Source: Heterodontus francisci | Lineage: Eukaryota | Direction of reading: 5' to 3' | Length of the DNA stretch: 64,000 nt | Assembly (NCBI RefSeq): GCF_036365525.1 | Contig: NW_027142041.1 | Location: 1,116,001 to 1,180,000, forward strand | Shown: in pieces, positions 1 to 64,000 of the stretch | Layout: each line of letters begins with the position of its first letter | Position numbering within the stretch: position 1 is the stretch's first letter | Translations under genes and position numbers: made by a program | The notes under the pieces: generated by a model | The model's input: the letters and a program-made list of their open reading frames with translations, nothing else | Told to the model about the DNA's origin: nothing | The model's database searches: none

Positions 1-2
1 AT

Positions 3-682
3 GGGCAGCATTTTCTTGGCAGGCTTCAGGGTCCTGCTATCAGGCTGAAAAGGGTCACAGAAGTGAGTGGGGAACAGTCACACGGCTGCAATTTTTCTGA
101 ATTGGCCAATTAGTGGCCAGAGGATGGGCTCAGTGTTCCTGAAGCCAGAGGGCCAATAGGAGGCTCTCCAGCTTGGACGATGGAGCAGGCTGCTTTTTCA
201 GGTAAGTGAGAGAGAGAGAGAGGCATCTCAAGATGGAGGCAACGTCTCTCCAATGTTCTTAACTTTAAACTAAAAATGGCCTCAGCAGCAAGGCCTGTGG
301 TGTTGAGGGGGAACCCTCCTCTCAGACTGCCTGGGGTCCCTGGGGCACTGGCCTGTCACTTTGTTGCTGGGAGGCCCCGCTGACTGCAGGGACCTGGAGA
401 CTGACTGGAAAGTTCCAGTCGGCCTCTGACAATTGGCCTTAATAAGCCATTAAATGATGTAATTGGCTGTGGGTGGGTAGTCCTGCTGCCCCCAACCCAC
501 TGCCCCACATACCCCCCATTGGCACCACTGGGAATTGGCCCAGGGTGATATGGAGCTGGGAATGGTCCCTGGGGCGAGATGGAACTGGGAATTGACCTGC
601 CAGCCGATGCCGGAAAATTCCATGCCTGTTCCCCCCCCCGCAACCCCGTGCCCGCCCCCATCGGGACCTGAAAATTCAGCCC
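3..682. mobile_element. Non-autonomous TIR element (MITE, possibly PIF/Harbinger-like)
   Basis: Imperfect terminal inverted repeats GGGCAGCATTTTC (3-15) and GAAAATTCAGCCC (670-682), GC-rich non-coding interior. Superfamily is an inference. Confidence 0.45.
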
Positions 683-724
683 TATGACCGTATGACTGTA
701 AGTGTTGTGAACCAGAGGACACAG

Positions 725-1015
725 GGTTCCAGTGCTAGGCCTGGGTCTGAGGCCTCTGCAGTACTGACAGTGGCCACCGCCCCTGGTGGCACTGCTGATA
801 CCGCTGAGCTGCTGGTCCTCTGATTGGCCAGCAGCTCATGGAGGCTGGATTTCCACCTTTAAAGGGATGAGGATCCCGGCTTGTGAATCTTTAATTGAAA
901 AACATTGGAGGATTGCTCTGGGGGGGTGGGGGGGCCACGAAAATGCAGAAGTGGGGTTCCCTCTGCCTTTTCGGCCCGGTGCTGGGAGCCCCGCCTCCTA
1001 CACCAAATTCTGCCA
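725..1015. repeat. Interspersed GC-rich repeat, second copy at about 15440-15735
   Basis: Both places share the colinear blocks ctctgattggc.gcagctc, cccggcttgtgaa, gcagaag.ggggtt.cc and ctgcctttt. Confidence 0.6.
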
Positions 1016-1044
1016 CTGAAAGTGACAGGACAAATTGCGAAGAC

Positions 1045-1645
1045 TTTTTTGAATGCGTCCATTGGATGTGAGTATCTCTGGCAAAGTCAGCATTTATTAC
1101 CCATCCCTAATTGCCTTTGAGAAGGTGGTGGTGAACTGCCTTCTTGAACTGCTCCAGTCCTTGGGATGTAGGTACACCCACAGTGCTGTTAGGAAGGAAG
1201 TTCCAGGATTTTGACCCAGCGACAGTGAAGGAGCCATTCTTGAGTGTTGTTGGAGCTGCACCCATCCAGGCAAGTGGAGAGTATTCCATCACACTCCTGA
1301 CTTGACAGGCTTTGGGGAGTTAGGAGGTGAGTTACTCGCCTCAGGATTCCTAGCCTCTGACCTGCTCTTGTAGCCACTGTATTTATATGGCTAATCCAGT
1401 TCAGTTTCTGGTCAACGGTAACCCCTAGGATGTTGATAATGGGGGATTCAACAATGGTAATGCCATTGAATGTCAAGGGGAGATGGTGAGATTTTCTCTT
1501 GTTGGAGATGGTCATTGCCTGGCAATTGTGTGGCGCAAATGTTACTTGCCACTTATCAGCCCAAGCCTGGATATTGTCCAGGTCTTGCTGCATTTCTACA
1601 CGGACTGCTTCAGTATCTGAGGAGTGACAAATGATGCTGAATTGC
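1045..1645 (-). mobile_element. 3' fragment of LINE family A (CR1/L2 group)
   Basis: ORF 1189..1593 ([19 protein letters not shown]..) and the same 3' tail as the copies at 2668-5511 and 30629-31918. Confidence 0.85.
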
Positions 1646-2374
1646 TGCAGCTAGTTAGAAAATCATAATGGATCCTATCTGAAAGCAGATTCAACAGTAA
1701 CTTTCAAAAGAAAATTGGATAAATACTTGAAAAGAAAAAAAGTACGTATGGGCTGTGGGGAATGGGAATACTTGGAAAGCTCGACCAAAGAGCTGGCCCA
1801 GGAATGATGGGCTGAATGGTCTCCATTTGTGCCTTATTATTATAAGATTTCATGAATGGATGGTTGGTCTAATAGCCGTTATGATCTCCTTGCTCTCTCC
1901 ATTCTGACCCAGATTGCCTCCAGAGTATTGGTTGGTGTTTCCATGGAGGTGAAGGTACTGACCGATCTCTGGCCGATCTTAGCGAGGGAACTGCTGCAGA
2001 GCTGGTGTGGGAGAAACTCTCATCTTCCAAGCTGTGAAGTCACCTATTGAACCCTGCGTTAGTGCAGTCACTGAAGCTCGATGTTAGTGAAATAAAAACC
2101 TCTCTCTCTCTTTGGAATTGGGAGGATTTCAGTGGGCCTGAGAAACTGGAGTTCCCTCTGCTAGCACAGGAACCCAGTGATTAATGAATATCACAGTGAC
2201 AAATCAGTTAGTAACTAACATCAGCAAGGAAAATCCTGACCAGTGCAGAGACCCACACCGGCTCAGATTCCAGCAAGGCTGATAATAGTGATGAGCAACA
2301 AGAACCCCAACTAATTTTATTCTTCAGATCAGCCAACAGCAGCTTGACAATTCGACAATCCCTTGGGTGTGTGA

Positions 2375-2490
2375 ACTTCCTTTTCTTAGTTCCTTCCTCT
2401 TCTTGTGGTGATATTAGGAACTATGAGCATTAGACAATGCTCACTGCCTCTGTTACATGTTTGTTAATATAAATTCATTCTGTATAAAGT
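2375..2490 (+). promoter_or_regulatory. Candidate proximal promoter: ETS/PU.1-like sites, RUNX site, TATA box
   Basis: ACTTCCTTTT 2375-2384 and TTCCTCT 2394-2400 (GGAA cores on the - strand), TGTGGT 2404-2409, TATAAA 2483-2488, ATG at 2525. Motif matches only. Confidence 0.5.
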
Positions 2491-2524
2491 ACAGAGGCTG
2501 GAGTAACAGGATCTTTATTCTGAA

Positions 2525-2573
2525 ATGGTGCAGAAACTGTTCCTGGCTGTGATCCTCTCTCTCTGTGTTGTGG
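2525..2573 (+). CDS. Exon 1, signal peptide [16 protein letters not shown](G)
   Basis: Kozak-like GAAATGG, basic residue followed by a hydrophobic core, and a phase-1 donor G|GTGAGT at 2574. This is a typical IgSF leader exon. TATAAA lies about 40 nt upstream. Confidence 0.8.
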
Positions 2574-5500
2574 GTGAGTATGTGTCTCAGTTTGGTGAGC
2601 GAGCTGTGGTGTGTTTACTTAAATAGGAATAAGAGCAATAAGATGAGGTAACAGAGAGGGCTGATGAGGGGAGGCGGTGGTGTAGTGGTATTGTCACTGG
2701 ACTAGTAACCTAGGGTATTGCTCTGGGGACATGGGTTCAAATCCCACCACAGCACAATTTGAATTCAATTAATAAATCTGGAATTAAAAGCTAGTCTAAT
2801 GATGGCCATGAAACCATTGTCGATTGTTGTAAAAACCCATCTGGTTCACTCATGTCCTTTCGGGAAGGAAATCTGCTGTCCTTACCTGGTCTGGCCTACG
2901 TGTGACTCCAAACCCACAGCAATGTGGCTAACTCTGACATGCCCTCTGAAATGGCCTAGCAAGCCACTCAGTTGTATCTAACCGCTACGACGTCAATAAA
3001 AAGGAATGAAACTGGACGGACCGTCCGGCATTGACCAAGGCACCGGAAACGACAACGGCAAACCCAGCCCTGTCGACCCTGCAAAATCCTCCGTACTAAC
3101 AGCTGGGGGCTTCTGCCAAAATTAGGAGAGCTGTCCCACAGACTAGTCAAGCAACAGCCTGACATAGTCATACTCACGGAATCATACCTTACAGACAATG
3201 TCCCAGACACTGCCATCATCATCCCCGGGTATGTCCTGTCCCACTGGCAGGACAGACCCAGCAGAGGTGGTGACACAGTGGTATACAGTAGGGCGGGAGT
3301 TGCCCTGGGAATCCTCAACATTGACTCTAGACCCCATGAAGTCTCATGGCAGCAGGCCAAACATGGGCAAGGTAACCTTCTGCTGATTACTACCTAACGC
3401 CCTCCCTCAGCTGATGAATCAGTACTCCTCTTGAATTGAATTGAACACCACTTGGAGGAAGCGCTGAGGGTGGCAAGGGCATAGAATGTACTCTGGGTGG
3501 GGGACTTCAATGTCCATCACCAAGAGTGGCTCGGTAGCACCACTACTAACCGAGCTGGCCGAGTCCTAAAGGACATATCTGCTAGACTGGGTATACGGCT
3601 GGTGGTGAGGAGAAAACATACTTGACCTCGTCCTCACCAATCTGCCTGCCGCAGATGCATCTGTCCAAGACAGTATTGGTAGGAGTGACTACCGCACAGT
3701 CCTTGTGGAGACAAAGTCCTACCTTCACATTGAGGATACACTCCTTTGAGTTGTGTGGCACTACCACCGTGCTAAATGGGATAGATTTCGAGCAGATCTA
3801 GCAATGCAAAACTGGCCATCCATGAGGCTCTGTGGGCCATCAGCAGCAGCAGAATTGTACTCAACCACAATCTGTAACCTCATGGCCCGGCATATCCCCC
3901 ACTCTACCATTACCATCAAGCCACGAGACCAACCCTGGTTCAATGAAGAGTGCAGGAGGGCTTGCCAGGAGCAGCACCAGGTATACCTCAAAATGAGGTG
4001 TTAACCTGGTGAAGCTACAACACAGGACTATCTGCGTGCCAAACTGCGTAAGCAGCATGCGATAGACAGAGCTAAGCGATCCCATAACCAACGGATCAGA
4101 TCTAAGCTCTGCAGTCCTGCCACATCCAGCCGTGAATGGTGGTGGACAATTAAACAACTAACTGGAGGAGGTGGCTCCACAAACATCCCCATCCTCAATG
4201 ATGGGGGAGCCCAGCACATCAGTGCAAAAGACAAGACTGAAGCATTTGCAACAATCTTCAGCCAGAAGTGCTGAGTTGATGATCCATCTCGGCCTCCTCC
4301 TGAAGTTCCCAGCATCACAGATGCCAGACTTCAGCCAATTCGATTCACTCCGCGTGATATCAAAAAACGACTGAAGGCACTGGATACTGCAAAGGCTATG
4401 GGCCCTGACAATATTCCGGCAGTAGTACTGAAAACCTGTGCCCCTAGCCAAGCTGTTCCAGTACAGCTACAACACTGGCATCTACCCGGCAATGTGGAAA
4501 ATTGCCCAGGTATGTCCTGTACACGAAAAGCTGGGCAAGTCCAACCCGGCCAATTACCACCCCATCTGCCTACTCTCAATCATCAGTAAAGTGATGGAAG
4601 GTGTCATCAACAGTGCTATCAAGCAGCACTTGCTTAGCAATAACCTGCTCAGTGATGCTCAGTTTGGGTTCCGCCAGGGCCACTCAGCTACTGATCTCAT
4701 GTCCAGGCTTGGGCTGATAAGTGGTAAGTAACATTCGCGCCACACAAGTGCCAGGCAAAGACCATCTCCAACAAGAGAGAATCTAACCATCTCCCCTTGA
4801 CATTCAATGGCATTACCATTGCTGAATCCACCACTATCAATATCCTAGGGGCTACTATTGACCAGAAACTGAACTGGAGTAGCCATATAAATACCATGGC
4901 TACAAGAGCAGGTTAGAAGCTAGGAATCCTGCATCGAGTAACTCACCTCCTGATTCCCCAAAGCCTGTCCACCATCTCCAAGGCACAAGTCAGGAGGGTG
5001 ATGGAATACTCTCCACTTGCCTGGATGGGTGCAGCTCCAACAACACTCAAGAAGCTCGACACCATCCAGGACAAAGCAGCCCGCTTGATTGGCACACCAT
5101 CCATAAACATTCACTCCCTCCACCACCAACGCACAGTATCAGCAGTGTGTACCATCTACAAGATGCAGTGCAGCAACACACCAAGGCTCCTTAGACAGCA
5201 CCTTCCAAACCCGCGACCTCTACCAACTAGAAGGACAAGGGCAGCAAATACATGGGAACACAACCAGCTGCAAGTTCCCCTCCAAGTCACACACCATCCT
5301 GACTTGGAACTATATCGCCGTTCTTTCACTGTCGCTGGGTCAAAATCCTGGAACTCCCTTCCTAACAGCACTGTGGGTGTACCTACCGCACATGGACTGC
5401 AGCGGTTCAAGAAGGCAGCTCACCACCACCTTCTCAAGGGCAATTAGGGATGGGCAATAAATGTTGGCCTAGCAAGCGACGCCCACATCCCATGAATGAA

Positions 5501-8500
5501 TTTTAAAAAAACAATGCTGTTGATGTGGTATACATATGGACTTACAAATGGCGTTTGATACAATGCCACACAACAGACCTGTGAGCAAGGTTGTAGTTCA
5601 TGGAATAAAAGGGACGGTAGCAACATGGATACGAAATCGGCTGAGTGACAGGAAACAAAGAGTAGTGGTTAATGGATGTTTTTTGGGCTGGAGGAAGGTT
5701 TGTAGTGGAGTTCCCCAGGAATCAGTGTTGGGACCCTTGCTTTTCCTGATATATATTAATGACCTGGACCTTGGTGTACAGGGCACAATTTCAAAGTTTA
5801 CAGATGATACGAAACTTAGAAGCATTGTGAACTGTAAGGAGGATAGTTTTGAGCTTCAAAAGGATATCGACAAGTCGGTGGAATGGGCAGACAGGTGGCA
5901 GATGAAGTTCAATGCAAAGAAATGTGAAGTGATCCATTTTGGTAGGAAGAACATGGAGAGACAATATAAAATAAAGGGTAGAATGCTAAAGGGGGTGCAG
6001 GAGCAGAGGGACCTGGGTGTATATGTGTATAAGTCACTGAAGGTGGCAGGACAGGTTGAGAGAGCGGTTAATAAAGCATACAATATCCTGGGCTTTATTA
6101 ATAATTTGAAAAAGTAATGTGCTGTGGATAAAGGGGAACTGCTGGATATACTGTACTTACATTTCCAGAAAGCATTTGATAAGGTGCCACATCAAAGGTT
6201 GATGCAGAAAATAAATGCTCATGATGCAGGGGGTAACATATTGGCATGGATAGAAGATTGGTTAGCTAACAGGAAACAGAGAGTAGGTATAAATGGGTCA
6301 TTTTCTGGTTGGCAAGATGTAACCAGTGATGTGCCACAGGCATCTGTGCTGGGGCCTCAACTTCATACAATTTATATAAATGATTTGGATGAAGGGACCG
6401 AAGGTATGGTTGCTAAATTTTCTGATGTCACAAAGATAGGCAGGAAAGTAAATTGTGAAGAGGACATAAGGAGGCTACAAAGGGATATAGATAGGTTAAG
6501 TGAGTGGGCAAAGATCTGGCAAATGGTGTATAATGTGGGAAAGTGTGAAATTCTCCACTTTGGCGGGAAGAATAAAAAAGAAGCATTTTATCTAAATGGT
6601 GAGAGATTGCAGAGCTCTGAGATGCAGAGGGATCTGGGTGTCCTAGTGCATGAATCGCAAAAGGTTAGTATGCAGGTACAGCATGTAATTAGGAAAGCTA
6701 ATAGAATGTTATCGTTTATTGTGAGGGGAATTGAATACAAAAGTAGGGAGGTTATGCTTCAGCTACACATGGCATTGGTGAGACCACATCTGGAGTACTG
6801 TGTACAGTTTTGGTCTCCTTATTTAATGAAGGATGTAAATGCGTTGGAGGCAGTACAGAGAAGGTTTACTAGACAAATACCTGGAATGGGCGGGCTGTCT
6901 TATGAGGAAAGATTGGACAGGCTAGGCTTGTATCCGCTGGAATTTAGAAGAGTAAGAGGCGACTTGATTGAAACATTAGATTCTGAGGGGTCTTGACAGG
7001 GTGGATGTGGAAAGGATGTTTCCTCATGTGGGAGAATCTCGAACTAGGGGTCACTGTTTAAAAAGAAGGGGTCGCCCATTTAAGACTGAAATTAGGAGAA
7101 TTTTTTTCTCTGAGGGTTGTGAGTCTTTGGAATTCTCTTCCACAAAAGGCAGTGGAAGCAGAGTCTTTGATATTTTTAAGGCAGAGGCAGATAGATTCTT
7201 GATAAGCAAGGGGGTGGAAGGTTATCGGGGGTAGGTGGAAATATGGAGAAATCAGTTCAGCAATGAACTTATTGAATGGAGGAGCAGGCTCGAAGGGCCG
7301 AGTGGCCTACTCCTCCTAATTTGTATGTTTGTATGTCCGTACGTACGGCATAGAGTACAAGAGCAAGGAGGTTATGTTGAACTTGTATAAGACACTAGTT
7401 CGGCCTCAGCTGGAGTATTGCGTCCAGTTCTGGGCACCGCACTTTAGGAAAGACGTGAGGGCATTGGAGAGAGTACACAAGAGATTCACAAGAATGGTTC
7501 CAGGGATGAGGAATTTTAGTTATGAAGGTAGATGAGAGAAGTTGGGACTATTTTCCTTGGAGAAGAGAAGGTTGAGAGGTGATTTGATAAAGGTATTCAA
7601 AATCATGAGGGGTCTGGACAGAGTCGATAGAGAGAAACTGTTCCCAGTTGTGAAAGGATTGAGAACGAGAGGGCACAGATTTAAAGTAATGGGTAAGAGA
7701 AGCAAAAGTGACATGAGGAAAAACTTTTTCACAGAATCATGGAATTGTTCCAGTGCAGTAGAAAACCATTCGGCCCATCGTGTCTGCACCAGCTCTCCAA
7801 ATGTTCATATAGCGAGTGGTTAAGGTCTGGAATGCGCTGCCTGAGACTGGGTGGAGGCAGGTTCAACTGAAGCATTCAAAAAGGAATTTGATTATTATAT
7901 GAAAAGGAAGAATGTGCAGGATTACGGGGAGAAGGTGGGGGAATGGCACTAAGTGAATTGCTTTTTCGGAGTGCCAGTCCAGACACGATGGGCTGAATGG
8001 CCTCCTTCTGTGCATGGTTGTGATGCAGGAAACAGCAGGTAGTTTGCACACAGCAAGATCCCACAAACAGCAATGTATTAATAAAAATCTGTTTTTTTGT
8101 GATGTTGATTGAGGGATAAATATTGGCCAAGACACCAGGGATAACTCCCCTGCCCTTCTTTGAAATAGTGCCATGAGATCTTTTACATCCACCCAAGCAG
8201 GCAGTTGGGTCCTCAGTTTAATGTCACATCTGTATAACAGCACTTCTAACTTTGCAGCACTCCCTCAGTACTGCACTGGAGTGCCAACCTCGACTTTTGT
8301 GCTCAAGCTCTGGAGTGGGATTTGAACCTAGAACCTTGTAATTCAGAAACAAAAACAAGAAATGCTGGAAATACTCAGCCTGGTTCTGGTGGGGGGAAGG
8401 GGGTCACTGGCCTGAAACATTAACTCTGCTTCTCTCTCCACAGGTGCTGCCAGACCTGCTGAGTATTTCCAGCGTTTCTTGTTTTTATTTCAGATTTCCA

Positions 8501-11500
8501 GCATCTGCAGTATTTTGCTTTTATCTTGTAATTCAGCGATAGGAATGCTACCAACTGAACCACAGCATTCGCAATTATGCTGGTTCATCACTTTAAAGGA
8601 GTAGACAAACTGTTGCAGGATGTTTCCTTGACCTTGTTTGACCTAGTGCTGTCAGACTTTATGGGATGCAATTCCCTGGACCGCTGCTACCTGACTGTAC
8701 ACCCTGTGTCCACTGGTGGCTCTACACAATCAGGCTGTTTTAGACTCCATCAATAGTCAACTATTTAATGCAACCGGAATTTCTTGTGGGCCAGACAGTG
8801 AAGTGGTAATGGGTTCCCCTCCCTGAAAGGCACTGATGAAACAGTTGGGGTTTGATAATAGTCTTGGAATCTTTGATGACCATTTTCCCTGGTGTGGGCA
8901 GGCAGTGCCACATTTCCCCACCTCTCCTTCCCAAACTGAATCAGCCCTTGTTTGGGTGCCTGTCCCTGATCTTCCAATGATAAAATCTTCCCTTCTTCCT
9001 GTACCTTTGTCTGGTGCAGGAGGAGTGGATCCTGGCGAGTGTTTATCAACCTCACTGAATTTTGAAATACAGAAGATTTCATTAACCCGTCCTCTTAAGC
9101 TGCTGTCAGATGATCAGTTGTTTTCCATGGTTTATTTTATTTTTTAAATGTTTCAGGCATAACGGAGGCCTCAGCAATCATTCAGACTCCAGAACTGATC
9201 GACGTGAGAGAGGGAAGTTCAGTGCATTTACAATGTGCGATGGAGAATGGCAATGTGGGAAACACTGATGTAGAGTGGAAACTACTGCATGAAAATTCCA
9301 TAAATGACAAGGTTATCGGGGACCAAGGCAGCATTGGCCAATTCCAACCTTCCAGGGATTCCAAATACAACAGCTTCATTCTCACCATCAGAAACATACA
9401 GCAAAGTGACACTGGAACTTACTATTGTGAAATTATAGGAAAAAATAGATTCATCAAAGGAAAGGGAACCAAGATAGAAGTTAGAGGTAAATAGCTTTTA
9501 AATATAATTTGCCACATTCTCATCGACAAAGCTGGGAATCTGTTACATACACTGGAATATTCACACTGACTGCATTGGGAATCTGTTAGATAGCAATGGA
9601 ATATTCACTGTGAAAGTCAGTATTGAGGGAGCGCTGGAATGTCAGAGACGCAGTACTGAGGGAGTGCTGCACTGTCGGAGGGTCAGTACTGAGGGAGTGC
9701 TGCACTGCCTGAGGGTCAGTACTGAGGGAGTGCTGCACTGTCAGAGGGTCAGTACTGAGGGAGTGCTGCACTGTCGGAGGGTCAGTACTGAGGAAGCGCT
9801 GATCTGTCAGAGGGTCAGTACTGAGGGAGCGCTGCACTGTCGGAGGGTCAGTACTGAGGGAGTGCTGCACTGTCGGAGGGTCAGTACTGAGGAAGCGCTG
9901 ATCTGTCAGAGGGTCAGTACTGAGGGAGCGCTGCATTGTCAGAGGTTCAGTACTGAAGGAGTGCTGCACTGTCAGAGGGTCAGTACTGAGGGAACCCTGC
10001 ACTGTTGGAGGGTCAGTACTGAGGGAGTGCTGCACTGTCGGAGGGTCAGTATTGAGGGAGTGCTGCACTGTTGGAGGGTCAGTATTGAGGGAGTGCTGCA
10101 CAGTCGGAGGGTCAGTACTGATGGAGTGCTGCACTGTTGGAGGGTCAGTATTGAGGGAGTGCTGCACTGTCGGAGGGTCAGTATTGAGGGAGTGCTGCAC
10201 TGTCGGAGGGTCAGTACTGAGGAAGCGCTGATCTGTCAGAGGGTCAGTACTGAGGGAGTGCTGCACTGTCGGAGGGTCAGTACTGAGGAAGCGCTGATCT
10301 GTCAGAGGGTCAGTACTGAGGGAGCGCTGCATTGTCAGAGGTTCAGTACTGAAGGAGTGCTGCACTGTCAGAGGGTCAGTACTGAGGGAACCCTGCACTG
10401 TTGGAGGGTCAGTACTGAGGGAGTGCTGCACTGTCGGAGGGTCAGTATTGAGGGAGTGCTGCACTGTTGGAGGGTCAGTATTGAGGGAGTGCTGCACAGT
10501 CGGAGGGTCAGTACTGATGGAGTGCTGCACTGTTGGAGGGTCAGTATTGAGGGAGTGCTGCACTGTCGGAGGGTCAGTATTGAGGGAGTGCTGCACTGTC
10601 GGAGGGTCAGTACTGAGGAAGCGCTGATCTGTCAGAGGGTCAGTACTGAGGGAGTGCTGCACTGTCGGAGGGTAAGTACTGAGGGAGCGCTGCACTGTCA
10701 GAGGGTCAGTACTGAAGGAGTGCTGCACTGTCAGAGGGTCAGTACTGATCAAGTCGGCATAAGGAGGGAGGAAGTGTTGGGTATTCTAAAGGGCATTAAG
10801 GTGGACAAGTCCCCAGGTCCGGATGGGATCTATCCCAGGTTACTGAGGGAAGTGAGAGGGAAAATAGCTGGGGCCTTAACAGATATCTTTGCAGCATCCT
10901 TAAACACGGGTGAGGTCCCGGAGGACTGGAGAATTGCTAATGTTGTCCCCTTGTTTAAGAAGGGTAGCAGGGATAATCCAGGTAATTATAGACCGGTGAG
11001 CCTGACGTCAGTGGTAGGGAAGCTGCTGGAGAAGATACTGAGGGATGGGATCTATTCCCATTTGGAAGAAAATGGGCTTATCAGTGATAGGCAACATGGT
11101 TTTGTGCAGGGAAGGTCATGTCTTACCAACTTAATAGAATTCTTTGAGGAAGTGACAAAGTTGATTGATGAGGGAAGGGCTGTAGATGTCATATACATGG
11201 ACTTCAGTAAGGCGTTTGATAAGGTTCCCCATGGTAGGCTGATGGAGAAAGTGAAGTCGCATGGGGTTCAGGGTGTACTAGCTAGATGGATAAAGAACTG
11301 GCTGGGCAACAGGAGACAGAGAGTAGCAGTGGCAGGGAGTTTCTCAAAATGGAGACGTGTGACCAGTGGTGTTCCACAGGGATCCGTGCTGGGACCACTG
11401 TTGTTTGTGATATACATAAATGATTTGGAGGAAAGTATAGGTGGTCTGATTAGCAAGTTTGCAGACGACACTAAGATTGGTGGAGTAGCAGATAGTGAAT

Positions 11501-14500
11501 GGGGACTGTCAGAGAATACAGCAGAATATAGATAGATTGGAGAGTTGGGCAGAGAAATGGCAGATTGAGTTCAATCAGGGTAAGTGCGAGGTGATGCATT
11601 TTGGAAGATCCAATTCAAGAGTGAACTATACAGTAAATGGAAAAGTCCTGGGGAAAATTGATGTACAGAGAGATTTGGGTGTTCAGGTCCAGTGTTCCCT
11701 GAAGGTGGCAACACAGGTCAATAGAGTGGTCAAGAAGGCATACGGCATGCTTTTCTTCATTGGACGGGGTATTGAGTACAAGAGTTGGCAGGTCATGTTA
11801 CAGTTGTATAAGACTTTACTGAGTTGGATGATCAGCCAAATCATAATGAATGGCAGAGCCGCTCGAAGGGCTGAATGGCCTACTCCTGCTCCTATTTTCT
11901 ATGTTTCTATGTTTCGATAAAGTTGTTGTTTTCCCTTACATTGGTTATTCTTGCGGATTGTCCTGATGAGTGCAAGGTGAAAAGCTTCGACAACATGTCT
12001 CTATTTTCAGCAATACTCAGACAAAAAGTACTAAAAAACACAATGGGACTAAAGATTGACAAGTCCCTCAGACCTGTTAACCTGCATCCTAGGGTCAGAA
12101 GAAGTGGCTGCAGAGATAATGGATGCATTGGTTGTAATCTTCAAAAATTCCCTAAATTCTGGAAAGGTCCCAGCAGGTTAGAAAACTGCAAATATAATAT
12201 TGAAGAAAGCAGGGAGACAGAAAGCAGAAAACTACAGACCAGTTAGCCTAACATCTGTCATTGGGAAAATGCTAGAATCCATTATTAAGGAAGTAGTAGC
12301 AGGAAATTTGGAAAATCAGAATGAAATCAGGTAGAGTCCATCTCTGACACTTCCCTTCCCTTCCTCGACTTCTCTATCTCCATCTCTGGGGTTAGGTTGT
12401 CTACTAATATCTATTATAAGTCCTCTGACTCCCACAGCTACCTCGACTACACTTCTTCACACCCTACCTCCTGTAAGGACTCCATTCCATTCTCCCAGTT
12501 TCTTCGTCTCCGACGCATCTGCTCTGATGATGCTACCTTCCATGACAGCGCTTCTGATATGTCTTCCTTTTTCCTCAACCGAGGATTCCCCCCCACTGTG
12601 GTTGACAGGGCCCTCAAACGTGTCCGGCCCATTTCCCACACCTCTACCCTCACCCCTTCCCCTCCCTCCTAGAACCGCGATAGGATTCCCCTTGTCCTCA
12701 CTTTCCACCCCATCAGCCTCCATATCCAAAGGATCATCCTCTGCCATTTCCGCCTCCTCCAGCATGATGCCACTACCAAATGCATCTTCTCCTCCCTTCC
12801 CCTGTCAGCATTCCGAAGGGATCATTCCTTCCGTGACACCCTGGTCCGCTCCTCCATTACCCCTACCACCTCGTCCCCTTCCCATGGCATCTTCCCCTGC
12901 AATCGCAGGAGGTGTAATACCTGCCCATTTACCTCCTCGCTCCTCACTATCCCAGGCCCCAAACACTCCTTTCAGGTGAAGCAGCGATTTACTTGTACTT
13001 CTTTCAATGTAGTATACTGTATTCGCTGCTCACAGTGTGGTCTCCTCTACACTGGGGAGACAAAACGCAGAGTGGGTGACCACTTTGCAGAACACCTCCA
13101 CTCAGTCCGCAAGCAGGACCCTGAGCTTCCAGTTGCTTGCCATTTCAACGCTCCCCCCTGCTCTCATGCTCACATCTCTGTCCTGGGATTGCTGCAGTGT
13201 TCCAGTGAACATCAACGCAAGCTCGAGGAACAGCATCTCATCTACCGATTAGGCACACTGCAGCCTGCCGGACTGAACATTGAGTTCAATAATTTCAGAG
13301 CATGACAGGCCCCCCATTTTATTTCTATTTTTAGTTATTTTTTTCTTTTTCCTTTTTTTATATATTTTTTGTGTTTATTTTATTTTATTTCATCTTGTTC
13401 AGTTTGCTTGCCCACTTTTTTTTTCATGTTTGTACTTGTGGCTGTTCAGTTTACAGTCCATTAACACCCTCTCTGTACTAATGCTTTGTCTTTCAACACA
13501 CCATTAACATATTGTTTACCTTTGCTCCATGACCTTCTGGTCAGCTATTCTGTGACCTTGTCCTATCTACACCTTCTCCTTTGTTATCTCTTGCCCCACT
13601 CCCGCCTTACTTGCTTATAACCTTTTACATTTCTAATATTTGCCAGCTCTGATGAAGGGTCACTGACCTGAAATATTAACTCTGTTTCTCTCTTCACAGA
13701 TGCTGCCAGACCTGCTGGGTATTTCCAGCATTTCTTGTTTTTATTTCAGGTAGAGTCAACATGGTTTTATGAAAGGGAAATCATGTTTAACAAATTTATT
13801 AGAGTTATTTGAGGATGTAACAAGCAGGGTGGATAAAGGGGGAGACCACAATGTCGTGTATTTGGATTTCCAAAAGGCATTCGATAAGGTGCCACATAGA
13901 AGGTTACTGCTCAAGTGTTTCCAAAGACACTCCAGAGGTTAAGTGAGTGGGCAAAAATTTGGTTGATAGAGTATAATGTGGGAAAATGTGAGGTTATTCA
14001 CTTTGGTAGAAAGAATAGAAGAGCAGAATATTATTTAATTAGGCAAAGTCTGCTGAATGCTGAGGTACAGAGGGACCTTGTACACAAAGAACAAAGAACA
14101 GTACAGCACAGGAACAGGCCATTCGGCCCTCCAAGCCTGCGCCGATCTTGGCCTGTTGGCCGAATCACAAAAAATCAGCATGCAGGTACAGTGAGTAATT
14201 CGGAAGGCAAATGGAATGTTGGCCTTTATTGCAAGGGGGAATGGAATATAAAAACAGGGAAGTCTTGCGACAACTGTCCAGGGCGTTGTGAGACCGGACC
14301 TAGAGTATTGTGTACAGTTTTGATCTCCTTACTTAAGGAGGGATATACTTGCATTGAAGGCAATTCAGAGAAGGTTGACTAGATTGATTCCTGGGATGAA
14401 GGGGTTGTCTTATGAGGAAAGGTTGATCAGGTTGAGTCTATGCTTATTGGAGTTTAGAAGAATGAAAGATGATCTTATTGAAACATATACAATTCTGAGG

Positions 14501-17500
14501 CGGCTTGACGGGTAGATGCTGAGAGGATGTTTCCCCTCGTGGGGGAATCTAGGACTATGAGGCACAGTTTCAGAATAAGGGGTCTTCATTTACGACAGAA
14601 ATGAGGAGGAATTTCTTCTCTGAGGGTGGTTAATCTTTGGAATTCTCTTCCCCAGTGAGCAGTGGAGGCTGGGTCATTGAGTACATTCAAGGCTGAGTTA
14701 GACAGAGTTTTCATCTGCAAGGGAGTCAAGAGTTATGTGGGGTCAGGCAGGAAAGTGGTGTTGAGGCTGCAATCAGATCAGCTGTGATTTTATTAAATGG
14801 CTCAATGGGCCGAATGTCCTATTCCTGCTCCTAATTCTTATGTTTTATGTTTTCAAAATACAATAAATTGATTTTTTCACAGAGTCATATGAAGATGATG
14901 ATTGATGTTCTGTTCCCCTGTTCCACTCTATCGCTCCCTTTCTCTCTGTCCACTTATTGAACACAAAAAACAATAAGTTTCTGATCAGGCTATTCTGCTT
15001 GTTCTGTCTCACACTCACACACTGGCCAGACATTTATGGTCCCCCCTGAAGCCGGGTGAGAGGCGGGGGGCACAGAGAATCGTGACGGGTAGCAGGGGAC
15101 AGACAGCCTGTTGCCAAGCCATCTTCCCGAGGACGGGATAGGCTGACAATGGCCTTCCTGCCCTGAGGCCAATTGAGGCCCTTAAGTGGCCTATTAACAG
15201 CCAATTTAAGGCCTCTTCCCGCCACCGCTAGATCTTGCCAGAGAGGATCTCTTGTAACATGAGGCACACTCCTTGCGGGCTTGGGGGTGGTGGTGGTGTC
15301 TCTCCTGCATGGGCAATCTGGAGCACCCCCGCTGGGAACCACTTCAACCCCCAGGATCCCCTCCCCCCGGACTGCACAACTGCCTCTTCGCCCCCTCACT
15401 AGGGCCTTCCAGACTGGTCCTGGTGATCCCACCTCATTTACCTGAGGTCCGGGTTCCACCACTGGGCCTGGGTCCGAGGCCTCTGCAGTCCCATCAATGG
15501 CCACTGCTCCCGATGGCGTTGCTGACACGACTAAACTGCTGGCCCTCTGATTGGCTGGCAGCTCGGAGCAGAATGGACAGGATTCCCGGCTTGTGAAACT
15601 TTTATTTAAAAAGACTGGAGGATCGCTCCAAGGATGGGGGTTGTGGGGGGGCGGGGGGGGGGGGCGCGAAAAGGCAGAAGCGGGGTTACCCCTGCCTTTT
15701 CAGCTCGGCACCGGGGTCCCCACCTCCAGCACACAATCCAGCAGGTTCACAGTCAGCCTCTCGGAAACATCCCAGTATCTGTTTCCACTAAATAAAGGTT
15801 TTGAAATTGGACAGTTTGATATTTTTCAAACTGTTTCAAACATCAACCACACAGGAAGTGTATAAAGCTGAACTGACATATTTCAACATCTGGATTGGAT
15901 GTTGCCTCTTTACTTTCTGACTTAGTTTCGGGGCCTTCTTGCTTTGCTGCCTGGCCCTCTCAGCACCGTCCATTGGTGGCTCTACATCAGGTGCAGACTC
16001 AGGCCCAGCTTTTAACGGAAGCCTGAATATCCTGGGGCAATATCAAAGAGCAGGGGCTCTGTAGCACCAGGAGCATTCTTCATAGGGCAAGTATAAGATT
16101 GGAACTGAGCTAGCTAGGGGCAGTCCCAGCCGCTGTACCCCCTACCCCCACCCCTTACCATTACCGCCATCAACCCCCCCCACCCCCACCCCCAGAAAGG
16201 ATATTTTGGATTTAGAGGGGACACAGTGCAGATTCACCAGAACGATAGCAGGTTTGTATTCCCTTGCATTTAGAAGGTTGAGGGGGATCTAGTAGAGGTG
16301 TTTACAATGGTGAAAGGATTCAATGGAATAGATACAGAGAACCTATTTCCTCTGGTGGGAGGTTCCAGAACAATGGGGCACAATGTTAAAATAGAGCCCG
16401 GCTGCTCAGGGTTTAAATTAGGAAGCACCTCTTCACACAAAGGAAAAGGCAAGTGTGAAATTCTCCTCTCCCTGAAATCTCTGAATGATTGGGGTCAATT
16501 GAAATTTTCAAGTCTCTCGCCATTTAGAAAATATTCTGATTTTATTGGCTGCATTGCACCACGTTCTGTGTGTTCTGTTGCCCCACATTCAGTGGGCTCT
16601 GTTGCTCCACATTCTGTGGGTTCTGTTGCTCCACATTCTGTGGGTTCTGTTGCTCCACATTCTGTGGGTTCTGTTGCCCCACATTCTGCGGGCTCTGTTG
16701 CTCCACATTCTGTGGGTTCTGTTGCCCCACATTCAGTGTGTTCTGTTGCCCCACATTCTGTGGGTTCTGTTGCCCCACATTCTGCGGGCTCTGTTGCTCC
16801 ACATTCAGTGGGCTCTGTTGCTCCACATTCTGTGGGTTCTGTTGCTCCACATTCTGTGTGTTCTGTTGCTCCACATTCTGTGGGTTCTGTTGCTCCACAT
16901 TCTGTGGGCTCTGTTGCTCCACATTCTGTGGGTTCTGTTGCCCCACATTCTGCGGGCTCTGTTGCTCCACATTCTGTGGGTTCTGTTGCCCCACATTCAG
17001 TGTGTTCTGTTGCCCCACATTCTGTGGGTTCTGTTGCCCCACATTCTGCGGGCTCTGTTGCTCCACATTCTGTGGGTTCTGTTGCCCCACATTCAGTGTG
17101 TTCTGTTGCCCCACATTCTGCGGGCTCTGTTGCTCCACATTCAGTGGGCTCTGTTGCCCCACATTCTGTGGGTTCTGTTGCCCCACATTCAGTGGGCTCT
17201 GTTGCCCCACATTCTGCGGGTTCTGTTGCCCCACATTCAGCGGGCTCTGTTGCCCCACATTCTGCGGGCTCTGTTGCCCCACATTCAGTGGGCTCTGTTG
17301 CCCCACATTCTGCGGGCTCTGTTGCCCCATATTCTGTGGGTTCTGTTGCCCCACATTCTGCGGGCTCTGTTGCCCCACATTCTGCAGGCTCTGTTGCCCC
17401 ACATTCAGTGGGCTCTGTTGCCCCACATTCTGCGGGCTCTGTTGCTCCACATTCTGTGTGTTCTGTTGCTCCACATTCTGTGGGTTCTGTTGCTCCACAT

Positions 17501-20500
17501 TCTGTGGGTTCTGTTGCTCCACATTCTGTGTGTTCTGTTGCTCCACATTCTGTGGGTTCTGTTGCTCCACATTCTGCGGGTTCTGTTGCCCCACATTCTG
17601 CGGGCTCTGTTGCTCCACATTCTGTGGGTTCTGTTGCTCCACATTCTGTGGGTTCTGTTGCCCCACATTCAGTGGGCTCTGTTGCCCCACATTCAGTGGG
17701 CTCTGTTGCCCCACATTCTGTGGGTTCTGTTGTCCCACATTCAGTGGGCTCTGTTGCCCCACATTCTGCGGGTTCTGTTGCCCCACATTCAGTGGGCTCT
17801 GTTGCCCCACATTCTGCGGGCTCTGTTGCCCCACATTCAGTGGGCTCTGTTGCCCCACATTCTGCGGGCTCTGTTGCCCCACATTCTGCGGGTTCTGTTG
17901 CCCCACATTCTGCGGGCTCTGTTGCCCCACATTCTGCAGGCTCTGTTGCCCCACATTCAGTGGGCTCTGTTGCCCCACATTCTGCGGGTTCTGTTGCCCC
18001 ACATTCAGTGGGCTCTGTTGCCCCACATTCTGCGGGTTCTGTTGCCCCACATTCAGTAGGCTCTGTTGCCCCACATTCTGCGGGCTCTGTTGCCCCACAT
18101 TCAGTGGGCTCTGTTGCCCCACATTCTGTGGGTTCTGTTGCCCCACATTCAGTAGGCTCTGTTGCCCCACATTCTGCGGGCTCTGTTGCCCCACATTAAG
18201 TGGGCTCTGTTGCCCCACATTCAGTGGGCTCTGTTGCCCCACATTCTGCGGGCTCTGTTGATTGCAGGCCTGCAGTTATTTGCAATAAATTTCATCTGCA
18301 ATTGTTCTGCCCACTTAAATATTTCGTCAATCTCTTTCTGTTGTTTCTGGGCTGTCTTCTCCAATTCCACTCTCACTCCTCATTTACTGTAATCTGAAGT
18401 GTAATGACTTTTCACTGGGTTTCTGATTAACATGAATTGGAAGCAATGGGTTGTCCAAGCACTAATTCCTGGAGCGCCCCACTCAGTCTTCACTCCCATC
18501 CCCACCGCACAACATTTTCCTAATAAGGAACTAATACAAAATAAAAATACTGCAGATGCTGGAAATCTGAAATTAAAACAGAAAATGCTGGAAATACTCA
18601 GCAGGTCTGGCAGCATCTGTGGAGAGAGAAGCAGAGTTAATTTCATATTGATATCCAAGTTGACCTTTGAACCCCAACAGTGTAACTAGTAGCATTTTGT
18701 GTGAAACGTTGTCTGATGCCTTTTGGAAATGTAATTACCCTCCATCATGGGCTTATTACAGTCCACTTGGGATAACACTTCCTCAAAGAAATCGAGGAGG
18801 TTGATCACACAAGACCATCCCCTTCTGAACCCGTGTTGTTTGTGTTTCCTGTAATTACTGTGTAACCAATATTCTAGTTGAAATCCTGAGCATCAATTCT
18901 TTTATTTTAGGCAGTAGTGTGGTGAGCTGAACCAATGCACTGGGTCAGCATTCCAGACTATTCTCTTAATTCAATACAAACCCATGTTGCCCTGATCATC
19001 TCTTTAAACACTCAGGATATGCTGAAACTGATACTGAATTCTTGATTTTTTTCCCTTAAAGGTGACAGTTTTCCCATTCTGTCTCAGCCGGAAGTGCAGA
19101 ATATCAGTGAGGGCCACACTGCCCAGTTGCAATGCTCTGTCAATAATATCGATTTGAAAAATACCGACTTACACTGGTACCGACGCAGTCTGAGAGGATT
19201 TCAGCGGTTTATAACACACCGCGCTAAGGATATTGTGGAAATGGATGAAAATTTAAGAAACCATTTTCAATCTACCAGAGATGTCTCCAAGAATGAAGTC
19301 ATTCTAACAATCTCAAACATTCTGCTCGAAGATGCAACTGTCTATTACTGTACGGTATGGTCAGACGTGTATGGGAGTGGAACCCAGCTGAATGTAATCA
19401 GTAAGTACATTTTCAAAGTTTGTTCTCAGGATTTGCTGACATGGCCTCATTTATTACCCATCCCTTGTTGTCTTGAGCAGCCGTTGTTGGGCTTTCTCCT
19501 TGAAACAGTGCAGTCCTTGTGCTGAGGATGCCTGCACAATGGACTTGGGTAGGGATTTCAAAATCTCTGCCTCAGTGATGAGAAGGTTCCACACAGGAGA
19601 TTAGTAAACAAAATTAGAGCACATGGGATTGGGGGTAATATACAGGTATGGATTGAGAATTGGTTAATAGACAGAAAGCAGAGAGTAGGAATAAACAGGT
19701 CATTCTCAGGATGGCAGTCTGTGACTAGTGGGGTACCGCAAGGATCAGTGCCGGGTCACAATCTATATCAATGATTTGGATGTGGTGACCAATTGTAATA
19801 TTTCCAACTTTGCTGATGACACAAAACTAGGTGGGAATGTAAGTTGTGAGGAGGATGCAAGGAAGCTTCAAGGGGATTTAGACAGGCTAAGTGAATAGGC
19901 AAAAACATGGCAGCTGGAATATAATTTGAATGAGTGTGAAGTGATCCACTTTGGTAGAAAAAAACAGAAAGGCAGAGTATTTCTTAAATGGTGAGAGATT
20001 GGGAAGTGTTGAGGTCCAAAAGTGTCCTTGTTCATGAGTCACTAAAAGCTGGTATGCAGGTGCAACAAGCAATTAGGAAGGCAAATGGGATGTTGGCCTT
20101 CATTTCAAGGGGATTTGAGTACAGATTTGAAGTCTTGCTGCAATTGTATAGAGCCTTGGTGAGACCGCACCTGGAGTATTGTGTACAGTTTTGATCTCCT
20201 TATCTCAGGAAGGGTATACTTGCCATAGAGAGAGAGTGCAACAGAGGTTCACCAGACTAATCCCTGGAATGGTGGGATTGTTTTATGAGGAGAGATTGAG
20301 GAAACTGGGCCTGTATCCTCTAGAGTTTCGAAGAATGAAAGGTGATCTCATTGAAACTTACAAAATTCTTACAGGGTGTAACAGGGTAGATGTTGTTTCA
20401 GATGTGTATAGGATGTTTCCTCTGGCTGGTGAGTCTAGAACCAGGGGACACAGCCTCAGAATGAGGGGGAGGACATTTAAGAGTGAGATGAGGAGGAATT

Positions 20501-23500
20501 TCTTCACTCAGAGGGTGGTGAATCTGTGGAATTCTCTACCTCAGCGGGCTGTGGAAGCTCAATCATTGAGTATGTTCAAGACAGGAATCAATAGATATCT
20601 GGATACTAATGACATCAAGGGATATGAGGATAATGGGGGAAAATGGCTTCGAGTAGATGATCAACCATGATCTGTTTGAATGTCAGAGCAGGCTCGATGG
20701 GCTGAATGGCCTACTCCTGCTCCGATGTTCCTATATCCTAAAGGATCTATGATATATGTCCAAGTCAGCATGATGTGCAACCTGGAGAAAACCTTGGAGT
20801 TGATAGTATTCCTGTTATAATTCTGGTCGGAATGGTAAAGTCTGCAGAGTTAGAGGTGTTATAGTGCTTCCTATAGATGGTACTTACTGCAGTCACCTTG
20901 TGACAGTGTTGGAGGGGACTGGTATTGACTGCAATGGCTGGGGTACTGATAAAGAAGATGGCTCTGTGTCCACTCTCTCTTTCTCTATCATATGTATTCC
21001 TCTCTAAATTCCTCAGATGTCACACTGACATTTTTAAACAGTCCATGTAATGCAGGTGATAATTAGAGCTTGTTTGCTTCAGAATTGACTTTAAAACGTA
21101 AGAATTAGGAGCAGGAATTGGCCATTCAGCCCCTCAAGCCTCCTCCACCATTCAATAAGGTCATGGCTGATCTGATTGTGGCCTCAACTCCACTTTTCTG
21201 CCTGTTCTCCATAACCCTTGACTCCCTTGTAGCTCAAACCTCTGTCTAAATCAACCTTGAATATATTCAATGACCCAGCCTCCACTGCTCTCGGGGGAAT
21301 TTATGACCCTCTGAGAGAAGAAATTCCTCCTCATCTCCGTCTTAAATGGGAGATCCCTTATTCTAAAACTGTTCTAGATTCCCCCACGATGGGAAGCATC
21401 CTTTCAACATCTACTCTGGAAAGGCCCCTTAGAATCTTATATGCTTCAATAAGATCACCTCTCATTCTTCTAAATTCCAATGAATATCAGCCCAACCTGC
21501 TCAACCTTTCCTCATTAGAAAACCCATTCATCCCAGGAATCAACCTAGTGAACTTTCTCCAAACTGCTTCCAATGCAAGTATATCTCTCCTTAAGTAAGG
21601 AGACCAAAACTGTACACAGTACTCAAAATATGTTCTCATCAATGCCCTGTACAGTTATAGCAAGACTTCCCTACTTTTATACTCCCACTCCTTGCAATAA
21701 AGGCCAACATTCCATTTGCCGTCCTAATTACTCACAGTACCTGCATGTTGATTTTTTTGTGATTCATGTACAAGGTCACCCAGATCCCTCAGGACCACAG
21801 CATTTGTTGTCTGCCTCCATTTAAATAATAGCTTGTTTTCTATTCTTCCTACCAAAGTGGACAACCTCACATTTTGCAACATGATATTCCATCTGCCAAA
21901 TTTTTTCCCATTTACTGAAGCCTTTGCAGACTCTCTTTGTGTCCTCCTCACAACTTGCTTATCTTTGGAACTCAGAGAGAGAGAGACACTGTGAGGTTCT
22001 TGAGCAAATTGTCACAGGGAGTAACAAGGTATTGGAGGTTTTGGAAGGCTTAAGAGTAGACAAATCTCCAGGTCCGGATGATGTGTGTCCCAGGATGCTG
22101 TGGGAGGCGAGGGTGGAGATTGCAGGGGCTCTGACCCTAATTTTTAATTCCTCTCTGGCCACGGGGGAGGTGCCAGAGGACTGGAGAACAGCTAATGTGG
22201 TCCCACTATTTAAGAAAGGTTGTAGAGATAAGCCAGGGAACTACAGACCAGTGAGTCTCACGTCAGTGGTAGGGAAACTATTGGAGAAAATTCTGAAGGA
22301 GAGAATCTATCTCCACTTGGAGAGGCAAAATTTGATTAGGAATAGTCAGCATGGCTTTTTCAGAGGGAGGTCATGCTTAACAAATTTAATTGAATTTTTT
22401 GAGCATGTGACCAGGTGTGTAGATGAGGGTAGTGCAGTTGATGTAGTTTACATGGATTTCAGCAAAGCCTTTGACAAGGCCCCACATGGGAGACTTATCA
22501 AGAAAGCAAGTGCACATGGGATACAAGGTAACTTGATAAGGTGGATTCAAAATTGGCTTAGCTGTAGGAGACAGAGAGTGATGACAGACGGCTGTTTTTT
22601 TGAATGGAAGCCAGTGTCCAGTGGCGTACCACCGGGATCTGTGCTGGGTCCCCTATTGGTAGTCATTTATATAAATGACATAGATGACTATGTGGGGGGT
22701 AGGATCAGTAAGTTCACGGATGACATAAAGATTGGCCGAGTGGTTAACAGTGAGGTTGAGTGTCTTGGGTTACAGGAAGATATAGACGGGATGGTCAAAT
22801 GGGCAGAAAAGTGGCAGATGGAATTTAACCCTGAAAAGTGTGAGGTGATACACTTTGGAAGGAGTAATGTGACACGGAAGTATTCAATGAATGGCCTGAC
22901 ACTGGGAAGTTCCGAGGAACAAAGGGACCTTGGCGTGTTTGTCTATCGATCTCTGAAGGCAGAAGGGCAGGTTAATAGGGTGGTGAAAAAGGCATATGGG
23001 ACACTTGCCTTTATCAATCGAGGCATAGATCACAAAACAGGGAGGTCATGTTGGAGTTGTATAGAACTTTGGTAAGGCCACAGCTGGAGTACTGTGTGCA
23101 ATTCTGGTCGCCACATTATGGGAAGGATGTGATTGCACTGGAGGGGGTGCAGAGGTAATTCACCAGGATGTTGCCTGGGATGGGACATTTAAGCTATGAG
23201 GAGAGGTTGGATAGGCTTGGGTTGTTTTCACTGGAGCAGAGAAGACTAAGGGGTGACCTGATCGAGGTGTTCAAGATAATGAGGGGCATGGACAGGGTGG
23301 ATAGGGAGCAGCTGTTCCCCTTAGTTGAAGGGTCAGTTACGAGGGGTCACAAGTTTAAGGTGAGGGGCAGTAGGTTTAAGGGGGATTTGAGGAAGAACTT
23401 TTTTACCCAGAGGGTGGTGACTGTCTGGAATGCCCTGCCTGGGAGGGTGGTAGAGGCAGGTTGCCTCACATCCTTTAATAAGTACCTGGATGAGCACTTG

Positions 23501-26500
23501 GCACGTCATAACATTCAAGGCTATGGGCCAAGTGCTGGCAAATGGGATTAGGTAGACAGGTCAGGTGTCTTTAATGCATTGGTGCAGACTCGATGGGCCG
23601 GATGGCCTCTTCTGCACTGTATTATTCTGTGATTCTGTGATTTGTATCGTCCACAAATTTGGCTACAATACACATGGTCCCATCTTCCAAGTCATTAATA
23701 ATATAAACAACATGTACTGTACAGATTGATGGCTCTATTTCTGGCCATTTTGGAGTAAAGAAAGGAGTGAAACAGGGTTGTGTCCAACCGCCCCCACCTC
23801 CCCCCCCCCACTCTGTTTGGCATCTTCTTCTCCATGCTCCTGACCTTCCCTGCAGATATGAAGGGAGTCTCCTTGCACACTAGGTCAGACGGCAAGCTCT
23901 ATAATCTATCAAGGCGGGAAGCAAACAAAAAAACACATCACATCCTGATCAGAGAACTCCTCGACACTGATGATGCTGCACTAGTTGCTCACACAGGAAC
24001 TCAGCTGCAAAGACTCATGGACTTTTTTTCATTCATGGGATGTGGGCGTTGCTGGCTAGGCCAGCATTTATTGACCATCCCTAATTGCCCTTGAGCAAGT
24101 AGTGGTGAGCTGCCTTCTTGAACCGCTGCAGTCCATGTGAGGTAGGTAGACCCACAGTGCTGTTAGGAAGGGAGTTCCAGGATTTTGACCCAGCGACAGT
24201 GAAGGAACGGTTATAAAGTTCCAAGTCAGGATGGTGTGTGACTGGAGGGGAACTTGTAGGTGATGGTGTTCCCATCCATTTGCTGCCCTTGTCCTTCTTG
24301 TTGGTAGAGGTCATGGGTTTGGAAGGTGCTGTCTAAGGAGCCTTGGTGCATTGTTGCAGTGCACCTTGTAGATGGTACACACTGCTGCCACTGTGCGTCG
24401 ATGGTGGAGGGAGTGAATGTTTGTAGATGGGGTGCCAATCAAGTGGGTTGCTTTGTCCTGGATGATGTCGAGCTTCTTGAGTGTTGTTGGAGCTGCACCC
24501 ATCCAGGCAAGTGGAGGGTATTCCATCACACTCCTGACTTGTGCCTTGTAGATGGTGGACAGGCTTTGGAGAGTCCGGAGGTGAGTTACCCGCCGCAGGA
24601 TTCCGAGCCTCTGACCTGCTCTTGTAGCCACGGTATTTATATGGCTACTCCAGTTCAGTTTCTGGTCAATGGTAGCCCCTGGGATGTTGATAGTGGGGGA
24701 TTCAGCGATGGTAATGCTGTTGAATGTCAAGGGGAGACGGTTGAATTCTCTCTTGTTGGAGATGGTCATTGCCTGGCACTTGTGTGGCGCGAATGTTACT
24801 AGCCCAAGCCTGGATACTGTCCAAGTCTTTTTGTGTTTCTACACGGACTGCTTCAGTATCTGAGGAGTCATGAATGGTGCTGAACATTGTGCAATCATCA
24901 GCGAACATCCCCACTTCTGACCTTATGATTGAAGGAAGGTCATTGATGAAGCAGCTGAAGATGGTTGGGCCTAGGACACTACCCTGAGGAACTCCTACAG
25001 TGATGTCCTGGAGCTCAGATGATTGTCCTCCAACAACCACAACCATCTTCCTTTGCGCTAGGTATGACTGCAGCCAGCGGAGGGTTTTCCCTCTGATTCC
25101 AATCGATTTCAGTTTTGCTGGGGCTCCTTGATGCCATGTCGGTCAAATGCTGCCTTGATGTCAAGGGCAGTCACTCTCACCTCACCTATTGAGTTCAGCT
25201 CTTTTGTCCATGTTTGAACCAAGGCTGTAATAAGGTCAGGAGCTGAGTGGCCCTGGTGGAACCCAAACTGAGCGTCACTGAGCATGTTATTGCTAAGCAA
25301 GTGCCGCTTGATGGCACTGTTGATGACACATTCTATCAGTTTACCGATGATTGAGAGTAGGCTGATGGGGCGGTAATTGGCTGGGTTGGACTTGTCCTGC
25401 TTTTTGTGTACAGGACATACCTGGGCAATTTTTCACATTGCAGGGTAGATGCCAGTTTTGTAGCTGTACTGGAACAGCTTGGATAGGGGCGCGGCAATTT
25501 CTGGAGCACAAGTCTTCAGTACTATTGCCGGAATATTGTCAGGGCCCATAGCTTTTGCAGTATCCAGTGCCTTCAGTCATTTCTTGATATCACGTGGAGT
25601 GAATTGAATTGGCTGAAGTCTGGTATCTGTGATGCTGGGGACTTCAGGAGGAGGCCGAGATGGATCATCAACTTGGCACTTCTGGCTGCAGATTGTTGCA
25701 AATGCTTCTGCCTTATTTTTCGCACTGATGTGCTGGGCTCCCCTATCATTGAGGATGGGGATATTTGTGGAGCCACCTCCTCCAGTTAGTTGTTTAATTG
25801 TCCACCACCATTCACGGCTGGATGTGGCAGGACTGCAGAGCTTAGATCTGATCCGTTGGCTATGGGATCGCTTAGCTCTGTCTATTGCATGCTGCTTATG
25901 CAGTTTGGCATTCAGATAGTCCTGTGTTGTAGCTTCACCAGGTTGACACCTCATTTTGAGGTATGCCTGGTGCTGCTCCTGGCATGCCCTCCTGCACTCT
26001 TCATTGAACCAGGGTTGGTCTCCTGGCTTGATGGTAATGGTAGAGTGGGGGATATGCCGGGCCCCCCCCCCCACCCCCTCCCTCTACCCCTCCCCCTTGC
26101 ATCCCCTCCTCCCACCGGCACCATCCTACACCTGTGTAGGGGCCCCAACAACCCCACTGCCTTGTGGGCGTCTCGGGAGAGACCAAGGCTAAGGGAGTAA
26201 ACCCTAACAGAAAATCCGGAGCGGAACCCCGTAGGCGGTCATGTGTCACCTTTGGCATGTTTCCGGCAGTTCCTGCAGCCATACTGGTGCCAAACGTCGT
26301 GTCCTGCACTCCTTTGGACCCCACCAGAAAGGCCGAGAGGGGGGTTTTGACGACTGGGCAACTCTCAACCTCCATAAATTTGCCCAGGCATGCGCCATGG
26401 AGAGGTCACTCCATAGTTGCCTCACAGCGACTAAAACAACACGGAAGGCAGCAGTTACGGGTTATAAGTCCAGATAAATCGGCGTAGAAACTGGGCGCCA

Positions 26501-29500
26501 CGGGTTGCCTTTGTCGGTGGGAGAGGTCATTGCACCTCACTGGACAGCTAATTTCTCTGCAGCACCTGTGGAAGAGCCTGTCACTCCAGAATTGGCCTTT
26601 ATAGCCACTCCAGGCGCTGCTTCACAAACCACTGACCACCTCCAGGCGCGTATCCATTGTCTCTCGAGATAAGGAGGCCCAAAAGAAGAAAGGTTACAGA
26701 TTGTGGTTGAGTACAATTCTGCTGCTGCTGATGGCCCACAGCACCTCATGGATGCCCAGTTTTGCATTGCTAGATCTGTTCAAAATCAATCCCATTTAGC
26801 ACGGTGATAGTGCCACACAACACGATGGACGGTATCCTCAATGTAAAGGTGGGACATCGTCTCCACAAGGACTGTGCAGTGGTCACTCCTACCAATACAG
26901 TCATGGACAGAAGCATCTGTGGCAGGTAGATTGGTGAGGACGAGGTCGAGTATGTTTTTCCCTCGTGTTGGTTCCCCCACCACCTGCCGCAGACCCAGTC
27001 TAGCAGCCATGTCCTTTAGGACTCGGCCAGCTCGGTCAGTAGTGATGCTACCGAGCCACTCTTGGTAATGGACATTGAAGTCCCCCACCCAGAGTACATT
27101 TTGTGCCCTTGCCACCCTCAGTGCTTCCTCCAAGTGGTGTTCAACATGGAGGAGTACTGAGTCATCAGCTGAGGGAGGGCGATAGGTGGTAATCAATAGG
27201 AGGTTACATTGCCCATGTTTGAACTGAGGCCATGAGACTTCATGGGGTCCGGAGTCGATGTTGATGACTCCCAGGGCAACTCCCTCCCTACTGTATACCA
27301 CTGTGCTGCCACCTCTGCTGGGTCTGTCCTGCCGGTGGGACAGGACATACCCGGGGATGGTGATGGCAGTGTCTGGGACATTGTCTGTCAGGTATGATTC
27401 CGTGAGTATGACTATGTCAGGCTGTTGCTTGACTAGTCTGTGGCACAAGCCCCCAGATGTTAGTAAGGAGGACTTTGCAGGGTCAACAGGGCTGGGTTTG
27501 CTGTTGTCGTTTCTGGTGCCTAGGTCGATGCCGGGTGGTCCGTCCAGTTTCATTCCTTTTTATTGACTTCGTAGCAGTTAGGTACAACTGAGTGGAATGC
27601 TAGGCCATTTCAGAGGGCGTGTAAGAGTTAACCACATTGCTGTGGGTCTGGAGTCACATGTAGGCCAGACCAGGTAAGGACGGCAGATTTCCTTCCCTAA
27701 AGGACATTAGTGAACCAGATGGGTTTTTACAACAATCGACAATAGTTTCATGGCCATCATCAGACTAGCTTTTAATTCCAGATTTATTAATTAAATTCAA
27801 ATTCCACCTTCTGCTGTGGTGGGATTCAAACCCATGTCTCCAGAGCAATACCTGGGTCTCTGGGTTACTAGTCCAGTGATAATACCACTACGCTACCGCC
27901 TACCCACAACTGGACTGTCTCTCCCCTGCCTGTTACTTGTTCTCCTTGATTCTAAGCATCAATAAAACTGTGGTCATGGGACAACATGTTACAAATCTGC
28001 CCTGATCACAGTAAATAACATCCCACTGGAAGTGGTTAGCAAATTTTGCTACCTTGGGTCCACAGTGACAGACAATCTGTCCCTTGATGCAGAGCTTGTT
28101 ACACACATGGGGAAAGCAGCAAGTGCCTTTGGCTGACTTGTGAAATACGCATGGTATAACACCACCCTGACCCTTAGGACCAAGCTGATGGTTTATAAGG
28201 CCTGTGTTCTCTGCACCTTGCTGTATGAGTCTGAAACATGGGTGATTTACAGCTACCAGGAAAAGAAACTCAATAATTTCCATCTTCGCTGTCTGCGGTG
28301 CATTATGGGTATATCCTGGCAGAACAAAATCACAAATGTGGCAGTCCTCTCAAAGGCAGAGCTCCCCAGCGTGTTGGCATTAATCAAACAGAGGCGGCTT
28401 TGGTGGATTGGACATGTCCGCAGGATGGAAGACAGTCTCATACCCAAGGACCATCTGTATGGTGAGGTAGCTGGGGTCAGACGACCAGTGGGGCACCCAA
28501 AGCTCCACTTCAGGGAAGCTTGTAAGCGTGACATGAAGGCTCTAAATGTCGACTGTTGCACTTGGGAGTCACTAGCTGGCAAAAGAGGGAAATGGTGACA
28601 CATTCTGTGGACTGGTGAGCACTACCATGATCACCAGTTGCTGCAGCAGCTTGGCAACAGGTGCCAACATCAGAAACAGCAACTCACAGCATCACTCAGC
28701 AGCTTCACGTGTAGCACTTGTGGCAAAACCTGCCTCTCAAGAATTGGTCTTCACAGCCATCAGCAAAGGTGCACCAAGAGAAGACACCCCACCTAAATTC
28801 TGTGTCTCCATCATCTTTCGTAGATAGACGAATGCCAACCAAATGATGAGATCCCAGCACTGATCCCTGTGGCACCCCACTAGATACAGTTTGCCAACCT
28901 ACTCTTTGTGTCCTGTGAGAAAGCCAGTCCTCTATCCATGCTAATATATTACCTCCAACACCATGAGTTCTTATCGTGTGTAGTAACCTTTTATATGGCA
29001 CCATACTGAGTGCCTTTTGGAAATCCAAATACACGATACTGACTGGATCCCCTTTATCCACCCTGCTTGTAACATCCTCAAAGAACTCTAATAAATTTGT
29101 CAAACATTATTTCCCTTTCACAAAACCATGTTGACTCTGCCTGATTGTATTCTGATTTTCTAAATTTCCTGCTACTACATCCTTAGTAATGGATTCGAGC
29201 ATTTTCCCAATGACAGATGTTCGGCTAACTGGCCGAGCGTTTTCTGCTTTCAGTCACCCCTCCTTTCTTGAATAGGGGCATGGTATTTGTGGTTTTCCAG
29301 TCCGCTGGGAGCTTTCCATAATCTAGGGAATGTTGAAAGATTATAACCAATGTACCCACTATCTCTGCAGCCACTTCTTTTAAGACCCTAGGATGCAGGT
29401 CATCCGATCCAGGGGACTTGTCAGACTTTAGTCCCATAGCTTTCCTTGTACATTTCTCCAGTAATAGTGATTGTTTTAAGCTCCTCCCCCCATTTTGACT

Positions 29501-32500
29501 CCTGATTTTCTACTATTATTTGGATGCTTTTTGCGTCTTCTACTGTGAAGACAGATCGAAAATATTTGTTCAAAGTCTCTGTCTTTTCCTTGTTATCTCT
29601 TATTAATTTCCCAGTCTCATCTTCTAAGGGACCAACATTTATTTTAGCTACTCTGTTCCTTTTTACATATTTGTAGAAGCCCCTTCAGTCTGTTTTTATA
29701 TTTCTTGCTAGTTTACTCTCATTGTCTAATTGCTCCATTTTTTTTAGTCCTCCTTTGCTAGTTTCTAAAGTTTTCCCAATCTTCTGACCTACCACTAATC
29801 TTTGCAGCATTGTACACCTTTTCTTTCGCTTTGATACTATCCTTAATTTATTAGTTAGCCACGGATGGTTCACCCTTCTCGTAGTCGTTCCTTCTCAATG
29901 GAATATATCTTTGTTGAGGGTTATAAAATATCTCCTTAAATGTCTGTCACTACTTATTCACCCTCTTCCCTTTTAACCTATTTCCATCCACATTAGCCAA
30001 CTCTGTCTTTATACCTTTGTAATTGCCTTTATTGAAGTTTAAGACACTAGTTTCAGACCCAAATTTCTCACCCTCAAACTGGGAATACTGAAGAGACCAG
30101 AATTGGTGGAATACTGAAAGGCTGGAGGAAATCACAGAGATTGAGAGGGATGAAGCCATGGAGAGATTTGAAAACAAAGATGAGAATTTTAATATTGAGG
30201 TTTTGCTTAATCAGGAGCCCATTATGTCAGTGAGTGGAGGAAAGATGGGCAAGTGTTAGGACATGGGCAACTGAGTTTTGAATGACTTCAAATTTGCAAA
30301 GGGTAGAACTAGGAAGATCAGCCTAGTGGTGGAATAGACAAGTGTAGAGGTAACAAAGGCATGAATGTGCCTTTCAGCAGCAGATGGGCTGAGACAGGAG
30401 AAGAGTCAGTGTTGTTATGAAAGTGGAAATAAGCGGTCTTAGAGTGAATATTTGGTTGAAAGCTAATTTCACTGCCTACAAGGGGAGAGGATGAATGATG
30501 GATGGGCACTTGAGAGAAATAAACTTACAGGGCATTGGGGATAGGGCTGGGGAATGGGACTGATTGGATAGCTCTGCAGAGAGCTGGCATGGACTCGATG
30601 GGCCGAAAGGCCTCTTTCTGTGCTGTTATGCTTAGCAATAACCTGCTCAATGATGCTCAGTTCCGCCAGGGCCACTCAGCTCCTGACCTCATTACAGCCT
30701 TGGTTCAAACATGGACAAAAGAGCTGAACTCAAGAGGTGAGGTGAGAGTGACTGCCCTTGACATCAAGGCAGCATTTGACTGAGTATGGTATCAAGGAGC
30801 CCCAGCAAAACTGAAGTCAATGGGAATCAGGGGGAAAACACTCCACTGGCTGGAATCATACCGAGCGCAAAGGAAGATGGTTGTGGTTGTTGGAGGTCAA
30901 TCATCTGAGCTCCAGGACATCACTGCAGGAGTTCCTCAGAGTAGTGTCCTAGGCCCAACCATCTTCAGCTGCTTCATCAATGACCTTCCTTCAATCATAA
31001 GGTCAGAAGTGGGGATGTTCGCTGATGATTGCACAATGTTCAGCACCATTCATGACTCCTCAGATACTGAAGCAGTTCATGTAGAAATGCAGCAAGACCT
31101 GGACAATATCCAGGCTTGGGCTGATAATTGGCAAGTAACATTTGCGCCACACAATTGCCAGGCAATGACCATCTCCAACAAGAGAGAATCTCACCATCTC
31201 CCCTTGACAATCAATGGCATTACCATCGCTGAATCCCCCACTATCAACATCCTAGGGGCTACCATTGACCAGAAACTGAACTGGAGTAACCATATAAATA
31301 CCGTGGCTACAAGAGCAGGTCAGAGGCTATGAATCCTGAGGTTTGTAACTCACCTCCTGACTCCCCAAAGCCTGTCCACCATCTACAAGGCACAAGTCAG
31401 GAGTGTGATGGAATACTCTCCATTTGCCTGGATGGGTGCAGCTCCAACAACACTCAAGAAGCTCGACACCATCCAGGACAAAGCAGCCCACTTGATTGGC
31501 ACCCCATCTACAAACATTCACTCCCTCCACCACCGACGTACAGTGGCAGCAGTGTGTACCATCTCCAAGATGTACTGCAGCAACACACCAAGGCTCCTTA
31601 GACAGCACCTTCCAAACCCATGACCTCTACCAACTAGAAGGACAAGGGCAGCAAATACATGGGAACACCACCACCTGCAAGTTCCCCTCCAAGTCACACA
31701 CCATCCTGTCTTGGAACTATATCACCGTTCCTTCACTGTTGCTGGGTCAAAATCCTGGAACTCCCTTCCTAACAGCACTGTGGGTGTACCTATATCCCAT
31801 GGACTGCAGCGGTTCAAGAAGGCAGCTCACCACTACTTGCTCAAGGGCAATTAGGGATGGGCAATAAATGCTAGTCTAGCCAGCGACGCCCACATCCCAG
31901 GAATGAATTTAAAAAAAAGTTTAGTTGGAGGAAATTTCTGCTGCTCTAGTGCTGATGTCAAATAAGCAGTCTGACAGTTTATGAAACAGTGGAGGGGTTG
32001 AGAGAGAGTTGGTGGTGAGGTTAGCATACGTGTGACACTGTGATTTTGGATGTCGTTGAGGGGCAGCATGTAGAGGAGAAATAGGAGGTAACAACCAGGA
32101 CTCCAAGTCACAGCTGCTCGAAAGGTCATCTATCCCTCTGTGAATTGAATAGCACTTGCCTATTTTCCTCTTTTATTTTGCTACTCTGGCAAACCACTTC
32201 GAGTCATTTATAGAATCATTGAGTCCATGCTTCACAGTGAAGATTTCCTCTCTGTTAAATCCCTGACCTTTGCTACCTTGACTGAACCCCTCAACACATG
32301 CAAAATTTTGCTTCTTTTGGACCAGATTTTAAATTATTGATATTTTTCTCTTCGTGGTGCAGTTGTCCCAGTTCTTATCCAGTCTCCGATCCTGGAACGT
32401 GTCACAGAGGGTCACACAGTGCGGTTACAGTGCACCATGTGGAACGCCGCAGTGAGAGACACTGATGTTCACTGGTACCGGGAGCTACCAGGACAAAATA

Positions 32501-35500
32501 TGGAGTGGATTTTAACACATGATATAATGAACAGCACACGACGGAGCCCAGGTTTCACTGACCGTTTCCAGTCTTCCAGAGACACCTCCAATAACAGCTT
32601 CATTTTGACAATCAAACATGTGCAGCCCAATGACACTGCCGTCTATTACTGTAAAGTGTGGGGAGATATCAGTGGGAATGGAACCCAGATCATTGTAACC
32701 AGTAAGTCCAGTTTACGTTATGTTCACTGATTTATAATAGAAATATTAAATCTGTATTCACTCCACATTTCAGAGTGGAGTTGGGAAAATGAGATGGTGG
32801 ATTTGTGTGTTTAGATTGATGATAATTCATGTCAACACAATATTAAGCACTGCAGTCTCTGAGAGATCATAAAGTATATTCAAGGACCATCAACAATCAG
32901 AATGAATGACTGCACTCTAGAATGTCTGCTGGAATGAATGGGACTGTTTGTCCCCTGGGTGAATGATATACTATGTCCCTGGGGAGAATGTGGCTTTATG
33001 TCTCCTTCTAATGATTGCAGACCATTACATTAATTACAGTGTGTATCTGTTCTAATGCTGCATGTCTGTTACTGAATTGTGTTCACCCTGCTGATATTTT
33101 ACAGAAGCCTGGACTCCAGATCTGTTTCCAATTATTCTGGGCTCTCTGCTGGGTTTCCTGCTGCTCCTGGTCATTACTGTAATCATTTTGCTTTATGTGA
33201 AACAATGGTTGTGTTGCACAAACACATCAACACAGAACAGGTAAATATAATTTATTCCATTCACAGGTGCTGTTGAGAAGTCATCTGGATGTTCTGTTGT
33301 TAATTGAACTCAGTAAATTCTATAACTCTGAGCTTATTTACATCTTTACTTTTGTCCCTTCCTTCCCTTTCTCTCTCATGATCTCTGACCTCCTCTCTCC
33401 ATCTCTCTCCATTTATCAGATTCTCTTTCTCGCTTTCTCTGCTCCTGGTGAATTGGGCAATGCCCTGATAAACACTGATGTCTTTTTTTATCTCATTCTA
33501 TTTCTGTTTCTCTGGTCCTGGTATAATGTGGAGATGGGAATGCAGCGTGTGGGGGGCAGTAACAGGTGACGATCCGGGAACATGGAAAGATGAGGATACC
33601 TGATCGATATTAATGGGCAGGCCTAATTTGAATATTGTTTCTGGATTCAATGTCTTCTCTGTAAGTAAGAAGCATGACACTGACCCTCATGATGCAATTT
33701 CTGGGGCTTCAAGGCCCAGTGAAACACTGAAATGGAGGAAGAGGTTTGGAGCTTACCACATAGAGGAAAGAAGAAGGGGAAGTGTCAGGTGGCTGTGAAA
33801 AGACGGAAGATGCCTTGCCACCACCCGCTCCCCCCACCCACCACTCTCGTTTCACAGATGCTTCCTTGATGTTCTGCTGGGTGGTCTAAGGACCAGGGCG
33901 TACCTGATATTTACCAATGGCAGAAAGAGGAAACCAGCTGCCATGACTCAGAAGGAGTGAGTAGAGATGGCAGAGGAGGTGATTGGAGATGGCAGAAGGT
34001 GTGAGTAGAGATGGCAGAAGGTGTGAGTAGAGATGGCAGAAGGAGTGAGTAGAGATAGCAGAAGGAGTGTGTAGAGATGGCAGAAGGAGTGTGTAGAGAT
34101 GGCAGAAGCAGTGTGTAGAGATGGCAGAAGCAGTGTGTAGAGATGGCAGAAGCAGTGTGTAGAGATGGCAGAGGGAGTGAGTAGAGATGGCAGAGGGAGT
34201 GAGTAGAGATGGCAGAGGGAGTGAGTAGAGATGGCAGAGGGAGTGAGTAGAAATGGCAGAAGGAGTGAGTAGAGATGGCAGAAGGAGTGAGTAGAGATGG
34301 CAGAGGGAGTGAGTAGAGATGGCAGAGGGAGTGAGTAGAGATGGCAGAAGGAGTGAGTCGAGATGGCAGAGGGAGTGAGTCGAGATGGCAGAGGGAGTGA
34401 GTAGAGATGGCAGAAGGAGTGAGTGGAGATGGCAGAAGGAGTGAGTGGAGATGGCAGAAGGTGTGAGTGGAGATGGCAGAAGGTGTGAGTGGAGATGGCA
34501 GAAGGAGTGAGTAGAGATGGCAGAGGGAGTGAGTAGAGATGGCAGAGGGAGTGAGTAGAGATGGCAGAAGGTGTGAGTAGAGATGGCAGAAGGTGTGAGT
34601 AGAGATGGCAGAAGGAGTGAGTAGAGATGGCAGAGGGAGTGAGTAGAGATGGCAGAGGGAGTGAGTAGAGATGGCAGAGGGAGTGAGTGGAGATGGCAGA
34701 AGGAGTGAGTGGAGATGGCAGAAGGAGTGAGTGGAGATGGCAGAAGGAGTGAGTAGAGATGGCAGAAGGAGTGAGTAGAGATGGCAGAAGGATTGAGTAG
34801 AGATGGCAGAAGGGGTGAATAGAGATGGCAGAGGGAGTGAGTAGAGATGGCAGAAGGAGTGAGTGGAGATGGCAGAAGGAGTGAGTGGAGATGGCAGAAG
34901 GAGTGAGTAGAGATGGCAGAAGGAGTGAGTAGAGATGGCAGAAGGATTGAGTAGAGATGGCAGAAGGAGTGAGTAGAGATGGCAGAGGGAGTGAGTAGAG
35001 ATGGCAGAAGGAGTGAGTAGAGATGGCAGGTGTGAGTAGAGATGGCAGAAGGAGTGAGTAGAGATGGCAGAAGGAGTGAGTAGAGATGGCAGAGGGAGTG
35101 AGTAGAGATGGCAGAAGGAGTGAGTAGAGATGGCAGAGGGAGTGAGTAGAGATGGCAGAAGGAGTGAGTAGAGATGGCAGTTCTCACACTTCTCAGGATT
35201 AAATTCCATTTTCCACTGCTCCGTCCATCTTACCAGCTCATCTATATCGTCCTGTTATCTAAGGCTTTCCTCCTCACTATTTACAACACCACCAATTTTC
35301 GTGTCATCTGCAAACTTACTGATCATACCTCCTATATTCACGTCTAAATCATTAATATACACTACAAACAGCAAGGTTCCCAGCACCGATCCCTGTGGTA
35401 CACCACTGGTCACAGACTTCCACTCGCATAAACAACCCTCGACCATCACCCTCTGCCTCCTGTCACTAAGCCAATTTTGGATCCAATTTGCCCTGGATCC

Positions 35501-38500
35501 CATGGGCTCGTACCTTCTTAACCAATCTGAATAGCCTTTGAGAGAGCAGGCAGTGAGCTCTCATCACAGAGTATCCAGTCTCTGACCTGGTCTCCTAGCC
35601 ATGCTGTTGATGTGGCTGGTCCAGTGAATCATCTGGCTGTGGTGAAACCCCATTAAGCTGTTATGGTGGAAAACTTACTGATGGTGATTCCATTGATGGT
35701 CATGGAGAGAGGCCTCCATTTTCTCTTATTTGTGATTGTTATTACCTGGCACATGCTATCTAGGTCCTGCTGTAAGCTGGAATGTGTTGCTTCATTATGA
35801 GAGAAGCTGAACACTGCAGAATTGTTAGGGAGCAGCCTTACTCCTGACCTGATGATGGAGGGAAGGTCATTGAAAAAGCAGCTGAAGATGACTGGGCAGA
35901 GGACCCATCCCTGAGGAATTCCTACAGCAATGTGCTGAGGTGATTGGCCTCCAGCTACCAGAACCATCTTCCTCTGAGTCAGTATGAGTCCAGCCACTGA
36001 TGGTTTTTTCCCTCGATCCCCCTGACCTCAATTTGCTTGAACTGCTGGTGCCACACTGTCACACAACTCCTCAGGAAGAAGGATAAGACACTCCTACAAC
36101 CTGGAATAAAATTTGGGAATATTTCCCAACTTGTCTATTGCTCACTTACAGGAAACAGAATGAAGTTGTGCTGTTAGAGGCATGGTGTGGTGAGAGGGTA
36201 CAGACCATTGAAAGTTCCATCTATCAGGGTGTGTTGGGCTGTAGGTTATAAAGGTGCTCGGACTCTTGCTCTCTCTCTACCTCTGCCTCTATATGTGGGG
36301 GATTTGTATTCTTTTTGTACAGTACAGGAAAGACAAGCAAAAAGGAAAAGGAAGTGGTGTTGCACTGATAATGAGGGATGGGATCAGTACATTAATAAGG
36401 GAGGATCTCAGATTGGAAGAACAAAATGTGGAATCTGTTTGGGTGGAGCTAAGAAACAGCAAGGGCAGCAAACATTGATAGGAGTTGTTTATAGGCCACC
36501 AAACAGTAGTGGTAGTGTGGCACATGGTATTAATCAGGAGATTAGAGAAGTATGTGGCATGGGTAATACACTAATCATGGGTGACTTCAATCTGCATATA
36601 GACTGGATAAACCTAACGAGTACTAATGCTGTGGAGGATGAGTTTCTGGAGTGTATTAGGGATGGTTTTCTAGAGCAGTATCATGAGGAATCGACTAGAG
36701 AGCAGACTATTTTAAATCTAGTATCGAGTCATGAGAAAGGGCTAATTAATACTTGTTGTAAAATAACCTTTAAGAATGAGTGACCATAATATGACAGAAC
36801 TTTTGTTATGTATGAAAGTGAGGTAATTCAATCTGAAGCCAGGGTGTTAAATTTGAACAAAGGAAATTATGAAGATATGAGGAGCAAATTGGCTGAGGTG
36901 AATTGGGAAAATACATTGACAGGTATGACAGTACATGGGTAATGGATAGTCTTTAAAGAATTATTACATAGTTTACAGCAACTATACATTCCTTCAAGGC
37001 ACAAAAAACCCAAATGTAAAGGCAGTCAACCATGGCTAACAAAGGAAATTAAGGATTGTATAAAATTAAAAGAAAAGGCCTATAAAGTTGCCAGAAATAG
37101 TAGGATTTTAGGGGATTGGGAGGATTTCAGAATACAGCAAAGGAGGATGAAGAAACTGATAAAGAAAGAGAGAATAGAATATGAATGTAAGCCAGCAAAA
37201 AACATAAAAACGGACTGTAAAAGCTTCTTTAGGTATGTAAAAAGGAAATGTTTGGCTAAGATAAATGTGGGCCCATTACAGGCAGGACCAGGAGAATTTA
37301 TAATGGGGAATAGAGAAATGGAAGAGAAGCTAAATGATTACTTCACTGAGGAAGATACAAAAAATCTCCCAGAATTAGAGGTCCAAGGGAATAGAAAGAA
37401 TGAGGAATTGAAGGAAATTAGCATCAGTAAGATGGTTGTATTGGAGAAATTAATGGGGCTTAAGGTTGATAAGTCCCCGAGACCTGATACTCCACATCCT
37501 AGAGTGTTGAAAGAGGTAGCTATGGAGATAGTGGATGCATTGGTATGTTACGACCAGGTGAGAAAGGTGTCTAGGATTCCCTTTCAGCCTTTACCTGGTC
37601 TTATCATCACAGGGTTTAATTTTAAACACACTGTGTTTTTAGCTCCCCCTTGGTGAATCCTTGTTCACCTCTTTCCAATTATAAGGCAAAGAAATCAACA
37701 CAAACAGGCTTTCTTAGAGTTAAAGAAGAAAAGTTGAAACTTATTAAAGTTAAACTCTAATTTGGGTGACACCAACAGATACACAATGCGCCCACGCTAG
37801 CATGGATGCGTGATACACACATGCAAATAGAGACAGAGAAGAGCAGAAGAAATAAAGTGGAAAAAGTTTGAAGCAATATCTGAAGAGCTTTTGTTACAGT
37901 TCTTCGAGCTCACTGCAGAGTCCTTGATTGTAGGTAGATCTTGATTTTCGTTGGGGCCCAGTATTCTTCTTAAACTTTGTTCAGTGTAGGAGATTTTTCT
38001 CTTTTGGGGTTCATGTGTCTTCAGTGAATTCAGAGGCTTGTGAGAAAGAGATGGGAGCAGACAGGAGAGATCTTCTCAGTCCAGGAGCAAACAATCTGAG
38101 TTCAAACGCTCTGTGGCTATTTCAAAAGACTCCTGGAACAGCCAGTTAGGGTGTGACCAGCTGGTCCAACCAGTCCTGGCCCCTGTGGATTGCATCACCC
38201 CAGCAGGTCCTGGAATGCACTTCCCCACCCCCTCACTGTCCCATGAACAACATCCATTGTAGGTTGAATGTGTCATGGAATGATCCTTTGCCTACACAAG
38301 CACTGTCTGTTAATATGCAAATGCTTTTTTCCAGCCACGGCTGATCTGTTTAACAAGTCATTTCCTCACTCCAGCAACAGTTAAAAATCAATGTTCATGA
38401 CAAAACCAATGTGCCTCATTCTTGGCAGGTGGGGGCCTGCATAACAGTCATCATCTTCCAAAATTCTATAGATTCTGGAGCAGTTCCTGCAGATTGGAAG

Positions 38501-41500
38501 GTAGCAAATGTCCCCCCACTATTTAAGAAGGGACGGCGAGAGAAAACAGAGAATTACATCAGTCGTTGGGAAAATGCTAGAATCTATTCTAAAGGATGTG
38601 ATAAATGGACACTTGGATAATAATGATCTGATTGGGCATAGTCAACATGGATTTATGAATGGGAAATCATGTTTGATGAACCTATTGGAGTTTTTTGAGG
38701 ATGTTACTAACAGAATTGATAAAGGGGAGTCGGTGGATGTAGTATATGTGGATTTTCAGAAGGCTTTTGATAAAGTCCCCCACAGGAGGTTGGTTAGCAA
38801 AGTTAAAGCACATGGGATAGGAGGTAATATACTGGCATGGATTCTTTTGGGCCTCCTTATCTCGAGAGACAATGGATACGCGCCTGGAGGTGGTCAGTGG
38901 TTTGTGAAGCAGCGCCTGGAGTGGCTATAAAGGCCAATTCTGGAGTGACAGGCTCTTCCACAGGTGCTGCAGAGAAATTTGTTTGTTGGGGCTGTTGCAC
39001 AGTTGGCTCTCCCCTTGCGCCTCTGTCTTTTTTCCTGCCAACTACTAAGTCTCTTCGACTCACCACAATTTAGCCCTGTCTTTATGGCTGCCCGCCAGCT
39101 CTGGCGAATGCTGGCAACTGACTCCCACGACTTGTGATCAATGTCACACGATTTCATGTCACGTTTGCAGACGTCTTTATAACGGAGACATGGACGGCCG
39201 GTGGGTCTGATACCAGTGGCGAGCTCGCTGTACAATGTGTCTTTGGGGATCCTGCCATCTTCCATGCGGCTCACATGGCCAAGCCATCTCAAGCGACTCA
39301 GTAGTGTGTATAAGCTGGGGGTGTTGGCCGCTTCAAGGACTTCTGTGTTGGAGATATAGTCCTGCCACCTGATGCCAAGTATTCTCCGAAGGCAGCGAAG
39401 ATGGAATGAATTGAGACGTCGCTCTTGGCTGGCATACGTTGTCCAGGCCTCGCTGCCGTAGAGCAAGGTACTGAGGACACAGGCCTGATACACTCGGACT
39501 TTTGTGTTCCGTGTCAGTGCGCCATTTTCCCACACTCTCTTGGCCAGTCTGGACATAGCAGTGGAAGCCTTACCCATGCGCTTGTTGATTTCTGCATCTA
39601 GAGACAGGTTACTGGTGATAGTTGAGCCTAGGTAGGTGAACTCTTGAACCACTTCCAGAGCGTGGTCGCCAATATTGATGGATGGAGCATTTCTGACATC
39701 CTGCCCCATGATGTTCGTTTTCTTGAGGCTGATGGTTAGGCCAAATTCATTGCAGGCAGACGCAAACCTGTCGATGAGACTCTGCAGGCATTCTTCAGTG
39801 TGAGATGTTAAAGCAGCATCGTCAGCAAAGAGGAGTTCTCTGATGAGGACTTTCCGTACTTTGGACTTCGCTCTTAGACGGGCAAGGTTGAACAACCTGC
39901 CCCCTGATCTTGTGTGGAGGAAAATTCCTTCTTTAGAGGATTTGAACGCATGTGAAAGCAGCAGGGAGAAGAAAATCCCAAAAAGTGTGGGTGCGAGAAC
40001 ACAGCCCTGTTTCACACCACTCAGGATAGGAAAGGGCTCTGATGAGGAGCCACCATGTTGAATTGTGCCTTTCATATTGTCATGGAATGAGGTGATGATA
40101 CTTAGTAGCTTTGGTGGACATCCGATCTTTTCTAGTAGTCTGAAGAGACCACGTCTGCTGACGAGGTCAAAGGCTTTGGTGAGATCAATGAGAGCAATGT
40201 AGAGGGGCATCTGTTGTTCACGGCATTTCTCCTGTATCTGACGAAGGGAGAACAGCATGTCAATAGTCGATCTCTCTGCACGAAAGCCACACTGTGCCTC
40301 AGGGTAGACGCGCTCGGCCAGCTTCTGGAGCATGTTCAGAGCGACTCGAGCAAAGACTTTCCCCACTATGCTGAGCAGGGAGATTCCACGGTAGTTGTTG
40401 CAGTCACCGCGGTCACCTTTGTTTTTATAGAGGGTGATGATGTTGGCATCGCGCATGTCCTGGGGTACTGCTCCCTCGTCCCAGCACAGGCATAGCAGTT
40501 CATGTAGTGCTGAGAGTATAGCAGGCTTGGCACTCTTGATTATTTCAGGGGTAATGCTGTCCTTCCCAGGGGCTTTTCCGCTGGCTAGGGAATCAATGGC
40601 ATCACTGAGTTCCGATTTGGTTGGCTGTATGTCCAGCTCATCCATGACTGGTAGAGGCTGGGCTGCATTGAGGGCAGTCTCAGTGACAGCATTCTCCCTG
40701 GAGTACAGTTCTAGGTAGTGCTCAACCCAGCGGTCCATCTGTTTGCGTTGGTCAGTGATTATGTCCCCCGATTTAGATTTGAGGGGGGTGATCTTCTTGA
40801 TGGTTGGCCCAAGAGCTCTCTTCATGCCATCATACATTCCTCTGATGTTTCCGGTGTCTGAGGCCAGCTGAATATGACTGCATAGGTGTTGCCAGTAGTC
40901 GTTTGCGCAACGCCTAGCTGTTCTTTGTGCAGTACTTCTGGCTGCTTTAAGTGCTGCGGATGTTAAATCGCTGGGGGCTTTCTTGTAGTTCAAAAGTGCA
41001 ATGCGCTTAGCGGCTATGACAGGTTCCAGCTCTTCATTATGAGATTGAAACCAGTCTGCATTTCTCTTCGCACTTTTGCCGTAGGTGGTCAAAGCTGACT
41101 CATAGATGGCGTCTCTGATGTGGGCCCACTTGGTCTCAGCATCCCCTGTGGGAGTGTTTTGAAGGGCTGTTACAAGTGAATTTAGAAATTTTTGTAACAG
41201 CTGTGGGTGAGAAATTCTGCTCGTGTTGATGCGCGGGTGGCCCTTCTGCTTGGAATGATGCAACTTCTTTGGTCTGAGTCTAACCTTGCTGCACACCAGG
41301 GAGTGGTCGGTGTCGCAGTCCGCACTGTGGAAGCTGCGTGTGATTTGAACACTGTTTAAGGCGGCTCGCCTTGTGACAATGAGGTCTAGCTGGTGCCAAC
41401 GACGTGATCTTGGGTGCCTCCATGAAACCTGGTGACAGGGTTTAGTGTGAAAGAACGAGTTGGTGATGCAGAGGTTATGATAGGTACACAACTCAAGCAG

Positions 41501-44500
41501 TCTCTGCCCGTTCTCATTCATCCTTCCAACGCCATAGCGCCCAAGGCAGGAGGGCCATGAGTCATGGTCGGCCCCAACCCTGGCATTAAAGTCCCCCAGC
41601 AGGAATAGGTGTTCGGTGTTGGGGATGCTGCTAATGATGTTATGGAGTTGTTCATAGAACTGGTCTTTAGCTTCAGGTGCGGAGCAGAGTGTTGGAGCAT
41701 AGATGCTGAGTAGGTGTACTGGACCAGAGGTGGTGAGCAGTCGGATGGACAGTATGCGTTCCGAGCCATTTGAGGGAGGCTCTATCATGCTGAGCAAGGA
41801 GTTTCTGATGGCGAAGCCCACTCCATGCTGTCTTGGTTCTTCAGGATCCCTGCCCTGCCAGAAGAAGGTGTAGTCTTGCTCTGCTAGAGAGCCACTCGCG
41901 GGGAGGCGAGTCTCCTGAAGTGCTGCAATGTCCACATTGAATCTACTGAGCTCGTTGTTAATGATGGCGGTCTTCCGAGAATCGTTGATTTGTGTAAGGT
42001 CTTCCGACAGGCCAGGACACATAGTTCTGACGTTCCAGCTTGCAAAGCGAAGGGCTGGTACCTTCTTTCCTTTTTTCATGTTGTTTGGTGCGGTGTATCA
42101 GTCCACCTTTCGGGCAATGACCCTGAGCTCCAAGCACCCATTGAAGCAGGCAGACTGTGGCGGGACAGAACCTTATTGACCGGGGGCTGCCCGGTTTGAG
42201 GCGGGCGGTAGCTGTCCAGTGAGGTGCAATGACCTCTCCCACCGACAAAGGCAACCCGTGGCGCCCAGTTTCTACGCCAATTTATCTGGACTTATAACCC
42301 GTAACTGCTGCCTTCCGTGTTGTTTTAGTCGCTGTGAGGCAACTATGGAGTGACCTCTCCACGGCGCATGCCTGGGCAAATTTATGGAGGTTGAGAGTTG
42401 CCCAGTCGTCAAAACCCCCCTCTCGGCCTTTCTGGTGGGGTCCAAAGGAGTGCAGGACACGACGTTTGGCACCAGTATGGCTGCAGGAACTGCCGGAAAC
42501 ATGCCAAAGGTGACACATGACCGCCTACGGGGTTCCGCTCCGGATTTTCTGTTAGGGTTTACTCCCTTAGCCTTGGTCTCTCCCGAGACGCCCACAAGGC
42601 AGTGGGGTTGTTGGGGCCCCTACACAGGTGTAGGATGGTGCCGGTGGGAGGAGGGGATGCAAGGGGGAGGGGTAGAGGGAGGGGGTGGGGGGGGGGGGTG
42701 CAGGGGAAGGGGGTGCGGGGTGAAGATGGTGCGAGGGGGGGGCGGGCTGGGACGGGGTTGTGAGGGGGTGAGCTGAGAGGGTGGAGCAGGGAAGGGGACG
42801 GGGGTGGGGGGGGGGTGGAAGGGGGGTAAAGGGGGGGGGGAGGGGGGGTAGAATCTGGTGCAGGTAATAAGCCATTTCCTCAGTGCCCACCATCGACGTC
42901 CGGAAAGCTCATCCACGTCCTTCGGGAGGTGAAGCATCATTTGGCAGACTTAGAGGTGATTACATTTGCTAAGGGTTTTTTTTTTGCAGTGGTTTAAATA
43001 AAGGCATGCAGCATTGCCGACAGTGCGCTGCAGATGCTCTCAGAGCCATCTCCCGCGGGCGCTTTGAAGTTGCGGCCGGGGGGGCCGTTCGTGGATGTTT
43101 TGGGTGTTCGGGGCACCTTTTCACAGGACTTCTCTCGGGTCCCGCAGCTCCTTCTTCACCTCAATGGATTACGGATTGGTTAACAGGCAGAAAGCAGAGA
43201 GTAAGAATAAACTGGTCATTCTCGCGTTGGCAGACTGTGACTAGTGGGGTACCGCAGGGATCAGTGCTTGGGCCCGAGCTGTTCACAATATATATCAATG
43301 ATTTGGATGTGGGGACCAAATGTAGTATTTCCAAGTTCGCAGATGACAAACTAGGTGGGAATGTGTGCTGTGAGGAAGATGCAAAGCGGCTTCAAGGGGA
43401 TTTGTACAGACTTAGTGAGTGGGCAAGAACGTGGCAGATGGAATATAATGTGGGAAAATATGAGGTTATCCACATTGCTAGGAAGAATAGATGTGCAGAG
43501 TATTTCTTAAATGGTGAGATTAGAAAGTGTAGATGCACAAAGGGACTTGGGTGTCCTCGTCAATAAATCACTGAAAGTTAGCCTGCAGGTGCAGCAAGCA
43601 ATTAGGAAGGCTAATGTTAGGTTAGCCTTTATTGCAAGAGGATTTGAGTACAGGAGTAGTGAAGTCTTGCTTCAATTGTATAGAACCTTGGTTAGACCGC
43701 ACCTGGAGTACCGTGTGCAGTTTTGGTCTCCTTACCTTAGGAAGGATATTATTGCCATAGAGGGAGTGCCATGAAGATTCACCAGACTTGTTTCCGGGAT
43801 GGTGGGACTGTCCTATGAAGAGAGATTGTGGAAACTGGGCCTGTATTCTCTAGATTTTCGAAGAATGAGAGGTGATCTCATTGAAACCTACAAAATACTT
43901 CAATGGATAGACAGGGTAGATGCAGCTAAGATGTTTCCCCTGGTTGGGGAGTCTCGAACCAGGGGACACAATTTCAAAATAAGGGGGAAGCCACTTAGGA
44001 CAGAGATGAGGAAATATTTCTTCACTCAGAGCTTTGTGAATCTTTGGAATTCTCTACCCCAGAGGGCTGTGGAAGCTCAGTCATTGAGTATGTTTAAAGT
44101 AGAGATTGACAGATTTCTAAATATCAATGATATAAAGGGATTTGATGATAGTGTGGGAAAAGGCATTGAAGTGGATGATCAGCCATGATCATATTGAATG
44201 GTGGGGCAGACTCGATGGGCTGAATGGCCTACTCCTGCTCCGATGTCTATGTTCCTATGTTCCTATGCTCTGTGATGAATTAATCTTAGGTATATCTGAT
44301 GTAACATTGTTTAGAGTCACAGATGAAGACACTGGCAACGTGTATGCAACAGTAAATGGTAAGCAAACTAACTCAATACTTACTGTAGGAGGAATAGTCT
44401 GAACTCCAGTGACCTGTTAGTGATTGCAAGCTTCATGTACTGTTAATTTAACATGTACTCAGTTCCATCATGTAGACAAATGCAGGAAAGTTTCACAATG

Positions 44501-46696
44501 GACTTAACATGTAAAGTGTGTAATGTTATTTAATTCTGACATATTGCTGGGAACTGGGAGGTATTTAAGCCATAGAGTCATAGTCATTATGGCACAGAAG
44601 ACCATTTGGCCCATCACGTTCATACCAGCAGAACTATCCAGCCAATCTCATTACCCTGCTCTACCTCCGTAGCCCTGCAAGTTTATTTCCTTCAAGTACC
44701 TATACAATTTCCTTTTGAAATAATTGATTGTCTCCACTTCCACCATCCTCGTGGGTGGTGAGTTCCAGGTCATTACCATTCGCTGCATAAAAAGGTTCTT
44801 CCCCACATCCCCCCCTGCAACTCTTTCCCAAAACCTTCAATCTATATCCTCTAGTCCTCATATGATCAGTTAATGGGAACAGTTTTTCCTTGTCTCACGT
44901 ATCTAAGCCTGTCATAATCTTGTACGCCTGAATCTAATCTCCTCTTAATCTTCTTTGCTCCAAGGAGAACAACCTCAGCTTCTGCAACCTAACCTTGTAA
45001 CTAAAACCCCCCATCCCTGGACCCACTCTGGCAAATCTCCTCCGCACGCTGTCAAGGACGCTGTTCTCTCTAGGCTTGCTCTTGCTCTCACTCTCATATG
45101 TGATGCAGCACTGACCTTCCTGCTCCCCAACCTGTGTCTTTCACTCATCACATCTGGAACTGTCCCCATGGGATGAGAGACACAGCTGGATTAAATTCCA
45201 TTCTTGTTCCAGTGAACTCTCCCTACTTATTAAAGAATTAAGCATTTCTGCCATGCTCTTTTCTGTCATCATCCCAAACAGGGACCAGAAATCGATTGGG
45301 AAATGAGTCTTTTGAGGCATTGCTTCAGCAGGTTTTCATAACTTCAATGGTTCTTTTTACAAACTGCCCCTCAGTGTTCAGAGATCCAGCCCACATTGAT
45401 CTGTATCTGCAGACATTAGGTGTCATTTTAACACCCAGATGGGAACATGACAAAGTGAGCCATGTACTTGCCTGGGAGGGGCAGTGGTCAGTGGGGTAGT
45501 GGTTGCTGGGGCAGTGCACATTTGGGGCAGTGGTCATTTGGGGCAGTGGGCACTGGGGGTAGAGGGCACTGGGGGCAGTGGTCACTGGGGGCAGTGGTCA
45601 CTGGGGGGGGGGGGGTTGGCTGGGAAGTCAGTAGGCAGCAGCTGTTTAGCTAGAGGCTGCCACCAGGAACCCACAGGAACACAAGGGATGGGTTCTGGGA
45701 GGGAATCCCAGTCCAGGAACCTGAGACTTACCTTGCTGGCCTCTTCCGCCCTTGGAAGCTGTTTCCAACAGGTTTGGCCCAGTAGTGAAGCTAAAACTGC
45801 TTCCCCACCTGGACCTCATGTACCAAAGGCACCATCGGAGACACATCGGCATTTTCAATGCGCATCCTTATGCCTGCAGCTCAAAAATTACACTCGGCCA
45901 GACTGGGGTAAGTCTGTACTCTAACTGACCCCACCCAGTGGTCTCTGCCAGGTAATGGGAGTTAAAATAGACCCCGCGGTATTTGCCTTCCAATGGTGTC
46001 TAAAGAGCTTCATCCTCAGAGATGTGAATCTGAAGGGACATTGGATTATCTTTCAGATCAAAATCTGACCAACAATCAACCAGTACCAGCTGCTTCTGCC
46101 GCTGTGGTAAGTGAATGGATCAGGATACAGTCCATTATCAATGCATAAAATGATATAATTAATATAATAATAAATGATTTCTATCAATTTATCAGTAATA
46201 TCGTAGCAATGGTAATGGCTTTGTAGAAAAAATCACTACATTGGTATATTTTGTAATATATAATATTCATCCAGTTAGATTAATCTTTTAGTTACAGTGA
46301 TCAATTACTCATAGTAATAATTAACATGAAGATACAAAGTGATCATTCACTTACGTTAATAATTCAGTAACAGATCATTCACTTACAGTAATCATTCTAT
46401 TACAGTAATTAACTTGAAGTGAGCCATCATTTCCAGTGAGTGTTCATTTAATGTAATTATCTGAAGTGTTAATTCACTTAAGGTGAAGTTCACTTACAGT
46501 AATAACTCATTAAAAGTGATTATTTGCATACTTTCCAAATCAAATGTAACAGTGAAATTCCATATCTGATATTTTGTTCCAGTCAGATGACGATCAAATC
46601 CATTATGCTGAACTTCAACTGGGACGAGGCACGAACTGTCCACCAGTGACTCTTACTGAAACGATCACTGAATATGCTGCAGTGAAACACACATAA
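2525..46696 (+). CDS. Spliced 8-exon gene: type I membrane IgSF receptor with three VJ-type Ig domains, TM and ITIM+ITSM tail (466 aa)
   Basis: Manually spliced exons of 49+330+339+339+136+44+50+114 = 1401 nt, open from ATG 2525 to TAA 46694-46696. All junctions are GT..AG, with intron phases 1,1,1,1,2,1,0 compatible. Domain order is leader-V-V-V-TM-cytoplasmic tyrosine motifs. Confidence 0.85.
2668..5511 (+). mobile_element. LINE family A, near full length, with tRNA-like head and internal RT deletion at about 4700
   Basis: A box 2678-2688 and B box 2734-2744. APE-endonuclease motifs (ILTESYL, GDFN) and RT fragments ([13 protein letters not shown]) with stops and frameshifts. A-rich tail. 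Inserted in a CR1 at DEG|NAVDVVY. Confidence 0.88.
5512..8015 (+). mobile_element. CR1 (HER1-like) LINE, RT to 3' end, interrupted by a second CR1 at about 6104-7346
   Basis: [19 protein letters not shown] and KFTDDTK motifs. The host frame GFIN|[10 protein letters not shown] is split at 6103/7347 by a 5'-truncated CR1 with its own 3' tail. Confidence 0.88.
8030..8567 (-). mobile_element. Deu-domain tRNA-derived SINE (SacSINE1/AmnSINE1-like), interrupted by a Penelope-derived insert
   Basis: The minus strand reads gctgtggttcagttggtagc (A box) ... ggttcaaatccc (B box) ... cagtactgagggagtgctgc ... ggatgtaaaagatctcatggcactattt ... ttggccaatatttatccctcaa. Family name is from recalled consensus. 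Confidence 0.75.
8347..8524 (+). mobile_element. Penelope-derived short palindromic insert with 12-bp TSD
   Basis: CTTGTAATTCAG is duplicated at 8335-8346 and 8525-8536. Inverted arms aagaaatgctggaaatactcagc / gctgagtatttccagcgtttctt match the 3' end of the Penelope at 13640-13745. Confidence 0.8.
9157..9486 (+). CDS. Exon 2, Ig V domain 1 (VJ-type, shortened C'/C'' region)
   Basis: Acceptor tttcag|GC after a T-rich tract. Translates (G)[68 protein letters not shown]. Donor G|GTAAAT. Canonical Cys, Trp, DxxxYYC and GxGT are present. Confidence 0.92.
9617..10748. repeat. 33-bp minisatellite (GTCAGTACTGAGGGAGTGCTGCACTGTCGGAGG)n, about 34 units, with a 396-bp higher-order duplication
   Basis: Directly visible. 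The diagnostic variant gaggttcag recurs at 9942 and 10338 (12 units apart). Confidence 0.97.
10749..11912 (+). mobile_element. 5'-truncated CR1 LINE (RT region)
   Basis: [36 protein letters not shown] and KFADDTK motifs. Frameshift at about 11500, CR1-type 3' tail. Confidence 0.92.
11958..11993 (+). ncRNA. Minimal type I hammerhead ribozyme motif (Penelope-associated type)
   Basis: TTGTC-CTGATGA-gtgcaaggt-GAAA-AGCT-TC-GACAA: 5-bp stem I, conserved core, palindromic AAGCTT stem III. Stem II is weak. Confidence 0.6.
12021..14850 (+). mobile_element. Degraded CR1 LINE hosting a Penelope insertion
   Basis: CR1 RT fragments on both sides of 12339-13745, and a CR1 3' tail at about 14800-14850. 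Confidence 0.8.
12339..13745 (+). mobile_element. Penelope-like element, 5'-truncated (RT C-terminus, GIY-YIG endonuclease, terminal repeat)
   Basis: ORFs [14 protein letters not shown] and [37 protein letters not shown]. 12-bp TSD TCAGGTAGAGTC at 12327-12338 and 13746-13757. Hammerhead-like core at 13649-13673. Confidence 0.92.
16548..18260. repeat. 24-bp minisatellite (TCTGTTGCYCCACATTCWGYGGGY)n, about 70 units
   Basis: Directly visible. Many units contain the inverted pair CCCACA-ttc-TGTGGG. Confidence 0.98.
18538..18640 (-). mobile_element. Penelope terminal-repeat fragment
   Basis: Reverse complement of the 3' ends seen at 8420-8524 and 54820-54925. Confidence 0.75.
19062..19400 (+). 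CDS. Exon 3, Ig V domain 2 (VJ-type)
   Basis: Acceptor ttttttcccttaaag|GT. Translates (G)[65 protein letters not shown]. Donor A|GTAAGT. Confidence 0.92.
19583..20735 (+). mobile_element. 5'-truncated CR1 LINE
   Basis: [20 protein letters not shown] and [16 protein letters not shown] motifs, with 3' tail gggctgaatggcctactcctgctcc. Confidence 0.88.
21095..21960 (-). mobile_element. CR1 LINE 3' fragment
   Basis: Reverse-complement CR1 3' tail (gccattcagcccctcaagcc) and RT C-terminal fragments. Confidence 0.8.
21965..23642 (+). mobile_element. 5'-truncated CR1 (HER1-like) LINE
   Basis: ORFs 21924..23075 and 23168..23551 carry RT motifs. 3' end atgggccggatggcctcttctgcactgt with a (gattctgt)n tail. 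Confidence 0.92.
24024..27910 (-). mobile_element. LINE family A, near full length with tRNA-like head, containing an RTE-derived insert
   Basis: Endonuclease ORF 26786..27553 (ILTESYL, GDFN, LDLVLTN, SDH) and RT fragments ([26 protein letters not shown]). Head at about 27810-27905, poly-T tail at 24024. Confidence 0.92.
26063..26690 (+). mobile_element. Bipartite non-autonomous RTE derivative (5'UTR fused to 3' end)
   Basis: 26063-26550 is nearly identical to the reverse complement of about 42208-42700. 26551-26690 matches the reverse complement of about 38845-38980, ending in a (AAG)n tail. Confidence 0.92.
28845..30075 (-). mobile_element. CR1 LINE internal fragment
   Basis: ORFs 28705..29103, 29225..29437 and 29685..29873 contain CR1 ORF2 peptides. 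Confidence 0.85.
30629..31918 (+). mobile_element. 5'-truncated LINE family A
   Basis: [19 protein letters not shown] and MFADDCT motifs, with the same 3' tail gcgacgcccacatccc..gaatgaatttaaaaaaaa. Confidence 0.9.
32363..32701 (+). CDS. Exon 4, Ig V domain 3 (VJ-type)
   Basis: Acceptor ttctcttcgtggtgcag|TT. Translates (I)[93 protein letters not shown]. Donor A|GTAAGT. Confidence 0.93.
33105..33240 (+). CDS. Exon 5, short stalk plus transmembrane helix plus juxtamembrane segment
   Basis: Acceptor tattttacag|AA. Translates (K)[44 protein letters not shown](R). The hydrophobic stretch is uncharged. Donor AG|GTAAAT (phase 2). This frame is not in the ORF track. Confidence 0.9.
33948..35180. repeat. 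22-bp purine-rich minisatellite (GAGTGAGTAGAGATGGCAGAAG)n, about 56 units
   Basis: Directly visible, in intron 5. Confidence 0.98.
35181..36060 (-). mobile_element. CR1 RT fragment (35181-35530) followed by a diverged family-A-like LINE fragment
   Basis: ORF 35255..35503 (PQGSVLG, KFADDTK) and ORF 35653..35997 ([19 protein letters not shown]). Confidence 0.75.
37546..38446. mobile_element. Probable solo LTR (about 900 bp)
   Basis: Termini TGTTACG...CATAACA are inverted TG..CA ends. Non-coding, and it cleanly interrupts the CR1 frame. The TSD is imperfect. Confidence 0.7.
38844..43163 (-). mobile_element. Full-length RTE-clade LINE with 7-bp TSD
   Basis: ATGGATT is duplicated at 38837-38843 and 43164-43170. 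Single long ORF and about 1.08 kb of 5' leader. Confidence 0.93.
38894..42079 (-). CDS. RTE ORF, APE endonuclease plus reverse transcriptase plus C-terminal CCHH knuckle, 1061 aa, uninterrupted
   Basis: SWNVRT, LQETR, GDFNA, TDH (EN); [35 protein letters not shown] (RT); [17 protein letters not shown]. Confidence 0.95.
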   Translation of the reverse strand: MKKGKKVPALRFASWNVRTMCPGLSEDLTQINDSRKTAIINNELSRFNVDIAALQETRLPASGSLAEQDYTFFWQGRDPEEPRQHGVGFAIRNSLLSMIEPPSNGSERILSIRLLTTSGPVHLLSIYAPTLCSAPEAKDQFYEQLHNIISSIPNTEHLFLLGDFNARVGADHDSWPSCLGRYGVGRMNENGQRLLELCTYHNLCITNSFFHTKPCHQVSWRHPRSRRWHQLDLIVTRRAALNSVQITRSFHSADCDTDHSLVCSKVRLRPKKLHHSKQKGHPRINTSRISHPQLLQKFLNSLVTALQNTPTGDAETKWAHIRDAIYESALTTYGKSAKRNADWFQSHNEELEPVIAAKRIALLNYKKAPSDLTSAALKAARSTAQRTARRCANDYWQHLCSHIQLASDTGNIRGMYDGMKRALGPTIKKITPLKSKSGDIITDQRKQMDRWVEHYLELYSRENAVTETALNAAQPLPVMDELDIQPTKSELSDAIDSLASGKAPGKDSITPEIIKSAKPAILSALHELLCLCWDEGAVPQDMRDANIITLYKNKGDRGDCNNYRGISLLSIVGKVFARVALNMLQKLAERVYPEAQCGFRAERSTIDMLFSLRQIQEKCREQQMPLYIALIDLTKAFDLVSRRGLFRLLEKIGCPPKLLSIITSFHDNMKGTIQHGGSSSEPFPILSGVKQGCVLAPTLFGIFFSLLLSHAFKSSKEGIFLHTRSGGRLFNLARLRAKSKVRKVLIRELLFADDAALTSHTEECLQSLIDRFASACNEFGLTISLKKTNIMGQDVRNAPSINIGDHALEVVQEFTYLGSTITSNLSLDAEINKRMGKASTAMSRLAKRVWENGALTRNTKVRVYQACVLSTLLYGSEAWTTYASQERRLNSFHLRCLRRILGIRWQDYISNTEVLEAANTPSLYTLLSRLRWLGHVSRMEDGRIPKDTLYSELATGIRPTGRPCLRYKDVCKRDMKSCDIDHKSWESVASIRQSWRAAIKTGLNCGESKRLSSWQEKRQRRKGRANCATAPTNKFLCSTCGRACHSRIGLYSHSRRCFTNH
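44315..44358 (+). CDS. Exon 6, cytoplasmic (R)[14 protein letters not shown]
   Basis: Acceptor ttgtttag|A matches phase 2 from exon 5. Donor G|GTAAGC. Acidic residues precede a YxxV motif. The exon lies in non-repeat sequence just after a CR1 tail, and its polypyrimidine tract is weak. Confidence 0.7.
46057..46106 (+). CDS. Exon 7, cytoplasmic linker (D)[16 protein letters not shown]
   Basis: Acceptor ttatctttcag|AT (phase 1) and donor GTG|GTAAGT (phase 0). It bridges the phases of exons 6 and 8 exactly. Confidence 0.75.
46583..46696 (+). CDS. Exon 8, terminal coding exon with ITIM and ITSM
   Basis: Acceptor attttgttccag|TCA. Translates [47 protein letters not shown] at 46598-46615, ITSM TEYAAV at 46667-46684. 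Confidence 0.88.
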   Translation, partial: SDDDQIHYAELQLGRGTNCPPVTLTETITEYAAVKHT

Positions 46697-46782
46697 CCAC
46701 CTGAATATTTCTGTTAGCATTGCCAGAGGGAAGGGACTCCCTGAAACGTTTCATTCTCTAGTCCTTAGCAACATTAGAATGG

Positions 46783-48028
46783 ACTCAGACCCTCCACTCT
46801 GATATTACTGGACACTCAGACCCTCCGCACTCTGATATTACCGGACACTCAGACCCTCCGCACCCTGATATTACCGGACACTCAGACCCTCCGCACCCTG
46901 ATATTACTGGACACTCAGACCCTCCGCACCCTGATATTACTGGACACTCAGACCCTCCGCACCCTGATATTACCGGACACTCAGACCCTCCGCTCTCTGA
47001 TATTACCGGACACTCAGACCCTCCGCACCCTGATATTACCGGACACTCAGACCCTCCGCACCCTGATATTACCGGACACTCAGACCCTCCGCACCCTGAT
47101 ATTACCGGACACTCAGACCCTCCGCACCCTGATATTACCAGACACTCAGACCCTCCGCACCCTGATATTACCAGACACTCAGACCCTCCGCTCTCTGATA
47201 TTACCGGACACTCAGACCCTCCGCTCTCTGATATTACCGGACACTCAGACCCTCCGCTCTCTGATATTACCGGACACTCAGACCCTCCGCACCCTGATAT
47301 TACCGGACACTCAGACCCTCCGCACCCTGATATTACCGGACACTCAGACCCTCCGCACTTCGATATTACCGGACACTCGGACCCTCCGCACTTCGATATT
47401 ACCGGACACTCGGACCCTCCGCACTTCGATATTACCGGACACTCGGACCCTCCGCACTTCGATATTACCGGACACTCGGACCCTCCGCACTTCGATATTA
47501 CCGGACACTCGGACCCTCCGCACTTCGATATTACCGGACACTCGGACCCTCCGCACCCTGATATTACCGGACACTCGGACCCTCCGCACCCTGATATTAC
47601 CGGACACTCGGACCCTCCGCTCTCTGATATTACCGGACACTCGGACCCTCCGCTCTCTGATATTACCGGACACTCGGACCCTCCGCTCTCCGATATTACC
47701 GGACACTCGGACCCTCCGCACTTCGATATTACCGGACACTCGGACCCTCCGCACTTCGATATTACCGGACACTCGGACCCTCCGCACTTCGATATTACCG
47801 GACACTCGGACCCTCCGCACTTCGATATTACCGGACACTCGGACCCTCCGCACTTCGATATTACCGGACACTCGGACCCTCCGCACTTCGATATTACCGG
47901 ACACTCGGACCCTCCGCACTCCGATATTACCGGACACCCGGACCCTCCGCACTCCGATATTACCGGACACCCGGACCCTCCGCACTCCGATATTACTGAA
48001 CACCCGGACCCTCCGCACTCCGATATAC
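46783..48028. repeat. 33-bp minisatellite (GACACTCRGACCCTCCGCACYYYGATATTACCG)n, about 37 units, starting about 90 bp after the receptor stop codon
   Basis: Directly visible, with variant units clustered in blocks. Confidence 0.97.
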
Positions 48029-48519
48029 TTAACAAATCCAAGGCTGTCACTATCCTAGTCCAGGTGGCCTTTACTCTGCACTAGCTCCAGTGGTACAGAC
48101 AGCCCGTGACTCCTCTTCTCTTGTTTCTCCCTTTGTCATCTTCAGACCTGTGCACCAAGCCTCTCCAGGTCTGTCCTTTTATTCTTTGTAGCTGGTGACT
48201 CCTCCTATGCACTGATTGGTTGGTTCATACATATCACTGTTTTGATTGGTCCTGCCATTTCATTTGTCAGTGCTTCTGTTTGTACATTAATCACAATCAC
48301 ATGCGCAAAGCTATGTGTACAAACAGTCCATTATAACCTGAGGTCCATTAGGTTACACATTTCCAGCAAGACTTTTGTTACATTTTGATCATAACTTGTT
48401 ACATAGTTTTCAAAATGTGTTCTTTTCCTTGTGATTACCAAAGTGATCACAAAGTGATTCTGGATAACTCAAACTTTATGGGCAGCATTTGTTTCCAGTA
48501 AGATACACAGCTAAACAAA

Positions 48520-50970
48520 AGATCTTGGAGCAGGAGTAGGCAATTCAGTCCCTCGAACCTGCTCCGCCATTCAATACGATCATGGCTGATCATCTAATTC
48601 AGTACCCTTTTCCCGCTTTCTCCCCATATCATAAGAACATAAGAACTAGGAGCAGGAGTAGGCAGTTCAGTCCCTCGAGCCTGCTCTGCCATTCAATACG
48701 ATCATGGCTGATCTCATCTCGGCCTCAACTCCACTTTCCTGCCCGTTCTCCATAACCCTTCAACCCATTACTAATTAAAAATCTGTCTATCTCCGCCTTG
48801 GATTTACTCAATGTCCCGGCATCCTCCGCACTCTAGGGTAGTGAATTCCACAGACTCATGACTCTTTGACAGAAGTAATTTCTCATCATCTCTGTTTGAA
48901 ATCTGCTACCCCTTATCCTAAAACCATGACCTCTCGTTCTAGATTGCCCCACAAGAGGAAACATCCTCTCTACGTCTACTTTGTCAATCCCCTTAATCAT
49001 CTTATATACCTCTATTAGATTTCCTCTCATTCTTCTAAACTCTAGGGAGTAAAGGCCTAAACTGCTCAATCTCTCTTCATAAGACAAACCCCTCATCTCT
49101 GGAATCAATCTAGTGAACCTCCTCTGAACTGCCTCCAATTCAACTACATCCCTCCTCAAGTAAGGGGACCAAAACTGTACGCGTTACTCCAGGTGCGGTC
49201 TCACTAATGCCTTATACAGTTGCAGCATCTCTTCCCTATTTTTATACTCTATTCCTTTATCAATAAATGCCAAAATTCCATTTGCCTTCCTTCTTACCTG
49301 CTGCACCTGCAAACTAGTTTTCTGTGATTCATGCACGAGGACACCCAGATCCCTCTGCACCGAAGCACTCTGAAGTTTCTCTTCATTTACCAAAAGCTTA
49401 TCCAAATATATATATATATGAAAGTACATAAAATTCATAATGCAAAAATAAACATAAAAAGGTCAGTAATTTACTATATTGGTCACTGGGGTGAGGAGGT
49501 TGTCCTGTGATGAGAGGCTGAGTAAATTTGGCCTATATGCTGTGCAGTTTAGAAGAATGAGAGGTGATCTCATTGAGACATACAAGATTCTGAAAGGGCT
49601 TGATAGGGTAGACACTGAGAGATTGTTTCTGCTGGTCGGGGAATCTAGGACACAGGGACAGTCTCAGGATAAGGGGACGATCATTTAGAACTGAGATGAG
49701 GAGAAATTACTTCACTCAAAGGGTTGTGAATCTTTGGAATTCTCTACCCCAGAGGGTTGTGGATGTTCCATCATTGAATACATTTAAGGCTGGGATAGAT
49801 TTTTGGTTTCGCAGGTAATTAAGGGATTTGAGGAGCTGGCAGGAAAGTGAAATTGAAGCACAAGATCAGCCATGATCGTATTGAATGGCGGAGCAGCCTC
49901 GATGGGCCATATGGTCTACTTCTGCTCCTAGATGTAATGAGTGGTGTGCCACAGGGATCAGTGCTGGGGCCTCAACTTTTTACAATTTATATAAATGACT
50001 TGGATGAAGGGACTGAAGGTATGTTTGCTAAATTTGTTGATGACACAAAGATAGGTAGGAAAGTAAGTTGTGAAGAGGACATAAGGAGGCTACAAAGGGA
50101 TATAGATAGGTTAAGTGAGTGGGCAAAGACCTGGCAAATGGAGTATAATGTGGGAAAGTGTGAAATTGTCCACTTTGGCAGGAAGAATAAAAAAGAAGCA
50201 TTTTATCTAAATGGTGAGAGATTGCAGAGCTCTGAGATGCAGAAGGATCTGGGTGTCCTAGTGCATGAATCACAAAAGGTTAGTATGCAGGTACAGCATG
50301 TAATTAGGAAAGCTAATAGAATGTTATTGTTTATTGTGAGGGGAATTTAATACAAAAGTAGGGAGGTTATGCTTCAGTTATACAGGGCATTGGTGAGACC
50401 ACATCTGGAATACTGTGTACAGTATTGGTCTCCTTTTTTAAGGAAGGATGTAAATGCGTTGGAGGCAGTACAGAGAAGGTTTACTAGACTAATACCTGGA
50501 ATGGACGGGCTGTCTTATGAGGAAAGATTGGACAGACTAGGCTTGTATCCGCTGGAGTTTAGAAGAGTAAGAGGCGACTTGATTGAAACATATAAGATCC
50601 TGAAGGGTCTTGACAGGGTGGATGTGGAAAGGATGTTTCCCCTTGTGGGAGAATCTAGAACTAGGGGTCACTGTTTAAAAATAAGGAGTCGCCCATTTAA
50701 GACAGAGATAAGGAGAAATTTTTCTCTCAGAGGGTCGTGAGTCTTTGCAATTCTCTTCCTCAAAAGGTGGTGGAAGCAGAGTCTTTGAATATTGTTAAGG
50801 CAGAGGCAGATAGATTCTTGATAAGCAAGGGGATGAAAGGTTGTCGGGGGTAGGTGGGAATGTGTAGTTAAGGTTACAATCAGATCAGCCATGGTCTTGT
50901 TGAATAGCAGAGGAGGCTCGAGGGGCCGAGTGGCCTACTCCTGTCCCTAATTTGTCTGTTCATATGTATT
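48520..50970. mobile_element. Cluster of CR1 fragments (- strand 48520-49390; + strand 49480-49930 and 49931-50970)
   Basis: RT C-terminal peptides and 3' tails. 49931-50970 is closely similar to 6320-7330. Confidence 0.85.
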
Positions 50971-51577
50971 TCTTGTGTTCTGGTGTTAACCCTTGCAAGC
51001 ACCAACTCCAAGACTGGCAGCAGGAAGGCCAGAACTGCTTAAAGTTATCCAACATGGGTACTCATCAATGGAAGATCAGCAGCCTCCCAGCTCCCAAACT
51101 GTAACCACTGGGGAATGACAGAGCATCAGAACACCGAGAGAAGCACGGAAGACAGAATGCTTTCCACAAGGTTAATTCATAACTATTTCTGTTAACAAAT
51201 AGATACGAACGGATTCGAGTTATTGGCTAAATTTGTTTCATTCTGCATTTTAAATTTTATGCATGAGGTCATTGGGTTTCAATTTTCACAGAGAAACAGA
51301 CTGAATTACTGAAGCTAAACGTGACTTAAAATTCAGAAATTCAACATTATAAGACATTTAACTCAATTTGTTAAGCCTGAAGCAATGGTTTTGGTCCAAG
51401 TCCTTTACCCAGGGCTGTTTTATTGTTTGCTGTGACAGTTTGTATATGTCCATTTGGGGATGGGGTCTCATGATTTAATTATCATGGAAACTGGCCTGAA
51501 GTTATTGCCCTCTTTAAGGAGGTTTGGTTTTGGGAGAGTCTGTGATGGTGCAAGGGTTGTTGGGAGATGGAGGGTCA

Positions 51578-51776
51578 GTTCCTCCAGGAGCAGCGTTGGT
51601 GACTGGGAATGTCGGTGATGGATCTGGGTTCCTCCAGGAGCAGCGTTGGTGACTGGGAATGTCGGTGATGGATCTGGGTTCCTCCAGGAGCAGCGTTGGT
51701 GACTGGGAATGTCGGTGATGGATCTGGGTTCCTCCAGGAGCAGCGTTGGTGACTGGGAATGCCGGTGATGGATCTC
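51578..51776. repeat. 50-bp tandem repeat, 4 near-identical copies
   Basis: gttcctccaggagcagcgttggtgactgggaatgtcggtgatggatctgg starts at 51578, 51628, 51678 and 51728. Confidence 0.95.
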
Positions 51777-52359
51777 AGGATGTCTACCTGACCTGCATTC
51801 CACCCTGAGTCATGTGCCAATTCCAAATAAAGCTTCAGGAAAGGAACTTGTTGGTATCTATTGAGCAGCTCTGTGATACACAGGAACTATTTCACCATCT
51901 GCGGTTCTGTACTTCCCTTAATTTTTGCAGATATTTATGGTAACACGAAGGGGACTTTTTCTAATAACACATTTTTATTTTAAAATGCTGATCTGTGCTT
52001 TTGATCTGCCCAATCAAACTAAAAATAAATTCATCAGCGCTCTTTTGTAGCCCTGTAATAGCTGCACTCATGATTAACTGCATTACCAGCTGGCCTGCAT
52101 TTATACTTCAAACCAGGGCCTGCTACTCCTGTGATACACAAAAATCAGTATATCTATCTGTCCCAGTCCATTATTGAATGTGGCTCCTTGGGGTCATATT
52201 TAACCCCCAGTGGGTTTCAGGTGGATACAGGGTGAGTGTGAAACATACATATGAGGCCCAGGATGTTTCAACATCTAGCTTCCAGTTGAATGTATCTAAG
52301 CTGATAGGCTTGACTACTCCTTGTGGAAGTGTGTTCCAATTTCTCCCTACTCTCTGGGT

Positions 52360-52930
52360 AATATAGGAACAGGAGGAAGCCATTCAGCTCCTTGATCCTG
52401 TTCTCCTGTTCAATTAGATCATGGCTGGTCTGTGTGTTGACTCCATTTATTCACCTTTGCTTCATATCCCTTAATCCCCTTACCCAACAAAAATCTATCA
52501 ATCTCAGTCTTGAAAATTTCAACTGACCTCCAGCATTCAGAGAATTTTTAGGGGAGAGAATTCCAGATTCCCACCACCACCCTTTGTGTGATGAAGTGTT
52601 TCCTGATTTCACTCCTAGCTCTCACTTTAAGATTGTGTTCCCTGTTCAGGACATCCTTCACTGGAGGAAATAATTTCTCTCTATCTATCCAATCGAGTCC
52701 TTGAATCATTTTAAACAGCTCGATTAGAGTGCCCCTCAAGTTTCTATGCTCAGGAGAATACAAGCCAAGTCTGTGCAACCTGCCTTAATAATGTAACCCT
52801 TTCAGTCCCGTTCTCATTCTGCTGATTCTGTGCTGCACCCCTCCAAGGCCAATCTATCCTTCCTGAGGTGTGAGGCCCAGAAATGAAGACAGTGACTCTG
52901 GACACTACTCTGAGCTTCATACAGTTCAAT
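52360..52930 (-). mobile_element. Degraded CR1 3' fragment
   Basis: ORF 52548..52778 RLGLYS..IRKHFITQRVV..WNSLP. Confidence 0.7.
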
Positions 52931-53101
52931 GTGGAGAAATGGGAAGTCATCTACTTTGCATCTCAGAAAAACAAATTGTAATATTTTCTTAACAGTGGGA
53001 AACGTGTCCATTTCACTGCAGAGGAAAAAGACAGGAGAGTATTGATAGTGGGAGGCTAAAATTAAATCAAGGTGGAACTTGCTAGATTTAGTAATGAAAG
53101 T

Positions 53102-54557
53102 TTCTTTTGGGCCTCCTTATCTCGAGAGACAATGGATACGCGCCTGGAGGTGGTCAGTGGTTTGTGAAGCAGCGCCTGGAGTGGCTATAAAGGCCAATTC
53201 TGGAGTGACAGGCTCTTCCACAGGTGCTGCAGAGAAATTTGTTTGTTGGGGCTGTTGCACAGTTGGCTCTCCCCTTGCGCCTCTGTCTTTTTTCCTGCCA
53301 ACTACTAAGTCTCTTCGACTCGCCACAATTTAGCCCTGTCTTTATGGCTGCCCGCCAGCTCTGGCGAATGCTGGCAACTGACTCCCACGACTTGTGATCA
53401 ATGTCACACGATTTCATGTCACGTTTGCAGACGTCTTTATAACGGAGACATGGACGGCCGGTGGGTCTGATACCAGTGGCGAGCTCGCTGTACAATGTGT
53501 CTTTGGGGATCCTGCCATCTTCCATGCGGCTCACATGGCCAAGCCATCTCAAGCGCCGCTGACTCAGTAGTGTGTATAAGCTGGGGGTGTTGGCCGCTTC
53601 AAGGACTTCTGTGTTGGAGATATAGTCCTGCCACCTGATGCCAAGTATTCTCCGAAGGCAGCGAAGATGGAATGAATTGAGACGTCGCTCTTGGCTGGCA
53701 TACGTTGTCCAGGCCTCGCTGCCGTAGAGCAAGGTACTGAGGACACAGGCCTGATACACTCGGACTTTTGTGTTCCGTGTCAGTGCGCCATTTTCCCACA
53801 CTCTCTTGGCCAGTCTGGACATAGCAGTGGAAGCCTTACCCATGCGCTTGTTGATTTCTGCATCTAGAGACAGGTTACTGGTGATAGTTGAGCCTAGGTA
53901 GGTGAACTCTTGAACCACTTCCAGAGCGTGGTCGCCAATATTGATGGATGGAGCATTTCTGACATCCTGCCCCATGATGTTCGTTTTCTTGAGGCTGATG
54001 GTTAGGCCAAATTCATTGCAGGCAGACGCAAACCTGTCGATGAGACTCTGCAGGCATTCTTCAGTGTGAGATGTTAAAGCAGCATCGTCAGCAAAGAGGA
54101 GTTCTCTGATGAGGACTTTCCGTACTTTGGACTTCGCTCTTAGACGGGCAAGGTTGAACAACCTGCCCCCTGATCTTGTGTGGAGCAAAATTCCTTCTTC
54201 AGAGGATTTGAACGCATGTGAAAGCAGCAGGGAGAAGAAAATCCCAAAAAGTGTGGGTGCGAGAACACAGCCCTGTTTCACACCACTCAGGATAGGAAAG
54301 GGCTCTGATGAGGAGCCACCATGTTGAATTGTGCCTTTCATATTGTCATGGAATGAGGTGATGATACTTAGTAGCTTTGGTGGACATCCGATCTTTTCTA
54401 GTAGTCTGAAGAGACCACGTCTGCTGACGAGGTCAAAGGCTTTGGTGAGATCAATGAAAGCAATGTAGAGGGGCATCTGTTGTTCACGGCATTTCTCCTG
54501 TATCTGACGAAGGGAGAACAGCATGTCAATAGTCGATCTCTCTGCACGAAAGCCACA
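53102..54557 (-). mobile_element. 5'-truncated RTE copy, nearly identical to 38844-40290
   Basis: ORF 53154..54524 matches the C-terminal part of the 1061-aa ORF with only a few differences. AAAGT flanks both ends. Confidence 0.95.
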
Positions 54558-54699
54558 AAGTACAAAAATGAAATAAGAGATAGCATCAAGTTAAACAAAA
54601 ACACAAATTCAAGGAAATGAGGAAATGCAGCAGATTGGGAAAAACTCTAAAAGCAACAAGGAGATCGGAAGAAAGGAATGAATGATACAAAAGTTTTAA

Positions 54700-54925
54700 A
54701 ATAAAAAAATCACAAAATGCTGGAAATACTCAGCAGTTCTGGCAGCATCTGTGAAGAGAGAGAAACAGAGTTAATGTTTCGAGTCATTCTGATGAAGGGT
54801 CACAGACCTGAAACTTTAACTCTGTTTCTCTTTCCACAGACCTGTCAGCTGCCAGACTTGCTGAGTGTTTCCAGCATTTCTTGTTTTTACTTCAGATTTC
54901 CAGCATCTGCAGTATTTTGCTTTTA
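54700..54925 (+). mobile_element. Penelope-derived palindromic element with hammerhead-like core
   Basis: Inverted arms around ctgatgaagggtcacagacctgaaac (about 54789-54814). Same family as 8347-8524 and 13640-13745. Confidence 0.78.
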
Positions 54926-55282
54926 TAATAGTTTTTATCAATATGTTACAGGGAAACAGGAATCCAGTAAAGAGAGATGTATCTGTTACTCATTGCAAAG
55001 GGACTTAGACAGGCTAGGTTCCAATTTATCCTTTAACAAATAGCGCATCAGGTGTGTAGAATGTAACACACGTGTTTAAAACACATTTAGGATTGGTGTG
55101 CTGTACTGAGAGGGCGGAGTCTCCCACTGCCACCAGAAGTATTCTCATTCCTTCCTCTGTTCATACCGCACAAACCGTGTGTCGTAAGGAGAAAACGGAA
55201 GGTGTTCAGTAAATTAGCCGTGATCCATCCAGGGAGTGAGGCAACAGCACAAAACAGGGCGAGGCCTCCCACCTGGTTGAAA

Positions 55283-58200
55283 TTGTGGGGTACAGCTGTG
55301 GAAAACGTGGGGTACAGCCAGGAAATGGAGGGGGACAGCTATGGAAATGGTGGGGTACAACTGTGGAAATGGTGGGGTACAGCTGTGACAATGGTGGGGT
55401 ACAACTGTGGAAATGGTGGGGTACAGCCAGGAAATGGTGGGGTACAGCTGTGGAAATGGTGGGGTACAGCTATGGAAATGGTGGGGTACAACTGTGGAAA
55501 TGGTGGGGTACAGCTGTGACAATGGTGGGGTATAGCCAAGAAATGGTGGGGTACAACTGTGGAAATGGTGGGGTACAGCTGTGGAAATGGTGGGGTACAG
55601 CTGTGGAAATAGTGGGGTACAACTGTGGAAATGGTGGGGTACAACTGTGGAAATGGTGGGGTACAGCTGTGGAAATGGTGGGGTAAAACTGTGGAAATGG
55701 TGGGGTACAGCTGTGGAAATAGTGGGGTACAGCTGTGACAATGGAGGGGTACAGCTGTGGAAATGGTGGGGTACAGCTGTGACAATGGTGGGGTACAGCT
55801 GTGGAAATGGTGGGGTACAGCTGTGACAATGGTGGGGTATAGCCAAGAAATGGTGGGGTACAACTGTGGAAATGGTGGGGTACAGCTGTGGAAATAGAGG
55901 GGTACAGCTGTGACAATGGTGGGGTACAGCTGTGACAATGGTGTGTATAGCCAGGAAATGGTGGGGTACAGAAGTGACAATGGTGGGGTATAGCCAGGAA
56001 ATGTTGGGGTACGGCTGTGACAATGGTGGGTATAGCCAGGAAATGTTGTGGTACAGCTGTGACAATAGTGGGGTACAGCTGTGACAATGGCGGGTATAGC
56101 CAGGAAATGTTGGGGTACAGCTGTGACAATGGTGGGGTATAGCCAGGAAATGTTGGGGTACAGCTGTGGAAATGGTGGGGTACAGTTGTGGAAATGTTGG
56201 GGTACAGCTGTGGAAATGGTGGGGTACAGCCAGGAAATGGTGGGGTACAGCTGTGGAAATGGTGGGGGTACAACCATGGAAATGGTGGGGTACAGTGTGG
56301 AAATGAAGGGGTACAGCCAGGAAATGGTGGGGTACTGCTGTGACAATGGTGGGATACAGCTGTGACAACGGTGGGGTACAGCTGTGACAATGGTGGGGTA
56401 TAGCCAGGAAATGTTGGGGTACAGCTGTGGAAATGGTGGGGTGCAGCTGTGGAAATGGTGGGGCACAGCTGTGACAATGGTGGGGTATAGCCAGGAAATG
56501 TTGGGGTACAGCTGTGGAAATGGTGGGGTGCAGCTGTGGAAATGGTGGGGCACAGCTGTGACAATGGTGGGGTATAGCCAGGAAATGTTGGGGTACAGCT
56601 GTGGAAATGGTGGGGTACAGCTGTGGAAATGTTGGGGTACAGCTGTGGAAATGGTGGGGTGCAGCTGTGGAAATGGTGGGGTACAGCTGTGGAAATGGTG
56701 GCGTACAGCCAGGAAATGGTGGGGTACAGCTGTGGAAATGGTGAGGGTACAACTGTGGAAATGGTGGGGTACAGCTGTGACAATGGTGGGGTACAGCTGT
56801 GACAATGGTGGGATACAGCTGTGACAATGGTGGGGTATAGCCAGGAAATGTTGGGGTACAGCTGTGACAATGGTGGGGTGCAGCTGTGACAATGGTGGGG
56901 TACAGCTGTGACAATGGTGGGGTATAGCCAGGAAATGTTGGGGTACAGAAGTGACAATGGTGGGGTATAGCCAGGAAATGTTGGGGTACAGCTGTGGAAA
57001 TGGTGGGGTGCAGCTGTGACAATGGTGGGGTACAGCTGTGACAATGGTGGGGTATAGCCAGGAAATGTTGGGGTACAGCTGTGGAAATGGTGGGGTACAG
57101 TTGTGGAAATGTTGGGGTACAGCTGTGGAAATGGTGGGGTACAGCCAGGAAATGGTGGGGTACAGCTGTGGAAATGGTGGGGGTACAACCATGGAAATGG
57201 TGGGGTACAGTGTGGAAATGAAGGGGTACAGCCAGGAAATGGTGGGGTACAGCTGTGACAATGGTGGGATACAGCTGTGACAACGGTGGGGTACAGCTGT
57301 GACAATGGTGGGGTATAGCCAGGAAATGTTGGGGTACAGCTGTGGAAATGGTGGGGTGCAGCTGTGGAAATGGTGGGGCACAGCTGTGACAATGGTGGGG
57401 TATAGCCAGGAAATGTTGGGGTACAGCTGTGGAAATGGTGGGGTACAGCTGTGGAAATGTTGGGGTACAGCTGTGGAAATGGTGGGGTGCAGCTGTGGAA
57501 ATGGTGGGGTACAGCTGTGGAAATGGTGGGGTACAGCTGTGGCTAAGGTGGGGTATAGCTGTGGAAATGGTGGGGTATAGCCAGGAAATGTTGGGGTATA
57601 GCTGTGACAATGGTGGGGTATAGCCAGGAAATGTTGGGGTACAGCTGTGACAATGGTGTGGTATAGCCAGGAAATGTTGGGGTACAGCTGTGGAAATGGT
57701 GGGGTGCAGCTGTGACAATGGTGGGGTATAGCCAGGAAATGTTGGGGTACAGCTGTGACGATGGTGGGGTATAGCCAGGAAATGTTGGGGTACAGCTGTG
57801 ACAATGGTGGGATATAGCCAAGAAATGTTGGGGTACAGCTGTGACAATGGTGGGGTATAGCCAGGAAATGTTGGGGTACAGCTGTGGAAATGGTGGGGTG
57901 CAGCTGTGACAATGGTGGGGTATAGCCAGGAAATGTTGGGGTACAGCTGTGACGATGGTGGGGTATAGCCAGGAAATGTTGGGGTACAGCTGGGACAATG
58001 GTGGGGTATAGCCAGGAAATGTTGGGGTACAGCTGTGGAAATGGTGGGGTGCAGCTGTGACAATGGTGGGGTACAGCTGTGACAATGGTGGGGTATAGCC
58101 AGGAAATGTTGGGGTACAGCTGTGGAAATGGTGGGGTACAGTTGTGGAAATGTTGGGGTACAGCTGTGGAAATGGTGGGGTACAGCCAGGAAATGGTGGG

Positions 58201-61200
58201 GTACAGCTGTGGAAATGGTGGGGGTACAACCATGGAAATGGTGGGGTACAGTGTGGAAATGAAGGGGTACAGCCAGGAAATGGTGGGGTACAGCTGTGAC
58301 AATGGTGGGATACAGCTGTGACAACGGTGGGGTACAGCTGTGACAATGGTGGGGTGCAGCTGTGGAAATGGTGGGGCACAGCTGTGACAATGGTGGGGTA
58401 TAGCCAGGAAATGTTGGGGTACAGCTGTGGAAATGGTGGGGTACAGCTGTGGAAATGTTGGGGTACAGCTGTGGAAATGGTGGGGTGCAGCTGTGGAAAT
58501 GGTGGGGTACAGCTGTGGAAATGGTGGCGTACAGCCAGGAAATGGTGGGGTACAGCTGTGGAAATGGTGGGGGTACAACTGTGGAAATGCTGGGATACAG
58601 CTGTGACAATGGTGGGATACAGCTGTGACAATGGTGGGTATAGCCAGGAAATGTTGGGTTACAGCTGTGACAATGGTGGGTATAGCCAGGAAATGTTGGG
58701 GTACAGAAGTGACAATGGTGGGGTATAGCCAGGAAATGTTGGGGTACAGAAGTGACAATGGTGGGTATAGCCAGGAAATGTTGTGGTACAGCTGTGACAA
58801 TAGTGGGGTACAGCTGTGACAATGGCGGGTATAGCCAGGAAATGTTGGGGTACAGCTGTGACAATAGTGGGGTACAGCTGTGACAATGGCGGGTATAGCC
58901 AGGAAATGTTGGGGTACAGCTGTGACAATGGTGGGGTATAGCCAGGAAATGTTGGGGTACAGCTGTGGAAATGGTGGGGTACAGTTGTGGAAATGTTGGG
59001 GTACAGCTGTGGAAATGGTGGGGTACAGCCAGGAAATGGTGGGGTACAGCTGTGGAAATGGTGGGGGTACAACCATGGAAATGGTGGCGTACAGTGTGGA
59101 AATGAAGGGGTACAGCCAGGAAATGGTGGGGTACAGCTGTGACAATGGTGGGATACAGCTGTGACAACGGTGGGGTACAGCTGTGACAATGGTGGGGTAT
59201 AGCCAGGAAATGTTGGGGTACAGCTGTGGAAATGGTGGGGTGCAGCTGTGGAAATGGTGGGGCACAGCTGTGACAATGGTGGGGTATAGCCAGGAAATGT
59301 TGGGGTACAGCTGTGGAAATGGTGGGGTGCAGCTGTGGAAATGGTGGGGCACAGCTGTGACAATGGTGGGGTATAGCCAGGAAATGTTGGGGTACAGCTG
59401 TGGAAATGGTGGGGTACAGCTGTGGAAATGTTGGGGTACAGCTGTGGAAATGGTGGGGTGCAACTGTGGAAATGGTGGGGTACAGCTGTGGAAATGGTGG
59501 CGTACAGCCAGGAAATGGTGGGGTACAGCTGTGGAAATGGTGGGGTACAGCTGTGACAATGGTGGGGTACAGCTGTGACAATGGTGGGATACAGCTGTGA
59601 CAATGGTGGGTATAGCCAGGAAATGTTGGGGTACAGCTGTGACAATGGTGGGTATAGCCAGGAAATGTTGGGGTACAGAAGTGACAATGGTGGGGTATAG
59701 CCAGGAAATGTTGGGGTACGGAAGTGACAATGGTGGGGTATAGCCAGGAAATGTTGGGGTACGGCTGTGACAATGGTGGGTATAGCCAGGAAATGTTGTG
59801 GTACAGCTGTGACAATAGTGGGGTACAGCTGTGAGAATGGCGGGTATAGCCAGGAAATGTTGGGGTACAGCTGTGACAATGGTGGGGTACAGCTGTGACA
59901 ATGGTGGGTATAGCCAGGAAATGTTGGGGTACAGAAGTGACAATGGTGGGGTATAGCCAGGAAATGTTGGGGTACAGAAGTGACAATGGTGGGGTATAGC
60001 CAGGAAATGTTGGGGTACGGCTATGACAATGGTGGGTATAGCCAGGAAATGTTGGGGTACAGAAGTGACAATGGTGGGGTACAGCTATGACAATGGTGGG
60101 GTACAGCTGTTACAATGGTGGGTATAGCCAGGAAATGTTGGGGTACAGAAGTGACAATGGTGCGGTACAGCTATGACAATGGTGGGGTACAGCTGTTACA
60201 ATGGTGGGTATAGCCAGGAAATGTTGGGGTACAGCTGTGAAAATGGTGGGGTACAGCTGTGGCTAAGGTGGGGTATAGCTGTGGAAATGGTGGGGTATAG
60301 CCAGGAAATGTTGGGGTATAGCTGTGACAATGGTGGGGTATAGCCAGGAAATGTTGGGGTACAGCTGTGACAATGGTGTGGTATAGCCAGGAAATGTTGG
60401 GGTACAGCTGTGGAAATGGTGGGGTGCAGCTGTGACAATGGTGGGGTATAGCCAGGAAATGTTGGGGTAGAGCTGTGACGATGGTGGGGTATAGCCAGGA
60501 AATGTTGGGGTACAGCTGTGACATTGGTGGGATATAGCCAAGAAATGTTGGGGTACAGCTGTGACAATGGTGGGGTATAGCCAGGAAATGTTGGGGTACA
60601 GCTGTGGAAATGGTGGGGTGCAGCTGTGACAATGGTGGGGTATAGCCAGGAAATGTTGGGGTACAGCTGTGACGATGGTGGGGTATAGCCAGGAAATGTT
60701 GGGGTACAGCTGGGACAATGGTGGGGTATAGCCAGGAAATGTTGGGGCACAGCTGTGGAAATGGTGGGGTGCAGCTGTGACAATGGTGGGGTACAGCTGT
60801 GACAATGGTGGGGCATAGCCAGGAAATGTTGGGGTACAGCTGTGGAAATGGTGGAGTACAGTTGTGGAAATGTTGGGGTACAGCTGTGCAAATGGTGGGG
60901 TACAGCTGTGGAAATGTTGGGGTACAGCTGTGGAAATGGTGGGGTGCAGCTGTGGAAATGGTGGGGTACAGCTGTGGAAATGGTGGCGTACAGCCAGGAA
61001 ATGGTGGGGTACAGCTGTGGAAATGGTGGGGGTACAACTGTGGAAATGGTGGGGTACAGCTGTGACAATGGTGGGGTACAGCTGTGACAATGGTGGGATA
61101 CAGCTGTGACAATGGTGGGTATAGCCAGGAAATGTTGGGGTACAGAAGTGACAATGGTGGGGTATAGCCAGGAAATGTTGGGGTACAGAAGTGACAATGG

Positions 61201-64000
61201 CGGGGTATAGCCAGGAAATGTTGGGGTACGGCTGTGACAATGGTGGGTATAGCCAGGAAATGTTGTGGTACAGCTGTGACAATAGTGGGGTACAGCTGTG
61301 ACAATGGCGGGTATAGCCAGGAAATGTTGGGGTACAGCTGTGACAATGGTGGGGTACAGCTGTGACAATGGTGGGTATAGCCAGGAAATGTTGGGGTACA
61401 GAAGTGACAATGGTGGGGAAGAGCCAGGAAATGTTGGGGTTCTGCTGTGACAATGGTGGGTATAGCCAGGAAATGTTGGGGTACAGCTGTGTCAATGGTG
61501 TGGTACAGCTGTGACAATGGTGGGTATAGCCAGGAAATGTTGGGGTACAGAAGTGACAATGGTGGGGTATAGCCAGGAAATGTTGGGGTACAGCTGTGAC
61601 AATGGTGGGTATAGCCAGGAAATGTTGGGGTACAGAAGTGACAATGGTGGGGTACAGCTATGACAATGGTGGGGTACAGCTGTTACAATGGTGGGTATAG
61701 CCAGGAAATGTTGGGGTACAGAAGTGACAATGGTGGGGTACAGCTATGACAATGGTGGGGTACAGCTGTTACAATGGTGGGTATAGCCAGGAAATGTTGG
61801 GGTACAGCTGTGAAAATGGTGGGGTACAGCTGTGGCTAAGGTGGGGTATAGCTGTGGAAATGGTGGGGTATAGCCAGGAAATGTTGGGGTATAGCTGTGA
61901 CAATGGTGGGGTATAGCCAGGAAATGTTGGGGTACAGCTGTGACAATGGTGTGGTATAGCCAGGAAATGTTGGGGTACAGCTGTGGAAATGGTGGGGTGC
62001 AGCTGTGACAATGGTGGGGTATAGCCAGGAAATGTTGGGGTACAGCTGTGACGATGGTGGGGTATAGCCAGGAAATGTTGGGGTACAGCTGTGACAATGG
62101 TGGGGTATAGCCAGGAAATGTTGGGGTACAGCTGTGGAAATGGTGGGGTGCAGCTGTGACAATGGTGCGGTATAGCCAGGAAATGTTGGGTACAGCTGTG
62201 ACGATGGTGGGGTATAGCCAGGAAATGTTGGGGTACAGCTGGGACAATGGTGGGGTATAGCCAGGAAATGTTGGGGTACAGCTGTGGAAATGGTGGGGTG
62301 CAGCTGTGACAATGGTGGGTACAGCTGTGACAATGGTGGGGCATAGCCAGGAAATGTTGGGGTACAGCTGTGGAAATGGTGGGGCACAGCTGTGACAATG
62401 GTGGGGTATAGCCAGGAAATGTTGGGGTACAGCTGTGGAAATGTTGGGGTACAGCTGTGGAAATGGTGGGGTGCAGCTGTGTAAATGGTGGGGTACAGCT
62501 GTGGAAATGGTGGCGTACAGCCAGGAAATGGTGGGGTACAGCTGTGGAAATGGTGGGGGTACAACTGTGGAAATGGTGGGGTACAGCTGTGACAATGGTG
62601 GGGTACAGCTGTGACAATGGTGGGATACAGCTGTGACAATGGTGGGTATAGCCAGGAAATGTTGGGGTACAGAAGTGACAATGGTGGGGTATAGCCAGGA
62701 AATGTTGGGGTACAGAAGTGACAATGGCGGGATATAGCCAGGAAATGTTGGGGTACGGCTGTGACAATGGTGGGTATAGCCAGGAAATGTTGTGGTACAG
62801 CTGTGACAATAGTGGGGTACAGCTGTGACAATGGCGGGTATAGCCAGGAAATGTTGGGGTACAGCTGTGACAATGGTGGGGTACAGCTGTGACAATGGTG
62901 GGTATAGCCAGGAAATGTTGGGGTACAGAAGTGACAATGGTGGGGAAGAGCCAGGAAATGTTGGGGTTCTGCTGTGACAATGGTGGGTATAGCCAGGAAA
63001 TGTTGGGGTACAGCTGTGTCAATGGTGTGGTACAGCTGTGACAATGGTGGGTATAGCCAGGAAATGTTGGGGTACAGAAGTGACAATGGTGGGGTATAGC
63101 CAGGAAATGTTGGGGTACAGCTGTGACAATGGTGGGTATAGCCAGGAAATGTTGGGGTACAGAAGTGACAATGGTGGGGTACAGCTATGACAATGGTGGG
63201 GTACAGCTGTTACAATGGTGGGTATAGCCAGGAAATGTTGGGGTACAGAAGTGACAATGGTGGGGTACAGCTATGACAATGGTGGGGTACAGCTGTTACA
63301 ATGGTGGGTATAGCCAGGAAATGTTGGGGTACAGCTGTGAAAATGGTGGGGTACAGCTGTGGCTAAGGTGGGGTATAGCTGTGGAAATGGTGGGGTATAG
63401 CCAGGAAATGTTGGGGTATAGCTGTGACAATGGTGGGGTATAGCCAGGAAATGTTGGGGTACAGCTGTGACAATGGTGTGGTATAGCCAGGAAATGTTGG
63501 GGTACAGCTGTGGAAATGGTGGGGTGCAGCTGTGACAATGGTGGGGTATAGCCAGGAAATGTTGGGGTACAGCTGTGACGATGGTGGGGTATAGCCAGGA
63601 AATGTTGGGGTACAGCTGTGACAATGGTGGGGTATAGCCAGGAAATGTTGGGGTACAGCTGTGGAAATGGTGGGGTGCAGCTGTGACAATGGTGCGGTAT
63701 AGCCAGGAAATGTTGGGTACAGCTGTGACGATGGTGGGGTATAGCCAGGAAATGTTGGGGTACAGCTGGGACAATGGTGGGGTATAGCCAGGAAATGTTG
63801 GGGTACAGCTGTGGAAATGGTGGGGTGCAGCTGTGACAATGGTGGGTACAGCTGTGACAATGGTGGGGCATAGCCAGGAAATGTTGGGGTACAGCTGTGG
63901 AAATGGTGGGGCACAGCTGTGACAATGGTGGGGTATAGCCAGGAAATGTTGGGGTACAGCTGTGGAAATGGTGGGGTACAGCTGTGGAAATGTTGGGGTA
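55283..64000. repeat. Large G-rich compound satellite of 21/22-bp units (CTGTGGAAATGGTGGGGTACAG and variants), over 8.7 kb, runs off the window
   Basis: Directly visible. Equivalent ORF ends at 60171/61744/63271 show higher-order periods of 1573 and 1527 bp. Confidence 0.98.

Follow-up and report, generated by a model that had tools for sequence, protein, structure and literature searches.

How a V domain of a shark cell-surface receptor came to be short in a VNAR-like way is the question raised by this locus. The window, that is, the whole 64,000-nucleotide stretch of horn shark (Heterodontus francisci) DNA that was analysed, holds the exon of a membrane-distal domain, V1, which the initial annotation had described as lacking the C'/C'' region and as convergent with or related to VNAR. 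The likeness was found to be real and, as judged from the sequence comparisons below, most likely arose by convergence through repeated deletions rather than by shared descent. On balance, we favour the reading that V1 sits at the tip of a shark membrane receptor whose gene is intact, spliced and does not rearrange and whose tail is predicted to be inhibitory. V1 lost 9 residues in what is likely one of several independent deletions, which are predicted to lead to a VNAR/I-set layout.

V1 is encoded by a single phase-1 exon with AG/GT ends and is assigned to the V-set by Pfam (53.6 bits). A recount agreed with the earlier values of 63, 71 and 72 residues between the canonical cysteines of V1, V2 and V3, and the Trp-to-Cys distances were 49, 57 and 58, respectively. 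Because Cys-to-Trp is 13 in all three domains, the whole V1 loss falls between the Trp and the FQ..RD strand, where it had been placed. A domain survey of 102 family proteins gave 282 parsed domains, 259 of them unique (12 V1-type and 247 others). The 247 others have a Trp-to-Cys distance of 54-70 (58 in 177 of them), and none shows a Trp-to-Cys below 54 or a Cys-Cys below 70, which puts V1 far outside the family range. A Cys-Cys of 63 by itself is no mark of VNAR, since a distance of 64 is found in kappa-type V segments of the horn shark. Nor is the shortening a sequencing error, because a second genomic copy on contig C439 is identical and the contigs of four RNA-type runs agree; V1 matches these contigs without alternative letters, although contigs drop rare variants.

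The count of residues ahead of GxG also agreed, with 10 in V1 (GKG) and 7 in V2 and V3. However, the long CDR3-like loop that had been read from it was not borne out: the 10 residues include no Cys, and the joined light chains examined have 10-12, which means that the shortening is in V2 and V3. Seven residues ahead of GxG are found in 238 of the 259 unique family domains, while the three extra residues are common to all 12 V1-type domains, 11 of which have lost GxG. V1 is without Tyr-x-Gln after the Trp and without Phe before GxG, residues with a role in V-V pairing. A Trp-to-Trp recombination was considered as the source of the EW in V1 and was dropped, as orthologues carry TW or QW at that place.

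The gene itself is intact, with a 466-aa open frame running leader-V1-V2-V3-transmembrane (TM)-ITIM/ITSM tail and all introns GT-AG (Table 1). V1 is identical to part of P0001, a Heterodontus francisci protein in its source, and when P0001 was mapped to the window its leader, V1, V2, V3 and TM were all present. The public model skips the tail exons at 44315-46696 and runs into about 330 unrelated, coiled-coil-like residues, and the ITIM/ITSM tail was thus hidden. Those last 330 or so residues were not found in the window or in the 60 kb of flank searched. The three tail exons were located by means of orthologue tails. The leader-V1-V2 joint and the TM-tail 1-tail 2-tail 3 joints are present in contigs of three of the four RNA-type runs; all four come from one animal and one study, none is recorded as RNA, the tissue is unrecorded, and their reading as RNA rests on the spliced contigs. 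The C439 copy is identical in all 8 coding exons (for the c1 exon, in a comparison that left off one base); it may represent a second haplotype or a duplication made in assembly. The gene is complete on both C439 and C1995, two unplaced contigs, between which the flanks are 99-100% identical and the repeat-rich V1-V2 intron about 97%. In a search for RAG signals, the only heptamer-like word in 9000-9700 lay 120 nt into the intron.

Table 1. Exons of the horn shark receptor gene, with positions in the window
Feature	Position	Strand	Remarks
Leader (signal peptide) exon	2525..2573	+	Matches P0001 residues 1-17 exactly; spliced to V1 in 3/4 runs (contigs)
V1, membrane-distal pre-joined VJ-type domain, short between C and D strands	9157..9486	+	Cys-Cys 63, Trp-to-Cys 49; leader-V1-V2 spliced
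V2, full-length VJ-type domain, Cys-Cys 71	19062..19400	+	Other sharks have the orthologous V2 in this gene; V2 clade 100/100
V3, full-length VJ-type domain, Cys-Cys 72	32363..32701	+	Likely imported from a C13-cluster paralogue
Transmembrane exon, membrane span without charged residue	33105..33240	+	3' end is the loose end ahead of tail exon 1
Tail exon 1, NVYATV tyrosine motif	44315..44358	+	GT..AG joint in 3/4 runs
Tail exon 2, spacer	46057..46106	+	Predicted first; both joints then found in contigs
Tail exon 3, ITIM IHYAEL, ITSM-type TEYAAV, stop codon	46583..46696	+	In frame; joints found in contigs

The 12 V1-type domains form a graded series of Trp-to-Cys lengths: 57 in epaulette and bamboo sharks (n = 4), 53 in whale and zebra sharks (n = 2), and 49 in the horn shark (n = 1), with the shortest distance, 40, shared by cloudy catshark and white shark (n = 5). 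Among them, the 63-residue Cys-Cys form was seen in the horn shark only. Seven representatives form a clade (99/97) with the order (horn shark,((catshark, white shark),(carpet sharks))), which agrees with shark phylogeny. The full-length orthologues keep the family ILTH motif, and hence the long state is ancestral; on the best V1-type tree at least three shortenings are required. The gaps differ by lineage (1, 5, 9 and 18 columns) and, in three alignments, differ from the 12-column gap of VNAR. Thus the deletions appear to be independent and to have occurred several times, and the 9 residues between the C and D strands of horn shark V1 were likely lost in one of them. Orthologue models read V1-V2-TM or V1-TM, V1 being the only domain common to all. 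The catshark has at least five copies, and their annotation reads junctional adhesion molecule C-like. P0069, P0070 and P0220-P0222 (catshark) and P0097 (white shark) have 11 residues from the Trp to the D strand, compared with 17 in VNAR.

The fold was assessed on an alignment-based AlphaFold model of V1 (36 rows, mostly full-length domains; pLDDT 86); a single-sequence fold (pLDDT 60) was too weak and was set aside. In the model the C strand spans residues 37-43, a short C' 50-53 and D 62-67, with no C'', the weakest part being the C'-D region (pLDDT 74 and 67). The loss of normal C' and C'' strands proposed in the initial annotation is thus supported by the model and by the Trp-to-Cys distance of 49 against 46 in VNAR, and V1 is predicted to have the VNAR/I-set layout. 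In the description of VNAR given in PMC8470474, C' is very short and is linked directly to D, as in the I-set. Foldseek, which had been suggested as a check together with structure prediction, nevertheless placed lambda light chains at the top (TM 0.81-0.86), with VNARs appearing from rank 14 onwards (0.75-0.80). VIA-align gave a Z of about 17 for VL and VH (rmsd 1.4-1.8, 105 aligned) and, in a separate wide library, 15.5 for VNAR (rmsd 2.1, 102 aligned). PDB sequence searches with V1 returned generic antibody domains alone. The shortest orthologues resemble I-set domains of the NCAM and TYRO3 type, scoring above V-set: white shark V1 scored 38.2 bits for I-set against 26.4 for V-set. Of the 10 structural neighbours listed for white shark V1, 9 align to I-set or Ig_2 domains and the remaining one to V-set, and adhesion-type domains are its best sequence matches in the PDB. 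However, gene structure, motifs and the tree place the V1 orthologues among V-derived domains, so the I-set likeness is secondary.

As for VNAR itself, pattern searches in the horn shark genome gave 6 VNAR-type matches on C34, of which 2 were parsed, with a Cys-Cys of 60 and a Trp-to-Cys of 46. A search of the 20 kb or so lying upstream of two TCR-delta-like V genes found no VNAR-type V; the VNAR genes were located by motif. V1 is close to VNAR in both distances and in the predicted short C' and missing C''. Unlike VNAR, V1 undergoes no V(D)J rearrangement, as one exon holds V and the J-like strand and is spliced to the leader and V2; its CDR3 is neither long nor Cys-stapled, and sequence similarity is low. 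What follows V1 is two V-set domains and a membrane span, not the C1 constant domains of IgNAR. By alignment, V1 would have lost residues of the CC' loop and C' and kept the old C'' residues, whereas VNAR kept the CC' loop: the 9-column gap covers the end of the CC' loop and C', and the 12-column VNAR gap lies further on, with placement uncertain in this poorly conserved stretch.

Relatives of this tandem-V receptor were found in sharks, rays and a chimaera, and the horn shark paralogues lie in clusters at C13:120.27-120.44 Mb and on C650. Linkage of the family to the MHC was considered and found unsupported, as MHC class I lies on C29 and the family cluster on C13; the contig of the window is unplaced. 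In the tree the family is one group (93/91), and its neighbours are sigma-2 and a C34 gene with VJ on a single exon. Genome loci are named kappa, lambda, sigma, VH, TCR, NKp30 and VNAR by our own assignment, not by tool output. Of the rearranging V genes in the genome, the closest belong to light-chain miniclusters on C46, each with V, J and C and with signal sequences. The sigma-2 V sequences are 48-51% identical to V3 and 38-42% to V1. The C46 V segments share with V3 the 13/58 spacing, of which V1 keeps the first figure and has lost the second, and the motifs CAM(E/Q)NGNVG and F(Q/K)PSRD are shared as well. By count, the C46 genes have CDR1/CDR2 lengths of 8/7, and PMC5985310 gives lengths of 8 and 7 as characteristic of sigma-2 (sigma-cart, type I, NS5). 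The light-chain genes here have split V-J, signal sequences and a C exon, whereas in the receptor the VJ exons are fused and stand in tandem, a membrane span and a tyrosine tail follow, and there is no light-chain C domain. We infer that the family descends from a sigma-2-like light chain; because the root of the tree is insecure, this descent is put forward as an inference. Germline-rejoined Ig genes have been proposed as a possible source of new receptors (PMC2193156). UrIg, UrIg2 and NKp30, non-rearranging shark genes in which the leader exon is followed by a VJ domain encoded in one exon (PMC12227049), share that arrangement with the horn shark receptor, which differs from them in having no C1 domains, an inhibitory-type tail and a family cluster (C13) apart from MHC class I (C29).

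Single-exon VJ genes were noted at other places in the genome. L043 (G000:C34:823.3-823.8 kb region) has 13/58 spacing, is on a contig with IgH and VNAR genes, and falls beside the family and sigma-2 when placed in the tree; it may be UrIg2 or another relic. L054 and L097 (G000:C46:14.89-14.97 Mb), with a Cys-Cys of 64 and a long branch, lie beside the sigma-2 clusters. At G000:C46:15.04-16.88 Mb, there are dozens of light-chain V-J-C miniclusters with about 17 kb spacing, split V and 12-base-spacer signals.

V1, V2 and V3 had been attributed to internal exon duplication; as one duplication within the lineage this did not hold, as a single clade of the three was rejected (p 8e-50). V3 is identical at 102 of 109 residues (94%) to domain 4 of P0009, a C13 paralogue; the DNA identity of about 90% reaches about 115 nt into the upstream intron, and V3 is absent from orthologue models. 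V3 was thus likely imported from the C13 cluster. The expectation that V1 would be the most variable domain held between shark orders, where identity to the horn shark is 37-51% for V1 and 50-66% for V2, and failed among close copies. Within carpet sharks the identities are 67-85% (V1) and 66-83% (V2); catshark copies differ by 0-6 residues in V1 and 3-9 in V2 (10 pairs), and bamboo shark copies by 5 and 17. Since close copies differ no more in V1 than in V2, nothing marks V1 as a diversifying binding site. The pattern fits remodelling in bursts followed by binding of a fixed ligand, not a VNAR-like hypervariability. In P0062 (epaulette shark) two identical V1 domains stand in tandem, a recent duplication or an assembly artefact.

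The spliced cytoplasmic tail contains IHYAEL and TEYAAV in frame behind an uncharged membrane span, the two motifs being called by the ITIM and ITSM consensus definitions. In PMC11599192 the ITSM is given as TxYxxV/I. From these sequence features, the horn shark gene is most likely an inhibitory paired receptor. Siblings with a membrane Arg and a short tail, the usual form of an activating receptor, occur in other sharks (P0062, P0065-P0067 and P0070). Inhibitory- and activating-type siblings differ by 3 residues in V1 between P0069 and P0070 and by 5 between P0064 and P0062. A genome search of the horn shark found no activating-type V1 sibling. SIRP, CD300 and skate MDIR are likewise paired inhibitory/activating V-domain receptors. 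The NITRs of bony fish are described as paired ITIM/activating V-domain receptors (PMC2442602). The horn shark gene is like all four in being a type I membrane protein with a V-type tip and a member of a clustered multigene family, and the V1 family is like them in having ITIM inhibitory forms along with activating-type forms with a charged membrane residue. The receptor is unlike them in its ectodomain of light-chain-like VJ domains alone.

Several other histories could account for a short V1. That it shares ancestry with VNAR, as a captured IgNAR V exon or a VNAR precursor, would explain the similar Trp-to-Cys distance and layout, and the AU test rejected neither V1+VNAR (p 0.22) nor V1-type+VNAR (p 0.16), a weak test, because its one VNAR row sits on a very long branch. 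However, V1 scores only 76 in alignment with VNAR against 137-159 with sigma-2 V and 132-198 with its orthologues. The starred branch (99/96) of the 63-row tree parts all rearranging V domains, VNAR included, from the receptor family, full-length orthologues lie inside the V1 clade, and the VNAR gap is at a different place. This tree, with NKp30-like outgroups, was rooted inside the family by long branches (V1-type 71/99). From the second tree 23 rows were dropped (5 long-branch single-exon V genes and 18 redundant or long family or antigen-receptor rows), and the trees are without two TCR-beta rows and one V2 row. Common descent with VNAR is therefore very unlikely, and of the two relationships first offered, convergence is the more likely for length and layout; kinship is not supported, as V1 groups with its orthologues inside the family. 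Hardly any credence can be given to a decaying gene with the deletion as damage, despite the unplaced contig and a 63-residue form confined to the horn shark. The frame is open, splice sites and motifs are intact, contigs are spliced, and the second copy is identical. Some orthologues do lack the deletion, as a decaying copy would have it, but others in two other orders are kept with an even shorter V1.

A single old deletion common to horn shark, catshark and white shark and later extended, with the carpet-shark genes representing a hidden paralogue or a repair by gene conversion, is a more serious candidate. The V1 nearest to that of the horn shark is the catshark's (54-55%), the V2 tree weakly groups the two (90/55), the 9-column gap lies inside the 18-column gap, and the AU test for a single origin of the three short types gave p 0.0505, a borderline rejection. 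Against this, the best tree sets the horn shark apart from catshark and white shark (97/90), and whale and zebra sharks would still need a deletion of their own; we regard it as improbable. Relaxed constraint alone, with V1 a structural cap or spacer and the ligand bound by V2 or V3, would suit the free variation of deletion size across lineages and the greater divergence of V2 among close copies, inhibitory- versus activating-type siblings included. It sits poorly with the conservation of V1 in carpet sharks, equal to or above that of V2, with a 40-residue form of the same length in two orders, and with the white shark model (one annotation), in which V1 is the only V domain; it is rather unlikely.

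Under the preferred reading of independent deletions in a working receptor, the joining of V1, V2 and V3 in one chain would have removed the need for light-chain-like pairing of V1, and its C'/C'' edge would then have become dispensable. V1 at the tip would act as a single domain, its ligand being a cell-surface molecule that is fairly fixed. In established ITIM receptors the phosphorylated tail recruits SHP-1/2. Here, Src-family kinases would phosphorylate the ITIM/ITSM tyrosines, SHP-1/2 would be recruited and the cell would be dampened, while the activating partners in other sharks may be sister genes with a near-identical V1 and a membrane arginine.

The graded loss across V1 orthologues is the new element, and a search of the open literature found no description of the receptor family or of the V1 length series. 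Provided that the predicted folds are right, simple deletions can bring a V domain to the VNAR/I-set layout, several times, once it is unpaired. It is a tentative idea, one we hold to be possible though doubtful, that one orthologous domain from a re-fused light-chain exon records the stepwise passage from V-set through VNAR-like to I-set (57, 53, 49, 40), selected as a compact single-domain binder. The I-set-like fold of VNAR has been used to suggest an origin from cell-surface or adhesion molecules (PMC4622739, PMC8470474). If the stepwise passage is true, the VNAR fold would be one that unpaired V domains can arrive at repeatedly, and it would not be evidence of adhesion-molecule descent. 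The four natural V1 lengths amount to small natural single-domain scaffolds that can be tested side by side. The horn shark gene also corrects the wrong public model P0001 and adds an intact inhibitory-type member to the shark receptor family.

The introns are filled by long minisatellite arrays and many LINE-type fragments (9600-10750, 16500-18270, 33900-35250, 46760-48080 and 55200-64000), which yield long meaningless open frames.
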